The notes under the pieces were generated by a model. It searched no databases, was not told where the DNA came from, and saw only the letters and a list, made by a program, of their open reading frames with translations. Below, piece by piece: positions 1 through 64,000 of a stretch of DNA of 64,000 nt. The stretch lies in contig OZ076411.1 of NCBI GenBank assembly GCA_964187785.1, forward strand, positions 4,898,001 through 4,962,000, written 5' to 3'. The DNA comes from Amphiscolops sp. MND2022. Taxonomy: Eukaryota. Made by a program: the position numbers and the translations under genes. Numbering within the stretch: the first letter of the stretch is position 1; every line of letters begins with the position of its first letter.

Positions 1-149
1 ATTTCGAATAAAATCATTTCAAAGTTCGGATGTACCGTTTTCATTTCTTGCATAACGTTATCGATTTTTTTAATCAATCCCCCAAGTTTCACATAATTTG
101 CGTCCAATGTAAAGCATTAGGGTCATGCTGCAGTACTACAAGACCTTTT

Positions 150-435
150 TGCATTTTCGAAAAATCTTTATTCAACCAGTGATATTAAGACCAAAGACCA
201 CGTCCTGGAAACACTTTTGTGCCTTGCTTTGGCTTTGTGAGACTTTGTTTCGATATTTGTTTCTCGAAGGGATCAATTGTTTTGATATTTTGCGACAGAA
301 AGGATGTTGAAAATTCAAAAGGGTGCACCAATTCGGTCCCTTTTGGGGTTTGTAGGGTACTATAGAAGGAAATACCTGACACTTTGAAGTTCTTTTGCTA
401 TTTTTGAGCCTTAGATATGGGACCGACTCGGCAGT
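150..435 (-). repeat. Partial copy of dispersed repeat family A
   Basis: Reverse complement of the family-A 5' block (CCATATCTAAGGCTCAAAAATAGCAAAAG) at ~395-422, plus internal motifs; boundaries approximate. Confidence 0.55.
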
Positions 436-963
436 AATCGGCTTGTTATTTTCCGCACACATAAGTGGGGGAGGAAAATCATGATCTGTGTCGCGTTTTC
501 TCCAAATTCTCTTATAAGATATAGGAAAAAAATTGCGTTTTACTAAAGAGGAAGCCAAAATATTGCGCTACTTCCGAAATTAGACGTTATACCTGAACTA
601 TATTGCATTTTACTGAGGAGGAGGCAGAGGTTCAAAAAATGCGCCCAGCACGCTATAACAGGAAGTTTGACGCTATATCCGAAATGAATTGATTTTTATA
701 AACTAAAGATGAAGCGTAGGTTTAAAAATATTTCGCTATATCCGAGTTTTGACGTTACATCCGAAGTATTTTGCGTTTTGCCAAGGAATTCAAATTTCAA
801 TTGAGCGTCTATTGGTGGTCAATTGAAGGCGAAAGTCTCCCGGTTCATAGCGGGCGTCTTGTTGAATTATGCCTGGTAAAAAACATCCCTCGAAGTGTGA
901 AAACTAGTAATTTCCAATTTTAACCGGGAATTTTCAGGATAAAAAACAGCCACTTTGTTAGAT

Positions 964-1770
964 ATGCCAAAGTGTCCTGTGAAAGACATTATTCAAATAT
1001 TTTAAAAGACTGGAACCATTTAAGCTACAAACAAACCGAAAAAGCCATCCAAAATTTGTCAAAGAAGCGTCCAAATTTTTTGTCCTTGGCAAAAATTTGC
1101 CCCGAACTTACGCCGGAGACCTGAAGCAAGTTTTTCTTTAAAATGGGTTTTTTGGATGAGTCAATTTTTAAGCTGATGCCGCAAACACGTGCGACGCAAA
1201 GATGAGTCCCGATGCGTGGCTTCAAATGGTACAAAAAAACCAAACAAATTCTGTGGTGGGTTATGGAGTTCTGGCATGCGTAAAATTGTGCGACTTGACA
1301 ACAATATGAATGTTGAAGTTTGCAGGGTTGTTCTTGATCGGTAATATGTGCCATTAATGAAAGAGGCAACTATTCTACAACAGGACAACGCCCCTTACCA
1401 TACGTCTCAGGACATAAATTATTTTCGAAGAATAAAGTTTTGCAATCATCCCTTATTGACTCCCTTTATCACATGGCCTCAACCTCATTGAGCATGTACG
1501 GTACGTCCTCAAAAACGCCGTTTACACCAAAAGAGAGAGAGAGAGAGACAATACTCGAGTTATGGGCCGAAATTGCGAAGGAATTTTATACCCTCCCTGA
1601 CAAGTAAATTCAAAAATTGTTAATTCCTTTCCAAAAAGACTTTCTGACGTCATTCGTTATCTCGCCAAGGTACTGATTTTACCCTTGTATATCGTATTCT
1701 GATATTTACTAATAAACTGTTTTGTTTTGAAACTTTTTGTGTAGTGGGGGAACAAATTGTTCCACAACTG
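964..1770 (+). mobile_element. Degenerate Tc1/mariner transposon remnant
   Basis: Broken frames give DESIF (~1155), QQDNAPYH (~1378-1400) and LNLIEHV (~1480), resembling Tc1 DESKF, QQDNAP and DLNPIE; right end ...TTGTTCCACAACTG followed by TA at 1771-1772; left TIR not found. Confidence 0.7.
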
Positions 1771-1946
1771 TAGTTTCTGCATATCTATTGTCTTAGTTAA
1801 ACTAGAAGTCAATTGTGCAAATCATATAAAAACCCTCAAGTTTGACAGGATGGGCGAATGATAACCCCTTTTCTGCTTATTGATTCAGCAAAAGCTTCAG
1901 ACACTACTTATTTAGTCATCACTTGCAATTTCATGTACTGCCCGAA

Positions 1947-2130
1947 CATGGTGCTAGCATGGTTCGTGCATGGTTCATGTATGGTTCATGCATGGTTCAT
2001 GTATGGTTCATGTATGGTTCATGTATGGTTCATGTATGGTTCATGTATGGTTCTTGCATGGTTCATGTATGGTTGGTGCATGGCTCGTGCATGGTTCTTG
2101 CATGGCTCATGTTATTTCGATGCATGGTCC
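1947..2130. repeat. 11-bp minisatellite (ATGGTTCATGT/GC), ~15 units
   Basis: Tandem units read directly. Confidence 0.95.
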
Positions 2131-2495
2131 TTGTTCTTGGTTTTGCATGGAATCGCATGATCCATCGATGATCAAATCGAGTATCAATAAAAAGGAATTT
2201 TCGAAAAATTTTCAAAGCTGAAAAAACCGGAAAATGTATATCAAGGTTGTATATCGATGGGTATGTTGTAACATAATTATTACATTATGATTACTTTTCG
2301 TAGTTTTTTGAAAGTTTTTCAATTTTTAAATATTTCTTTCGCGTTTGTTCACTTTTGACAATCAGCTATGTAGCTCAAACTCGACGATGAATTTGTCACA
2401 ACATATCTTGAAAATCTGACAATTTAAACGTACATTCCAAACGTAAACATCAAAGTTGTGGGGTAAACTAAAACGATTCGAGCACATTTGTAGTT

Positions 2496-2975
2496 CAAAC
2501 AAGCCGGGACCGGCCCAATTCGGCGCCATATCTAAGGCTCAAAAATAGCAAAAGGACTGCAAAGTGCAAAGTGTTCTCTTCTTCAGCACCAAATAAAATT
2601 TTTTGATAAAAAAGTCTCACATTGCCGAAAAAACAGAAGGGGACCCTTTGGGATTTTTCAACATCCATTCTGTCACAAAACTCCAAAAAATGAAGGGGGC
2701 CCTTTGAGGTAAAAAAAATTCAAAAAAGTCTCACAATGTCGAAAAAAAAACTGGAAGGGTGACCCTTTAAACTCGCCCGGCACTGCATGTTAAGGAAAAA
2801 CAGGAAAAACCTTTTTGGTTCAGTTCGCTAGGCCAAATGGTTCTTTTTGACACCATAAATTTTTGTAGAACTTGTAGAACTTTTTGGTCATTTCAGGTGT
2901 ATCGAAAAAAAACACTGACGAAAAGCCATGAATATATTCGACTCACTCTTTTCTGAAGAAAAGCGCCGACTAAAA
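2496..2975 (+). repeat. Dispersed non-autonomous repeat family A
   Basis: Starts AAACAAG..GGCCCAATTCGGCGCCATATCTAAGGCTC, has internal GGGACCCTTT and TCTCACAATG subrepeats, ends AAAGCGCCGACTAAAA; related copies at ~20286, ~23350 and ~59539. Confidence 0.75.
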
Positions 2976-4611
2976 TTGTCCCACAGGGTTCTATAAGTTT
3001 AGTCTTCTCTCGCTGAAAATTAACCCCATTATAAACTGGGGAAATATGCAAATTTGATGATTGGAAGAATTTGATATTGACGTCATTACGTCATCAAAAT
3101 GTTACTCCAAAAGTTTTTTTTAAATGCAAAATACTTTCACAGTAGAGGGATTTCTATTTTTGTGGAGACGAAAACACAGTTGTTGACAGTGTGACCTCTT
3201 TGCAAGATTTAATATAACCGCAAGCTAGTGAATACAAAAAGAAAGTAAACAAAACTCCCAAGGGGGATTTGTGGAAATCAATTGGAATTTCAAATTCAGG
3301 GGAGACCGTCGCAGCGAGGAATCAGAATTTGCATCGTACAGAAAACGGAAATGGGGTGAAACAGTTGATTTTTATATTAGGCTTCATACGTTATCTATGT
3401 GAAGCGTCAAGGAAAAAATCACAGGAATTTGTGTTCCCAATTGTCTCTCAAGTCTCTTTCTATCTACCAAAAATGCGCAAATAATGCTGTAACTTTCTCT
3501 TCCCGATTGGCCAGAAGTTTCAATGCTCAATTGAAAACCCCCAAGAACCTTTATAGAGAAAATAGAACTGAATATCATCATCAGATTAATGATCCATTGT
3601 AACGACAAGCTCTCACCATTGTCGCCGTAACCATAAGAGCAGGAGGAACACATGGCATGGGTATTTGCCCGGGACAGGCGCCCATGGCCATGAGTCCATT
3701 TTGCCTCCTTCGGGTAAGAAATGTCCCGTCAGAGGAGGATTCCGCTTCTTGTGATCCAGTCTGTAATTGCTATCAGTAGTGCGCATTACGCTTTTTCTTC
3801 GAAACCAACACTTAGACAGCCTTTAAAAAATGCAAGTGGCGGAAAGGAAAAATCAAGTTTTTTCGAAGTTACACAGGAGATCGAAGTAAGTAGCTCACGA
3901 GCTGTTACAACAAGAAAATACGAAAATTACTACATAATTAGCACTTTTGGGGCAGCAATTAGCCGGGGACACAAGCACGGATGCTTGGTCAAGCCAATTG
4001 ACTCATTTTCAGTAATCACAGCGTCTTGTAACGCTTCGCTGAAGAAAGCACTCGCTAGAACAAAGTTCAGTCCGTTTTGACAGAAATTTGAGTCTTTTTC
4101 TGACAGCGGCCGTGTTTTTCTGCAGTCTTCTCGTTCGGTTGGGGTCTCTCTCGAGTCTTCTGCTCAAATTCTCTTCAATTCTGTGGGCAGGTATTTGAAT
4201 AAAGACACGCTGCCGTCCAGCGGAATATGACTTTTCAGTAGAGGGGATATAGTCCCTTGAACGAAATTTTCATCGAAATTTTCGAAATCATGTATTCGAT
4301 AGGTAATCGCTACACATTCAAGCTTATCCGTCTGTCGTGCAATTAGTTCTATATTTAGAGTTTTCTTAGAATTTTGACAAAATTTGGAATTGTTCAGTTG
4401 TAAATTGAGTGTAACAAACTCTAATCAATAACTCGTTTTTCAGGCTAAGGTTGAGAAAAAGGTTTTGAAAAATATGTAGAAACTAAATTGGTATTGATTT
4501 CTAAATTCTTTTTATATTGTGGCTTCCCTATCATGTATCCTGAAATTTCAATTAAAACGGGTGACAAACAAGATTTTGCAGTGATTTGAAAGTGCATTCA
4601 GGCAAGAAGTT

Positions 4612-6487
4612 TGTCGCGACCCCAGAGGTGCCACGGAAATCATATGACAAGAGGAACGCCTGAAGAAGGAAGTGAGGAAACTGACCAGGTCAAGTCAGAA
4701 TCGCCATGAACAAATCTAAAATAGAAGACCAATAAACAACCTGATACTATTTAAATAACACGCAAAAGTACATTTCCTTCTTCTGTGCCGTACCTAAAAT
4801 AATAGATATGTAAATAATTATATATATTAATAGTGAACGCAGTGTTTGTTTAGCCAACGCGCTGACTGAAATCAATTCGATCGACGCGTCGACTGGGGAC
4901 TCGCCTCAGTGGCAGCAGTAAATTTCAATAAATCAACCTGTATTAGCCAATCAGATTTGAGCGCAGTTAATACAAATTGAAGAACTGAGGCAACGTCCCA
5001 GGCAGCTTACCAGTCCGCTGAAGCTGGGACGCTTGCTCAGTCAATCTACCTAATCAATCAATCATTAATAATCGATGCTAATTTTTGGATGAACTTTCCG
5101 CAGCTTAAAAGAAGCTATATACCAAAAGAACATCCAATGAATAATAATCGACGAAGCTTGAAGTATCTTTAACGTGCTCAATCCACCTTGTATTTGAGTC
5201 AACTTCCCAGGCAAAGCGCTAACTTTCTCTAATAAGACAATAGCCTGGACAGATGACCGAACGTATTTAATTGATACATGTCTTATAGTTAACCGAATAA
5301 CAACGTTGCCCCTGATAAACGTGATATTTGATAATAATATAGTAAAACAACCCCCAGTGCTACTTTTTCAGTCCCCACATGCAGTGTTTTGTTAATATAT
5401 AGTTGAGTCAATCGCCCGGTCAACCGGCCAGGCTACTCTAAATGAAACTCGTTACCTGGAGTTCGCCCAGGATTTTGTTGTTAGCTTCAATTACAGCGCC
5501 AATTAACGGCCATAATCATCTGATCTAGAAGAAATCAGTGCTGTTAATTTATTTATTTGATGTTCCTCTTAATTAACTAGCAGTAAAATTTGGGATTATT
5601 CGATGATAATTTCACTTTCCTTTCCCGCTTCAGTAGCTAGGTTCATGAATTTTCAGTGCCAACTTCGGTTCGGCGTCCTGAATTGGCGGGGAATGAAGAA
5701 GAAGTAACGCGGAATTGGGACTCGGCAGGAAGTGTATCCCACTTTTCCTTTGAAGTGAGAGCCCATTCCCGAGGAAGCGGACCTAATTTGGACTTCCTTG
5801 CCTCGGATGGATGCCGAGCTGAACAAGGTGTGAATTCACGCGCGGGATTTATCCCGCGTGTCTAGCGAAAAGTATTTATACCTGAAGCGGGTTAAGGGAA
5901 GGACCAGAATATTTTATGATTTTTGCAGATCGTTCACTTTCACGGTTGAATATTTTCGTAATTTTCGCTTACTTTGATAATTGTTGCCTTTAAAATTTGT
6001 TTGTTATTCTCCTTCCCAGTTTCATAGTGAAGACTTGGATATTAATCATTTGACTAATGGTATCGTTTGGGAATAGTTTAAGGCCTACAATCGCCAATAA
6101 TATTTAATTCAGCTGTTTCCTAACTCTAAAATTTTCCCTGAAAAATGCCCGAAAAAACCCAGAAAAGAAAGCTACGGAGTGACCAGAGTACTAGTCAAAT
6201 GGATGTAGAAATAGCTAGTTCGACTAACGACGAAAATGTCTTGCTATCAGATAGAGATTTTGAAGATATCTCTAGTAAAGTCGAAAATAGATTCTCCAAG
6301 CGTCTTAGGGACACTGAAATAAACCAACGTGAAATTCTAAAGCTAATCGAAAATTTGTCATCCAAAGTCGACAACTTAGCTAACGTAAATCCTGGACAGA
6401 ATTCCTTGACATTCGAAACTGGAATCAGTGAAATCCCTAATGACGAATTAGAAGAAGTAGAACCCGCAAGGAGTGTTAACTCCAACA
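4612..6487 (+). repeat. 5' LTR of element 1 (1876 bp)
   Basis: Matches 18033-19914 with about 12 substitutions and 3 small indels counted by eye. Confidence 0.97.
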
Positions 6488-7558
6488 TGGTGACAGGAGT
6501 CCTTAACGAACCAACGACCAGCAATAACACCCATGCCCGATCTTCAAGCCTGCCACCCCCAAACCAGAGGCACTCAGACGAAATTATAGACAAACTACTA
6601 GAATCACTATACGCAACACACAAACAAGCTCCAAATCTCCCTCGCTTACCGAAGGCCCTAGCAACAACGATGCCAACATTCGACGGTAAGACAGAAAAAT
6701 TTGAACTCTTCGAGGACCTGTTTCAAACTAGCCTGAAGGTCCACCCACAAATAACGGAACAAAAGAAAATACATTATTTTCACTCGCTCCTGCGAGGAGA
6801 CGCCTTGCAAACGTTTCGCAATATGACTGAAACAACCAAAACCAACCTAAGCGACATTATAGCTGCATTCAGAAGAAGATATGTCAAAACACAATCGGTG
6901 GCCACCGCCAGATGTAAGTGGGAAAACCTTACATTTGACCCCGCCAACCAAACTTTCCAAGACTTCTTGGAGAACTACCAAAAGCTAGCCCAGGAGGCAT
7001 ACGCGGAAGATGCACCCAGATTCATTGAGACCTCCTTTTACGCGAAAATGCCCACTCACCTTAAAAGAGTACTAAATCAAGCTCGCCTCGAAACGGCATC
7101 CTATGAAACAATGGTACAACACTTAGAGAGGGAAATGGAGCTTAACGGATTAGCGAACCCAGATTCTACGACACTTACGGGCATACATAACGTAGAACCC
7201 ACCAACAACCACAACCAGAAACGACCCCCAAAAACCGCAAGCACATGTTTTGGTTGTGGACATCAAGGCCATCTCCTCCGCAACTGTAGGAAAACAAATA
7301 GAGATAAGCGAAACCAAAAGACCACCAACACAACTGTCACCAATCCATGCGAAACATGTGGCAAACTAAGCCACGAAACAAAGGACTGCTATTCAGGAGC
7401 GAACTGGGCAAACCGCCCCACATGGTGGAAGACACCTAAACCAACAGGCTCCAACAGCATCCCCCTACCGCAACAAACAACAAGTTCTACAACAACCTCA
7501 AACAAACCAGCAACCACAAACCGTGGTACAACAATCCAACCAGCCAAAAAACTATTAA
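6145..7558 (+). CDS. gag: Gag of element 1 (two zinc knuckles); ATG lies inside the 5' LTR
   Basis: PTFDGKTEKFELFEDLF capsid-like block; knuckles CFGCGHQGHLLRNC and CETCGKLSHETKDC; inferred native end QPKNY* at 7541-7558, bypassed in this copy by an extra A at ~7475-7477. Confidence 0.85.
6488..6500 (+). promoter_or_regulatory. Primer-binding site TGGTGACAGGAGT (probably tRNA-Leu)
   Basis: Directly after the LTR end; identical in element 2; one mismatch from the tRNA-Leu-type PBS TGGTGTCAGGAGT. Confidence 0.8.
7546..7552 (+). promoter_or_regulatory. -1 ribosomal frameshift slippery heptamer A AAA AAC
   Basis: Just before the native gag stop; pol is in the -1 frame; same heptamer in elements 2 and 3. 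Confidence 0.75.
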
Positions 7559-10500
7559 AGCCACGTCTTCGCTTCGGGGACTACACCGATTTCAGATACT
7601 ACACCATATCTGAACCCCCGAAGGACTTCGACAAAGAATTGTTTATGGAATGCTCTGGAGAACCATCAGTCGACTGGCAGCGACGATGGCTCATCCGACG
7701 TCTCATTAAACTCAATAAAAACACCCTCGACAAACTCCCCTACCCTGACCGGTACACCCAAAACCCTACCCACTACAACTCCACCCGAAGACCACTACTT
7801 CCCAGCTCCACACCCGAAACTTACATTTATGACCCCGACTTTCAATGTGACCCGTACTACAACGAAACTCTCTACGACACAGAAAACCTTGTCTTCAGAC
7901 AATCTATCAATGTACCGTTTCACGAATTCATAGCCAGAACCAACATGGACATCTCAACAGCTCCAAAAAAGAAAGACGACACAAATCATACTCCCGAACC
8001 ACAGGCTGAAGAAGAGCACGACAAGGAAATCACAGTGATTGTGTCACCATCGACAACACCCCTCAAGTCGATACTCAGACACAACAACGCATCGCCACTG
8101 ACTGTACAACAGTCACCCAAGAAACTCCCAGCCACCTCCAACAAAATCCGGGCAGCTATGACATCGTCTCCCTCTAGCCCAGAGAGCCCCGAACACCGAT
8201 ATTCCACCCATGAATCCCTGGGAAACAACAAAGAAGCCGGGGACCTCATACAGGCAAATCAACCTGCAACAAATCCCCGGACCCGCCGCGTTAAACGAAG
8301 ACTAACCAGTGAGTTCAATCTAACAGAGAAACCCAATCCTACAACACATAACTTTCCCAGTGAAACCCAAACCCCCACCAACGAGACACACAAACCAGAA
8401 CAAGATGAGGATTGGATACACACTAACAAACAACTTAACGAAATCGCAATCACAGATCCAGAAACGAGTGAAAAGGGCATACCAATATTCTCTGCCATCC
8501 ACCTAAAAAAGAAGCGAAAGATGCTTTTCGCCCCAATGGACTTCAACAATTTATCCGTAGACGCACTCGTTGACTCGGGAGCACTCGTCAACTGCCTACC
8601 GGAAAGCGAACTCCAGAAGATTAAATCAGTCAGCCCAGACAACATACTCAAAGAAATGGACCCACCTGACCTTCAAACTACAAGTCGCAAACGGCGACAT
8701 AGAAACACCGACGAAAACCGTCCAACTCCAATTTGAACTAGGAGATTGGACGTTCAAAGAGACGTTCATTGTAGCTACAAAAATGACAGGTCCTATCCTT
8801 GGGCTAACTTTCCTCAAAAACAACAGCGCCATCTTAGACGTAAGCCAGGCCCTGCTACATTTCCCACACCTGACCTACGCAATCGCTGCCGATGACAATG
8901 AGACAGTCTCACGTCACCATAAAGTGACCATCAAAAACCAACTCACTATCATGCCCGACCAGTGCATGACAATCGAAGCTGGCATTAACCTCCGCACTAT
9001 AACTAACACTACAGGAATCATCCACCCAACCGAGCAGTACCCTGGAGAACACCAACTAGTAGTGGCCAGCTCCCTATCTACGGTCTCAAACTCGAAAATC
9101 GAAATACGAGTCACCAATACATCACCGAATCCTTTCACCCTCAAAAAGAATGCCAACGTCGCGGAATTCACCATACTGTCACCCCAAGAAGCCAAACAAC
9201 TCCACCCTCTCAACTCTGCAGCTCTCAAGGTACTAGCGGAAGACAACACAGAACAGGCTCTCGAGTATGTCAACGAACTCTTGAAATCATCCGAAAAACC
9301 CCAGACAAATCAAAACTTCTGGTTCCCCACACCAGACAACCCGGGAGACTCATCGACACACACTCCCATCAAGAGCCGAATCCTCAGAGAAATAGAAGAA
9401 CTGGAAAGCATCCAGAAACTAAACCCACACAACAGTCCCGAAGATAGAGCAGCCTTCTTAGCCAACTTCAAATGGACCGACTCACAACTTAGCGACGAAG
9501 ACAAAAAGGACATCGAAGAAATCCTTGTCGAATACAACGACATCTTTGCAAGGCACCGCCTTGACATTGGAATCAACAATGAATTCAAAATAAAACTCAC
9601 CCCCAAATCAGAACAACCTGCGTACACCCAAAGCTTACCCTGCCCAGTCAATCTGAAGGAGGATCTGACAGTTGAGCTAGCACTGATGCACTACTACGGC
9701 ATCATCACAACTCTTCCCTTCAGCAAGTACGCAAGCCCAATCTTCGCGCAAAGAAAACCCAACGGACGTCTTCGCCTCCTCGTTGACCTAAGAAAGATCA
9801 AAACCTTATATCTGACGATTATATAAACAACAACCACCCAGTGAGCACCCTCTCGGACGCTGCGCAGCACCTAGCCGGAAAGAAACTGTTCTGCAAGCTT
9901 GACTGCTCGCAAGCCTACCATGTCCTGCAAATGGCGGACCAGAAATCAGTGGAACTCCTGGCGTTCAACTTTGCCAGTCGGACATTCGCCTACCTGCGAC
10001 TCGCACAAGGGCTCAGCAGATCCCTCTCTTCCTTCTCGAGCTTTATGCGGGAGTACCTCGATCGAGTCATAAAAGCTGACAAGTGTGCCCAATACGTTGA
10101 CGACATCGGGATAGCAACCCATACTGCCGAGGAGCTGAAGAACAACCTGCGTGAGGTCTTCCAGTGCATTAGGGAAGCAGGTCTGCGTCTGACAATGGCC
10201 AAATGCCAGTTCGGTGCCAAGGAAGTTGAATTCCTTGGACGAACAGTATCACCCGAAGGCATCGCCCCACAGTCCCACAAGATCAAAAATTACCTCCAAA
10301 AACTGTCGTTCCCAAAGACCAAAAAGGGCCTACAAAGGTACATCGGTTTCGTTAACTATTATCGGAACTACATACCTCGCCTCTCCGAAAAAATAGCACC
10401 CTTTCACGAATTGGTCAAAGCGGACAAGCCGATCAAAATAACACACGAAATCATCGCGACATTTGAACACATTAACAAGGCACTCGACAATGCTTGTGGA

Positions 10501-12921
10501 CTATGGCTGAAACAGCCCCTACCAAACAAGCAATACGTCCTCATGACAGACGCGAACTTCAAGAATGCCGGCTATGCCTTAATGATCGAAGAAAACGCTG
10601 ATGAAAAACTGACTTCAGTCAAAAAGTCATATGCCCCAGTCGCGTTCGGATCTAAAACATTCTCTCCGTCGCAAATCAAAATGTCGATATATGCCAAAGA
10701 ATTCCTGGCTATATATTTTGCCTTCATGGAATACAGCCACATTTTGTGGGGATCGACCAAACCAGTCATCGTCCTAACAGACAACAAATCTGTTACACGA
10801 TTTTTCCAGACCAAAATAATACCGCCAGCTTTGTGGAACGCCTGCGATTTTGTCCTACAGTTTAATTTTACAATCGCCCACGTCCCAGGAAGGATGAACA
10901 CTGCCGCCGATTTCCTCTCACGACTTGACCTGGACCCAAAAGAGAAAGTCCAACTCTTAATAAGAGACGACATTCAAACCGCACCAATAGAAGTGCACAT
11001 TCAATCTTCCAACGTAGCCGAAGAAGAGCAATTCTACTTCCTACCCGATGACAACATCGAAACGGAAGAGCAGATTTGGGAGAGGAAACAAAGAGCCCGT
11101 AAAAAGATCTTAAAGAACGACACCCCACAAACGCCAGAAGAAGAAACAAACGACGCCACGACCCAATCAGAAGAAACCACCATCGTATTTCAAACGGAAA
11201 TATCAAGACGTACTGAAAATCCAGAAGAGAAGGAAAGAACCTTCCCTCGCGATATGCGACACCAGCAGGACCAAGACAAGGTCCTCCGAAATTATAAACT
11301 ACGTCTCCTCAAAGAACCATACGACGAACACCTAATGGCCACAGACCACAGGGCAATCCACTACACCGCGCAAGAATCCCGAATCATACTCAAGGACGGA
11401 CTGCTATACCGGCAGTACTTCGGAGAGACCGGCGCAGTCAAATACCTACAGGTCTTACTCCCAGAACAACTCGTTGACTCGTTCATCGAAGCCCACCATG
11501 GAATGCACGACAGACATCCCGGAATAACTAAAGCAATACAACAGTGCAGAGAAAAATACTACTACCCAAATCTTGCGGCCAAAATAGCCAAACACATCAA
11601 CCAATGCATGAAATGCATGCAAACAAAACGAACAGACAATCGCCTCCTCACACCGCCAATGATTAATACATCAAAACTGGCAATGGGACCAGAAGATGCC
11701 TTACAAATGGATATCGTCCCATTCGATGAACCATCCAACGGATTTACAGCAATAGTCACCGCAAAGGACATATTTTCACGCTACCTATTCACATACTGCG
11801 TTACCAGAATAGATGCAAAGACAGTTGCAAGAATACTAGTGGATATCATGACCAGACACGCCTACCTCCCTACCACAATCATAACCGACAAAGGAACCCA
11901 ATTCATGTCAGAAGTAGTGGCCGACACCACACGAGTGCTGGGCATCCAACTACGACACGCCACAACAAAGCATGCCCAAACAATAGGCATCCTGGAACGT
12001 TGCCACGCATCCCTGAAGGAAGCCCTGAAAATCTCAACAGGAGAAAGGAGAACAATGTGGCACCAATTCGTACCTGCAGCCACCCTCAATTATAACACAA
12101 CCTACCATTCAGCGATAGGGTGTGAACCCAGTCGAGTGTTCCATGGTAGAGTTCCATACAATATTCTGGACCTCAAATTCGGTCTCAAACCAAACCAAAA
12201 CAGGAACCCGACAACGGACGTAGGCGAAGAAGTCGTCCAGAAAACCCGGATGATACACGAATCAGTGAGTAAACACCTTCTCCACTCCTACATAAAGTAC
12301 AAACAGTACTACGATAAAAAAGCTTCTGCCCACCCCTTAACAACGAATGATTACTGTTATGCCCTACACCCTCAGGCAAACACACAGGGATCAAAACTAC
12401 CCTTCCGAGAATACTTATGGACAGGGCCATTTGTAGTAGTCAAAACCCTTCCTAACAACAACTACCTGATCCGCAAGTTGCAAACCAACAAAACACAAAT
12501 CCTACACCGGATACGCCTGAAACCGTGCCCTACTAAAGAACGCCTACCAGACATTCAAGTCCAATCTAAAGACTTCCAACCAGACAATGAAGTCGAGATT
12601 TTACATGACGACTTATACGCCCTGGCATGGCAGTCTGGGTTTGAACACTTCGTGATGTCACCCGAACACAAAGCGAGTAACGAACCGGAGATTACACCAG
12701 CTGACAGGGAAGACAACCCGGAAACTGCCGCCCAGGACGTTGACCCAGACCCCCCTCTAGAAAGCCAGCCAGACCAACCGGAAATCGCACCCGAAACCGA
12801 CCCTAACCCAGAACCCAGTTCTCCCCGGAAAGGAAAATACAACCTACGCAGTAACCCCCCTTCAAATTGGAAAAGAGATTATGCTTATTACGACTCCGTG
12901 GTCGTTGACACAAACGAATAG
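7546..12921 (+). pseudogene. pol: Pol of element 1 (spacer, PR, RT, RNase H, IN) with frameshifts at ~8666-8671 and ~9802
   Basis: DSGA protease, YVDD RT, TDAN RNase H, HHCC zinc finger, integrase core and WTGPF (GPY/F) motif, spread over ORFs 6145-8736, 8570-9826 and 9841-12921. Confidence 0.93.
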
Positions 12922-13212
12922 ACTCCTAACATGAATTTGCGAAATGGTACACTTACTAACTACTTGACGGACAAACTAAAACTAACTCAACTCATCTACG
13001 AACTCAAGAGAAAACGCAAACATGGGGCCAAGAATGTATTGTAATAATACCCCATCATTGGACTAACTACGACTGAGGTTTTTTCCTCTTTTTCTTTTTC
13101 CATCGTACACTCTTCTATCACAAGAACACTATAAAGAAATTGAATAATACAGGAAAACAACAAAGTTACAGTCAATTATGAAGTCTAACTCCAATGGTCC
13201 CAACCAACGGAC

Positions 13213-16200
13213 CTAGCATTTCTTTACAGGAGTCGAATCTTTCCCTCCAGAACCTGACTCTTGCGAAGCACGTCGAGCTTCTCGTTTCTGCCTCAGCATC
13301 CGAGTAACATCACGGGAAGAAGAAGGAGAATACGACAGAGCAGCAAATAAAGGAGAAGCCTGAGGAGAAACAGCAGACTCCGTACTACTTCCTGCAACAG
13401 CAACAGCGGCAGACACACCAACTGACAATGGGGACACAGATGGATCCGCAACCACTCCAAGCTCCACCGACGTTTGAGGACTGGCACCAGCAACTGACAA
13501 TGTCGTAGAGGACGATAACCCAGTACCGGCACGACGACGCCACTCCGCAACTTGTCCTAAGTAATACTCATCAAACCGATCCCGCAAACCGCGATAAAGA
13601 TCTTGACGATTGAGTACATAAAGTGGCCGCCATGGAGCGAAACTCTCATTGTTCAAGAAATCCTTCCCCACAGGCAAATTGGCCTTTAACTCAAGCAAAC
13701 AGTCTTTCGTCAACAACTCGCCGGAATTGAACCCGGGAGCAGAAATAAACGACTGCACAGCGAAGATGGAAGACAACAAAATCTTCTTGGGGACCCGAAC
13801 ACCGCTCAAAGAGAACTCCACGTCTGGATAACGCACCTCACGAGGAATAGCAACCAAAGAAGCCAACTGAACCACATGCGATAAATTCCCGCGACAGCCA
13901 AAAGCCTCAGCCTGCTGCATGAACACGAAAGTGTCCGTGATGGTGCTCACAACACGCCGATTACGACGACGAAGATCCACCAGGAAGGACTTGAACTCAT
14001 TTCAAGCACCCTCAGCTACAACATTCGTCACTCGCCCACAATCTTGAAAGCAAGCCATCAGCCCCCGGAACAGCTCCACAGTATAATTCTCATCACCCAG
14101 AAGCAACATATCTGGCGCAAAACAACTCAGATTAGATGCCAATTGCGAGAGGACAAACGGACAACGTGCCAAAACTTTCAGAAATTCCATCAGTAGACCA
14201 TGGCAGTCTCGCAAGAAAGATCGTCGACGAGAGTCAGTAAACCCAGTCATAGCAATGCCGAAAATGCGCTCCCCACGGAAACAATCGACATAAGCCACAT
14301 TAGGCCAAGTATTCAGAGGTCGACCAATGTATTCGCTCCAAGAGTCAATGTCGGGGAGGTCAGACAGTTTCTTCACTTTGCTTAGGACACTCCAATAAAA
14401 GAAACAAAATTCGCCATAAGAGCGACAGCTGTAATCATAAATATCCTGCGCAGAAAGTTTCTGGAAATTAGCCTGGAAGCATGACACCAAAAGGTGCAGC
14501 AAGCTCAAACGGGGCAACACCTGGGCATCAGACAGGACCATTTGATTCAAATCAGCTGGCGTCCTACTGCGACTGGCAGGAACAACTGACGACTCTTTCA
14601 GAAAGGACTGGACATCACCCCAATTGCAGATCAATTCATCCAGTACTGTACACAAAGAAGCGAAGGGCACTACATTTCGCTGAACACAGCGGCGCAACTC
14701 ACACATGCCCATAAGCCAGGGCTGATGCGACGCCTTCCCCAAACGAAGAAGAAGATACTCAACGATTGAGAAAGGGTCCAGGGATCCAGAGCTCGGCCCA
14801 GAAGCCTCACGAACATGCTCTTTAAACATCTCCACAGAATATTCCATCATCAGAAGTGGCACAGGACGATTATCAGCTTTACACCAGTCAGCGAAGACAT
14901 TGAAAAGGGTTGACGAACACCCTCGCAGTGATACTGGCGTAGTCCCATCAGGAAGAACAGCTAGCAAACGGGACAAACAGGCAATCTCAGCATCACAAAT
15001 ACCAGGTCTCAGAGGCTCCCACAACACACAAACTTCATGCAAACTCCCAGCATTCCAACAGTGCACGAAGCATCGAAGCCCATCACAATCCTCACGGAAA
15101 CTGACACTAAAATGAGCGTCTTTACACCAGGATTGCACACGACGAATGATTCGGGGGTACAAAGTTTGAGTCAGGACGACAAGAGACTCTGTCTTACTCC
15201 AAGTCGAGTGAGCACAGTCGGAGTCAACCAGCATAGTGGTACGAAACTGATTCCACAACCTCCTGAGGAAACTGTGGGACCCACCGCTGCGTAGGAGCTC
15301 AAAGAGACCCCCTACAAGAGTGGAAGCTGGTATATTTGATGCCACGCCAACCAAGGCATCAACCTCATCCTTGACAAAAGGGTTCTTACAGCCGAGCACC
15401 ACAGCTGGAGTTTTCTCAATTTCGACACGCAACTCAGCCGATATAGAAGAGACTTCCACGGCATCAAAGCGTGATGTGTACACGTAATCTTCATGGTCGA
15501 GCCTGTATCGTCGGTCACGCAAGAAATGGGTCTTACTCCCGAAGTGACGCCAAATTTCCGGTTCTCCTTTGCTCAAGAACGAGATATCCTTGCGACAAAT
15601 AGCACAATTGAACCCATTCGGATTCTTATCAGATAGCTGGCTCACAAACAACCGAGGTATAGCATGCTCAGCCATCTCTTTCCGGAGTACATGACGTTCC
15701 GTTTGATGTTTCTTCTTTTTCAAGTATGAAGCATACAGCTTCCGTTTTGCATCGTCCTCAGCCCCAGCCTCAGATTGATCACGATGTAGGCGAATCCCTT
15801 TCGACTTCAGAAGACGCACCACCTCTTCAAGTTCTAAACACACAATTACACATCTATAAACGCAAAACAGAACCAATACTAACTAAAGACCAATAGAAAC
15901 AATCACACTACAAGATATAAACAAACCAGTCGGAAATACAACCAGAAACCATGGAGAATCAATCAGATGAGGAAACAACCAAACAGGCTACTTACGACGG
16001 GTCAAAGAACGATATTCCAGACGCGACTGACTCTTCTCCAAGCGAACAGGAGCTTGACCAAACGCCAACACCTGAGAGGAGGAGAGACACACAGCACCCG
16101 CCGGAACTTCAGATAAACCAGCTGGAACAGAAGCGCAAATACTGAGAGATGATTAATATTACAAACAATACAAGCCACTACCAATCAAAACCTGACAGCC

Positions 16201-17190
16201 AGAAACATATTGAGAATAGTAACCTTTCTCCCATTCATTGTGAAGAACAGAAGCCTCCAGTCCTTCTGTGGGCCGAGTATGCTGAGTACGCTCATGCACA
16301 GCTCTAGAGGAACTTGCACCAACGACGGAAGCCCCGTCATCATCCTGAGAAACACCAGGAACATCGAAGATGGCATCACTTGAAACATCGTCAGCAATTC
16401 GAACTCTACGCCCTAAAACATAACCAACAACTGAACATCAGGGAAAGAAAGGCAATAACCCAGTATCCCAATACCTCCCGACAATCAGCAAAACAAACGA
16501 ATGCCTACCTTCATGAAATACCTTCATTTACCCCAGTAGAAACATTGGATGACTCCTCATCACCAGACCCTGTGCCTCCACCAAGTGACATCTCACGAGC
16601 ACGCTTCGTCGGCTGCTCCTGCGGAACCGAGCCCAAACGCTTACTGCGCCGAAACACGGAAACAGGTGGCAGTTTGCCAGGGGAGAAATCCTCATCTTTG
16701 GAGTCATCAGAGAGACCTACAAAGAATATGAAAGTAGATGAATTGACGCGTCAGAATACTAGCTCTCATAACGTTAACTGGCCATTAACGGAATAGCTAA
16801 GGACTTACCAGGCTGGTCACGGAGGAAGTCTATATCGTGTCTGGCATCACTGCCAGCTGAATGGGTTGAACCACTCTCGCCTTCTCCGTCAGAATCCAGG
16901 GTATCATCAGAAGCGCTATCCCTCTCAGTAGCACTTTCTTCCTCTGAACCATCGTCTACCTCTCCGAATCCAGGAACACGGCGGGCACTTTGTAAGCCAG
17001 GACTGTCGCGATCTTCAGTCCCTTCAACTGTTTCCCCTTCTTTTGAACTCTCCACAATCACAAGACGCGACTCCGACTCATCGCCTTCAACTGACTCATC
17101 CCTCCTTCCCACCTCTGCTTCACTTTCGATAATGCCCACCTGGCGGGACTGCAGAAATCGAGCAGCATCCTCATCAGTAGACTCAGCCAT
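13213..17190 (-). pseudogene. Antisense spliced cargo gene of element 1 (zinc finger plus inactive hAT-transposase-like protein, ~1170 codons), with one in-frame TGA at 14002-14004
   Basis: Proposed exons 17190-16809, 16716-16522, 16412-16224, 16121-15996, 15833-13213; GT-AG introns of 92, 109, 102 and 162 bp, all phase 1; ORFs 14002-15876 and 13213-13980 are in the same frame; homologous to the element 2 gene. N-terminal exon boundaries are less certain. Confidence 0.75.
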
Positions 17191-17491
17191 CTCAACTCAC
17201 GACAAATAACAATGCAAATCTGAAAAGCATCATACAATGTCACCAACAGCATTAAAACGAAGACGTGGCGTAAAACCAACGAAATTATTGATATGAAGTA
17301 TTACTCTTATGACGTAATGGAAGTCATTCAGTCTGCCAGCTGAAAACTTCCTCAATCACGCACGCGGCGTGAACAATTACAAAGAACAGAATTATCATTC
17401 AATTGTTCAGCTATTCCCAAGACGGTCGCTCAGCATTCATCCGCAATCTACAACCATATTACTTTTACCGATTACTTTCATCAGTAATTCA

Positions 17492-18130
17492 ATGGCATCT
17501 CTTGATCTCAACTTATCAAGCGATAGTTTCATTCTGGAACGCGACCAAGCCGCTTATTTGAATAACCCTGCAGCGCAATCAACACCCAAGACCCTACATA
17601 ACCCCTATTCGGCAGAACAATCACCTATTATTCAGGATGTGTACGAAATTATAAATACAGGGAAGGAACACATCGTGCTTTACCACGAAACAGCCCCAGC
17701 CTCAATACTATCAACGGCACAAGAGGACACACTCCCGATCAGAAGATTCACCAATGTCAACCCGATTATACCAGATGACATATTTATGAGCCCACCGAGA
17801 AATTATGACAACATGAATAGCTGGCTATACAGTCCCAACGACGGGGCAATGAGCCCAATTTCTGATACCAGCTCAATTGGCTATTTCTCGGGAAGTGACT
17901 GGACAACTGACTCGTCCTGGTTCTCCTATGATTCATAAATACAATCAGTGTTCCAACAACCAATTTCGTCGCCGTTTAGACCAGTTTCCCCACTCCCTCC
18001 TATACCGGACGCCCCTCACGAAAGCCGGGGACTGTCGCGACCCCAGAGGTGCCACGGAAATTATATGACAAGAGGAACGCCTGAAGAAGGAAGTGAGGAA
18101 ACTGATCAGGTCAAGTCAGAATCGCCATGA
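17492..18130 (+). CDS. Sense ORF3 of element 1 (acidic, Ser/Pro-rich, ~212 codons, in-frame TAA at 17936-17938), running through the PPT into the 3' LTR
   Basis: ORFs 17369-17938 and 17948-18130 are in frame; first ATG 17492; ends 98 bp into the LTR; equivalent ORF in element 2. Confidence 0.6.
18020..18032 (+). promoter_or_regulatory. Polypurine tract of element 1 (GAAAGCCGGGGAC)
   Basis: Immediately 5' of the 3' LTR. Confidence 0.65.
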
Positions 18131-19914
18131 ACAAATCTAAAATAGAAGACCAATAAACAACCTGATACTATTTAAATAACACGCAAAAGTACATTTCCTT
18201 CTTCTGTGCCGTACCTAAAATAATAGATATGTAAATAATTATATATATATATTAATAGTGAACGCAGTATTTGTTTAGCCAACGCGCTGACTGAAATCAA
18301 TTCGATCAACGCGTCGACTGGGGACTCGCCTCAGTGGCAGCAGTAAATTTCAATAAATCAACCTGTATTAGCCAATCAGATTTGAGCGCAGTTAATACAA
18401 ATTGAAGAACTGAGGCAACGTCCCAGGCAGCTTACCAGTCCGCTGAAGCTGGGACGCTTGCTCAGTCAATCTACCTAATCAATCAATCATTAATAATCGA
18501 TGCTAATTTTTGGATGAACTTTCCGCAGCTTAAAAGAAGCTATATACCAAAAGAACATCCAATGAATAATAATCGACGAAGCTTGAAGTATCTTTAACGT
18601 GCTCAATCCACCTTGTATTTGAGTCAACTTCCCAGGCAAAGCGCTAACTTTCTCTAATAAGACAATAGCCTGGACAGATGACCGAACGTATTTAATTAAT
18701 ACATGTCTTATAGTTAACCGAATAACAACGTTGCCCCTGATAAGCGTGATATTTGATAATAATATAGTAAAACAACCCCCCAGTGCTACTTTTTCAGTCC
18801 CCACATGCAGTGTTTTGTTAATATATAGTTGAGTCAATCGCCCGGTCAACCGGCCAGGCTACTCTAAATGAAACTCGTTACCTGGAGTTCGCCCAGGATT
18901 TTATTGTTAGCTTCAATTACAGCGCCAATTAACGGCCATAATCATCTGATTTAGAAGAAATCAGTGCTGTTAATTTGTTTATTTGATGTTCCTCTTAATT
19001 AACTAGCAGTAAAATTTGGGATTATTCGATGATAATTTCACTTTCCTTTCCCGCTTCAGTAGCTAGGTTCATGAATTTTCAGTGCCAACTTCGGTTCGGC
19101 GTCCTGAATTGGCGGGGAATGAAGAAGAAGTAACGCGGAATTGGGACTCGGCAGGAAGTGTATCCCACTTTTCCTTTGAAGTGAGATCCCATTCCCGAGG
19201 AAGCGGACCTAATTTGGACTTCCTTGCCTCGGATGGATGCCGAGCTGAACAAGGTGTGAATTCACGCGAGGGATTTATCCCGCGTGTCTAGCGAAAAGTA
19301 TTTATACCTGAAGCGGGTTAAGGGAAGGACCAGAATATTTTATGATTTTTGCAGATCGTTCACTTTCACGGTTGAATATTTTCGTAATTTTCGCTTACTT
19401 TGATAATTGTTGCCTTTAAAATTTGTTTGTTATTCTCCTTCCCAGTTTCATAGTGAAGACTTGGATATTAATCATTTGACTAATTGGTATCGTTTGGGAA
19501 TAGTTTAAGGCCTACAATCGCCAATAATATTTAATTCAGCTGTTTCCTAACTCTAACATTTTCCCTGAAAAATGCCCGAAAAAACCCAGAAAAGAAAGCT
19601 ACGGAGTGACCAGAGTACTAGTCAAATGGATGTAGAAATAGCTAGTTCGACTAACGACGAAAATGTCTTGCTATCAGATAGAGATTTTGAAGATATCTCT
19701 AGTAAAGTCGAAAATAGATTCTCCAAGCGTCTTAGGGACACTGAAATAAACCAACGTGAAATTCTAAAGCTAATCGAAAATTTGTCATCCAAAGTCGACA
19801 ACTTAGCTAACGTAAATCCTGGACAGAATTCCTTGACATTCGAAACTGGAATCAGTGAAATCCCTAATGACGAATTAGAAGAAGTAGAACCCGCAAGGAG
19901 TGTTAACTCCAACA
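18033..19914 (+). repeat. 3' LTR of element 1 (1882 bp)
   Basis: Matches 4612-6487; followed by TSD AAGTT. Confidence 0.97.
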
Positions 19915-19952
19915 AAGTTTTATGCCATTTCCGCTTTTTTGTATCATTTTGA
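19572..19952 (+). other. LTR-encoded Gag N-terminus reading out into flanking DNA (126 aa)
   Basis: First 114 aa identical to gag at 6145, then 12 flank-encoded residues. Confidence 0.85.
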
Positions 19953-20285
19953 AGCCAATTAATTCCGCTCGAACATTTGTTTAGTAGTTGTAGTAGTGTT
20001 GCGATAAAAGAGCAGTTAGTCGAGGTGTCAAAGTTGACTAAGTACCTGCCAGACAAAAACACAGTGTTCTGACAAAAGAATAAAGACCACCATTACGGTC
20101 TGAGAAAATTGAAATACAGTTGATTTGCTCTCACGCTTCTTTTAAACTAGCCGTTAGCTATTACAGTAGTAACTAAGGCTGCTGCTCTTGATGAGAAAAA
20201 TGTAGCATCAACTGGTACGATCGGTTGTTGGGAAACTCTATCACAAGAACAGAGAAATAACGAGGTCTGAATATCAAAACATGTC

Positions 20286-20751
20286 AAACAAACCGAGAAC
20301 GGCCCAAGTTGGCGCCATATTTAAGGCTCAAAAAAAGCAAAAAGACTTCAAAATGTCAAAGTATTGGTGAATCAGGGACCTTTTTATGAAAAAAATTGAA
20401 AAAAGTCTCACAATGACAAAAAAACTGAGAGGGATTTTCAAACCTTTGGATTTTTCAACATCCATTCTATCGGAAAATATCAAAAAATTGAAGGGGAGCT
20501 TTGGTGAACTTTTTTTCGAAAAAACGTCTCACAGAGCAGAAAATATTCTGAAGGGAGTACCTTTTGGCCCCGTTGAGTTTCTTAGATTATGTAAAAATAC
20601 TACTTCGTAAGCTAAGTAGGAATTGTAAAAATTGTGAGACTGTAAGAATTGTAAGGAAAATGGACCATTCAGAGTGAGATTGTAGGCTGAAAAAAAATAC
20701 CCACTGTAATAGTCGGGCTTTTTTCCTTGAGGGAAAAGGCGCCGACTAAAA
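20286..20751 (+). repeat. Dispersed repeat family A copy
   Basis: Same 5' block and GGCGCCGACTAAAA end as 2496-2975. Confidence 0.7.
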
Positions 20752-20946
20752 ACTGGGTGTGAAAGAGGACCTTTCATTCTATCCTGGGTATCATTGATCA
20801 GCGAGGTTATATGCTTCGAAAGGATTACTTTGATCGCAAAGCAAAAATCATGACTCAAGCAAAAATGCAAATACTCAAGGACAAGTCAGGAGTTTCGCAT
20901 AGGTCCCTGATATGACATATCATTCCTTACTCTTAATTTGTATCAC

Positions 20947-22209
20947 TTATTGTGGCAAAGGGATGGCAAAATTTCTGAGCGATCGGTCTTTGATGTTTTG
21001 CGAAAGCACGTTGCGATTGCAATTTAATATAACATCGGCCGGCAGTTTCGAAAGTGCACTTGTAAGATTAACAGTGGAGTGAATGTCAAGGAGAAAATTC
21101 AATTGTCTGTAGGTATCGACAGGAGAAGAGATGAAATTTGAATAGTTCGTGATGGAGTTTGGATCATCAGTTGATGGTTGCCTAAATGTTTGGAGACGTT
21201 GAAGAAAAGACATCACAATACGATCAAGTTTGCCGGATGTTGACTTCAATCTAGATAGTGCATACTGGTACATCGCGGGATTACAACCATAACCTGCAAT
21301 TGATGCTTTCGGTTCTCCGGAGACAAGAGTTTGTAAGTGGATGATTTTTTCCGCTTGCGAAATTGCAGTGCTGTCGATGGTAGCGGAAAAAAGACCAAAC
21401 CAATCTAACCAAGCCAAGGGATCACCCTGGAATACAGGTGGTTGAATTTTTGGCAAAGTCAGTCGACGTTGCGGTGGCACAGTATCTGTATTGTCATGAA
21501 GGGCGTTAGTCGTGCTGATAGACGCTGGATCAATAGCATTAACATGCGCAGAGGTGTCAAGGGATTGCGTCTTACCGAAAGGATTAGTTTGAAGAATGTG
21601 TGACACTGGCATATTGGGCTCAAAAGTTGTTAGTGAAAATGAAACGGCATTGGTTAATGGAGGTATAGCAGTACAGTTGTCTCCGTGGGGATGATGCGAA
21701 GACGATGAAGAAGGAATGTGGTGTGAAATGTCAGACGTTGCAGGGGACGGTGTCGGAGGATCGTTAGAGTTACTACCACCACCACCACAAAAGGACCTTT
21801 TGCTTCTAGTCACTGATACCTTGAAGCGGCGAATATCGAGTTTGATAGATGTCAATTTGTTGGCATGAGGTTCGAAGTCAGTGGTTGGGATGTGAAGGGC
21901 TAAAGATGTCGTCAAGCGAACAAGCTCAGCTTCAACAACTGTAAATTCTGACGTAACAGAACTAATATTATCAAAATCAGTGTAGTTTGTCAGCAAATCA
22001 TTGCCAAAGGATAACAAACGTGCAACTTCTTCCTGCTGTAACAAAATGAGATTGTGGCAAGTGTTCATTTCAGATGGCTCAGAGTCGACAGTTTGAGTGT
22101 CGGTCGAGACGTCAATATGGGCATTGTCACCGTTCGAAAGCTCGCGATTGCGTAAATTATAAGTTTTAAGAGGCATTGCGAAACAGCAGAAAAATTTGGA
22201 TAGAAACAA
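20947..22209 (-). pseudogene. gag: Truncated BEL/Pao gag (DUF1759-like)
   Basis: LPKIQPPVFQGDPLAWLDWFGLF...EKIIHLQTLVSGEPKASIAG pattern typical of BEL/Pao gag. Confidence 0.8.
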
Positions 22210-22893
22210 AAGATGTTTTGTTTTGCGAAAAGATGTTACGAACGACTAATCTCATCCTGATCAACCTGTGCGAGTGAATGCACTTTGAGTGTCACAAGGA
22301 TCAAAAAGGCGTCAGCAACAGATGTTATTGATGAGTCTGGCGCTTGTTTTTGCGCTGTTGCTTCAGGAGTGAAACAAGGTTTTGTTGATTCTTGAATACA
22401 ATGCGAAGTAGATGGGAATCCAAGGCAAGCGAAGGTTGAACACTACTCAACGAACGGATGCAAGAAGGAGTCCTCCGTTTTCGTTGAGACAACAATTTAA
22501 TTTAAGCGTCTAAAATGAGGATTCCAGATGAAAAAATTCGTTCAGGATCTTTGGACTTCCACTCCGTTTAACGTAAAAAATTGCGCGGATGCAATTTTGG
22601 AAATCAAAGAGCAGTTAAATCAACTCTTCAGGTGACATGGATGTGTAATTATTGCTTTGATGCTTCGAGAGATGATAAAACGGCAACAAATGCGAAACAC
22701 AACGAAACGAATTGAAAAGAAGGTGAAACAAAAGTGAATACTCCTCAAATTGTTCGAAGAGTTCAAGTAAACAATAAAGACAACGGATGAACAAGAGATG
22801 TAACGAAGATTGGAACAAGTGCGAAGAAGAATCCCAGAAACGAAACGAATTGAAACAACCTTGTAACAGACACGAAGAATGGGATCAACGTTT

Positions 22894-22907
22894 CACGTTG
22901 GGCGCCA
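22894..22907 (-). promoter_or_regulatory. Primer-binding site complementary to tRNA-Lys (TGGCGCCCAACGTG)
   Basis: Matches the start of the classical tRNA-Lys1,2 PBS; 6 nt from the LTR end. Confidence 0.8.
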
Positions 22908-23349
22908 AAACTATGTTACTGACCTCGCATAATGGATGAATTCGTCGTAGCAGTCGTGCAGACAGTGCCCATACAATGATTGGTTAAAAATGCCCGGAAA
23001 CACTGACTAAGATTAGAGAAAGGCTGAGGCCAGTAATATAACTGATATTGTATGAAGTATATTTAATATATAAAAGTAATCAGAAAAGAGGAGGGGTAAC
23101 ACAAAGGGGACAGTTTCCAAATATATTTACCTTAGAAATTGGTTTCCTCTTTCTCTTTTCTTTTCTCGAATTTCGTTTCTATATCTTGCAAAGGCGCAAA
23201 GATTAATTTTTGAACAATTTCATTCAGGAGAACTTGCAATGAGCAATACGGTAACTAACAACTGAAAATTATTCAAAAGTTTTCACGTATGAATCACAAT
23301 CAAAGAATTTCCTTCAATGAAAATGTTGAGTCACAACAATTCTCTTTTA

Positions 23350-23734
23350 TAGCACCCCCAAATTTTGTTTTGAAAAAATTCTCACAATGCTTAAAAAATT
23401 GAAGGCGACCGTTTGGGATTTTTCAACATCTATTCTGTCGCAAAACTTTTTGAGGACCCTTTGGAGAATAATTTTTTCACGAAAAAATGTCTCACAATGC
23501 CAAAAAACCCAAAAGGGGGACCCTTTGGTCACGTCCGGTATTGTTTGCTACGCTGGAAACATTTTAATTCAGTTCCCTGGGCCAACAGGGGCAATTGAAA
23601 ATTTTGTAGAACTTTTGGTAGAACTACTTCGGTGACTTCAGGTGTATCGAAAAGTTTTTTTTAAAAAAAAATAAGAAACACTGACGAAAAGCCATGACTA
23701 TATTCGGCTCTTTCCTAGAAAAGCGCCGACTAAA
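23350..23734 (+). repeat. Dispersed repeat family A copy (5'-truncated)
   Basis: Internal GGGATTTTTCAACATC and GGGGACCCTTT motifs; AAAAGCGCCGACTAAAAA end. Confidence 0.7.
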
Positions 23735-23844
23735 AAACATCCTCGAAAAACTCTCGTTTATGAGAGGGATTCTTTAGGCTCGATATTTTCGTTTTCGTAA
23801 GTTAAACTTTTTTGCAATGTTTTGCAAACAGAACAAAAATTAGT

Positions 23845-23915
23845 CCTGGGTGACTTTCGAACACACCACCTTCTTGTTGCAAACATCCTAATCTCTGTGC
23901 CATGTGACAGCTACG
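23845..23915 (-). repeat. tRNA-derived SINE-like head
   Basis: A-box-like TGGCACAGAGATTAG and B-box-like GTTCGAA at tRNA-like spacing; no intact cloverleaf. Confidence 0.45.
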
Positions 23916-23959
23916 TGAAATGAACAAACTCTGTTCAAAAAGTTCACAACTAATCAGTG

Positions 23960-25576
23960 TGTAAGGACTACGGTCGTCTGTGTCTCTTAAATTACACGCG
24001 GACCGTGAGTCCTTTTTTGTAAATTTAGTTTTGAGCCCATTTGATCCTTCTCTATCTTCCTGATTATTTTGTGACGAACCGGACTCAGTGTCCCTCTGTC
24101 CTGAAGACAGCGTACCCATAGCATTTTGAATCTTTGGGATCACACTATTATTGATGGCAGAATTGATCGCTCTAGTTATCTGGACTTGTAGGAAGTGAAT
24201 CCGTCACTTGGGATAACCTGAGATTCAATTCCTCTGATAACAGTGCCATAGACTAGAAGTGTCTATCTGACCTAGTGGTCTCAATTCTACAGCCAATGTT
24301 TCTATTCTCAATTTGCTGTGAAGGAATTTTGTAAGTAAGAATGGCCTCGATGTCACCTTGGCCGAGAGAATGATTTAATACAATCTCGAATTTCTTTTCT
24401 ATATAACTTGAATTGATTCCACCAAGCATCATGTCCCTGTCGTTATCATTGGACATCGTGTCCATTTCTCTAGAACGTCTAATTCAGTCTTTTGTCTTCT
24501 TGTTGAAGAAAGTATTTGTAGGGAAAGAAGTCAATTACCTCTTTTATGGTAAAATAAAGTGAGTTTGACAATCGGTCTCAATAATAGAGTTACAAATCAA
24601 AATTGTGTCCTCGGGACTAGGAGTCCCGAGTATTTATACTAAAATATGCATGACATACAAATTATAGGATATCATCAATCTAATTTTAGAGCAATTGCTC
24701 TAAAAATAGCTACAAAGGACTGCCTGTCCTTAAAAACACACAATGACGTAGTTCTAAATATAGCAGCAACATGACGCAGTCAATAGATATCTATATATAG
24801 TAACAGCGTCAACAAATACCCACGTGGCCCTGAAGGCCGTCTAAATGGAACATGTTTAATTACACTACATGTAAAGCATCCTAAATTAAACTACATGTAT
24901 AGCATGTGGAAAGGAATGGCAAGTAGACACAAGGGCCGTAACCTATAATAGACGACATAAGACTGGCTATTCATGGGAATTAGTTTCCCGTCTGAGATAG
25001 CTTCAGAGAAGGGGGGAAGGACTGAAAGTCCAGCACAATTTCGATAAATGAATTTCAACCACGAAAATGTAAGTATGTATGTAGCAACAATTTGTTATAG
25101 GCCTTAAGAATCGTAAAAAACTATTAATTGCATCTTTGCATAATATATTGCACTTTCATCTTTAAATTGGACTGGTAGTCCCACTGCCATAACACCGACA
25201 ATACAAATGACTGCTATACTAGATAGGAGTGTTCAGCAAGCGTACTGCGCTGTGATTGGTTAATATTTTACCGGACTAGCTGTCCACTAGCCATTAGTGA
25301 GAGGTTTATTTAAGTCGACAGCCGTGAATGGCCTTTAAATGAAAGTTAACAGCACTTAAAATCTAAATTGGGACTCAATGTCCAACTGCCGCAAACGTAC
25401 TGGTTTATTAGTTGACAAGCGGTGAACGGCCATCGCGTCTAATAATCAAAAGCACTAACTCAGAGCACTCATACTAATACTGCAATTTGATTGGTCTAAA
25501 TTCAACCGGACTGGCTGTCGAAGACGACACAAAGGGACATAAAATAAAATAAGATCACAGGTGGCAGCCTGCGACA
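23960..25576 (-). repeat. 3' LTR of element 3 (1617 bp)
   Basis: TGTCGC...CCTTACA on the minus strand; matches 28558-29887. Confidence 0.9.
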
Positions 25577-25922
25577 CTCCCCCTGGCATAAGGAGAAACG
25601 TTCCTGCTGACCCCACACTGACACGGTCCATGTGGTCGTCTTCATCGCTTGATAGATTACTGTGCCGTCCGACTTTGGTTATTAGGACAATAGGTCTTTC
25701 AAATGATGTCCGAAACACATTGCAACCCTTTATATGCTGTAACGAGAACATTTTACATGGATAGAAGCAACAAACTGTATGGCCTTCATGTCCACAACAT
25801 TTTGCAACATCCATAATACAAGTGACATGGTTACATAATAATCTGCATGAGTACAAAAGTGGTATTGGTTTATGGCCATCATGTCCTTTAAAACAGGTGA
25901 ATGGATAAAATATCGGGTGGGC
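25455..25922 (-). pseudogene. Cys/His-rich ORF3 remnant of element 3, crossing the PPT into the LTR
   Basis: Open frame with GHDGH and GHEGH motifs, many Cys and NLSSDEDD; same position as ORF3 of elements 1 and 2. Confidence 0.45.
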
Positions 25923-27699
25923 CTATTTTACTAATATCAGCGATTGGTGGAATGTCCTTGACGTTAATGGCCAAGGGACATCAAGGACTGGTTTCAAAGC
26001 ATCGATAAGCATTGATTAAAATACATTTCAATTGCTTCATATTAGCTCAGGAATTGATAAATTAATAGCATCGCTTCAAAAAAAGGAAAACCACAATGGC
26101 TGCCCGTCCTATTATAACGTCACTAAATACTGCATGGCCAGAGTGGCCTTTAATTCTATTTACTGCGTACAATTAATAAGAGCACTGTGAATGGCGGCAT
26201 GTGATTGGATGATTTAAATTAAGGACCTGTGGTCCACTAGGCCAAGATAAAAGACATTTGAACATTAAAAATACAGCGCTGGAAACAGTAGCAACAAAGT
26301 TTTGTAATAATAAGGCCTTGTCGTCCAAGCGCCAACTACTGCCTGGCTGTCTACGGCGCATGGCTGTACTCGGTTTCTCAGGAGATTCTGCTCACAGATT
26401 TTGATAAAATCCATAAGTTGACACGTATTTGACATCAAGTCCAAATAACTGTAAATTTGACAGTAAATTGTATAGCCACGAACTCCAATTACTTTATCGA
26501 CATTGTGTCAGCCTTTGTTACATTGCCCAATTCTCCACTCAATTCAATATCTTTATTATTCATTCGTATTACTCAGTATTTAGCCAACGTCGCATTTAAT
26601 CTTCTTGTATTTAATCCACAGTCAGTCTTCTAGTCGGTTTTTCTTGTAGTCTTCTTTTATATTATTTTCATGGGACGTTCTGTGCAATCATCCTTACTCC
26701 CGTGGGTTACCTTGGGCTCGCCCGGATAATCGACATCGAGTCCCCACTTAGCGGTTCTCTGCCAGTTCCCGTCTTATTCACCTTCTTTGGAAGAAATCAC
26801 AGTCCTTTGCCTTGCTACTCTTCACTTGCCATCAGAGTGGACTCAAGGTCTCTTTGCCAACTTTCTCTTGGATTTGCGGATAACACTTTCAGCAGTGACA
26901 CACAGTCAAATTGTTCTCTTCAGGAATCACAACCAACAGTCCGAAATTTTCAATAGACGAAACAGTCATCATTTTCCCAGCAGATATCCATATAGGTGTG
27001 TTGTTATGAAGGTTTTCTTTCATTAGTTTCGATTTTTGATTTTGAACTTGAAGAGGCTTGATCAAGGCCTTCATGTTGTTCAAGTACTTCCTGTCCATAT
27101 AACAGAAGTGTTCACTTGAGTTCGATTCTATCTACTCCGGAGACGTTATATGCAGTAAATGGACTTTAATTAAGGAAGGTTCCCGCTTGAATTCATTTCG
27201 TTCTCTTCAGACATGTCGTCTGAGAACAACTTGAAGAAAATCCAACACAACATTCTGAAGATAATGAGGTCCAGCAGTTCACTGGATTCCTGGTGACTGA
27301 AGATACTGCTGAGTCAACTGAGCGATCTGCTGAGCCAGTTTGCCGTCAAGCGGACATACTGACCCCTAGTCCATCAACTGAAGATAGTGTTAGCGCGTCA
27401 TTCGGGGCTACAGAGGGAAACTGGGCCAAGTTCATCTAAATTCTAAATGTACATAGTGTACATTTGTTTCTAATTCATTTCTGTTGTATTTCAAACTGGT
27501 TTTGTATTTGTTGTATTATTGTGCTTGCAGACTGTTTGTGGCTTTTATTGTATTATTCGCCACTGAGTCCATTTGTTGATGTATTTGTCCGAAGATATAA
27601 TTTGTCCATGAGAAGTCAAAAGATATATTCAGAGCAGTCCCAAAAAAAATACATGTCCTCGTGGGCGAACAGAGAAAAGGGGACTAGCAATTCAATTTT

Positions 27700-28150
27700 C
27701 TGGCTAGTGATTGTATTCCTGAGGATAGTTGGGGATGGGGTAGATTGAAGATTGTATTTTCTCCTCTGGGACTCGTATTTTCATCAATTTCTTCATTTTC
27801 CGATATTCCGGGCACGGTAATATCTGCGCCTCCGTTCGGAACCATTTCCGCATCGTCTAGTTCATTTGTGACGTTATATTCCTTTTCCGTCCTACTAGTC
27901 GATTTATTCGGTGGGGACGCCGCGTCACGGTTGTTGGCCGGTGTCGGCTGTATTTCATTCTCGATGACGTCATTTTCACTCATTTTCTGGCTGCAGCGTT
28001 CATCTTCGTGGACGCTGCTGCGTTCAGTTTCAATGACGTAATGGTCCACACCGCCACTTGCGTCGTCGTTCGGCAGGCGCGTAGCCACCCGGTCCAATTT
28101 TCTTTTCTCGGCTCAAATACTTTGAAATCAAAGTCTGATTCCCACAAAAT
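27700..28150 (-). pseudogene. Integrase C-terminal tail remnant of element 3
   Basis: NDLYTILWESDF resembles DDLYALAWQSGF (element 1) and DDWYAQAWETEF (element 2). Confidence 0.7.
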
Positions 28151-28321
28151 TGTATACAAGTCGTTTTCTGTTCGTCGTGTAGACGTGTTCGGATCATTTT
28201 CATTATTTGTAAGTGGATAGTTTCGATAGTATTTGTAACTGGAAAAGACGTAATGTCGTTTAACTGGAAAAGACGTAATGTCGTTCTGACATGGGTTCAT
28301 TCATTTGGAGTCGTGGCGCAA

Positions 28322-28557
28322 TTAGTTTTTTGAATTTGGCTTCTGAGAGACAGTATGACCTGATGTGGCACTTGACTGTTTGTCATTGATATTGGGGGAT
28401 GCCTCGTCTCCTGGTCTGGGTGATGGTTTTGTTTTTGCTTTATTTCTCTTGGGGCGTAAATGCGCACCTGCGCCTTTCCAACATTTTTCGGCTGTGTGGT
28501 TTGTTTTACTGCACGTTGGGCATTCAGGGTATGTTGGACGCTGGGGCTTTTTGTCAC
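28322..28557 (-). pseudogene. gag: Gag C-terminal remnant of element 3
   Basis: CPTCSKTNHTAEKC knuckle; ends SKN* with A AAA AAC (28325-28331); -1 frame reads KKLIAPRL. Confidence 0.8.
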
Positions 28558-29887
28558 ATAACAGTGCCATAGTCTATCTGACCTAGTGGTCTCAATTCTA
28601 CAGCCAATGTTTCTTTTCTCAAATTGCTGTGAAGGAATTTTGTAAGTAAGAATGGCCTCGGTGTCAACTTGGCCGAGAGAATGATTTAATACAATCTCGA
28701 GTTTCTTTTCTATATAATTTGAATTGATTCCACCAAGCATCATGTCCCTGTCGTTATCATTGGACATTGTGTCCATTTCTCTAGAACGTCTAATTCAGTC
28801 TTTTGTCTTCTTGTTGAAGAAAGTATTTGCAGGGAAAGAAGTCAATTACTTCTTTTATGGTAAAATAAAGTGAGTTTGACAATCGGTCTCAATAATAGAG
28901 TTACAAATCAAAATTGTGTCCTCGGGACTAGGAGTCCCGAGTATTTATACTAAAATATGCATGACATATAAAATATAGGGTATCATCAATCTAATTTTAG
29001 AGCAAGTGCTCTAAAAATAGCTACAAAGGACTGCCTGTCCTTACAAACACACAATGACGTAGTTCTAAATATAGCAGCAACATGACGCAGTCAATATATA
29101 TCTAGATATAGTAACAGCGTCAACAAATATCCACGTGGCCCTGAAGGCCGTCTAAATGGAACCTGTTTAATAACACTACATGTAAAGCATCTTATATTAA
29201 ACTGCATGTATAGCATGTGGAAAGGAATGGCAAGTAGACACAAGGGCCGTAACCTATAATAGACGACATAATACTGGCTATTAATGGGATTTAGTTTCCG
29301 TCTGAGATAGCATCAGAGAAGGGGGGAAAGGACTGAAAGTCCAGCACAATTTCGATGAATGAATTTCAACCACGAAAATGTATGTATGTATGTAGCAACA
29401 ATTTGTTATAGGCCTTAAGAATCGTAAAAAACTATTAATTGCATCTTTGCATAATATATTGCACTTTCATCTTTAAATTGGACTGGTAGTCCCACTGCCA
29501 TAACACCGACAATACAAATGACTGCTGTACTAGATAGGAGTGTTCAGCAAGCGTACTGCGCTGTGATTGGTTAATATTTAACCGGACTAGCTGTCCACCA
29601 GCCATAAGTGAGAGGTTTATTTAGGTGGACAGCCGTGAATGGCCTTTAAATGAAAGTTAACAGCACTTAAAATCTAAATTGGGACTCAATGTCCAACTGC
29701 CGCAAACGTACTGGTTTATTAGTTGACAAGCGGTGAACGGCCATCGCGTCCAATAATTAAAAGCGCTAACTCAGAGCACTCATACTATTACTGCAATTTG
29801 ATTAGTCTAAATTCAACCGGACTGGCTGTCCAAGACGACACAAAGGGACATAAAATAAAATAAGATCACAGGTGGCAGCCTGCGACA
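28558..29887 (-). repeat. 5' LTR of element 3, with its 3' end and PBS deleted
   Basis: Matches ~24238-25576; joined directly to the gag C-terminus. Confidence 0.85.
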
Positions 29888-30767
29888 CAGTGTGAGGTCT
29901 GGGTTCTGACAAAAAATTTTTTGCTACTGTAAATGTCGGGAACTGCCTGTTACAAAACGTGGACTAACTAACAATCAGGATGCATAATAAATTGAGTATG
30001 CTTCTTCTTAAATGCGGCACAGTACAAGTTTTACATTTTATTCACTTTTCGCAATTCGAACATGTTTCATTAAGCAGAAATGAAATGCCAGTAAATTTTT
30101 CGACTGTGATAAGTTTTAAACGAGTTTATGACAGTCTTCCTAACTGTTCACTTTCTTTACCTCAACATGAAAACCAGTACCTTTGCTGCTGAAAGGCTAA
30201 TATTAATATTTATCTCCCTTTCAATTTTGATTGATTTGCAGATTTGCAGAGTATTTGATATCTGTGAGCGTGAATATATTCTTTGGCAGTCGGGCAACAA
30301 CTGAAAATACAACATACGGGCTTGATTTGTCCGTGGAAAAAAATGCGAGATCAACATCTACGCCGGCATATACGTTTCGGTTTTCCCTGGATTTAAAAAC
30401 AAGCAAAAAAATTACAACCAGGAAAAACGAATTCTAGGGTGCGATGTACTAACTGTAAAAACAGATGGAGTAAAATTGCCTTTCACTCTCTTGGGAAAGC
30501 GCAACTTAAGAAAAATTACTGAAGATTTGAAAAACAAGAATTGGGTTGAAATAAAAATGGGTTAAAATGTAGCAACGCTTAGATGCCAAAATTTATCAAA
30601 ATTTATCAACGAACTATATGTAGCTTAGTTAGTCTGTTACCAAAAAATGCTCAATTTTATGATACAAAATTCTTTCAACATTTTAAAACCAAATGATTAA
30701 TCTTGAAAGATCTTGAAAGGGTTTTACAGGATCCTTGCAAAAATATTTTTTCTCAAAGTGTATTCAA

Positions 30768-31127
30768 CAGAGTTTTTACACCGCTAATCAGCGATTTAGC
30801 GAATAAGCGGCCGCGCAGGAATTTTTCAGCGATTTCATTAGCGATTCAAATTAGCGGTAACTAACAGACCCTCCAAATTCAAAATTTCTTCTGTGTATAA
30901 ATGTGTTTCAAAATGAATTTCGGAAAAATTCCAACGCTTACCCTTGTAAAACACGCACAGTATAAAAAATTCTAGTCTTTTCTCTTCCAAAAACCGAATA
31001 AGTTAATTTGAAACATAGTTAAAGCTAAACATTTAATAGTTTGCAGAAAAAGTATTTCAGCGAAATAGCGATTTTCAAATTAGCGGTTTAGCGATTAGCG
31101 GAAGAAATTAGCGATGTCAAAATCCTG
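30768..31127. mobile_element. hAT-type MITE (360 bp)
   Basis: Imperfect TIRs CAGAGTTTTTACA and TGTCAAAATCCTG; perfect 8-bp TSD GTATTCAA; second copy at 63474. Confidence 0.88.
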
Positions 31128-31949
31128 GTATTCAAACGAAGGGTTGGTTCAACTAACTTGTATTTGAGAATTAACCCAGGAAAACTGGCTGTTTGAAAAT
31201 CCCACGGAAATTGACTTCTGTATGGATAGGCACCCGTTTTTCCGGTAACTGTACCAAGTAGTTGGTAAACACGGGAAATATTAGGTTGAAAATAATAACA
31301 TTTCCTTTCGGGAGCCCGAACTAGCTTTTGCTACATTAAACTACTCTAAACAACCTGTAACCTTCATGCTTTTGTTTCTACTATAAAAGCTGTAGAATGA
31401 CTTGATTTAGCGGAAGTTCCTTAACGTTGAACGGAAAGGATTTTGAGCCCGGGGGAAACTTCAAATGCGAAAGGAATTTGTTCACAATTTCTTCACAATT
31501 TTGTCATTCCGCTACAATCTTTAAGCCATTGGTACAACTCTGCTAATACACAGCTCTTCGATATAAGGTCCAGAAGTATCCGGGAATTTTGCACAACAGC
31601 GCCGAAAGAGCCAGAATTTCTGTGAAACTCGGGAACTTGTCGCGTTTTCACAGCCGGTTGCCATACTGGTAATTTTGGTATTCATTAAATTATCTTCTAC
31701 CTGTAAAATTAATAGCAGTATCATATAATCAGATATTATCGCCCATGCTTCTAAATCCAAATGCTGCTATGACAAAGGAGTTTAAACTCGAGTTAAAACT
31801 GAGACAACATTTTCCAAGACTTTGGAAACAAGATTTGAGAGAACGTTAACAGTCAATCTTGGAAGGGGGAAAGCTTTTGCTGTGATTTAGGCCTGAAATA
31901 ATATCAGAAGTGTGAAGAAAAACAAAAAGGGCTAAAGTTGGCTGTTCAA

Positions 31950-32640
31950 AATTGGTTTACAAAGCGTAGTTGGAAATTTAAATTGACAGAAAGTTGAATT
32001 TCAATAAACACTGGATGAATTGTTATCCTATCGAGTTTTTGACGAATCAGTTCAAGCATAATTGAACTGTCTTTCAAAAAGTGCATTAAAATAAAAGTAT
32101 GCATGAGGATTTTTCAAAATAAACACAGTTTCTGATTGAAAAATTGACATTCGATTGAGAGTGTTTAGACTTCATAATCATATGAAACAAAATGTCGTCA
32201 CGTGTTAGCATAAATTATATAATCCTCCTTTGTGGCAAAAAACCGTGAACAGTCCCGTAATATAATAGACGAAATGCTGAAAATTTCCACTGTCGCTAAC
32301 ACTTCTGTATCGAATTGAAGAACGCGTCGAAAAGGCATATAAAAGCTTCTACCTTATCTGCACGAATATTTATAACCTGCATTGTTTGGCCAAATTTCTC
32401 CTATACAAAATGCAACGGCTCCCAAAAAACACCATCATATCTATGATTGTGAGATTGGTTGAAATAATTTAATATGGAATTGCAACAAACTAGATTTCAA
32501 TGAAGGCATTCTCAAAGTCAACATCTCTTTAGACAATAGCACAAACCTATATCAAGGAAAAACGTCGCGTTATATATCAATTGCTAATGCACTCGGCAAA
32601 CTTGACCGTGACAAAGTGTTCCGATTGTGTTAAGAATTTC
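31950..32640 (+). pseudogene. Highly decayed non-LTR (LINE) RT C-terminal remnant
   Basis: IEERVEKAYKSFYLICTNIY...KFLLYK at ~32315-32410 resembles LINE post-RT sequence; boundaries uncertain. Confidence 0.4.
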
Positions 32641-33164
32641 AATTTAAGCCATGAAAACTAGCAAAAAGATCTCAACTTACCGAATTACTCGACTTCTGTA
32701 TAAGTTCAATCGAGGTGTCTTCCCTGCTTAATGAAAATTACCAAATTGATCACTATAAGATTTGATGCTCAAACATAGAGCTTGCCGTTCAAAGTTCAAA
32801 GGTCCGGACTAGGCAGTGGTAGGTGTCAGCACATGCCAAGAATCAAAACATTCCCAACTGACAAGTGTTTTCAAAAATGTCTAGATACGGCTAACTATGG
32901 CACTTTGATTTCTGTTTTTAAACGTTTAGCGACAAAATAGTGAATGATCCGACGACCGTCTGGGAAGCCGTCAAGGACATGTAGCATGCGACTGATCACC
33001 GATCTAAAACCACGGCAAACGGAGTATGAATACAGGCAATTTTTGACATTGAAAAAACAAAAAATTGCGAAAAGACAAACAGCAGAAGTTAGCCTGAGAC
33101 ACCCTTGACTTTTTTCTACCCTTGATTTGCAATTTCATCCTTTCTCTTGCTTCCTTTCCGCCTG

Positions 33165-33189
33165 CTCTCTCTCTCTCTATCTCTCTCTG

Positions 33190-33247
<58 letters not shown>
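33165..33247. repeat. (CT)n microsatellite
   Basis: Read directly. Confidence 0.97.
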
Positions 33248-33250
<3 letters not shown>

Positions 33251-36200
33251 TTCGGTGGAGCCACCCTTATCAGAACGACGTAGCGTTTTACTTCTGGTGT
33301 AAGTTATCATCTTTAGTAGTAGGAGAGTAGTTAGGAGTATTGGTTTTGGTCCGATTGCTCTCTCTTCTTAGTCTTTTTTTAGTGTGCTAAAGACAAACAC
33401 TATTCCTGAGAATACTGCAAAACCGAAACAGTCGTCTCTTTCAACCAATCACAACTGTATCCGCAACCTTGTAGCCCTGACTTACCGTGAAACTTTCAAA
33501 ATATCTCGTAAAAAATCAGCCCGTTTGCATTGGGTTCGAGAGCCGTTTTAACATTGTAAGAAAACTGAGGTTAGAAAACACATCTGGTCCTAACGGAAGA
33601 ACCCCCCCCTTACGTCTTTTTGTATGGTGGAATTCTTAGGACTTACCCTAGTGTTTGCGTGATAGTGATCGGGGACGCACTCGCTTAATCCTAAGGACAA
33701 GAATGACTCCCGCGGTTGAATCGGGTAAAGTAATTTCTTTCAACAGTCGCAAGAACATTTTTAGAAGTGGGTAAAAAACCCTGTGGACTGACTGAATTGT
33801 CCATAGTTATTCTTTTGGTTTTTTCGGCGGATTGGTTCACATCAATGTAATAATGTACCATGAAGACATCAGATAGCATTAATTGCTGTGGATGAATGTG
33901 ATGCAACAAAGGAAATCATCAATATTCCAAGCAACTAATTTCGAGATTCAAACGTGCTCGAACCAAATGCATTTCTCTTCTCGTTGAATTCATTCTAACT
34001 CCTATTTGAGTTCTTCAAAAACTATTGAAACAATTAGACAATAAACAACATGTTTTCAAACGCTTCTATCTCAAAAGAAGAAAGGCTCAGTTATCGCTCA
34101 AATGACTGGTTACTACCAGCCCAGTGAATGAAGTTCGATTCCCGGGCATGTCAGTTTGAATGAATTTTGGTTGCACTTCGCTACCAGTTTTCGCCCATTC
34201 CGAATAGAAAAATTGGCGAAGGATTAGGCAAATCAAAGTAGGCAACAGAACTTTCTCGTTTTATGTCGCTATGATCCTCATGAAATTTTTCCCTGAGGTC
34301 ACAAACATGTTTACGTGGAAAATAAAGTTAACAACACACTGTTTGCAAATGCTTATTTTATTGAGTGGAAGCGTTTTTCGAAGCTGCAAGATGATTGAAT
34401 CTGCTCGGATGAATTAATACTGGAGGTACTCAAAATGTAATTGTTTGTAAAATGCTATTGGTTCTGGAGAGACCATCGAAAGCATTTTTTTGCGAATTCA
34501 AAAATTCAAACATCGGGACAGAATAGCTGTCTTGTTGGCTCTTACTTTCACATTTTTCGAAAGTAGCTGCACAACAATTCAATCGTTTCTACTTCAGCGT
34601 CATACAGTTATTTTGGCTATCGCAAACTTAAGCCAAATCTTCTACTTTTAAGGAAATTGAGTTTTTCCCGTTTGTCTTCAAATGTGACTGCTTGGAGGCA
34701 TCAAAGTGCTGGGAAAAAGTTATTTTTCATCATTTCTCCAATTTTACTAGCAATTTTTTTCATTGAAATATTCGGTACAAGAAGGGGCGACTTTGCAGTC
34801 AATTTTGCAGGCAGGAAGTATCTATCGCAAATGAGGGCATTAGAACCTGCTCGAAGTTCATTGAGTGGTGCAAAATTGCAAGCAGTTGCTGAGTAGCCGA
34901 CTTGAGCTTGGATTGTGCACTAGGTGAACTAAAAGAAACGGAACGTACAAAATTTTTTGATCTCTCAAAGTTTCAAATATTAGTCAACAAACGTTTCACA
35001 ACATCTTTGAACGATGCTGTCAATCATTAAAGTTGGCATCTTTACTTCGAAGCGAAAGAACTTTCTTGCATTAAAAGTGAGAACGAAACGACTGGTAAAA
35101 TAGTCTAGACTTTTTATGATGGTTCGAACCATCCTTAGTTGAAGATGCGATTACGTAACAGGAGCTTCATTCTAAATGGTTGACAAAAAAATTGAAAGAT
35201 TCTCAGTCTCTTGTTTACAAATAATACGGTTTTGAAGACGCAAATTTTTGTGCGTTCCGTTGTTTTTGGTTCACCTAGTCCTGAGTGTAGAAATCAGTTT
35301 TGCAAAACTTGAATGGTTTAAACAATTGTCCTTGCCGTTGCTTTGATCTTCCACCTCCTTGGGACAGAACTGTCGCCGACAAATTGAACACAATCAAATT
35401 TTCCTGAATATCGATCAAAGTTTTCTGCGATCAAAATATCCTTCGACAGAATCCGTCCGGAATCAGGATCAGGAAGATGTAATAAATAGTGCACAATCAT
35501 TGGTTCGTCTCTGTTTGCGGCAGATAAAAAAATATACTCAGCTCGAAAAAACAACTGGGTGGCATTTTCGTGTGTTAACTATACGATGTTACTGCTGACT
35601 GTATCACCAGTAGCAACATTTGCCATTCCATTTTGTTGCCTTCCAGCGATGACTTTACGTCCTTCAGGTTTTCTGGAATCAGGATCAGAGAGATGCTTGC
35701 CTCTTACTTTGAAAAAATTTCCACCCTCAAAACCTGTGATTTTTTTGGCATTTTTTCTTTGAACACTTGCTACAATTGCACGTTGTTTTAGTTTATATAA
35801 AGTTTTTTTTGAAAACATTTGACGTGGTTAATGCTCTCACCTGGAGTATTCAGATAATGTAAGTAATGCGGTTAGGCCCGGTTATCAATCGAGCTTGGTT
35901 GCGGAAAGACATTAGGAATGGAATCATATCAACTCGACAACTATTCCTGCTGTAGCTATTAAAAGTGGCAGACGTTTTCCTAATAAAAAATGAAATTGGA
36001 CGAAAGCTCAAACCTAAAACAGATTTGTAACAGAAACGTGCCCACAAGATTTCCCAGCTTAGGGTAGACTTTTGCCAATTTCCATGTTATTTGCAGTATT
36101 TATTAATCATTGTCGTTATTGTTAAATTAGTTGTTTTGTTGTGTATGCTGAAGTGCTGTTATTGAAACATTCGAACGTTGAATTTGTTAAATTTATCGTT

Positions 36201-36362
36201 CGGTGATCATGCACACTGTTTTTGGAAGTTTTGTGAGCGATGGTCCCTTAAGCTTAGCGAGATGTCCACTATTGAAAGCAATAACACGCCGGGAAAATGT
36301 TGGTGGTCATCTTGATCAGACGAGACTCGCTCCGCGGAACTGTGCATCAGACGGACAAAAAT

Positions 36363-36534
36363 GGACTGGAAACGAACGTCAGTCAGTCCCGACATTGTAC
36401 AAGTCCTTATCCGTACTGACGAGCTGAGTTTCCGACGCTTGTTGTTACATTAAATAGAATTGCAAAAAGTGATTCACCACTGTCTGGAAGGAAGACGAAC
36501 ATTAATTTCTGTTGTGAGTTCCGAATTGAGTAAA
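36363..36534 (+). repeat. ~170-bp dispersed repeat (copy 1)
   Basis: Similar to 54268-54436 (shared GACGAGCTGA..TTCCGACGCTTGTTGTTACATTAAATAGAATTGCAAAAA). Confidence 0.75.
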
Positions 36535-36545
36535 ATATATATTGA

Positions 36546-37231
36546 TTGATAGAAAGATCGAGAGGAGTAGAAACTCAGGTGAAAAATTCCAGTGAATTGA
36601 CTGTTGACCAATTCATGGATTATTTCAAAACTGCTTGTGATCCAGAAAAAGTTGCACCAATGTCCAGCAAATGGACAAGTCAACAAGGATATCAATCGCA
36701 ATCTATGTACTACTTTCCAGTTACTAATGACGATGTTCATAATTTCATTGCCAAATTAAAAAACAAAAAATCGGTTGGATTAGATGACGTGAACGTGAGA
36801 ATATTAAGAGCAGCGGCTCAAATTATCACTCCCTATTTAAAAACAGCTTTTAATAAATGTATATCCAGAGGCAATTTCCCTAAAAGTATGAAAATTGCTC
36901 AAGTTGTTTCGATTTTCAAAGACTGAGAAAAAATATAACATCCAACTGTAGACCGATTTCGACCTTGGGAAATCCATCAAAGATATTTGAGAAAGTAATT
37001 CATAAAAGACTCATGAATTAACTAGAAAAATTTTCAACACTTTGAGAATCTCAATACGGTTTTAGGAAAAAGAAAGATTGCTTACAAGCAGCTACGCTGT
37101 TATGGAAAAAAATCAAAGTAATTGGAGATCCAAAGTGAAAACAAACTAATTTTGTTGATTTTAAAAAAGCGTTTGACTCATTGACCACAAAATTAAAATT
37201 ACAAAAAGTTTACCATATCGGTATCAGGGGC
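36546..37231 (+). pseudogene. Decayed LINE (CR1/L2-like) RT, 5' part, interrupted by element 2
   Basis: LKNKKSVGLDDV..., FPKSMKIAQVVSIFK, YRPIS, QYGFRKK, DFKKAFD and GIRG motifs with frameshifts. Confidence 0.85.
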
Positions 37232-39359
37232 TGTCACGACCCGCTCCCGGTCGGGACTTCACTTGCTGTGGAGGAATACCGCAATTCACGCGAGGAAAAG
37301 GACACGGCAGAGCTACACAACATTAAGTAAACTCTATTTAATGCCTTACCTTTTATCCAAACAGCAGCACGAATTAAGTTTAACGGAAGCGCAACGTAAA
37401 TTATTCAAAAATGATTTAGACAAAAAGAAAATTTCCGGTTTAATGATTTCACATGCAATCGTTTCATCACTTCCGGTTTCGACTGATGAAAATTCCATGC
37501 CAATCTAAATATTAAAAAAGAAACATCCTTAACACTGGGATCAATTTTTCTTTTCTCCACACTAAAATGAAAACGCTAAAACAATATTTAATTCCGTGAT
37601 CCCAACGGAACGCAGACGATCTAAAATGAAAGAACATACAAAGAGAATGGTGGAATTGTTTTCCAATGATTGATCAGTTGTGAATATCCACTTAAGAATG
37701 CAGTTAAGCAACTTAAGACAAAATTTACAATGCAATGACAACGTCACTAAGCTTGATTGAAAAGTAAATGTTTCTATTTTTACGGACCAATAGCGTCGCC
37801 TTTCACCATCCCTAGTTACCATAGCAACGCCAATTGAGAGAGAGAATAAGAATGAATTTGTTAACGCTGTCCGCTCCGTCTCCGCAAGCAAGCACTGCTC
37901 AACTATACCTAATCTTAATACGTACGGAGCGATTACGGAGCAAATTGTAATGCGAAGAAGCTATACCCAATCTTAATACGTAGGGAGCATTTACGGAGCG
38001 TTTACGGAGTGAATTGTAATAGGTGAAGTTATACCTAATGTTAATACATGTAAGACAAGCGTGGAAAATTCTAAAACACAGAAGCTATCCTAATACATTA
38101 GGATGTTCCTGAGGTTATGTAGAATTATTCCGAGATATTTAAATTATCATAAGGTTTTACTTTTTCCACCCGGATTTTCTCCGTTTTAGTGATCGATTAA
38201 AAGGTTCGTGTTGTTAATTAGGATAAAAGCGAATCCTTACAAAAGGGTGCTTCTTCCTATTCTGTAGAAGAATATTTTGTGTATTAATCACGTTGTAGAA
38301 ACGTTGCTTTCGTGCATATGCTATTTAATTGTTGCATTTGTCAGTGTTAACTAACTCAATTCATGTAAAGTTAGATAGATTATTGTTGGTTGTTTTCTGA
38401 TTTACAATAATCAGGTTTTTTAGTTCGTATTCATCACCTTTCCAGCATCATTTGTTCCTTCTCAAATATCTCAGTTTATCAATCCAAAATTCTCCCGAGA
38501 TATCTCTGTAACAAATTTTGCTTGTCATTTCTTTTATCGCAAGCTGAAAGTTTACCGCTCGTAAAGTGAATCATCGTTCATGCCCGCGTGCTTTCCGCGA
38601 TAAAGTTTCAACTAGACATTTGTTTTGCCGCCTTTTTCCGCAATCAAACCGGAAATGATGTTAATGAACAAAAATGATTTCAACAAGTACTCCGTAAGGG
38701 ATCCGTGACTAGGAATTTTAAATCATGAACAATTAATAAAAGGGTTGAAATAATAAGGATGATTAAGCATTTTTGTTGAACAAAACCGATTTTAAGGATT
38801 CCTAGGAATTTTTAGGTGAGGAACAAATGATGCTGTGAAAGTATATATACCTAAGGATTTGTAAATCTGTTTAATCTGTTTCCTAATCTACTCCGTTAAT
38901 ACTTCGTTTTGAAAACCATATTTCTTTGAAGAATTCAAATTTTCCAAAGAACAATCACTCTCTCGCTCTGTCTAAAAATGACTACTAGAAGCCAGAAGAG
39001 AAAAGCTATTGAAGAACTAGTTTCTACTGAAATGGAGACCCCAATACCTGAGACTAACCAAAACTTAAAGCCCGTAGTGGGGACGAGTAAATCTCCTAGA
39101 GTAATCACTGAAAATCTAGAGGAAATCAAGTCTTCACTGAGAAAAGAGATCATGTCTGATCTTACCAAAATCTTAGCTGAAAATCAAAAGGAGATGCTAA
39201 AACTAATAGCTGCTCCTGTTAAAAAACAGACCGTCGTAGCAACTACTGAAGAAACAGATTCTGAATCCGAAAATATCCCGGAAAATGCAACTTCGACACC
39301 AATCAAAAATAAAACCGCTGCGACTAATCGAAAAATCACCCCGATAAATAGTCGTAACA
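37232..39359 (+). repeat. 5' LTR of element 2 (2128 bp)
   Basis: Matches 50775-52902 with about 17 substitutions counted by eye. Confidence 0.97.
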
Positions 39360-40390
39360 TGGTGACAGGAGTCCTCAATGACTCAACGAACCTCGGAAAG
39401 AAGAAAACACGACCGCACCGCCCACAAAGTTTGCCACCCAACGAACGGCCTTCGACATCACGACTACTCTTCGCTCCCCAACCGGAAATACACCAGCCGC
39501 CCCACCTACCCTCAATGCCCAAAGCACTCACTGCATCATTGCCTGTATTCGATGGTAAGTCAGAAAAATTCGAACTTTTCGAGGACTTATTCCGGAACAA
39601 CATAAAAATGTACCCACATCTAACAGAAATCCAAAAAATCAACTACTTCCACTCGCTACTACGAGGCAATGCACTACAAGCATATTGCAACTTAGACGAT
39701 GCCAAAAAAGATAACTTAGAGGAGGTAATTACGGCGTTTAAACGGCGCTTCGGAGATTTTCAATCTTCTGCCAAAGCGAGATGCGAATGGGACTCGCTAC
39801 ATTTTGACCCAACCAAACAAAAACTACATGAATTTTTGGATACACTGCAAAAAACGGCTAAAGAAGCGTTCGGCTCTGAAGCACAAAAATTTATAGACAA
39901 GGCCATATACGCCAAATTGCCGGACCATGTCAAAAAGATTCTCAACCGTGCCTACCTCGAAGACAAGCCGTACAACGACATTGTCCTCCATCTCGAAAGA
40001 GAGATGCGCCTCAATGGCCTGGGCGCCCCAGACGAAACAATACTAGTTCCACTAAATACGGTCGACGTTGCTCCCCCGGAACCGAAAAAAGAGCCCACCC
40101 AACGAGGAAACTGCTTCCACTGTGGCAAATACGGCCACTACAAAGCCCAATGTAGAAAACTCCGCAAAGAACGCTACTACGAAACTAAAGCGCAAAACGG
40201 TGCTACCAATACAAATGACCCGCCCAAACCTAAATGTGACACATGTGGAAAACTTCACAAAACTGAAAACTGTTGGTACGGAGCTAATGCGGCAAATGAC
40301 CCCAGAAAGAAACGCCATGAATTTGCCATACCTACCAGCCAAATCAGTGAACAACCGATCCCCACTGTCGAAATTCAGCCAAAAAACTAA
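38978..40390 (+). CDS. gag: Gag of element 2 (470 aa); ATG lies inside the LTR
   Basis: Intact ORF; PVFDGKSEKFELFEDLF; knuckles CFHCGKYGHYKAQC and CDTCGKLHKTENC. Confidence 0.93.
   Translation: MTTRSQKRKAIEELVSTEMETPIPETNQNLKPVVGTSKSPRVITENLEEIKSSLRKEIMSDLTKILAENQKEMLKLIAAPVKKQTVVATTEETDSESENIPENATSTPIKNKTAATNRKITPINSRNMVTGVLNDSTNLGKKKTRPHRPQSLPPNERPSTSRLLFAPQPEIHQPPHLPSMPKALTASLPVFDGKSEKFELFEDLFRNNIKMYPHLTEIQKINYFHSLLRGNALQAYCNLDDAKKDNLEEVITAFKRRFGDFQSSAKARCEWDSLHFDPTKQKLHEFLDTLQKTAKEAFGSEAQKFIDKAIYAKLPDHVKKILNRAYLEDKPYNDIVLHLEREMRLNGLGAPDETILVPLNTVDVAPPEPKKEPTQRGNCFHCGKYGHYKAQCRKLRKERYYETKAQNGATNTNDPPKPKCDTCGKLHKTENCWYGANAANDPRKKRHEFAIPTSQISEQPIPTVEIQPKN
39360..39372 (+). promoter_or_regulatory. 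Primer-binding site TGGTGACAGGAGT
   Basis: Directly after the LTR; identical to element 1. Confidence 0.8.
40381..40387 (+). promoter_or_regulatory. -1 frameshift slippery heptamer A AAA AAC
   Basis: Directly before the gag TAA; the -1 frame is open into the pol ORF. Confidence 0.8.
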
Positions 40391-43300
40391 AAACGCCGCG
40401 CCTCCGCTTCGGGGAAACGGTAGACGCAAGGGCGTACACAATAGAAGACCCCCCAAATCGCTACGAAGAAGACTTCATGACCGAATGCAACGAAGAACCG
40501 ATACAGGATTGGCAACGTCGTTGGAACGTAGGCATGATACTTAGACACAATGCACGACACCCAGAAGACCCAACACCACTACCCCAATGGATAACAGAAT
40601 CACCCGATAACTACGCGACACTAAAAAGACCCTTACCAGAATCAAAGACCGAACGCATTTACATATATGATAGAGACTATAGATGTGATCCCTGGGATGA
40701 ACCAACCATCTATGACACAAACAAGCTCTCTTTTAAGATCCAAGTTTCAAATCCTCAAGCTCAAGTCACCGAGAGTACAACCCTACCAACACCTTTGTCA
40801 CCAATCCTAAAAAAGACAACACAGTCCTCGCCAACACCCGTCACCACCACGTCCACACCAATAGATGCAGAGAATATTATCTGCATTGAGGATAAAACAA
40901 TATGGTCACAACAAGCAAAAGAACAACGCGGAGTAGCCGATCAAACAGTACCACCCCCCACAACAGCATCCGAATTGCCAAATCAGAACAACAATCATGA
41001 AGACGACGAAGTAACGGAATGCCCACAACAACTGCCATACGATCTCAACATCATAAAAGAATTCATACAACATGATAAAGATGACGACTACATTCCGTTA
41101 ATGTCGGCAATTACCCTCAAAAAGAAGAAAAGAATGCTCTTTATTCCTCTCGACTTTGAAAACACTAGAATTGATGCATTAGTCGACTCGGGAGCCTACA
41201 TCAACGTCATCAGTGAAAGAGACGCATACAAGATACAAACTGATGCCAACGCAACCATAATCGCGAAGGCACCTCCACCCCCTTTCAAGATACAATATGC
41301 CAACACAGAACTCGAAAAAGCCCGTACAACATACACAATGCAGTTCAAAATCGGGGACTACGCGTTCGAAGAAACTTTCATCATCATGACCAAAACATCT
41401 TACACAATCATTGGCCTGGCATTCCTCCGGAAGCATTCCGCAATCCTAGACACTGCACAAGGAACAATAGACTTTCCTAAAATACAAATCACTCTAGCCC
41501 TAAAAGATGAAAGACAAAAGTGCAACCCCAAACCCATCACTATCAAGACGGAAGAAAAACACACCATACCAGCCCAAGCCACGCGGATCATCCACGCTTC
41601 CATCACCACAAACAATGACCACGCAATAACTGGGACAGTCCAACCTTTACCACAATTCGACGAAAATGCAAAACTCATAGTAGCCCCAGCAATAACAACA
41701 GCCCGAGACAAACGAGTTGCGATAAAAATAGCGAACACCACAGACTTCCCCTATACAGTAACGCCACATACGAAACTAGCAGAATTACAAATACTGAAAC
41801 CTGAAGAAACGAAATTGATACGAGCAGTAGATATAGCAGCCCTCAATCTACTCACCGAACACGACGATGTTGTTGCGTACGTTAACGCACTGATGCAAGT
41901 TGATTCGTCAGAACAAACAGAAGAGAAATTCTGGTTCCCAACTCCCGAAAATCCCGGAGATGAATCGGAACACACACCCATCCAACAACGCATTCTACGA
42001 GAACTACGCGAACTACAAAAATTAGAAGAACTGGACCCCAAACAAGACGAAAAATCCAGAACACAATTCCTCTCGCTATTCAAATGGAATGATTCACTAA
42101 CAACGGGAGAAGATCGTGAAAACCTAGAGTCCACCCTACTCGAATTCAATGACATTTTTGCACGTCACCGACTGGACATCGGAATGAACAACCAGTTCAA
42201 GGTATGCCTAACTCCCAAAAACGACAAACCGGTATATACACAGAGTCTCCCTGTACCCATCAACCTCAAGGACGACCTCACAGTAGAATTGGCACTGATG
42301 CACAAATACGGGATCATCACAACCCTCCCATTCTCGAAATATGCCAGCCCCATCTTCGCGCAACGCAAACCCAACGGCAAACTACGGCTCCTAGTAGACT
42401 TACGGAAGATCAACGCCCTCATCTCAGATGACTACATAAACAACAACCACCCCATCAGCACCCTCTCAGATGCCGCACAACACCTAGCGGGGAAGCAGCT
42501 GTTCTGCAAACTAGATTGCTCACAAGCCTATCACTGCCTCCAAATGGCAGATCAAAGGTCAGTAGAACTCCTTGCATTTAATTTTGCCAGTAGAACGTTT
42601 GCCTATCGTAGGCTAGCCCAAGGCCTTAGTAGAGCCTTGTCAGCCTTTTCGAGCTTCATGCGGGAATACCTCGACACCGTCATCAAAGCAGACCAGTGTG
42701 CCCAATATGTAGACGACATTGGAATCGCTGCCAACACAACGGAACAACTCATTAAGAACATCAGAGCAGTCTTCAAATGCATCCGCAAGGCAGGACTAAA
42801 ACTCACAATTGAAAAATGCCACTTTGGTGTCACCCAAATCGAATTCCTGGGAAGAACCATCACACCCCACGGAGTAGCACCGCAAGACCACAAAATCACC
42901 AGTTTCTTGTCAAAAATCAGATTTCCCCGGTCAAAGAAACAAGTCCAGAAATACATTGGATTCATCAACTACTACAGAAACTACATACCAAGATTGTCCG
43001 AAAAAATGATTGGAATGTACGAACTCCTAAAAGCAGATGCCAAAATCACCATATCTGAAGAACTAGTCGACAACTTCAAAGCGATTAACGCGAGCCTAGC
43101 GGAGGCCTGTGGACTTGCACTCAGACAGCCAATTGCAGGAAAACAATATGTACTGATGACGGATGCTAGCTTCCGAGCATCCGGATATGCGCTCATGATC
43201 GAAGAAAACGACGACAAAAAACTACTCTCCAAAAGAAAAACCTTCGCCCCTGTAGCTTTCGGATCACGCGTGTTCTCGCCGTCACAACTGAAGATGTCGA

Positions 43301-45596
43301 TATACTGTAAAGAATTCCTCGCAATATATCATGCATTCCTTGAATATAATCACATTCTCTGGGAAACAACACGACCTACACTAGTACTGACAGACAACAG
43401 ATCAGTAACGAGATTTTTCCAGACGAAAACAACGCCACCCGCTCTCTGGAATGCCTGCGACTACGTACTCCAGTTCAAATTCCGCATCATGCACGTAGCT
43501 GGCGCGCAAAATACAGCAGCCGACTTCCTGTCTCGCCTCGAATTAACTCCAAAAGAGAGAATCCAACTCAAATTGCGAGACGACATCATAACTGCACCTA
43601 TCGAGGTTAACCTACAGTCTACAGATGTTGCGGACGAAGAACAACTCTTTTTCCTGCCAGACGAAGAAGAGGAATCAGAACAAGAAATTTTCGCCAGGAA
43701 AGCCCTTAGCAAACAACGAGCAATAGACGAAAAGGAACAACAAAACTTGACAACCGAAGTCACAGAAACAGTGCACATACCTCTCAACTCAGCAGTATAC
43801 GCCTTTGGAGCCATCAAGGAAAACGCCCGCATCCGCAACGAACAGGACGCGGACCCGATATTGAAAGCATTGAAACTACGGCTGCTTCACGAAGAATACG
43901 ACAAACACCTTCTCAAGACCGAACCCAGAGGACGAAACCTACTACGTCACGAAGAAAGAATAATAGTCAAAGACGGAGTACTCATGCGTAAATACTACGG
44001 AGAAGATGGCACAGTAACACATCACCAAATCCTCATACCGAAACATATAGTACCAGAACTCCTATCGACGCTACATGGAAAAATGAACAAACACCAAGGA
44101 ATAACCAAAATGATTCAGGAAAGCCGAGCAAAGTACTACTATCCGGGACTAGCGCGGAAAATTAGAGCCTGGGTATTCAACTGTCCAGATTGCATAGCCA
44201 ACAAACGAATCGACACGCGCCAAATACGTCCTAAAATGCTGAGTAATACAGAATTCACATTCGGACCAGAAGATTGTCTAGAAGTCGATATTCTACCCAA
44301 TCTACCCTCATCAAACGGCTACAAACACATCATAACCATGATGGACGTTTTCTCCCGTTATTTGTTCGCATACCCCACTCAAGACATGACTGCCAGAACA
44401 GTCGGACGATGCATAATTGACGTTATGACACGTCACTGTTATCTGCCTACAGTGATTCTGACTGATAAAGGATCACAATTCCGATCAGATGTCGTGAACC
44501 AAATAGCACAAACACTGGACATACGGATTAGCCACGCATCGACGAAACATGCACAAACGATTGGAATACTAGAGAGAACGCACGCATCTCTAAAGACGTC
44601 CCTTAAAATATCAACGGGAGAACGCCGTTCGATGTGGCACAAATACGTACAAATTGCAGTAATGAACTACAACACTAGTTACCACGAAAGCCTAGGGTGC
44701 GAACCAACAACCGTATTTCACGGACGCATTCCGTACAACATTCTGGATATCAACCTGGGACTCAAACCAGAATGGAAAAAGACGCTAACGAAGACCTTGC
44801 GGACGAATTACAAAAGCAAATCGCTGAAATCCACCAGTCAGCCAAGGACAACCTCATGCAATCATATTTGAAGTATAAGCGATATTATGATAAGAAAGCG
44901 ACAGCAACGCCATTGAAAATCAATGACTATTGCTACGTCCTGAACCCGAAGGCTGATAACCAGTTAATGAAATTCGCTTTCAAAGATTGCATTTGGACAG
45001 GACCATATATAGTGATCAAAGTCCTTTCCAATAACAATTACGTCGTAAGACGGACAGGAACAAGATATACGCAAACCCTCCATAGAATTCGCCTAAGGCT
45101 ATATGCGCCCAATCAGAGAGTACCTGACGTAACAGTCAAAGTGGAAGATCAGCTTCCAGATCCCGAGGTTAAAACAACCCATGATGATTGGTACGCGCAA
45201 GCTTGGGAAACCGAATTCGGAGAAGTTCTGTTCGGCAACTCATCGGAAAGAGAAAATGAAGAAGCTAACATCACAGAGCTGCCAGCGGAAGACGCAAATA
45301 CAACGGAGCAAGAAACAGCTATAACAACTGCAGACGAAACTTCAACAGCAGAACAAATTCCCTCCGGAAATGAAACGTCGCCCAACCTAGATGTCAGCGA
45401 TAACCCTTTCATAATGACCCCACCGCCTATGGAAAGCCCTCCCATACCGCCTACACTTCCGCCTATAGTTGTCGGATACAACCCGAGGAAAGCAGGAAGA
45501 TATAACTTACGTCCTAATCCTAAACCTAATGCGCACCCCGACTTTAGGATGCTGGACGCAATCACTGCGGAAGAGAATTCTCAACCTCAAAACTGA
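40381..45596 (+). CDS. pol: Pol of element 2 (PR-RT-RH-IN), with one frameshift in an A5 run at 44776-44780
   Basis: DSGA, YVDD, TDAS, HHCC, integrase core and WTGPY; ORFs 40477-44871 and 44697-45596 join if one A is added. Confidence 0.93.
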
Positions 45597-45755
45597 ATAA
45601 AAACGATCAGAGAACCAAACCGAACCGGAATGGCAACGTCAATTTTTCTTTTCATTAGAATAATCAACTAACTAAAGCAACATAAAATAAAGGATCTTGG
45701 CCAAGAAAAGAAGAAAAACAAGACTAAGTTCACCAGTTCACATCAATAACAAAGT

Positions 45756-48700
45756 TCACAACTTCTTTATCCTATGCCGAACATCAGGATCATCATCTTT
45801 TGACGATTTTTTCTTGGTTTTTGACACCACAAAACCACTTGCAGCCTCTTTATTGCTGCTCGTTGTTGACCCTGACGTAGACCGCTGACCTCCCACCTTG
45901 TTCTTCACAGAACCCGAAGCATCAGTGCCGACAGCAATAGCACTTGTTGACATCTGTTGAGCACGAGCAAGCCGGTTCGCTTTATTCTTCTCCACATACT
46001 GAATCTCATATGATTTCCGCTGTGCCAACAAAAAGGCATCATACAAACGACTATATTGGGAGATGAAATCTGACACACTCCCCCCACAAAAATCGGCCCA
46101 CAAATCAAAATTAGGAGCAACATAGAATACGCCAGCATTACTGATAGCATCCTGCACAGCTTCCATAGTAGGCTCAGTGAAGAAAGACTGGTGCTCATAC
46201 CCCGGACTCAACACGTAGCTCTGAACTAAATGTAGACATTCTTGGAACTTGGCTATACTCAACTTGCTACCGCTAAGGTCAAAATTCACAGCCGGATAAA
46301 CTGCGCGAGGTCTTCGAGTCACCAATACACATAGCTTCAAAACGCGGCAGACGCGATGTCGAGCTAAGAAACTAAAATCTCGTAGCAGCCAATCGACCAT
46401 GTTGGGAATTTCACTGGCCACTCCCATGGATCGTTCGTGCTGATTTCGCTTCTCCACCACATAACTGCTAAATTCTTCAACTGCAGCCTTGGAATCATCT
46501 GAAGACAGACAACCACATGACTCTAGAACACGGCATAGGTCCGGAAACAACTGGAAAACAAGCTGACCATCACCCTCCAGCAATAGCTCAGGACAAAAGC
46601 TATAAATACCCCGTGACACACGCGATGAGGCACTTGGACCTTTCAAGATAATACTGACTAGCTGATCCATAAACTCTTGGCATCGAATACGGAAAGTCGG
46701 AAACTCACTAGTTTTGCCCGCGAGCAACTCCCGGCCAAAATCGCAGTTTGCCAAAAACACATCGTCAGCAATGGAAGGAAAAGCAGCGACCTTCTCTTCG
46801 TCCATGAACCCGTCCCAATCGTTCAGACTAGGCAGACTCTCTGTAGCCCGGGTTTTCAGCAAAAGGCAGTAGATAAAATCACACAGCTCACCATAGCCGT
46901 GAAAGGCGTAGTCTTCACGCCCCTGATGAAGCTTCGTGAAATTGATGTGAACTGAAACAACAGGAAACGATCAACAATGAAATTAAGCTCAATTCGCGAC
47001 ATCAATCCGGCAACAGAAAGAACCAGTCAAACAAGCATCCACAAACTACAAAACCGATCAACCAGGCCATACTCACATGTATCTAACACAAATCGTAACA
47101 GCCCGAAACGATAAGGTGTCATATTGTCAGCGATTATGTGCCAGTCTGTCCCCTTCATCTACAACCAACCATCATCTACACGTTACAAATTTACTGAAGA
47201 GAAAAAAAAGAGGGGGGAAAAAGCACACAAATCGAGACCACATAAAAACAATAAATTTGACTAACACTGTCAGCTTTTCCTTTCGCCCCCGGGTGCCCAG
47301 TGCAACGAATGAAAGGACGTATGCAAGACCACAGCTCAATAAATTCGGTCAACAGCTGACGATAATCCATAAAATCAACGGACCCTTGCCGGATACATTT
47401 GCGTAGTACCACCTTGCCCTCTGTCCAGGCCTCATACAAAGCACCTTTCAGACGCTGCAACAGATAGTCCACTAACGTTATCACGTTCACCATCCCGAAA
47501 ATGTCCTGATCTGCCTGCTGCACACATCGCAGAAACACCTCCTCATCAAACTTCTCATATATGACGAAACGGCGAGCATCAGAACGGTCATTCTCTAACA
47601 CACGAAGCAATGACGGACTCCCCCCGAGAATCGCAATGGGCAACAAAGTTGAACCCAAACTGCACACAATACGGGACAAGGGCACTAACTCTGGAAGTGG
47701 CATGGCCTGATCCAACGATTCACATCCGATACAAATCTTCATCAAATGCTTGTCATTCCAGTATAACACGTAGCATCGCTCCACATTGTTCTCTTTCTCG
47801 TACTGCAATCCATACGCACGAAAGCCAGAAACACTACTCAGCATAAGGCGCAACACCCGCGGAGCCAAGCCTTGGCACAGAAACGCCTAAAACGGATAAC
47901 ACTCAAAACGTCCCATACCTTTACCTACTTAATACAAAAAAGAGGAAGCAATAAAAACGGCCACATACGAGTATTATACAGAGTGCCAAAAACTACAAAA
48001 CAAACAAACACATACTCACCACAGTCTCGGAACGACTCCAGTTGAGATTAAACTGTGGTCCCCTCTCCTTCGGTAGTGTCAACAAGAAGTGGCTCCAAAG
48101 ACGGCGCAAAAGCACAAAATCGCCACCACTACGCAAAAGCTCACAGACACAACCCACCAGTGTCATGAAAGGGACTTTCGACTCCACGCGGGAGTGCTTC
48201 GGCAGCAAATCCTCAGGAAAAGGATAGCCTTCACTCAAATCCTCAAATGCTTTCGAACGGTATTCGGCCAGCTGACTGTCAGACAACTCCATAGGCTCCA
48301 TGAGCCTATTGAGAACAGGCAGGCCCAAGTGCACGCGATACGTTACGTCTTTAAACCAGTGGCCATCAGATTGAAAATGTCGCGCAAACTCTCCAGAGCC
48401 TTGTGCTCTCATGCCCACGTCCCGTTTACACACACGACAGTGAAAATGTGTGCCTTTGCCATTCTTCGCGCCACTAACGAAATGAGGAAAAGCAGGATGG
48501 AGGCTCAACATTCGTCGATGCAACACATTCCGACTGCTGTATTTCTTTCCTTTGCCACGTGCACTCAGACGACTGCCCACCCTATCAGCAAACTCGTCAA
48601 GACCTATGAAAACACACAAACCAAAGTTTACTATGATTACAACGAACACGGACCACTACCGATACGAAATACAACACAAACACCTAGCTACAGACAAAAC

Positions 48701-49548
48701 ACCAAATAACCCACCAGTCTGTAAATGACTCTCCACATGATCGGCGACCTGACGACCAACTTCACGAACAACGTCCGGACTCAAACCAGTGCCAAGGATA
48801 TGTGCCACCTCCGGATCGTCTAGACCTACACAATCAAGAAATACAGTACAACTGAACAGTACTATACGTCAACAAAAAAAAACACAGGAGAAACAAAGAA
48901 ACAAGCACAACCAACAAGAACTTACTAGTCCAACCTCCAGGAGCGGGTGTCAGTGGAGGAGGAGGCAACGGCTTCTTAGCACGCTTGGGCAAAGTCCCAA
49001 AACCCACCTTCTTGCGAGAACCACTCGTTTTGGGAGCTAACAAAATACGCATATCACACTCCGAAAACTCGACGAAAACAAAATCCAACACGCTACTAAT
49101 ACAATAAATTCAAATCTACTAACTCGTTTCTTCCCCGGGCGGCGGATCGGTCTCACCTCCTTGAGACTCACTGTCACTGTCTTCGGCCTGCACAGCGCGA
49201 AAACGCACAGGTAACGCCTGAACTCCCGAAGCCTCCCCGACAGCAGAAGGAACCACAGGAGAATTAGGAGGAGCAGCAGCTGAAGACACATTGGGCGGAA
49301 CAGTACTCGAGAGACCAACAAGAGCCTCATGCACGGAAAAGATTGGCGCAGTAGAAAGTATGGTTGAAACCGAGGGCAAAAGGCTTGATGCAGACGGAAC
49401 AACCTCGGAAACTGCACCAGAAGAAATAACAGCCACTGATGAACTGACAGGTTGAGTTACTGAAAAATCAAGATCTGGTTCGACGCGTCAGAGTTGCGGG
49501 TAGGACTCCAAAGGCTGATCACCAAAAACAAATAGTCCAATTACCCAT
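45756..49548 (-). CDS. Antisense 8-exon cargo gene of element 2 (1014 aa; zinc finger plus inactive hAT-transposase-like protein)
   Basis: Exons 49548-49545, 49459-49124, 49036-48926, 48825-48715, 48603-48020, 47886-47266, 47158-47077, 46951-45756; seven GT-AG introns of 85-133 bp; phases match; 3045 nt with no internal stop; core junctions restore alignment to the element 1 protein. Confidence 0.85.
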
Positions 49549-49870
49549 GGAAGTCAGAAAAGATTTTTTACCAACCTGAAACAGAATGAACAAATGCCGG
49601 TTCAGGATGGACGTCATCATCAGTGTAATTAAACACTGTCTCGTTTCCACTAAGGAAGCCGCCGGCAGGTACAGTAGGAGGCACACTTTCTCCATCCATT
49701 TAAGAAATTACCACGTAAAGAATCTTCAGAACAGTCTGAAACAAAGAAAATACATTACCCAAAATTAATCCAAATACACCATCGTTGGAAGCTCATAGTT
49801 TCCAAAAGGACGAAAAATGGTTCAAATTAGTTTGAGATCATAAAGAGGAAGAAAGAGTCAGTTCAAGTCT

Positions 49871-49963
49871 GTGACGTCACACGGAACATCACCGGGAAGA
49901 AATTAGTGACGTCACGACGAAGTTCAAACCTTAACATTTTTATTCCTATGGTTCAGCCAATCA
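49871..49963. promoter_or_regulatory. Candidate internal bidirectional promoter (two GTGACGTCAC CRE palindromes and a CCAAT box)
   Basis: GTGACGTCAC at 49871-49880 and 49906-49915, AGCCAATCA at 49955-49963, between the divergent ATGs at 49548 and 50135. Confidence 0.5.
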
Positions 49964-50134
49964 CAGCGCAGATGGAAGCAAAACGCTTTCCGAGGATAAA
50001 ACGAACCGAAATGAGAAGAAAATTAACAGCCAATGAGAACGCAGGAAAGTCACGAACGGAAGAAAGTTAACCTCTCCACTTGCCGCATTCTAAACGTAAA
50101 GATAAGACAGCTTGTAAAAATCAGAAAACTTAAA

Positions 50135-50869
50135 ATGAATAACTACGACTTAGTTATCGATATCTCCTCCGACGAAGAAGAACGGGGTAGCAACGTAAGA
50201 CAGAGCACCCCAATCAAAATACTCCCGCTTAATGTGATAACAACACTGGATCTTTCTGAAGCCTCCTTAGAAGCTACAAAAGGCAGCGCAGAAGAGATGA
50301 TGGACTCTATCAATAGTCTAAATTTATCCGGCATCTCAGCGTCTACATTTGAGACTATCGGTTCACCGAGAAAAATAAACTTCGGCACTACAAGCCCTGG
50401 CGAAGCTTTCATAGTGGAAGGGCATAGTACTGAAACGCCTGAAGAAAGCTACTTTGAAGAGCCGGATACTCCCCGTCAACTACCGCCGCTGCAGCCCGCC
50501 CCAGTATTACGAGACGTGTCTAACAAAGAGCTTCAGTACAATGGACCGCCTGCAAAAGCCGACAAACTCGACGACTTGATGGAGCCAGCAGTAGAAGAAA
50601 TCGAAAACGCCTATGGCATAGATCTACAAAGCAGCCGAGAGAACAGCCCGTTGTGCGGACGGGGAACGCGCTATACTTCTACAAAACTGGCAAGAGCACG
50701 AAAACAACCAGTACTGATCACCAGAGAGATTCCCCACTGCCCCAGACCGTGGTCAACAGGCTATAGAGGCGCCCTGTCACGACCCGCTCCCGGTCGGGAC
50801 TTCACTTGCTGTGGAGGAATACCGCAATTCACGCGAGGAAAAGGACACGGCAGAGCTACACAACATTAA
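50135..50869 (+). CDS. Sense ORF3 of element 2 (244 aa, acidic and disordered), reading through the PPT 95 bp into the 3' LTR
   Basis: Open frame 50033-50869; N-terminal LVIDISSDEEE and QSTP motifs resemble element 1 ORF3. Confidence 0.7.
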   Translation: MNNYDLVIDISSDEEERGSNVRQSTPIKILPLNVITTLDLSEASLEATKGSAEEMMDSINSLNLSGISASTFETIGSPRKINFGTTSPGEAFIVEGHSTETPEESYFEEPDTPRQLPPLQPAPVLRDVSNKELQYNGPPAKADKLDDLMEPAVEEIENAYGIDLQSSRENSPLCGRGTRYTSTKLARARKQPVLITREIPHCPRPWSTGYRGALSRPAPGRDFTCCGGIPQFTRGKGHGRATQH

Positions 50870-52902
50870 GTAAACTCTATTTAATGCCTTACCTTTTATC
50901 CAAACAGCAGCACGAATTAAGTTTAACGGAAGCGCAACGTAAATTATTCAAAAATGATTTAGACAAAAAGAAAATTTCCGGTTTAATGATTTCACATGCA
51001 ATCGTTTCATCACTTCCGGTTTCGACTGATGAAAATTCCATGCCAATCTAAATATTAAAAAGGAAACATCCTTAACACTGGGATCAATTTTTCTTTTCTC
51101 CACACTAAAATGGAAACGCTAAAACAATATTTAATTCCGTGATCCCAACGGAACGCATACGATCTAAAATGAAAGAACATACAAAGAGAATGGTGGAATT
51201 GTTTTCCAATGATTGATCAGTTGTGAATATCCACTTAAGAATGCAGTTAAGCAACTTAAGAGAATATTTACAACGCAATGACAACGTCACTAAGCTTGAT
51301 TGAAAAGTAAATGTTTCTATTTTTACGGACCAATAGCGTCGCCTTTCACCATCCCTAGTTACCATAGCAACGCCAATTGAGAGAGAGAATAAGAATGAAT
51401 TTGTTAACGCTGTCCGCTCCGTCTCCGCAAGCAAGCACTGCTCAACTATACCTAATCTTAATACGTACGGAGCGATTACGGAGCAAATTGTAATGCGAAG
51501 AAGCTATACCCAATCTTAATACGTAGGGAGCATTTACGGAGCGTTTACGGAGTGAATTGTAATAGGTGAAGTTATACCTAATGTTAATACATGTAAGACA
51601 AGCGTGGAAAATTCTAAAACACAGAAGCTATCCAAATACATTAGGATGTTCCTGAGGTCATGTAGAATTATTCCGAGATATTTAAATTATCATAAGGTTT
51701 TTCTTTTTCCACCCGGATTTTCTCCGTTTTAGTGATCGATTAAAAGGTTCGTGCTGTTAATTAGGATAAAAGCGAATCCTTACAAAAGGGTGCTTCTTCC
51801 TATTCTGTAGAAGAATATTTTGTGTATTAATCACGTTGTAGAAACGTTGTTTTCGTGCATATGCTATTTAATTGTTGCATTTGTCAGTGTTAACTAACTC
51901 AATTCATGTAAAGTTAGATAGATTATTGTTGGTTGTTTTCTGATTTACAATAATCAGGTTTTTTAGTTCGTATTCATCACCTTTCCAGCATCATTTGTTC
52001 CTTCTCAAATATCTCAGTTTTTCAATCCAAAATTCGCCCGAGATATCTCTGTAACAAATTTCGCTTGTCATTTCTTTTATCGCAAGCTGAAAGTTTACCG
52101 CTCGTAAAGTGAATCATCGTTCATGCCCGCGTGCTTTCCGCGATAAAGTTTCAACTAGACATTTGTTTTGCCGCCTTTTTCCGCGATCAAACCGGAAATG
52201 ATGTTAATGAACAAAAATGATTTCAACAAGTACTCCGTAAGGGATCCGTGACTAGGAATTTTAAATCATGAACAATTAATAAAAGGGTTGAAATAATAAG
52301 GATGATTAAGCATTTTTGTTGAACAAAACCGATTTTAAGGATTCCTAGGAATTTTTAGGTGAGGAACAAATGATGCTGTGAAAGTATATATACCTAAGGA
52401 TTTGTAAATCTGTTTGATCTGTTTCCTAATCTACTCCGTTAATACTTCGTTTTGAAAACCATATTTCTTTGAAGAATTCAAATTTTCCAAAGAACAATCA
52501 CTCTCTCGCTCTGTCTAAAAATGACTACTAGAAGCCAGAAGAGAAAAGCTATTGAAGAACTAGTTTCTACTGAAATGGAGACCCCAATACCTGAGACTAA
52601 CCAAAACTTAAATCCCGTAGTGGGGACGAGTAAATCTCCTAGAGTAATCACTGAAAATCTAGAGGAAATCAAGTCTTCACTGAGAAAAGAGATCATGTCT
52701 GATCTTACCAAAATCTTAGCTGAAAATCAAAAGGAGATGCTAAAACTAATAGCTGCTCCTGTTAAAAAACAGACCGTCGTAGCAACTACTGAAGAAACAG
52801 ATTCTGAATCCGAAAATATCCCGGAAAATGCAACTTCGACACCAATCAAAAATAAAACCGCTGCGACTAATCGAAAAATCACCCCGATAAATAGTCGTAA
52901 CA
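50775..52902 (+). repeat. 3' LTR of element 2
   Basis: Matches 37232-39359; followed by TSD GGGGC. Confidence 0.97.
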
Positions 52903-52964
52903 GGGGCATATCCCATAAACTCTTCGAACAGTATTTGACAGATAGGTATCGTATCAGTTTGTGA
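52521..52964 (+). other. LTR-encoded Gag N-terminus fused in frame to the flanking LINE RT remnant (147 aa)
   Basis: 127 gag codons, then RGISHKLFEQYLTDRY from the LINE. Confidence 0.8.
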
Positions 52965-53900
52965 AAATTGAAGATAAATGCTCTACGATTAAACCTATAA
53001 AATGTGGAGTACCACAGGGATCAATATTGGGGCCTCTGTTATTTCTTGTTTATATGAATGATCTTGATACCGACCCAAACTGGCAGGGCGACTTTATACT
53101 CTATGCTAATGATATAGCTATGACTGATGAATTAAACTCTAACTCTGATGATGAAAATCTTTTGCTAAATTGGATGACAAAAAAAGGAGTTGCCTGTAAT
53201 TCCGAAACACAAATTCGTAGTTTTTGAGAAAAGATTTTGAGGACAATTATTCGAACATTTGGAAAGTATTCGAATATAAAAATTGAGGACAAAAATTCTC
53301 TATTTAGAGTTATAAATATTTAGGATTGTTTTTTGATACAAAACTAAATTTTGAAGTACACGTTACCAATGTCATTCAAAAACTTGCGCGACATAGTGGC
53401 ATACTTTATATATTGAGGGAAACTTTAAATAAAAAAACAACTAATACAGTACACTAGATCATATGTATCACCGGTTGTTCACAATGGTGCACTTTTGTAT
53501 GGGTTAGGCCCTAAATCTAGGCTACAGAAAATTTTATTGCTTCTGAAAAAATTATTCCGTTTAGTACTACGGGTTCCTCCCTGGGCAGTGTCATTCAAAA
53601 TTTCAAGGAATTCAGTATTGGAACAGTGTTTGAACATCACCTCTATGCAATATTCAAATTTTCACTTGATCACATCAGAAATGGTTTTAAAATTCTCAAT
53701 ATTGGGATACAAAATAGACAAACGAGAAACAAAATTCTCAATATATGGAAATTTGCTGAAAAAAGTGATCTCGATTTTCGTGCAATAACATTACCCAATG
53801 CACTACGCAAATGGGGTATTGCCTCCTGATAAAAACATATGCGAAATGGATGAAAAGCAAATCAAAAAGTTCTACCACCATATTGGAGATCTTTACATTT
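52903..53900 (+). pseudogene. Decayed LINE RT, 3' part
   Basis: CGVPQGSILGPLLFLVYMNDL, YANDI (degenerate YADD) and KYLGL..D.KLNF; continues the fragment ending at 37231. Confidence 0.88.
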
Positions 53901-54267
53901 TTGGAAATGACGAACAGATAAATATCATCTATAATAAATATTGAAGAGAGTGTCTCACACTGCATGGTCCTCCACAAGAGGACTTGCAAGGATGATTCTG
54001 CTGATACGATATCTGATCAGAAATAAATATGAAACAAAAAAAGTATGTAAAAAAAACAGTCTTATCCAGTCACTTGGAAATGCCTCTAACGTTTCCATAC
54101 TTTATTTTCTTTCGGGCATCTTCACAAAAAATTTTCTTTCTATTCGCTCACTTGATGCCCCTTCCTTAGCAATTTTGTAGAAATTTTTCAAGTTTCTACC
54201 TGTGAGTAGAAAAAAGTATTTTGTTGTTTAAATATGGCAGGATAAATTCAATTGCTATTTTAAAAAC

Positions 54268-54436
54268 GGACTGGAAAAGACCCTCAGTCCCGGACATTGT
54301 ACCAGTCCTTATCCTTACTGACGAGCTGAACTTCCGACGCTTGTTGTTACATTAAATAGAATTGCAAAAAATGACACAATACTGCCCGGAAGGAAGACGA
54401 ACCTTACTTTCAGTTGTGAGTTCCAAATTGAGTAAA
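54268..54436 (+). repeat. ~170-bp dispersed repeat (copy 2)
   Basis: Similar to 36363-36534. Confidence 0.75.
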
Positions 54437-54559
54437 CGTTTAAAATATTGATTTTTCATACGTGTTGAGGAAATTAATTCGTTTTTTAAAAAGTATTCCA
54501 AACTCTTTTTTCAAGCAAAGTTCGAACTTCTCCAAACCAAACTCCTTGTTTAACTACCA

Positions 54560-54845
54560 ATTAATTCCTATACACATATAGAGAGGCAATGCTGTACCCT
54601 TAAACAACAATGCTTTGTGCCACAAAGCTACATAACATGCTGTTCTGAGTACAAAGCCAGGTGCAAAGCCTATTATTACACCTTCCAAAGTCACCAAAAC
54701 TCAAGCTGAGCACCTTGATAATTTCCGCTAAAAATGTAATGCATCAGCCCGTGTTCGAACCCTCGACCTCGTTTCTGCTAGGCAGACGCACTACCAACTG
54801 CGCCATGGTGGAGATTTGGCAAGTGGAGTTCGAGAACCTATAACA
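54560..54845 (-). mobile_element. tRNA-derived SINE-like element
   Basis: A box TGGCGCAGTTGGTAG and B box GGTTCGAAC at 54741-54810; anticodon arm not canonical; extent of body approximate. Confidence 0.6.
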
Positions 54846-55097
54846 GTCCGGTAACTATATAGAATAGTCAAGTAGTGGATGGAGATCCTGGGGATTTGGC
54901 AGAAGTTGGAGAAAAACGCAGCACAGATCATGATTTTCCTTCTCCCTTTATATGTGGTCGGAAAATAATAAAACGGAAAAAGTAACATTGAGAACTTATT
55001 TACACGATTTTTTGAGACATTAACTTTTGGAACATGGGGAGCAGCTCGATGAGTTTGTTACACCAAAATTTGTTGGGAAAAAGTAGAATCTCCAGAG

Positions 55098-57236
55098 TGT
55101 CACGACCCGCACCCGGTCGTCAGTTTTCCAAAGTTTACAAGAAGCATTGGACACGGCTAGAGCAAGTATGCTTAAAAAATAGAACTTCAGTCTAATTCTA
55201 CCAACAGTGCAGCTAAACATTTCGTAGACAACTTTTCTGAATTAAAAAACCTACGTAAGCACCACTGAATATTTTGGAAATGATTTTGATCTAAATAAAA
55301 CATCCTGTCTAACATTTTGTGCGTAATCATTTTTACTTCCGGTTTATCTCCTGCGATTCACATACTGATCTAAGTAGAAAAACTAAGACGATATTCCGTA
55401 CAGAAAATTAGTTCTTCTTTTCCACCCTGAAAAGATGAAAAGAAACATTAAGGATAAAATTTACCACTGTAATTTCAGCGGAATGCAAACAATCTAAAAT
55501 GAAAAACATACAGAATATTGTAGTGGATTGTTTCCCAACATTAGAGTAGTTGTCAAAAGTCATTTCAAATACAGTCAAGTAAGTGAAGAGAAAAATTACA
55601 ACGTTATGGCAACATCACTCAGCGGAGTAAGTAACTGGTGTTTCTATTTTTACGGACCAAGAGCGTCGCTCCCTTAGTTGCGTTATTTGCGCTCAATCAA
55701 ATAAGAGTGATTTTCTACTGACGTCACTAGCTGAGTGAATAAGGGTGAAAGCCTAAGCTCTCCGCTTTCTCTCCGTCGAAATTGGCTTAGCTATACCTAA
55801 TCTTAATACGTACGGAGACGTTACGGAGCAATTTGAATAATTGTAGCAGTGAGAAGGCATTTTAAGCTAGTTTTGAAAGGAATATCTCCAATAAACGATG
55901 CATTAGGAGATCTTCAGGAATAGAGTTTTACACGACAAAGCTGTACTGTAAGGGAGGGTTGTGAAACTGTGTTGATATTTTTAATGTTTTGGATTTGTAC
56001 TGAATACTAATCATGGAATCACGTTCACCTTACGTAACATGCGAATTTTCATAATGAATCAAACTTGAACTCTTCACAATAACTATGGTTTACAGTTTAA
56101 CGGACGATCCCAAAATTTACGTAAGAGCGACGTCATTTATATACTTGTTTCACTCCCGAACAAATGTGATTCCATGTCCGGTGCTCTTGCTGAATCTCAA
56201 AATAAAATTATGATTGTCGCACACAGGGTGACAAAATTCCTTTGTAACTATTCGTCGTTTGATGTTTTATACCTATTTATTACGAAGTGAATTCTTGTCG
56301 GCCGTAAGGCTTCCGTTTGATTTTCAGTTTTGTTGCTGAGGTAAATAGTTGTAATACATAAATTATGTCAATTTTGTCAAACTAAATGCGTTTGTAACTT
56401 CTTGTAGACACTAAAACATGTAACATTTAGCATCATTTGTTCCCTTTCACTCATCTCAGTATTTCCTTCACCCTTGAACAATTTCATTCCGTCTCAGTTA
56501 GCTCGTCATTTTCGCGCGTCACACTGTATGTTATCTCCAGATTTCCCAACTTGAAAAATGCCTAATTGATCACGCCGGCGTGCCCCCGTTAATGAAATTA
56601 TTAAACGGACCTTCATATTGCCGCCATTTCAAGATTAAACAGGAAATGTACAAGCATGAACAAAAACAATTTCAACAGGTGCAACGGAATACCAACGATA
56701 CAAGGAATTTCGATACCTGTTTTTCCGAAGCTGGACTGAAATGATTTGGGCAACTAGGAAGTTTCAGTGATTAAACCCAATTTTTACGATACCTAGGATT
56801 TTTTTCGGGAGGAACAATGATGCTAAGAAGGTTTATAATTATTTAATATATATTAAAAAATGACAACTAGAATTCAAGAACGGAAAGCTGTAGCTGAGCT
56901 AGATTCTGGAGAATTCGGAGCCTCTACGACAGAGAAAAATCAAACTGAAAGCTGCGTAGCCGTTCCGAGTACATCCCCCAAAATTCAATCTGAGAAGCTT
57001 GACGAGATAATAACGTCACTAAGAAAAGGGATCATGTCTGATCTCTCCAAGATCACAGCTGAAAATTGAAAGAAGTTGAAACTAATAGCCTCTGTCATTC
57101 AAAAACCTGTAACCATCCAAAATCGAGATAACTCTGATTCTGAATCAGAAAACGTTCTTCCTAATACAACATCAACTCCAATAAAAACAAAAGCGACTAC
57201 TTCTAACTAAAACTATACCGGTGAATAGTCGTAACA
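55098..57236 (+). mobile_element. Solo LTR (2139 bp) of a family related to element 2
   Basis: TGTCACGACCCGC...AGTCGTAACA; TSD CAGAG (55093-55097, 57237-57241); decayed gag N-terminus MTTRIQERKAVAEL at 56860. Confidence 0.92.
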
Positions 57237-58612
57237 CAGAGCTTACAGATTTTCTGATATTCCAACAAAGATTGCCACTGTAAGATACGTGCACGTCTTC
57301 CAAAACTTTTGCTGACTAAAAGCATAACACTCACTTTAGTATCTGTATCTTTAGATTTCAAGTAAAGCTTCAAAACCAAATTGGCTCATTCAATCAAAGG
57401 TTTAATCAAAATTTGCCAATTTTTCAAGCCACTATTTTTTTGCAAATGATAACCATCCCTCGAATTTTTTAAAATTTAAATTCAAGATCTGACACGTAAC
57501 CAGAGTGGACCAAGAGGAACTGAAATTCCCTCTTTGAGTTTTCCACAAATGTAGCTGATCTGCAAAACTGTTTAAATTGCTTTTGTTTCTTTGTGTAACT
57601 TTTTCATTAAACATTCATACCGGCAAAGGGTACCAATTACTTTTTAAAATGTTTTCACGTGAAATTTTTTTTTCAACTCAAAAATTTCTATGCGAATGGT
57701 TTCAGCTCTCTTTTCAAAAATACCATGAAAACATATTCCAACTATTCGAGCTCTTTGAAAACATGAAAACATATTATTTGAACTCTTTCAGCCTTGGACA
57801 GGGACCAACTTTAGACTTTCGTGTCTTTGTGACTGTTAAAACAATACAATTCGGGGCGAGCATGATTATACGTTCGATTCCGTGACTGTAGCGATTCAAT
57901 TTTTTTGGGTAAGATAATAAGACAAAATATACAAAGGTACCATCTCTAATCAAGATATCAAAAATGAAACAGAAGCAGGTCTTAAAGTTCTCTGACACTC
58001 ATCAGTTCTGTTTCAACCCAGCGTTTTGTGCTGACAGAAAAACATTTTTTTCCGAATGGTTGAATTACCGAGCAACCTAAAAATACGCTTCATTGTAAGT
58101 AGAAGAAGTGTTTTTTTTCAAATTCACAAAAGTGTCGAAAACTAAAGAATATTTATATCGTTGGCGAATTATTTCAAAGGTAGAGTAAATTTTGGGATGT
58201 GTATTTGACAAAAACCTTTAGGAATGAAATAGAAAATGTCTTTGATGGCGTGAAGAACTTTGTCTTAAGAATTGCGTGAAAGGGGGTTGTTTTTCTGGAC
58301 AACCCTAGTTGAGACTGCAGGAACTTTTTACATGCTGCAGGCCTGCATGCAGGATAAGTTTTTTCTAAAAGATTCAATAAAGTTCCGGTGGTAAATCTTG
58401 TAGAATTACACTGCATTTTCCACTACAGCAATTAAATTTGAAAATATTTCCCCCTTGTTTTACGGACACGATCACCTTGTATTCACACATTGATTTCTCA
58501 AATACTCATCTGATTTAATCACCGCTTCTCAAATAGGACGCTGAAGATGACGTTAGTTTGCTGTTTACATCGTGAATGAAGCTAATTTGCATTAAAATGG
58601 TGGCAAAATTGT

Positions 58613-59490
58613 TGTGATAATCCTTCTCCTCAGAGTCCTCATTTGATATTATTGTTTCGTCTAAGTTTGGTATGTTTTGTAAAATGGTCTAGCAGGATTC
58701 CCTAATTCTTTCATATCAGAGGCCCTAAGGGGTGATTTTCATTTTCTGTATCTGATCTTTTTACGTTAGATGCGTGTACTCCAGTAGACCTATCATGTTT
58801 GGATCCCGAAGGTTGAGAGTTCTGAATTCCGTTTATTTCGGATCTGGAATTTGTTACTGTTGATGCACTTTTATTTGTTCTTATTTCTTCCAAGATTGCT
58901 TCAAACTGGTTTTCCATCTCTTCCTTCATTTTCATTATTCTGTCGTTGTTCTTTTGTTTGAAGTTTTCAGTCCATTTCTGGATCGCATTTTCTGATTTGA
59001 CTATGTTCTACTAACTGAGACCCTGAATCGTCTCCACCTAAAGATTCCTGAACAACGGTATTAACATTAGTCAAAGTTTCATTACCTTGGTTTAGCGTCT
59101 CCACATGTACTTTAGTCAAATCTCTGTCAAGTGATGGTGTTTCCAATCTCCTAGATCACCTCACCTGTTTTACTTGTTTCCCATCTTTCTCAAATGAAAA
59201 ATGTGTTGAGATTGCTGGAGAAGAAATTGAATTTACTCACGAGTCTTCGACAAAACAGATTGGAAGAGTAGAACAACAGTTGAATGAGAAAACTGGTTTT
59301 ACAACGATTGAGAAATGATTTTGAGCGACTGATTCTGACGAAGGTTTTTCCAAAGAATGATAAGTCCCTGCACTTTTATGCATCAAGGAAAAACATCTAG
59401 GATTACACGCTTTTTATGAGTGTCATGATACCCAAAACATATAAATCGAATTTATAGCTCCAAATCATACGCTACATGAAAGTATTGCAC
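58613..59490 (-). mobile_element. Partial LTR of another Gypsy family, with LTR-encoded gag N-terminus
   Basis: Minus strand ends ...GGATTATCACA at 58613; gag-like MKMKEEMENQFEAILEEIRTNKS; no PBS follows; right end and TSD not found. Confidence 0.55.
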
Positions 59491-59538
59491 AAATATGGTG
59501 AGAACCCTGAGAATCCACATTTTAACGTATATACGTCT

Positions 59539-60042
59539 TTTTAGTCGGCGCTTCTCTAGTGAAAAGTGCCCGATTCTTACAGTGGTTAGCTTTTTTCTTT
59601 TTTTTTTGTTTTTTGTCAGACTACAATCTCACTCTGATTGGGCCACTTTTCTTACAATTGAAACTACTAAAACTACTACCATAAGGCCAAGTCCGGTCAG
59701 CGGAAATTAGTGCAAAAGGGTCCCCCTTTCGTTTTTTACTTTTTTACCGTAACCCACAAAACCGGACGAGACGGTCCCCCCTTTTGATTTTTTCGCCATT
59801 GTGCGACTTTTTTCGAAAATTTTTTAATGTCTCAAAAGAGTCCCCCTTTCGAGTTTTTTGATATTTTGCAACGGGAATATATGTTAATAAAGCCGAAAGG
59901 GTCCCCCCTTTTGCATTTTTCGGCACTATGTGACATTTTCTGATGGAAAAACAATCAACAATTTCAAGTTTTTTTTAAAGTCTTTTGCGCTTTTTTTAGC
60001 CTTAGATATAGCGCCGATTTTAGACGTTCTCGTCTTGTTTTT
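59539..60042 (-). repeat. Dispersed repeat family A copy
   Basis: TTTTAGTCGGCGCTT at the left; reverse complement of the 5' block at the right. Confidence 0.7.
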
Positions 60043-63000
60043 CCGCACAGTGACGTATAAATAAAGCATAGCACTGTGTGGGATAAATGATGAATTTCCG
60101 CAAAATGCCGCAAATGCGGTAACAAAATTCCGCATGTTGTTGTATATGCGCCTGGATGTTTCCGCATGGTACCGCATAATTAATAGTTAAAAACGGCACA
60201 ATGAAGTACATACGTCACTATGTTTTCTGCAAAGTGATGTAAGATTAATGGTTCACAAACCAAGTGTTAAGTAATCATCAAGTTCCATTTATGAGTACAA
60301 TCTAAATTTGGCAAAATGACTCAATAGTTGGGGTTGTGACCAAGGTAAAGCGTCAAGAAAGCATTTTAAAAAATGTATCTCAATTCATGATGATTATTTT
60401 TTACACTTCAAAAGGAGAAAATACAGGAACAAATATTTACATGACTCGATATTGCAATCAAAACAAACAATGAAACACTAATTGTTGTGGTTTAGGCAGT
60501 TTATAGTTCTGTAGTTCTGTTAAAACAAGTTTGCTTCTCGGGCTGCACCTGTCGTTCTCTTTCTAGACTTGCATAACTGGACCAGAGCAGCCATGAGGCT
60601 GCGACATTTGTTGACGTCTCAGCTGCATTTAAAATTAGAACTGACGCATATAGAAACTTGCAGAACTTCACGGCTTGAAATTGCCGCCAAAACTTTGATG
60701 ACTCTTTAAAGCAGCTCGATAAAAGTTAGTGACAACAGGGACATATTAATGCATTAAAGTTTCCGTAATATATTTAGATTATCATAATAAAAGTTGCTGG
60801 CAACATTAAAGTACATGTAAAAAGTTCAAGCATGTTCAACAAGGGAAACGGATAAAACAGGGGCCTCTTTGAAATTACCTTACTACCTACAGCAGACATT
60901 CGATTGTGATTAACTAGCTAGAAATTTTGGAACTCTCAGGTATACAGACACCGTGAACATTAAAAACTAAGTTTATGTGACTCATATTCAACTACTTTTT
61001 GTTAGTTTTGACAGAATTGGACCAATAAAACCTCATAATTTTTGGTTTGTGACCCGAGAAATTTTACAACTATCATGCTCTAGCAAATTTTATACATTTA
61101 TTGTCTTTCATGATTGTAAATTTTCTAACCTTCAAATCAACTTTTTGACACAATCAGCAATGATGTGCTACGTTCTGATCGGTTCTTGTTTTCATAGAGC
61201 TTCTTTTGAGTTGCTGACAATAGCTTTATAAAATAAATTAACTAGACCTTTCTTCAACTTAGAACCTAGAAAAATTGGTTCTCCTTTGAGAAACGTTTTC
61301 ACTGTTTGAACACAGAAACGAAAAAAAGCAACTCAATGTTAGGTTTTTCTATACTTGTTTATAGCGATTTTTTGCTCTAACTTACAATAATCATTCAGTG
61401 AAAATCATTGGAACATTCACTTTTTGATCGAGTTATTTTAGGCAAGAAAAATTTAGTTCTTTACGGATCCTTTGATGTTCGAAAGAAAGGATGATTGATC
61501 AAAAAATAAAAAAACCTGAATGAAAAAAACGTGACAAATTTGACCCATTTTTAGCTAGTTTGCCTAGTTGCCAGAAACTTGATAAACTTTCAACAGTTTC
61601 ATGGCAAACTCTCACACTGAAATTTTCTTTTTCAGCAACGAATGTTACAGGTTTCTTCCAGTATTATCAAACAAACCAAGTGAGTGAAGCCGTTTTTTGA
61701 CCTCTTTCACCAACTTTTCGGGAAAAATCTTCTGTGAAAACTTTGAACAAATCTCATCACAGTTTTCATCGCTGGCAAAAAAGGTTGACCTCATCAGTGC
61801 TAGAAACTGGACTATGGCAAAATCTTCTGGAGGGCTTCTCGTTTTCACTAAGCCCGATTCTTTTCTGTAACGTCCAGCTAGCAGCGTACATCCTAGAAGT
61901 GGGACAATGCCTAGATTGCTTGAACAGGAGACAAGTGTCTTACTACAACCTCGACATTAGTTTTCAATCCCAAAATGGTCTCCTAAGGGTACTTTTCATA
62001 CGTCTAAAGAGGCTCCTCAGTTAGAGCTCCGAGGCGACGTTCCGGCACTCTCAAAGCCTGTAAAAGCGTTCCACAAGCCTGTAAAAACGAATTCTAAGGT
62101 TCCTAACGTTCCTGCGACTTCCTACATACTTCCGAGGTCGAAAAACAGGTGTTTAGCTAAAGTACATTGTATTATCGGACTAACATCTAAAATAATTCAA
62201 ATAGGGATCAAACATCAAATACCTGCAAAAACCACAAATACGGTACAACAGACTAAGAAAACATCAGGCGTCAGTGTCTGCGAGTCTTGGACTTGCGAGG
62301 TGGCAAAATTGCGATGACATGCAAAATATGCACACTTCTGAGTTTCTTCATCTCGGGCCATTTTTCGGGTTCTGCTGTTAACTGGGACGTCTTCCGAGGG
62401 GAATGGCACCGCATGGCGATTTCGGGGATACTTCTATGGCGGGGTGTTCTCTCTCGGGCTTGGAGGTGGGTGTGTTTTGTTGGTTTTTTCGTATTCCTTT
62501 TCGAATTTCTGTACCTGCCAGGTCGGCCAATTTGAATGATCTCAATTGCTATCGCACATTTCGAATTTTTCATAGAAATTTTCATCAGTTGATGGACGTT
62601 AAAACCTTCCGGAGGTCTCCTCGTTTTCACTAAGCCCGATTTATTGATTTTTTTGAATTTTTGAAGCCATCTGAATTTGCATGGTAAAGCTACTTTACTT
62701 ATATATATATATAGGTTTGTTCAGCTCACTTTTACGGTGTTGTTTGGGAGGGTAAACGTGTTCTTGCATAAAATTTGACCTGTTGATATTGGCCCCACGC
62801 ATGAAATTGCATGGAACCCTCTTCAATTAACAACTGGGTATATCACCCGATGAGTAAGTAAGACTCTTCATTCTTCCACTGTAACTTATGGAGGCTAAAA
62901 ATGCTGAAATTTTATTTGGATTGATATGAAACAAGGGTATTCCAATGAAGCTTTCAGAGCAGTCGTTGTGAATTTCGGACATTTTTTGACATTTTTTTTC

Positions 63001-63473
63001 ACTTTTTGTTCCATCACTGGCTAGAACTAGACCTGGCCTGGCACGGGGTAAATTAGTTGATTCCCATCGATGGACCAGGCCTGGATCAAATCTGGACATG
63101 AACGGAACTATGATAGAGTCCTAATACGGGTTTTAGCATTTCCGGGTTGTCCCTCTTTCGAGCACAGCATCTTGGCGTTTAGATGTTATTCCAGCGCTTT
63201 TAGATCTTACTCCAGTAATGTTTATACATATTTTGCTTTTTAGATGTTTTTCCGGTGGTGCTAGATACTGTTCTAGTGATTTTAGAATTAAATCAGTGCA
63301 CTTTGATGTTTTTCTAGTGGTTGTAGAGATCATACTGTAATTCCATTGTTTTGAGAGTGAATTGTAGACTATTTCTTTCAATAAGTTTTAATTTAATGTT
63401 TTTCGGATGCTGTTTTTTCCTTAAGGTCAAGAAATTCGGAACAAATTTTTCTTGCGATCTTGTCTTTCTGGAT

Positions 63474-63829
63474 CAGAGTTTTGACACCGCTAATCAGCGA
63501 TTTAGCGAATTAGCGGCCGCGCAGGAATTTTTCAGCGATTTCATTAGCGATTCCAATTAGCGGTAACTAACAGACCCTCCAAATTCAAAATTTCTTCTGG
63601 GTATAGACGGTGTTTCAAAATGAATTTCGGAAAAATTCCAACTCTTACCCTTGTAAAACTCACACAGTACAAAAAATTATAGTCTTTTTTCTTCCAAAAA
63701 CCGAATAAGGTATTTTGAAACATACTTGAAGCTAAACATTTAATATTTGCAGAAAAAGTTTTTCAGCGAAATAGCGATTTTCAAATAGCGGTTTAGCGAT
63801 TAGCGGAAAACAGCGATGTCAAAACCCTG
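63474..63829. mobile_element. hAT-type MITE, second copy
   Basis: TIRs CAGAGTTTTGACA and TGTCAAAACCCTG; body matches 30768-31127; flanking 8-mers TTCTGGAT and CTCTTGAT match at 6/8. Confidence 0.85.
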
Positions 63830-64000
63830 CTCTTGATAAGATCTTACCATGATATCTTGCATTTATTTGCAATATCTATGCAAGATCTTAGTTATGATAT
63901 TTCCAAGATCTTGGCGAGATCTTGCCAAGATCTTACTAAGATATCCACGGAGGGTCAACCCGGGTTGTTATTGATAATTATGAAATGCGTTGAAAAGAGA

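Follow-up and report, generated by a model that had tools for sequence, protein, structure and literature searches.

A hAT-type transposase, very probably catalytically dead, carried as an antisense accessory gene by Ty3/gypsy retrotransposons of Amphiscolops

Why should an LTR retrotransposon carry a gene that resembles the transposase of a DNA transposon? The question was raised by a 64,000-nucleotide stretch of a eukaryotic genome (Amphiscolops sp. MND2022; assembly of 1.07 Gb), hereafter the window, in which a sequence-only reading had proposed that the region 13900–15650 encodes the cargo of a class I element: a hAT transposase that is catalytically dead and bears a BED-like zinc finger. 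Two Ty3/gypsy elements, both complete and both on the plus strand, lie in the window: element 1 (4612–19914) and element 2 (37232–52902). Both match the Ty3/gypsy definition: their LTRs have TG..CA ends, their target site duplications (TSDs) of 5 bp fall within the 4–6 bp range, and their Pfam domains follow the order gag-PR-RT-RH-IN (Table 1). In both elements, the sequence directly after the 5' LTR opens with TGGTGACAGGAG, and the gag open reading frame (ORF) starts inside the LTR (6142–6487 and 38930–39359), so that each LTR closes with more than 100 gag codons. The pol region is split by frameshifts in both (8561–9826 and 9787–12921 in element 1; 44679–45596 in element 2), which suggests that both copies are probably inactive, although their LTRs are 99% identical.

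Other repeats lie elsewhere in the window. A 432-codon ORF with a DUF1759 gag-like domain (20947–22245, minus strand) is probably a relic of another LTR element. Two 1.3-kb direct repeats (24261–25577 and 28572–29888), 96.8% identical and separated by 4.3 kb that contain no long ORF, possibly represent a non-autonomous LTR element. There are also a minisatellite with an 11-bp unit (1957–2128) and MITE-like repeats dispersed in both orientations (228–431, 2495–2747, 20284–20503, 23360–23471, and 59788–60040).

In both elements, the cargo is an antisense gene located between pol and the 3' LTR and is predicted to be spliced. In element 1, a minus-strand ORF of 626 codons (14002–15882) continues in frame for 262 codons (13213–14001) past one stop, and a homologue of this ORF, broken into pieces, resides in element 2; both had been read from the sequence, and both were found inside LTR elements. 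The extent proposed for the gene was too small: our element 1 model consists of five predicted exons from an ATG at 17190 down to 13213 (1171 codons), with one in-frame stop at 14002–14004. All four predicted introns of this model are GT..AG, and the reading frame of the 5' exons is open; exons 1–4 encode a predicted 298-residue N-terminus that is disordered and contains 21% D+E and 15% Ser. The four-exon core of element 2 (827 codons, no stop, one exon of 82 nt) is colinear with the intronless last exon of element 1, and further upstream cargo exons probably lie at about 48700–49700. The minus-strand splice signals imply an antisense mRNA distinct from the genomic RNA; judging from these sites, the cargo is probably read from its own spliced antisense mRNA and not within Gag-Pol.

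Table 1. Features of the two carrier elements, their cargo genes and the second accessory ORFs (positions in the window unless a locus is named).
Feature	Position	Strand	Remarks
Element 1 5' LTR	4612..6487	+	TG..CA; TSD AAGTT; overlaps gag start; 99.0% identity to 3' LTR
Element 1 gag and pol (protease, RT, RNase H, integrase)	6142..12921	+	Ty3/gypsy order; three frames
Element 1 cargo last exon	13213..15833	-	Finger, hAT DNA-binding region, RNase H-like core with helical insertion, basic low-complexity tail
Third catalytic residue (E676)	13816..13818	-	Glu kept in element 1
Second catalytic Asp (Arg307, or Gly308 in adjacent register)	14920..14925	-	D 0/43 at 307, 3/43 at 308
First catalytic Asp (position 250)	15094..15096	-	Arg in element 1; D 0/39 rows, E 5
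BED-like finger C-x2-C-x16-H-x5-H (P0001 residues 80-106)	15526..15606	-	
Element 1 cargo exons 1-4 (predicted)	16809-17190, 16522-16716, 16224-16412, 15996-16121 (span 15996..17190)	-	
Element 1 second accessory ORF (148 aa)	17492..17938	+	Head-to-head with cargo; dN/dS 0.05-0.09 where not saturated
Element 1 3' LTR	18033..19914	+	LTR pair 99.0% identical
Element 2 5' LTR	37232..39359	+	TSD GGGGC
Element 2 gag and pol	38930..45596	+	
Element 2 cargo core, four exons	48020-48603, 47266-47886, 47077-47158, 45756-46951 (span 45756..48603)	-	GT..AG
Element 2 second accessory ORF (244 aa)	50135..50869	+	N-terminal hydrophobic-then-acidic motif
Element 2 3' LTR	50775..52902	+	99.2% identity to 5' LTR
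Third-clade second ORF	L305:2503-3468	-	

Three genome searches, with 10,431, 6,857, and 11,744 first-look candidates, returned at least 76, at least 104, and at least 106 cargo matches, respectively (at least 286 scored together). Open copies of about 880 codons were common, and the protein collection held 58 relatives at 45–98% identity. Since many full-length copies are open, including at the position of the element 1 stop, this stop is best read as damage to one copy and not as a family trait. In all 40 close loci (the window's two included) and in 19 of 20 diverse loci, every one of them found through the cargo itself, the cargo ran antisense to integrase, with the two genes tail-to-tail. 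In the single exception, the cargo was truncated and interrupted by another gypsy element, which bears a third, deeply diverged antisense cargo; 20 copies of the latter at 100% identity, among the matches listed, suggest a very recent burst of this third clade. One third-clade copy lies about 7 kb before the window (contig positions 4889813–4891033). We then considered selection, using Nei-Gojobori estimates. The dN/dS of the element 1 core against a sister family was 0.043 (609 codons, dS 1.19), like that of pol, and the element 2 cargo gave 0.14 (pol, 0.03–0.17). The 5' exons of element 1 gave 0.16–0.32 in six of six comparisons, and thus the N-terminal acidic arm is also under purifying selection. 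Very close cargo copies gave 0.33–0.44 from few changes, and distant pairs were saturated. Collectively, these data make it highly likely that the cargo is an accessory gene maintained by the element.

Sequence searches alone gave little indication of what the cargo encodes. A Pfam scan of the cargo found no family and no zf-BED match, a search of the PDB by cargo sequence returned a chance match only, and searches of the genome with PF14291 and PF18658 found no match, nor did their controls. Matching of ESM Atlas features, which we treat as a lead only, pointed to hAT-type clusters at 0.88–0.93. Cargo relatives in the protein searches were exclusively unnamed ENA or Logan entries among the matches listed (the best 150 of 807 and the best 120 of 132), and named distant relatives may be present among the remainder; a scan of JGI metagenomes found no cargo relative. 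The best identity of one relative, P0200, was 39% among the scored matches in the Amphiscolops genome, a hint, not proof, that the cargo family is present in other organisms.

Structure was more informative. An AlphaFold2 model of the open copy P0001, built from an alignment of 94 rows (pLDDT 85, pTM 0.70), consists of a finger, a helical region, an RNase H-like core (three strands, helix, strand), a long helical insertion, and a disordered tail. Foldseek with this model retrieved 12 chains at E ≤ 0.001, and all ten listed were Hermes (best match E 5.8e-6, TM 0.33/0.49). Among 48,161 chains compared by VIA-align, Hermes ranked at the top (Z 12.6, rmsd 5.4, 401 residues; model 204–707 onto Hermes 133–609) and was the sole chain with Z ≥ 8; ISCth4, Tn5, and RAG1 followed at Z 5.5–6.3, mixed with unrelated helical matches. 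As in Hermes, the RNase H-like core of the model is split by an all-helical insertion. The hAT fold proposed from the letters is therefore borne out by a significant structural match, and the motif blocks quoted for it are all there, in hAT order. The finger is also C2H2 and BED-like, as had been described, but its spacing is x16 and not x14. Its ligands are kept in the 34 non-redundant rows (C80 33/34, C83 32/34, H100 31/34, and H106 34/34), and the spacing is that of the intact hAT group described below, whose own zf-BED score was only E 0.062. Basic residues are kept in the N-terminal half as well (K85, R99, R114, R185, K217, and R231; position 217 is K or R in 29/29).

To place the cargo among hAT transposases, we compared profiles. 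Neither Ac-type hATs (6 sequences, E 0.31) nor Tip100-type (THAP12/ZMYM1-like) hATs (49 sequences, E 0.085) aligned significantly, and the link to hATs was therefore made through structure and through a third group of these transposases, here called the donor group. This group was reached via a motif, first found in the Amphiscolops genome and then at 80 metagenome loci, 39 of which yielded ORFs of at least 330 aa carrying one of the group motifs. The cargo profile aligned to this group over 640 columns with a probability of 97.7% and an E value of 1.7e-12, whereas one reversed and seven block-shuffled controls scored 0.1–9.8. The subgroup given in the sequence-only reading (ZNF862-type) calls for revision: among the Ac-type, Tip100-type, and donor groups, the best match was the donor group with its 6-bp TSDs, not Tip100. 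The donor group consists of genuine hATs: the model built for it matches the Hermes fold (E 1e-8), alignment to Tip100 gave a probability of 97.8, and the group motifs correspond, though weakly overall (probability 28), to those of an Ac-type protein that itself aligns to Hermes by sequence. Perfect 12-bp terminal inverted repeats (TIRs) and 6-bp TSDs were found at 2 of the 80 loci (L159 and L206), and the group appears hAT6-like by these TSDs, as the available text of PMC12730594 defines hAT6 by a 6-bp TSD. The hATx-6 elements are described, in the available text of PMC8721813, with 8-bp TSDs and a Pfam dimerisation domain, unlike the donor group. Donor-group proteins (L150–L229 and L124) are about 850 aa long with a long C-terminal coiled coil in the model, and their TIRs begin with CAGGGT; the group is widespread in metagenomes, and none of five proteins tested gave a Pfam match above cut-off. 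Relatives also occur in the Amphiscolops genome, where the copies seen are mostly partial. The cargo is only 13–14% identical to intact donor-group transposases.

The next question is whether the cargo could still act as a transposase. Catalytic residues were mapped by profile alignment at 14% identity, not by superposed coordinates, and cargo residues were tallied over rows that are <80% identical locally. The donor group retains a complete site (D1 29/31, D2 38/38, C 37/37, H 38/38, R 35/36, W 34/36, and E 24/24), although these tallies are partly circular since donor ORFs were chosen by such motifs. In the cargo, both catalytic aspartates are replaced (Table 1), with Glu at position 250 in element 2 and the third clade. 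Position 676 is Asn in element 2 and Ser in the third clade, and among 60 non-redundant rows it is D in 31 and E in 15 (acidic in 46/60). No column in 333–347 is mainly C or H (37 rows), as a CxxH motif would demand. In neither of the two possible registers do elements 1 and 2 have the RW arginine, and the tryptophan corresponds either to Phe394 (Phe in 33/39) or, in the hhalign register, to an invariant W376 (39/39). The claimed substitution of D1, D2, and CxxH thus holds in both elements, whereas the third catalytic Glu, also said to be lost, is still present in element 1. Alignment of the DDE, CxxH, and RW residues revealed no intact DDE triad in the cargo, which also departs from hAT enzymes in its CxxH and RW motifs. 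DDE chemistry depends on two-metal catalysis, which the loss of both aspartates renders very unlikely, and the cargo is very probably catalytically dead. Taken together, the fold, the profile alignment, and the residue tallies against an intact donor group support the view that a dead hAT transposase with a BED-like finger is the cargo of a class I element.

We next reconstructed how this arrangement may have arisen. The comparisons above indicate that a large Ty3/gypsy family took in a hAT enzyme long ago and that the enzyme lost its cutting site and kept its DNA-binding parts. A tree of 24 rows with long branches, in which eight donor-group proteins served as the root, placed the cargos in a single clade (UFBoot 100), and the third clade was basal within it (96). 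Deep cargo clades correspond to deep pol clades, in a comparison whose cargo tree left out L095 and L101 for low coverage; the three share 18–30% identity in the cargo and about 60–65% in pol. An intron near position 222 is common to element 2 and the third clade, in the same phase, and, from reading the printed sequence, so are the 82-nt exon and both its flanking introns. These shared introns imply that the element 1 clade precisely lost three neighbouring ancestral introns, and it retains its 5' introns. We infer recombination with cDNA of the spliced antisense mRNA, from which such a pattern would be expected. At shallow depth, cargo alleles have been swapped between near-identical backbones: L109 and L110 are 98% identical in pol and 65% in the cargo, and the L094/L235 element resembles element 2 at 98% in pol and 93.6% on the LTR side (over 49872–52902) but at only 55% in the cargo.

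A short second ORF lies head-to-head with the cargo in all three clades and is under purifying selection where tested; it follows the LTR side, not the cargo. The ORF begins with a hydrophobic-then-acidic motif, which we take to resemble a SUMO-interaction motif, in element 2 and the third clade as well as in 6 of 8 related loci; the element 1 ORF gave no pattern match. Between the accessory ORFs of element 2, at about 49860–49920, there are two TGACGTCA palindromes, presumably CRE-like, and TGACGTCA was likewise one of the top motifs of L234, L236, and L238. This region is a candidate bidirectional promoter.

What, then, might a dead transposase do for its carrier? We propose, with a probability of about one half, that the cargo is a nuclear DNA- or chromatin-binding accessory factor that promotes expression of the element or counters its silencing. 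The protein would enter the nucleus, where the finger and hAT scaffold would bind element DNA or chromatin, and the acidic arm could recruit host factors so that the element stays transcribed or host silencing is undone, an action we liken to that of a retroviral antisense accessory factor or of VANC. Such a regulator would fit the architecture (acidic arm, finger, dead scaffold, and basic tail) as well as the separate transcript and the diversity of alleles, and a conflict with the host would be expected to yield alleles that differ far more than their backbones. Counter-arguments are the lack of target-motif arrays, a cargo that does not track its LTR, and the frequent acid at position 676; moreover, a fold does not by itself reveal a function. 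In k-mer and tandem-repeat scans for VANC-like arrays, element 1 had no over-represented 6- or 8-mer, and element 2 had only the TGACGTCA palindrome. The cargo of the L094/L235 element also argues against strict one-cargo-one-LTR recognition, and the earlier suggestion that the protein binds a family-specific LTR is weakened, as the cargo differs on a near-identical LTR side. In a more elaborate and tentative version, which we would not yet favour, the two accessory genes form a counter-silencing cassette: the dead hAT with its acidic arm would be the DNA-binding half and the second ORF a SUMO-interaction-like partner, with alleles exchanged in a silencing arms race and the antisense mRNA sometimes reverse-transcribed back into the element, which would explain the precise loss of three introns.

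The main rival, which we consider rather unlikely, is an integration cofactor, that is, a dead transposase that binds integrase or the cDNA ends and aids nuclear import, end protection, or the choice of target chromatin. Transposases of the hAT type bind both DNA ends and target DNA, the cargo always adjoins the integrase end, and it co-diverges with pol at depth. However, very different cargos sit on near-identical integrases, a separate antisense mRNA offers no built-in route into the particle, and no common junction sequence emerged when 35 upstream flanks taken from 60 loci (element 1 type, 18; element 2 type, 17) were compared, a comparison that is blind to targeting by chromatin type. 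The same flanks weaken the earlier idea of tethering to a fixed target sequence. Less likely still is a competition or copy-number factor, whereby the cargo would repress or block rival gypsy or hAT elements, for example as a dominant-negative subunit, or limit the spread of its own element. Many divergent alleles, purifying selection, swapping between backbones, and donor-group relatives in the same genome are consistent with this, but the low identity to intact donor transposases makes mixed dimers unlikely, and the donor copies in the genome are mostly partial. Residual nuclease activity via a rearranged site is very improbable: the frequent acid at position 676, the Glu at position 250 in element 2 and the third clade, and W376 as a possible RW tryptophan could contribute to such a site, but D1, D2, CxxH, and the RW arginine are gone, strands 1 and 4 of the core carry no conserved acid, and the Glu-bearing helix of the donor model (about 647–650) has no counterpart in the cargo model. 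Finally, although nested insertions are common (e.g., L101) and the element 1 copy has its in-frame stop, a passive nested hAT insertion carried by the retrotransposon is effectively refuted, as no TIR and TSD pair of at least 2 kb surrounds the cargo in the 3' region of either window element, dN/dS between families is 0.04–0.14, splice sites are conserved, three deep clades agree in cargo position and orientation, and full-length open copies are numerous.

Several known systems resemble the accessory factor that we favour. ZBED1/DREF, ZBED6, DAYSLEEPER, and FAM200/GTF2IRD2 are host-domesticated hAT proteins in which the hAT scaffold and finger likewise serve a factor that acts on DNA or chromatin and no longer transposes. 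The cargo differs in that it was domesticated by a mobile element, is multicopy and diversifying, and is swapped among backbones. With hAT transposases (Hermes, and hAT6 in the available text of PMC12730594), it shares the finger, the DNA-binding region, the core with its insertion, and the C-terminal region over about 640 columns, but it is without D1, D2, CxxH, the RW arginine, TIRs, and a TSD, has an additional acidic N-terminal arm, and moves inside a retrotransposon. Antisense ORFs of plant Ty3/gypsy elements (Grande gene23, RIRE2, and Retand TRP28) also lie between pol and the 3' LTR in most copies and are thought to be nuclear and DNA-binding; in the parts of PMC7264820 and PMC11963269 available, their origin and function are given as unknown, with no clear similarity to other transposable elements, and the TRP28 domain is a short one merely named 'transposase 28'. 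By contrast, the origin of the cargo can be traced: it has a full-length DDE transposase fold, is encoded by several exons, and lies head-to-head with a second ORF. The VANC anti-silencing proteins of VANDAL (MuDR) elements, covered together with captured host domains in the accessible text of PMC12859917 and PMC13547354, are likewise element-encoded accessory proteins diversified by family, and the cargo may share their action against silencing, but they are MAIN-like, belong to a DNA transposon, and co-evolve with target DNA. Scans of the window elements found no such target arrays. Extra ORFs of animal LTR elements, such as the bdelloid ORF3 exonucleases and esterases and those of planarian Burro, are also captured accessory genes of gypsy-like elements; those named in the accessible text of PMC5408684 and PMC6431247 (env, GDSL, DEDDy, dUTPase, apoptosis, and ubiquitin) include no DNA transposase.

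A literature search, whose coverage excluded Repbase Reports, supplements, and most subscription journals, found no case of a hAT-derived accessory gene in an LTR element. Antisense accessory genes of LTR elements have long been known, and a class II donor is without precedent in the literature searched. The finding means that a mobile element can domesticate the enzyme of another. The cargo can be traced to the other class of transposons, is modelled with confidence, has at least 286 matches in one genome, and occurs as naturally swapped alleles on near-identical backbones; it makes the role of antisense accessory ORFs testable.

Follow-up and report, generated by a model that had tools for sequence, protein, structure and literature searches.

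A conserved, predicted SUMO-interacting motif in the third open reading frame of one Ty3/gypsy retrotransposon family

Introduction

Accessory open reading frames that run from the internal region into U3 are familiar from HIV nef, MMTV sag and foamy virus bel. Additional ORFs in the env slot are known already, and so are antisense ORFs and viral proteins with a SUMO-interacting motif (SIM). In plants, gene23 of Grande is nuclear and has its own promoter (PMC7264820, PMC11963269), an internal one (PMC7264820), and an internal promoter is also documented for the env of the Tor elements (PMC4402516). The field has yet to settle whether retrotransposons of animals code for proteins that counteract silencing; in the review text covered, the plant VANC proteins are the most convincing case of an anti-silencing protein (PMC6719617). 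In flies, contacts between SUMO and SIMs are central to piRNA-guided silencing (10.1101/2021.07.27.453956; 10.1101/533091), where they recruit SetDB1/Wde (10.1101/533091). A SIM is defined by a four-residue core with at least three V, I or L, which follows psi-psi-x-psi if the motif is parallel, and by flanking residues that are acidic or phosphorylatable and suited to CK2 (PMC12751080). SIMs are loose motifs and arise easily (PMC12751080).

Here we consider a 64,000-nucleotide stretch of contig OZ076411.1 from Amphiscolops sp. MND2022 (positions 4,898,001 to 4,962,000), which we call the window. A preliminary description had proposed that three LTR elements in it each carry, in the env position, a disordered, SIM-like ORF3 that ends inside the LTR, and that a SUMO decoy is a testable idea. 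In the literature listings searched, which cover few subscription papers and no supplements, neither this family nor an LTR retrotransposon accessory ORF with a SIM is described, and the word SUMO is absent from the main text of a 2026 plant TE product atlas (PMC13547354). A near-invariant phospho-SIM in a fast-changing accessory protein of a high-copy family makes the anti-silencing question testable by peptide pull-down.

Results

The elements of the window

The window holds three LTR elements and one solo LTR:

4612-19914, plus strand: element 1, whole
4612..6487, plus strand: element 1 5' LTR, 99.0% identical to the 3' LTR; TSD AAGTT
6142..12921, plus strand: element 1 gag-pol, PR-RT-RH-IN (Ty3/gypsy order), disrupted by changes of frame near 8561-8736 and 9787-9826
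18033..19914, plus strand: element 1 3' LTR
24237..29887, minus strand: element 3, a non-autonomous deletion derivative with LTRs of about 1.34 kb, 96% identical
37232-52902, plus strand: element 2, whole
37232..39359, plus strand: element 2 5' LTR, 99.2% identical to the 3' LTR; TSD GGGGC
38930..45596, plus strand: element 2 gag and pol, with a frame change near 44679-44871, at the integrase end
50775..52902, plus strand: element 2 3' LTR
55098-57236: diverged solo LTR of the element 2 lineage; TSD CAGAG

Pfam finds RVT_1, RT_RNaseH, Integrase_H2C2, rve, Integrase_p58_C and Retrotrans_gag, the gag with a zinc knuckle, and elements 1 and 2 have LTRs of 1.9-2.1 kb, 5-bp TSDs, TG..CA ends and a common PBS beginning TGG. 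By domain order, gag and LTR/TSD/PBS structure these two elements are Ty3/gypsy LTR retrotransposons. The three elements of the preliminary description are real, and all the motifs that it quoted are present in the sequence. The pol proteins of elements 1 and 2 are 59% identical across 808 residues. In both elements gag begins within the 5' LTR, with its ATG at 6145 and 38978, about 340-380 bp ahead of the LTR end, and the gag frame runs across the PBS (M-V-T-G-V-L). Since gag starts in the 5' LTR and ORF3 ends in the 3' LTR, the LTR is coding at both ends; this, together with a spliced transposase-like gene in antisense, makes for an unusual layout.

Several other features are seen in the window. 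At 40361-40395, gag and pol overlap by about 40 bp with an A-rich run, which suggests a -1 frameshift site. The PPT stretches (18008-18032, 50750-50774 and 25577-25601) are weakly purine-rich, with 11, 8 and 10 purines per 15, and with so few purines ahead of the 3' LTRs the PPT is atypical. A Gag-like fragment with DUF1759, which we take to be probably of the BEL/Pao type, lies at 20947-22245 on the minus strand. There are a tandem array of an 11-bp unit, TTCATGTATGG-like, at 1908-2149, and a dispersed non-coding repeat family in both orientations (2495-2975, 20284-20697, 23340-23735, 59609-59951). The repeats that flank the elements may resemble DNA of acoel flatworms. Outside the elements, at 3059-3090, two CRE sites and a CCAAT box are clustered, possibly as the promoter of an unannotated feature.

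Three families of ORF3

The ORF3s and the motifs discussed below are:

17492..18130, plus strand: element 1 ORF3 (family A), interrupted by TAA, with QSTP, many S/T-P sites and a possible N-terminal beta region; no SIM
25455..25814, minus strand: element 3 ORF3 remnant (family C), 119 aa, SIM core absent; terminates 122 bp inside the LTR
50135..50869, plus strand: element 2 ORF3 (family B), 244 aa, intact, disordered; terminates 95 bp into the 3' LTR
50153..50182, plus strand: VIDISSDEEE, psi-psi-x-psi core and Ser/acidic tail (parallel phospho-SIM pattern)
50369..50383, plus strand: RKINF, PP1 RVxF-like
50735..50869, plus strand: C-terminal module H-C...RGALSRPAPG...CC/CxxC...GRG, spanning the internal/LTR junction

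The preliminary description merged these ORF3s, which belong to three families, A, B and C for elements 1, 2 and 3. Homology between them is not found: the best blastp E is 2.3, cross-family HMM searches give none, and the hhalign probability is 0.2% for A-B, 0.1% for A-C and 6.6% for B against the family C relative P0274, where the match spans the SIM stretch only. Common to all three are the position, the Ser/acidic composition and the codon register across the LTR start (GLSRP, ALSRP, GVSQA), a register that would be the same in all three with a 1-in-9 probability by chance alone. That each ORF3 crosses the PPT and ends about 95-120 bp into U3 is correct for elements 2 and 3, the PPT being weak. 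It is not correct for element 1: the stretch at 17492-18130 had been described as one ORF ending in the LTR, and an in-frame TAA at 17936-17938, about 95 bp ahead of the LTR, ends the ORF at 148 aa.

The statement that ORF3 has no transmembrane segment and is not env stands. With hydropathy as the criterion, neither a signal peptide nor a transmembrane anchor is found; the maximum over 19 residues is 0.34 in element 1 and 1.03 in element 2, and values above 1.6 occur in 2 of 123 relatives, both times in aberrant N-terminal extensions. Homology to viral glycoproteins is found neither by the Pfam cut-off nor among PDB sequences nor by Foldseek with a low-confidence model. A degenerate env or small fusogen would have the position between pol and the 3' LTR in its favor and nothing else; with no transmembrane stretch in the window copies, such values so rare among the relatives and no Pfam match above the cut-off, we regard it as extremely improbable.

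ORF3 of family B as a gene

The ORF of element 2 is as first described, intact and crossing into the LTR. An ATG ORF of at least 244 codons is met in 0 of 1000 resampled 1-kb sequences. In the protein database searched, which holds predicted open frames only, family B has 72 clusters with 839 members, and we call the 22 clusters with at least 10 members high-copy and the other 50 low-copy. The SIM and the LTR junction are in one frame in 21 of the 22 high-copy clusters vs 26 of the 50 low-copy ones (Fisher p 3e-4), as counted with a pattern that overlooked P0029, a full-length low-copy protein. Only one high-copy cluster departs from this, P0034, whose predicted protein starts at a later Met. 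The frame, whose loss among copies the preliminary description had named as speaking against it, is kept in the high-copy clusters of this family.

The 21 high-copy clusters go down to 34% pairwise identity and contain 38 gap blocks, all of them in frame, while the distance from SIM to junction takes 11 values between 177 and 262 residues. In 9 of 9 comparisons the replacements prove more conservative than those of a neutral simulation, and in 5 of these none of 150 runs reaches the observed value, in a set of comparisons that are not mutually independent and with gapped alignment favoring conservative pairs. No neutral run out of 150 remains stop-free at 47-60% identity. Of 16 extended predictions, 14 have a Lys codon directly before the conserved Met (AAR-ATG, as at the gag starts). 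A small hint at the DNA level is that the solo LTR has two differences from the element 2 LTR in the first 23 bases, both at third codon positions of the ORF3 frame. Codon usage favors this frame only slightly, and we give it no weight. Judged at the protein level, family B ORF3 is a protein-coding gene under selection.

Could conserved cis-elements (antisense promoter, PPT, att site) alone account for the ORF, with the protein itself irrelevant? The LTR junction is the top conserved block, the element 1 copy is stopped and the element 3 subfamily (33 members) is amplified with a deleted ORF3, all of which this explanation would accommodate. It does not accommodate a frame preserved through all the gap blocks, the enrichment of intact frames in high-copy clusters or the failure of neutral runs to stay stop-free, and elements 1 and 3 are broken in gag-pol too, not in ORF3 alone. 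We consider it very unlikely.

For the protein itself, AlphaFold gives a pLDDT of 53 and a pTM of 0.14. A profile search of 1.84 billion representatives returns 179 matches; of the 150 listed, the portion displayed consists of apparent family B copies or fragments, and none in it points to another family. An ESM Atlas search with P0072 gives no usable match and a PDB sequence search gives nothing below E 0.05. Four clusters (P0014, P0023, P0024, P0028) have divergent ORF3 bodies with near-identical LTR-encoded tails, which suggests frame-preserving recombination near the LTR junction.

The SUMO-interacting motif

The preliminary description saw a SIM-like protein in all three elements, and the next point is how far this holds in each family. 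In family B, VIDISSDEE matches the published definition exactly. The motif [VI]IDISSD is found in 57 of 72 clusters, and in 21 of the 22 with at least 10 members. A strict SIM pattern, defined as the core with at least four D/E/S among the next five residues, occurs in 0.4% of shuffled family B sequences and four times in the 127,996 six-frame residues of the window. In an alignment of 39 sequences (the window protein and 38 full-length matches of 72), VIDISSDE is the second most conserved 8-mer, at 0.96 vs a median of 0.52, and the most conserved one is the LTR junction. Because the junction is conserved as DNA, a DNA-level constraint may act on the SIM codons as well. A charge-reversing SSDKE variant is seen in 5 low-copy and 0 high-copy clusters, and divergent variants retain the hydrophobic core and the Ser/acidic tail (LVNISSSSDD). 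The motif, mostly one copy per protein, sits in a predicted disordered region and its conservation is above that of its flanks. This conservation strongly supports the SIM reading for element 2's family B only, and on the strength of the motif we predict that the family B protein probably binds SUMO.

In family A, the phrase "disordered, SIM-like" is least apt for the very ORF at 17492-18130 for which it was written, since the family has no SIM and is modelled, at low confidence, with a beta-rich N-terminus. LDLNLSSDS had been proposed as SIM-like; 0 of the 51 family A clusters (299 members) match the strict or the loose SIM pattern, 1 of 51 matches the reverse pattern, and the RVxF motif is also found in none of the 51. 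The site varies within the family (FDFNLSSDS, EFDLSSDC, STLNSSTDY). AlphaFold (pLDDT 43) gives N-terminal 85 residues that are beta-rich at low confidence and a disordered remainder, so of the claimed disorder "largely disordered" can be kept, and Foldseek with this low-confidence model gives no match at E <=0.001. Readings of the family A motifs as a beta-TrCP degron or an LIR were dropped as non-canonical or generic. With family A occupying the same slot, SUMO binding is not universal for the slot.

The stop of element 1 belongs to the copy. Beyond the TAA its frame is open again up to the TGA at 18128-18130, 98 bp inside the 3' LTR, and each of the 6 family A clusters of 10 or more members has an unbroken frame (208-216 aa), which argues for decay at the level of the copy; this copy is also damaged in gag-pol and in the antisense gene. 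An ATG ORF of at least 148 codons is met in 6 of 1000 resampled 1-kb sequences. The family A frame is kept and its selection signal is weak, the neutral simulation being clear in 1 of 5 comparisons (0/150 runs) and reaching the observed value in 31-66 of 150 runs in the others. An AATAAA is seen at 18152, about 20 bp past the end of the frame and early in the LTR; there is none at the matching place of element 2.

In family C, the element 3 ORF does end 122 bp inside the LTR with NLSSDEDD in it, as described, and the SIM core is absent: the residues before it are H-S-N-L, one aliphatic of four, and QSTP is absent too. The relatives reveal an internal deletion with respect to a 264-aa form, and the element belongs to an amplified non-autonomous subfamily with deleted ORF3 (P0267, 33 members). 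A long relative, P0274, begins with IIYISSDEEE and carries CxxCxxC, 1 of 13 matches; it forms a two-member cluster whose E against the query is 3.0, with the link running via P0271/P0272 and a common C-terminal stretch, and the other long relatives are predicted from a later Met, so that the N-terminal motif is not scorable in them. P0274 weakly suggests the SIM reading for family C. Pfam gives PP1c_bdg for family C proteins at E 0.11-0.23, not significant.

Other motifs of family B

RKINF fits the published PP1 RVxF consensus, [KR][KR][VI]x[FW] (PMC12723162), and is kept in part of family B only. The loose form is found in 35 of 72 clusters (1.3% in shuffles) and the strict form in 18 of 72 (0.7% in shuffles). 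Among the 22 high-copy clusters the strict form is in 7 and absent from 15, and the loose form is absent from 6, element 2's nearest subfamily (82 members) among them. In the long subfamilies this motif directly follows an NLS-like patch rich in lysine, which is present in 9 of 22 high-copy clusters and absent in element 2's own ORF3. All family B proteins have a Y/F-Y/F-E-E block and, across the LTR junction, a tail rich in Cys/His and RG, and STP and YEEP are conserved as well. The C-terminal module may bind metal or RNA.

These motifs bear on a rival reading of the putative SIM, as a hydrophobic-acidic CK2 patch with a non-SUMO partner, in which case ORF3 would serve chiefly as a scaffold for kinase and PP1 or as a cofactor for the antisense protein. 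The excess of RVxF-like motifs over the shuffles would be expected of such a protein, as would the head-to-head linkage with the antisense gene (below), and family A retains psi-D/N-L-S-S-D and STP with the full SIM core absent. The family B core, however, follows the textbook psi-psi-x-psi pattern and hardly varies, while several subfamilies can do without RVxF. We judge a non-SUMO patch to be improbable and retain the SIM reading for family B.

The antisense gene and expression

Elements 1 and 2 each carry a second gene on the opposite strand:

13213..17190, minus strand: element 1 antisense gene, hAT-transposase-like, with an N-terminal CxxC..H..H finger and an in-frame stop near 14001
17191..17491, no strand: element 1 inter-ATG segment with a CRE-like site at 17310; candidate bidirectional promoter
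45756..49699, minus strand: element 2 antisense gene, with minus-strand introns of the GT..AG type; homologous to that of element 1 at 27-31% identity (E as low as 1e-19)
49700..50134, no strand: element 2 inter-ATG segment with TGACGTCA at 49872 and 49907 and CCAAT boxes; candidate bidirectional promoter

The ESM look-alikes of the antisense gene are FAM200/ZBED5/ZNF862 (0.92-0.88), the named ones having fewer than 170 shared features. A resemblance to hAT-transposase derivatives is suggested, as a lead rather than a firm assignment. Most of the look-alikes are from animals, and together with the DUF1759 fragment they point to an apparently animal host. The residues at the presumed positions of the hAT catalytic aspartates appear to be replaced. 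A PDB sequence search with the antisense protein gives nothing below E 0.05, and Pfam gives no match at all in the antisense ORFs, TRP28 (PF04195) included.

The antisense gene, which has several exons, and ORF3 are head-to-head in elements 1 and 2, with ATGs about 300 and 435 bp apart. Of the 11 CRE sites of the window, 3 fall within the 725 bp between the ATG pairs (P about 2e-4, for a motif picked after inspection). A gene with GT..AG introns in antisense requires its own promoter. The preliminary description had suggested that an acceptor at 17472 could allow env-style splicing. The acceptor-like string is there, but such strings are ordinary: element 1 has 2.5 of them per kb. As a general mechanism, env-style splicing finds no support, since element 2 has no acceptor-like string in the 300 nt before the ATG. 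Given the head-to-head layout, the CRE sites and the ordinary acceptor, an internal promoter fits better, and it is probably common to ORF3 and the antisense gene.

Discussion

A model of family B ORF3 can be assembled from these parts. ORF3 is retained by selection in actively copying Ty3/gypsy subfamilies, and would be transcribed from the internal promoter, head-to-head with the spliced hAT-like gene, into an mRNA that ends in the 3' LTR. Its product is predicted to be soluble and for the most part disordered, with short linear motifs strung along it: a CK2-type phospho-SIM at the start and often a PP1-type RVxF and an NLS-like patch. It would act inside the nucleus, where the SIM may dock it on SUMOylated chromatin proteins, for example those that assemble on transposons during silencing. 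Once docked, it could locally compete with SIM-dependent effectors or recruit a host enzyme, in favor of the element's own expression. That the protein is a nuclear linear-motif adaptor docking on SUMOylated chromatin is a reasonable, putative reading, for which we would claim a balanced probability; that it has a local effect on silencing is possible but rather doubtful.

The SUMO decoy of the preliminary description would work differently: abundant ORF3 would titrate SUMO away from the silencing machinery of all transposons. The conserved SIM of family B suits it, and a viral decoy of SUMOylation has been reported (PMC11697363). A plain sponge, though, would have no use for STP, YEEP, RVxF and the Cys/His tail, the SIM is mostly single, and family A has none. 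The anti-silencing mechanisms described for transposable elements are also narrow in effect (PMC6719617). With this narrowness and the multi-motif anatomy, a docking adaptor fits better, and a global decoy seems to us an improbable reading.

Alternatively, the SIM could be real and serve replication rather than anti-silencing, through SUMOylation or turnover of ORF3, targeting to nuclear bodies, integration or particle assembly. Viral SIMs do serve self-SUMOylation, stability and nuclear localisation (PMC12751080), and the many S/T-P sites, the PEST-rich composition and the RG-rich, Cys/His tail would agree with such a role, which we hold to be unlikely. A bolder form of the docking adaptor deserves similar reserve. 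The two genes under one bidirectional promoter might form a counter-silencing module, in which a SIM (and PP1) adaptor intercepts SUMO-dependent heterochromatin assembly and the hAT-derived zinc-finger protein may target the element's own DNA. If true, this speculative and rather unlikely module would give an animal retrotransposon its own counterpart of VANC, one that works via SUMO, with unrelated proteins re-using the adaptor slot in sister families.

How does the locus compare with known systems? HIV nef, MMTV sag and foamy virus bel are unrelated retroviral sequences, and the resemblance is one of layout only. In the plant Ty3/gypsy elements Retand, Grande and RIRE2, as in the elements here, the stretch from pol to the 3' LTR is long and contains a transposase-related ORF in antisense, in their case TRP28 (PMC7264820, PMC11963269). 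Unlike them, the present elements have an apparently animal host, a spliced antisense gene of hAT-like character, and a second ORF, in sense, that is under selection and enters the LTR; in the text covered of those papers no SIM is mentioned (PMC7264820, PMC11963269). In Oikopleura, Tor3b and Tor4b express a third ORF from an internal promoter between pol and ORF3, as we propose here, but their ORF3 is a transmembrane Env glycoprotein and ours is soluble and disordered (PMC4402516). The ORF3s of bdelloid rotifers are, as here, family-specific, exchangeable non-env genes in the env slot; what they encode are folded enzymes (GDSL, DEDDy) or transmembrane proteins whose origins can be traced, unlike the ORF3s of the window (PMC5408684).

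For the motifs, the nearest comparison is with viral proteins whose disordered SIM or RVxF regions co-opt host SUMO or PP1, such as ICP0, K-bZIP, LANA and BGLF4 (PMC12751080) and the PP1 adaptor ICP34.5 (PMC12723162). The likeness of family B is in the motifs only. ORF3 is without homology to those proteins, has no enzymatic domain and is carried by a retrotransposon. As a functional model for family-specific anti-silencing, and for ORF3 by analogy, we look to VANC of the VANDAL elements, an accessory protein encoded by a transposable element (PMC6719617, PMC13547354). It differs in that VANDAL is a DNA transposon and VANC is folded, MAIN-related, targeted to a DNA motif and acts on DNA methylation (PMC6719617, PMC13547354).

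Follow-up and report, generated by a model that had tools for sequence, protein, structure and literature searches.

An antisense gene with seven conserved introns and a predicted hAT-like fold inside a Ty3/Gypsy retrotransposon

The carrier retrotransposon and its antisense gene

The window, a stretch of 64,000 nucleotides of Amphiscolops sp. MND2022 whose numbering is used throughout, contains element 2, a young Ty3/Gypsy LTR retrotransposon which hosts a long intron-bearing gene in antisense orientation, and element 1 (4612-19914), which holds a homologous antisense gene. The features are as follows.

37232..52902, plus strand: element 2, Ty3/Gypsy LTR retrotransposon, TG...CA ends, 5-bp target-site duplication GGGGC
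37232..39359, plus strand: 5′ LTR, 2128 bp, with a primer-binding-site-like TGGTGACAGGAGTCCT directly after it
38930..40390, plus strand: gag frame (DUF1759, Retrotrans_gag)
40351..45596, plus strand: pol (protease, RT, RNase H, integrase)
45597..45659, unstranded: conserved non-coding block, lying between the pol stop and the antisense stop
45756..46951, minus strand: exon 8, 1196 nt, last part of the hAT-like core, then a tail rich in Ser and Lys that carries a basic cluster
46952..47076, minus strand: intron 7, 125 nt, phase 1, missing in the element 1 clade
47077..47158, minus strand: exon 7, 82 nt
47159..47265, minus strand: intron 6, 107 nt, phase 0, missing in the element 1 clade
47266..47886, minus strand: exon 6, 621 nt, RNase-H-like strands, strand 4 without the catalytic Asp
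47887..48019, minus strand: intron 5, 133 nt, phase 0, after WSxxETx, missing in the element 1 clade
48020..48603, minus strand: exon 5, 584 nt, C-x2-C-x16-H-x5-H finger and helical domain
48604..48714, minus strand: intron 4, 111 nt, phase 1, at the same position in element 1, before xL[DE]E
48715..48825, minus strand: exon 4, 111 nt
48826..48925, minus strand: intron 3, 100 nt, phase 1
48926..49036, minus strand: exon 3, 111 nt, basic clusters RKK and KRAKK (putatively NLS-like)
49037..49123, minus strand: intron 2, 87 nt, phase 1
49124..49459, minus strand: exon 2, 336 nt, Ser/Pro-rich, acidic patch
49460..49575, minus strand: intron 1, 116 nt (corrected)
49576..49699, minus strand: coding part of exon 1, 124 nt, corrected start ATG 49699
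49700..50134, unstranded: candidate promoter, internal and divergent, with TGACGTCA at 49872 and 49907 and two ATTGG/CCAAT boxes
50135..50869, plus strand: second accessory ORF, 244 aa, ATG 50135, extending into the 3′ LTR
50775..52902, plus strand: 3′ LTR
13213..17190, minus strand: homologous antisense gene of element 1, 5 exons, 4 phase-1 introns, intron-free core

Element 2 shows the Ty3/Gypsy domain order by Pfam (gag, then protease-RT-RNase H-integrase), Ty3 Gag-Pol is among the best PDB sequence matches (E 7e-25), and its two 2128-bp LTRs differ by 17 mismatches. In both elements a TGG-starting site follows the 5′ LTR, and the sequence preceding the 3′ LTR has no clean purine run. The TG...CA ends and the 5-bp duplications point to integrase-made insertions, and the location of the antisense gene in an integrase-mobilised element, like its exon structure, was computed directly. 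Within pol, an integrase frameshift near 44.78 kb is private to this copy and absent in 7/7 sisters examined. The non-coding block carries a 12-nt core (45617-45628) identical in 6/6 distant loci, and Rfam gave no match at gathering score within the 64-kb window. Head-to-head with the antisense gene lies the second ORF, on the sense strand, which is also under selection (dN/dS 0.11-0.19) and has no Pfam match.

Exon structure, conservation and passage of the introns

Removal of seven GT-AG introns (85, 87, 100, 111, 133, 107 and 125 nt) from 49548-45756 of the minus strand, as proposed by an earlier sequence-only reading, indeed leaves 3045 nt, that is 1014 codons plus a stop with no internal stop, and this is the solution with the most consensus-like sites out of four stop-free splicing solutions found in the interval. 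The ETV|AFLCQGLAPR junction is in register with element 1, as that reading had claimed, and its LDT-F-HINFTKL junction could be read directly from the sequence. Its 4-nt first exon (ATGG|GTAATT at 49548) is unlikely to be correct, the ATG being lost in 7/27 copies. An alternative first exon of 124 nt in the same phase, running from ATG 49699 to the donor CAG|GTTGGT at 49575, keeps its donor in 27/27 sisters, its ATG in 26/27 and its length in 26/27; the 4-nt exon was rejected as the main start because its ATG is less conserved than the start of the 124-nt exon, which is probably the first coding exon. With intron 1 corrected to 116 nt, the predicted CDS is 3165 nt and encodes 1054 aa with no internal stops.

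Under the plain GT-AG rule on which our chance test rests (introns of 70-170 nt), the real region becomes stop-free with 7 introns, whereas 8 control stretches of the window needed 12-18 and dinucleotide shuffles at least 13 (median 15; 39/40 threadable). A chance ORF was rejected. The real region did not pass a stricter splice-site filter either, and the stricter control is thus uninformative.

The sister sample comprised 27 loci drawn from 48 matches in the species' own genome. With the corrected intron 1, the GT donors are kept in 186/189 cases and the AG acceptors in 183/189, which upholds the splice sites on the very check that the sequence-only reading had named, and in the 4 oldest copies 53/56 splice dinucleotides are kept versus 232/496 of the other intronic GT/AG. 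Indels common to several copies keep the frame in 10/15 cases in exons versus 9/43 in introns. The antisense coding region is present between pol and the 3′ LTR in 27/27 sister loci with dN/dS of 0.07-0.44; in the 17/27 copies with dS > 0.09 the values are 0.07-0.28, with 1.0-3.9 in shifted frames. Thus the gene is, by direct computation, under strong purifying selection with no sign of rapid change. The term "intact" applies to the present copy; under the earlier model, 8/26 fully aligned sisters are stop-free, and the majority of the remainder are frameshifted or stop-bearing.

Exon 8 gave 104 scored matches across the genome, and at the examined loci extending past the stop the sequence of the pol end adjoins. 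A domesticated host hAT gene, meaning a fixed, low-copy and non-mobile locus, was rejected in view of these multi-copy, pol-adjoining loci. Judged from its sequence, the antisense gene is almost certainly transcribed and spliced in vivo. Database-type matches to the intron-bearing clade were exon-sized pieces throughout; none of the long annotated spliced relatives (696-2000 aa) searched with exon 8 scored, which is weak evidence.

On the genomic-RNA strand 7/7 introns read CT..AC and are thereby able to pass through reverse transcription. Between pol and the 3′ LTR, donor-like GT[AGT][AG]GT motifs number 0 in sense versus 21 in antisense, with strand composition as a partial cause. Both observations fit the argument that antisense introns are hidden from splicing of the genomic RNA; the protection against loss is nonetheless incomplete, the three 3′ introns (5, 6 and 7) being missing from the element 1 clade. 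Alignments of the spliced element-2 protein to element-1-type proteins span 725-835 aa with 25-29% identity (E 1e-60 to 1e-80). In 4/4 distant loci, the last exons of which share 53-74% protein identity, introns 4-7 recur in unchanged position and phase and have canonical ends. In the midpoint-rooted tree the element 1 clade is nested among intron-bearing lineages, intron presence (including that of intron 5) in the most distant lineages being read from protein read-through only. Such nesting points to intron loss, and the 3′ introns of the element 1 clade were likely lost rather than gained. The element 1 copy of the window has a private in-frame stop at 14002-14004.

A predicted hAT fold and the possible role of the protein

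The gene had also been called host-like. Its spliced structure is conserved, as said above, but the protein family appears to be that of a hAT DNA-transposase fold without catalytic residues. The fold evidence comes from an AlphaFold model of a relative, P0001 (pLDDT 74), which is 25% identical to the spliced element-2 protein. The top 10 Foldseek hits of this model were Hermes transposase only (E 6e-5 to 9e-4), and VIA-align matched model residues 208-706 with Hermes 135-609 at Z 13.7, with rmsd 5.5 over 396 aligned residues, the next unrelated fold reaching Z 6.6; the match is a remote one (10-14% identity, rmsd above 5 Å). As in a hAT transposase, the modelled RNase-H-like core is interrupted by a helical insertion domain. 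The only match under E 0.001 in a viral library was a hAT protein too, and, for the two element types alike, Atlas features indicated Dimer_Tnp_hAT/FAM200/GTF2IRD2 clusters, although exon 8 scored under the Atlas recognition line. By sequence, hAT Pfam families including Dimer_Tnp_hAT (PF05699) matched 0/35 members at E 0.1, exon 8 had no Pfam match, the PDB sequence search with the protein alignment returned no true match and one chance hit, hhalign against one host hAT fragment gave no match, and a metagenome scan with the element-1-type alignment yielded 368 pattern matches, 0 confirmed. A host DUF4371 search found nothing, but its positive control gave no signal either. We consider hAT ancestry of the antisense protein very likely.

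The catalytic residues of Hermes are D180, D248 and E572 (PMC6027215). This triad is not conserved in the antisense protein, in which neither strand 1 nor strand 4 has a conserved Asp; with the catalytic positions placed via model strands and host hAT motifs and not by residue-level superposition, the three places show no conserved acidic residue. On strand 4, Asp is missing in 14/15 covering rows, one element-1-type row having a D beside the site, and the ERxFS motif was found in 0/27 rows, host hATs carrying SSERSFS. In addition, hAT transposases have a CxxH motif after strand 4; it is absent in the aligned region of 17/17 proteins and of the element-2-type rows, where host hATs show CLAH. 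The invariant W376 of P0001 may be a counterpart of the R318/W319 of hAT transposases. With the DDE triad kept in no lineage, the protein resembles a dead transposase that a retrotransposon has captured.

A still-active transposase moving the element as DNA could call on the whole hAT fold and on the Glu with which strand 1 often ends in the element-2 subclade, yet the strand 4 Asp and the ERxFS motif are missing as described, and the 5-bp duplications and TG...CA ends are the work of an integrase. A passive nested hAT insertion, on the other hand, would not give dN/dS near 0.1 across saturated distances. Both were rejected as largely refuted by the missing catalytic motifs, the integrase-type ends and the selection, and we regard them as highly improbable. 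Inverted repeats of at least 40 nt were not found near the antisense gene. An env-like ORF3 was likewise rejected, given the antisense orientation and a longest hydrophobic stretch that stays under membrane level (highest 19-residue hydropathy, KD 1.63).

The four Zn ligands of the C-x2-C-x16-H-x5-H finger (C283, C286, H303 and H309 in element 2, at 48439-48359) are invariant in 17/17 proteins. Its top Foldseek row is the BED finger of ZBED1, a weak match (E 1.2) with which matrin/U1-type RNA-binding fingers score alike, and the exon-5 model compared with 48,161 chains gave no Z >= 5. Nuclear DNA binding by the antisense protein is reasonably probable, and its most likely role, which we put forward tentatively and by analogy, may be that of a nuclear DNA-binding accessory factor acting on the element's own expression. 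Such a factor would bind the element's own DNA, raising expression or shielding it from silencing. The idea of TGACG as its target motif was rejected, with 1.4-2.0 occurrences per kb inside elements versus 1.6-1.8 outside and hence no enrichment; no binding-site array was found with TGACG, the only motif tried.

Perhaps the dead transposase helps integration instead, by binding cDNA ends, integrase or target chromatin and so guiding import into the nucleus or the selection of insertion sites. The hAT scaffold evolved for holding transposon ends and target DNA, and the antisense protein has basic clusters. For plant antisense ORFs, a part in nuclear import of the pre-integration complex is a published proposal (PMC7264820). 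Against this, the protein is encoded apart from Gag-Pol and has thus no obvious particle route, and its acidic disordered N-terminus (D+E 22% in element 1) better suits a role in transcription, so that a helper of this type seems unlikely. Less probable again is a counter-defence decoy that would form mixed complexes with host hAT regulators or transposases, or compete for their sites, blunting a host pathway in trans. The host genome is rich in hAT (at least 150 Dimer_Tnp_hAT matches) and dead enzymes are often dominant negative, but no sequence likeness to the single host hAT fragment compared was detectable, and strong purifying selection with no sign of rapid change fits an arms race less well.

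Intron 1 bears on a further alternative. It is 86-92% identical in 6 distant loci, its conservation exceeding that of the exons in distant copies, and within it lie a putative hairpin and an invariant 17-mer that includes the palindrome TGATCA, while CTGACGCGTC occupies the branch-point position. The finger might bind element RNA, such as the intron-1 element, and so assist its export or packaging; or else the protein, with the antisense RNA, might damp the element as a self-limiting repressor. The conservation of intron 1 and the presence of TUT4, TUT1 and U2 snRNP subunits among the weak matrin/U1-type structural matches favour this, and 92% of cells pair in the hairpin; but covariation is not above shuffles (83/500), the remainder of the protein has a DNA-transposase fold, and a purely RNA role leaves the selection on the protein unexplained. 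We hold an RNA-level factor to be about as improbable as the decoy.

Proposed origin and comparison with known systems

We propose that a Ty3/Gypsy ancestor took up a hAT transposase gene with its introns, the source being either a hAT transposon or a domesticated gene derived from one, and that the captured gene came to lie backwards between pol and the 3′ LTR. Its introns, reading CT..AC on the genomic RNA, would be copied whenever the element inserts anew; the internal promoter would give a distinct antisense mRNA that is spliced normally. The captured protein would have lost DDE catalysis but retained its zinc finger and hAT scaffold, together with basic localisation signals and a disordered N-terminus of acidic and Ser-rich composition. 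A broader version of this proposal is possible, though we consider it doubtful as a whole: a Gypsy clade would have domesticated the hAT gene, the dead sequence-specific chromatin factor and the head-to-head second gene would form a regulatory cassette serving the element, and intron 1 would in addition act in cis as a signal on the genomic RNA, with a hairpin whose loop presents a self-complementary hexamer, TGATCA in element 2 and TGGCCA in element 1, like kissing-loop dimerisation sites. In one clade the 3′ introns would later have disappeared when the gene's spliced mRNA was itself reverse-transcribed.

If correct, the proposed capture would give an antisense accessory ORF a concrete origin, as a class II transposase disabled within a class I element and selected over saturated distances, and would mean that an element passing through RNA is able to carry a full spliceosomal gene. 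ORF-based annotation would fragment such spliced genes and hence overlook them. Moreover, dated copies are numerous and bear either 4 or 7 introns, so that they may serve as a natural series for intron loss by reverse transcription, and the antisense protein is a candidate transposon-encoded regulator or anti-silencing factor beyond the plant VANC system.

Hermes, FAM200, GTF2IRD2 and the ZBED family share with the predicted protein an N-terminal C2H2 finger, a helical domain and an RNase-H-like core with a large helical insertion. Unlike hAT transposases and their domesticated derivatives, the antisense protein has neither a DDE triad nor a hAT Pfam match, and its gene travels in a multi-copy retrotransposon, whereas hAT genes are flanked by inverted repeats or occupy a fixed locus of the host. 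HBZ of HTLV-1 is a small bZIP protein. Its gene, as cited in PMC11963269, is likewise an antisense accessory gene 3′ of pol. Captured accessory genes 3′ of pol are also described for bdelloid rotifer LTR elements, whose ORF3s (GDSL esterase, DEDDy exonuclease) showed no clear departure from neutrality (PMC5408684); the words "intron" and "transposase" do not occur in that paper.

The closest likeness in position, orientation, presence in most copies and conservation is to the aORF-3R of Ty3/Gypsy elements, exemplified by gene23 of maize Grande, rice RIRE2, the TRP28 ORFs of Retand and fungal Boty (PMC7264820; PMC11963269). These reviews ascribe to the Grande ORF its own internal promoter and a nuclear protein product, and describe antisense accessory ORFs of LTR retrotransposons, aORF-3R included, as of unknown origin and function and without likeness to other transposons, whereas the present gene family has 4-7 conserved introns and a predicted hAT fold. 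The word "intron" does not occur in the Retand paper, and our literature search found no antisense Gypsy ORF described with many introns or a hAT origin.

VANC of VANDAL is similarly a transposon accessory protein from a captured gene (PMC13547354; PMC6719617) and a precedent for a transposon protein freeing its own family from silencing (PMC6719617), so that it may serve as a functional model for the reading of the antisense protein as an expression helper. It differs in being MAIN-related, in belonging to a plant DNA transposon and in having known arrays of its target motif, where element 2 gave no array for TGACG, the one motif searched. Finally, multi-exon antisense transcripts of Arabidopsis Ty1/Copia elements (10.1101/2024.04.02.587720) share with element 2 antisense splicing within an LTR retrotransposon; the Arabidopsis transcripts are described as non-coding and as starting in the 3′ LTR, whereas the antisense gene of element 2 is predicted to encode a 1054-aa protein under purifying selection, with an apparent internal start.

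Carrier elements and structure of the antisense gene

The window, which lies within contig C3 of an assembly of 1.07 Gb in 1929 contigs, contains a pair of related LTR elements, each on the plus strand, both with TG...CA ends and with gag followed by pol (RT, RNase H, integrase) in Ty3/Gypsy order; a protease was detected in element 2.

Elements and second accessory ORF
4612-19914, plus strand: element 1, LTRs of 1876/1882 bp with 12 mismatches, duplication AAGTT
37232-52902, plus strand: element 2, LTRs of 2128 bp with 17 mismatches, duplication GGGGC
50135-50869, plus strand: second ORF, ATG at 50135, head-to-head with the antisense gene and extending into the 3′ LTR

In element 2 the antisense gene occupies the minus strand of the interval from the pol stop (45596) to the 3′ LTR (50775). 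An integrase frameshift near 44.78 kb is private to this copy of element 2, being absent in 7/7 sister copies examined, and gag-pol of element 1 spans three overlapping frames (6142-8736, 8561-9826 and 9787-12921). Elsewhere in the window, a direct repeat pair (24237-25577 and 28558-29888; 1.34 kb, 96% identical, 4.3 kb apart) may be the two LTRs of an element that is small or non-autonomous. A gag-like frame of 432 aa with DUF1759 (20947-22245, minus strand) is a fragment of another LTR element. Pieces at 55476-57236 with 68-75% identity to the element 2 LTR are probably a relative's old solo LTR, and a tandem array at 1908-2149 has about 20 copies of an 11-nt unit (CATGGTTCATG-like).

The sequence-only reading had proposed seven introns for the antisense gene, and their removal indeed gives a 3045-nt frame without stops. 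Reading through the region needs 7 GT-AG introns, against at least 13 in shuffled sequences and 12-18 in eight control stretches. Among 27 sister loci, drawn from 48 matches in the same genome, the splice sites proved conserved, with GT at 186/189 donors and AG at 183/189 acceptors when intron 1 is corrected as described below. In 9 middle-aged copies splice dinucleotides were kept in 122/126 cases versus 872/1116 for other intronic GT/AG, and in the 4 oldest copies in 53/56 versus 232/496. Intron lengths drift among copies, and all four distant loci (L028, L041-L043) share the positions of introns 4-7 and their canonical ends. A further locus, L044 (G000:C6:17861800-17866400), retains the last exon only, fused directly to LTR-like sequence by an internal deletion.

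The proposed start, a 4-nt exon ATGG|GTAATT at 49548, had to be abandoned, its ATG being missing in 7 of the 27 copies. An alternative exon 1 of 124 nt, running from ATG 49699 to CAG|GTTGGT (49575) in the same phase, keeps its donor in 27/27 copies, its ATG in 26/27 and a stop-free frame in 24/27, and the donor is identical in 6/6 distant loci. The corrected gene has 8 coding exons, 3165 nt and 1054 aa. The earlier start is partly kept because it falls in the stretch of intron 1 that is conserved, and it may be used occasionally. As far as sequence can tell, the multi-intron antisense gene is real; its description as intact holds for the stop-free window copy but not for the family, since stops are absent from only 8 of the 26 sisters that align fully.

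Against the window copy, dN/dS ranged from 0.07 to 0.44 across all 27 copies; for the 17 whose dS exceeded 0.09 it was 0.07-0.28, versus 1.0-3.9 for their shifted frames, all pairs using the window copy as reference and hence not being independent. Indels common to two or more copies keep the frame in 10/15 cases in exons versus 9/43 in introns; private exon indels keep it in 25/107, the pattern expected from decay after insertion.

Intron history and conserved non-coding blocks

The homologous gene of element 1 has 5 exons and 4 introns, each of phase 1, as are introns 1-4 in element 2; intron 4 precedes the same xL[DE]E motif in both, and the last exon of element 1 (2621 nt) is intron-free. 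The window copy of this homologue has an in-frame stop absent in 12/12 sisters. It also carries a private 13-nt insertion (16509-16531) next to the donor of intron 2; this supplies a new GT at 16521, with which the exon stays 195 nt long. A quick last-exon tree of 118 rows gave two clades, one in which every database frame starts near the intron-7 junction and one with continuous cores. In distant database proteins homology ends right after WSxxETx and is followed by V-S, V-G or V-R, as would be produced by read-through into a GTRAG intron start. In a 34-row tree of the WSxxETx region, 21 intron-free rows fall on one side of a branch (support 96), and three intron-bearing rows group with them (support 95); placing those three on the element 2 side was rejected (p-AU 0.008), for a group named after the tree was seen. 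With midpoint rooting and no outgroup, and with the intron inferred from protein in 9/13 intron-bearing rows, this grouping points to a single loss. Reverse transcription of spliced mRNA would be expected to remove 3′ introns only, as seen here.

That antisense orientation shields introns from splicing of the genomic RNA, as had been argued, is sound in its logic, since 7/7 introns read CT..AC on the genomic-RNA strand and the stretch from pol to the LTR has 0 GT[AGT][AG]GT motifs on this strand versus 21 on the opposite one; yet one clade probably still lost introns. Full-length RNA must also pass 7 sense-strand AATAAA hexamers within the internal region, including one located at the pol stop. 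A conserved non-coding block between the convergent stops (45597-45659) has a 12-nt core that is identical in 6/6 distant loci, along with this AATAAA at the pol stop.

Intron 1 (49460-49575) is 86-92% identical in six distant loci; in the four most distant, the corresponding figures are 51-79% for exons and 50-73% for the remaining introns. An interrupted stem of 10 bp can form in it, with 92% of cells paired but no significant covariation, around an invariant 17-mer containing the palindrome TGATCA. The first intron of element 1 (16717-16808) is likewise strongly conserved, having GACGCGTCAGA in common with element 2 and a stem-loop with TGGCCA. In both elements the first intron sits some 1.2 kb upstream of the 3′ LTR. 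One guess is that intron 1 might signal dimerisation or packaging, or else bind a protein. Upstream of the antisense gene are two TGACGTCA and two CCAAT boxes.

A hAT-like protein and a second accessory ORF

The spliced protein begins with about 230 residues rich in Ser, Pro and acidic residues with basic clusters, followed by a finger C-x2-C-x16-H-x5-H (invariant in 17/17 aligned proteins), then a core some 700 residues long and finally a tail rich in Ser and Lys. It is 25-29% identical to element-1-type proteins across 725-835 aa. All protein relatives checked were ENA entries. Pfam and PDB sequence searches gave no match, and a search for a membrane segment found none. The fold was predicted from 35 sequences for P0001, an intron-free relative, rather than for the element 2 protein (pLDDT 74, pTM 0.65). 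All 10 Foldseek matches of this model under E 0.001 were the hAT transposase Hermes. VIA-align gave Z 12.2-13.7 for six Hermes entries, the next match being an unrelated helicase at 6.6, and its best alignment (rmsd 5.5, 396 aligned) placed model residues 208-706 on Hermes 135-609. The sole match under E 0.001 in a viral library was a hAT-domain protein, and ESM Atlas listed Dimer_Tnp_hAT, DUF4371 and FAM200/GTF2IRD2 clusters for P0001 (0.89-0.94) and, weakly, for exon 8 of element 2.

Active hATs require D180, D248, R318, W319 and E572 (PMC6027215). At the corresponding places, set from model strands and motifs rather than superposition, strand 1 of the antisense family ends in R, Q, K or E and strand 4 mostly in xG; CxxH was not found in the family, and the last helix lacks the SSERSFS of host hATs. 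The protein therefore has the build of a hAT transposase but falls outside the active family. That the gene is itself an active or passive hAT is very improbable. Ordinary hAT transposase sequences do occur in the host genome, at L046-L049, with CLAH and TRWNS, and with SSERSFS in L046-L048.

The second ORF, with no Pfam match, is under purifying selection, dN/dS being 0.11-0.19 in 10 copies, out of 16, for which dS was computable; its element 1 counterpart (17492-17938, plus strand) gives 0.13 against its one distant relative, beside 0.7-0.8 against two near-identical ones. The second ORF recombines between subfamilies as a separate module: compared with one copy, its dS reaches 0.86 although the antisense gene of that copy has a dS of 0.015.

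Possible role and comparison with known systems

Computation gave the gene structure, the selection, the fold and the loss of catalysis; expression and function are inferred. The best reading, a tentative one, is that a captured and disabled hAT transposase would serve the element as an accessory protein, namely a nuclear DNA-binding factor aiding the element's own expression or protection. The finger resembles known ones weakly, the BED finger of ZBED1 coming first at an E of only 1.2 and matrin-type fingers tying with it. Among the rival readings, a helper of integration seems unlikely, and an RNA-level or repressor role is rather doubtful. We regard a decoy against host hAT-derived factors as doubtful too; the antisense protein showed no sequence likeness to the one host hAT sequence compared.

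In mostly open-access literature (titles, abstracts and passages), we found no description of any LTR retrotransposon with an antisense coding gene that is hAT-derived and has many introns. What is apparently undescribed is its origin and gene structure, an antisense accessory gene of Ty3/Gypsy being known: plant and fungal Gypsy elements carry antisense ORFs 3′ of pol, their origin being given as unknown (PMC7264820, PMC11963269). Arabidopsis Copia elements produce multi-exon antisense RNAs, but these are described as non-coding (10.1101/2024.04.02.587720). Captured accessory genes, for their part, are reported for rotifer and planarian elements (PMC5408684, PMC6431247) and for Arabidopsis (PMC13547354, PMC6719617).
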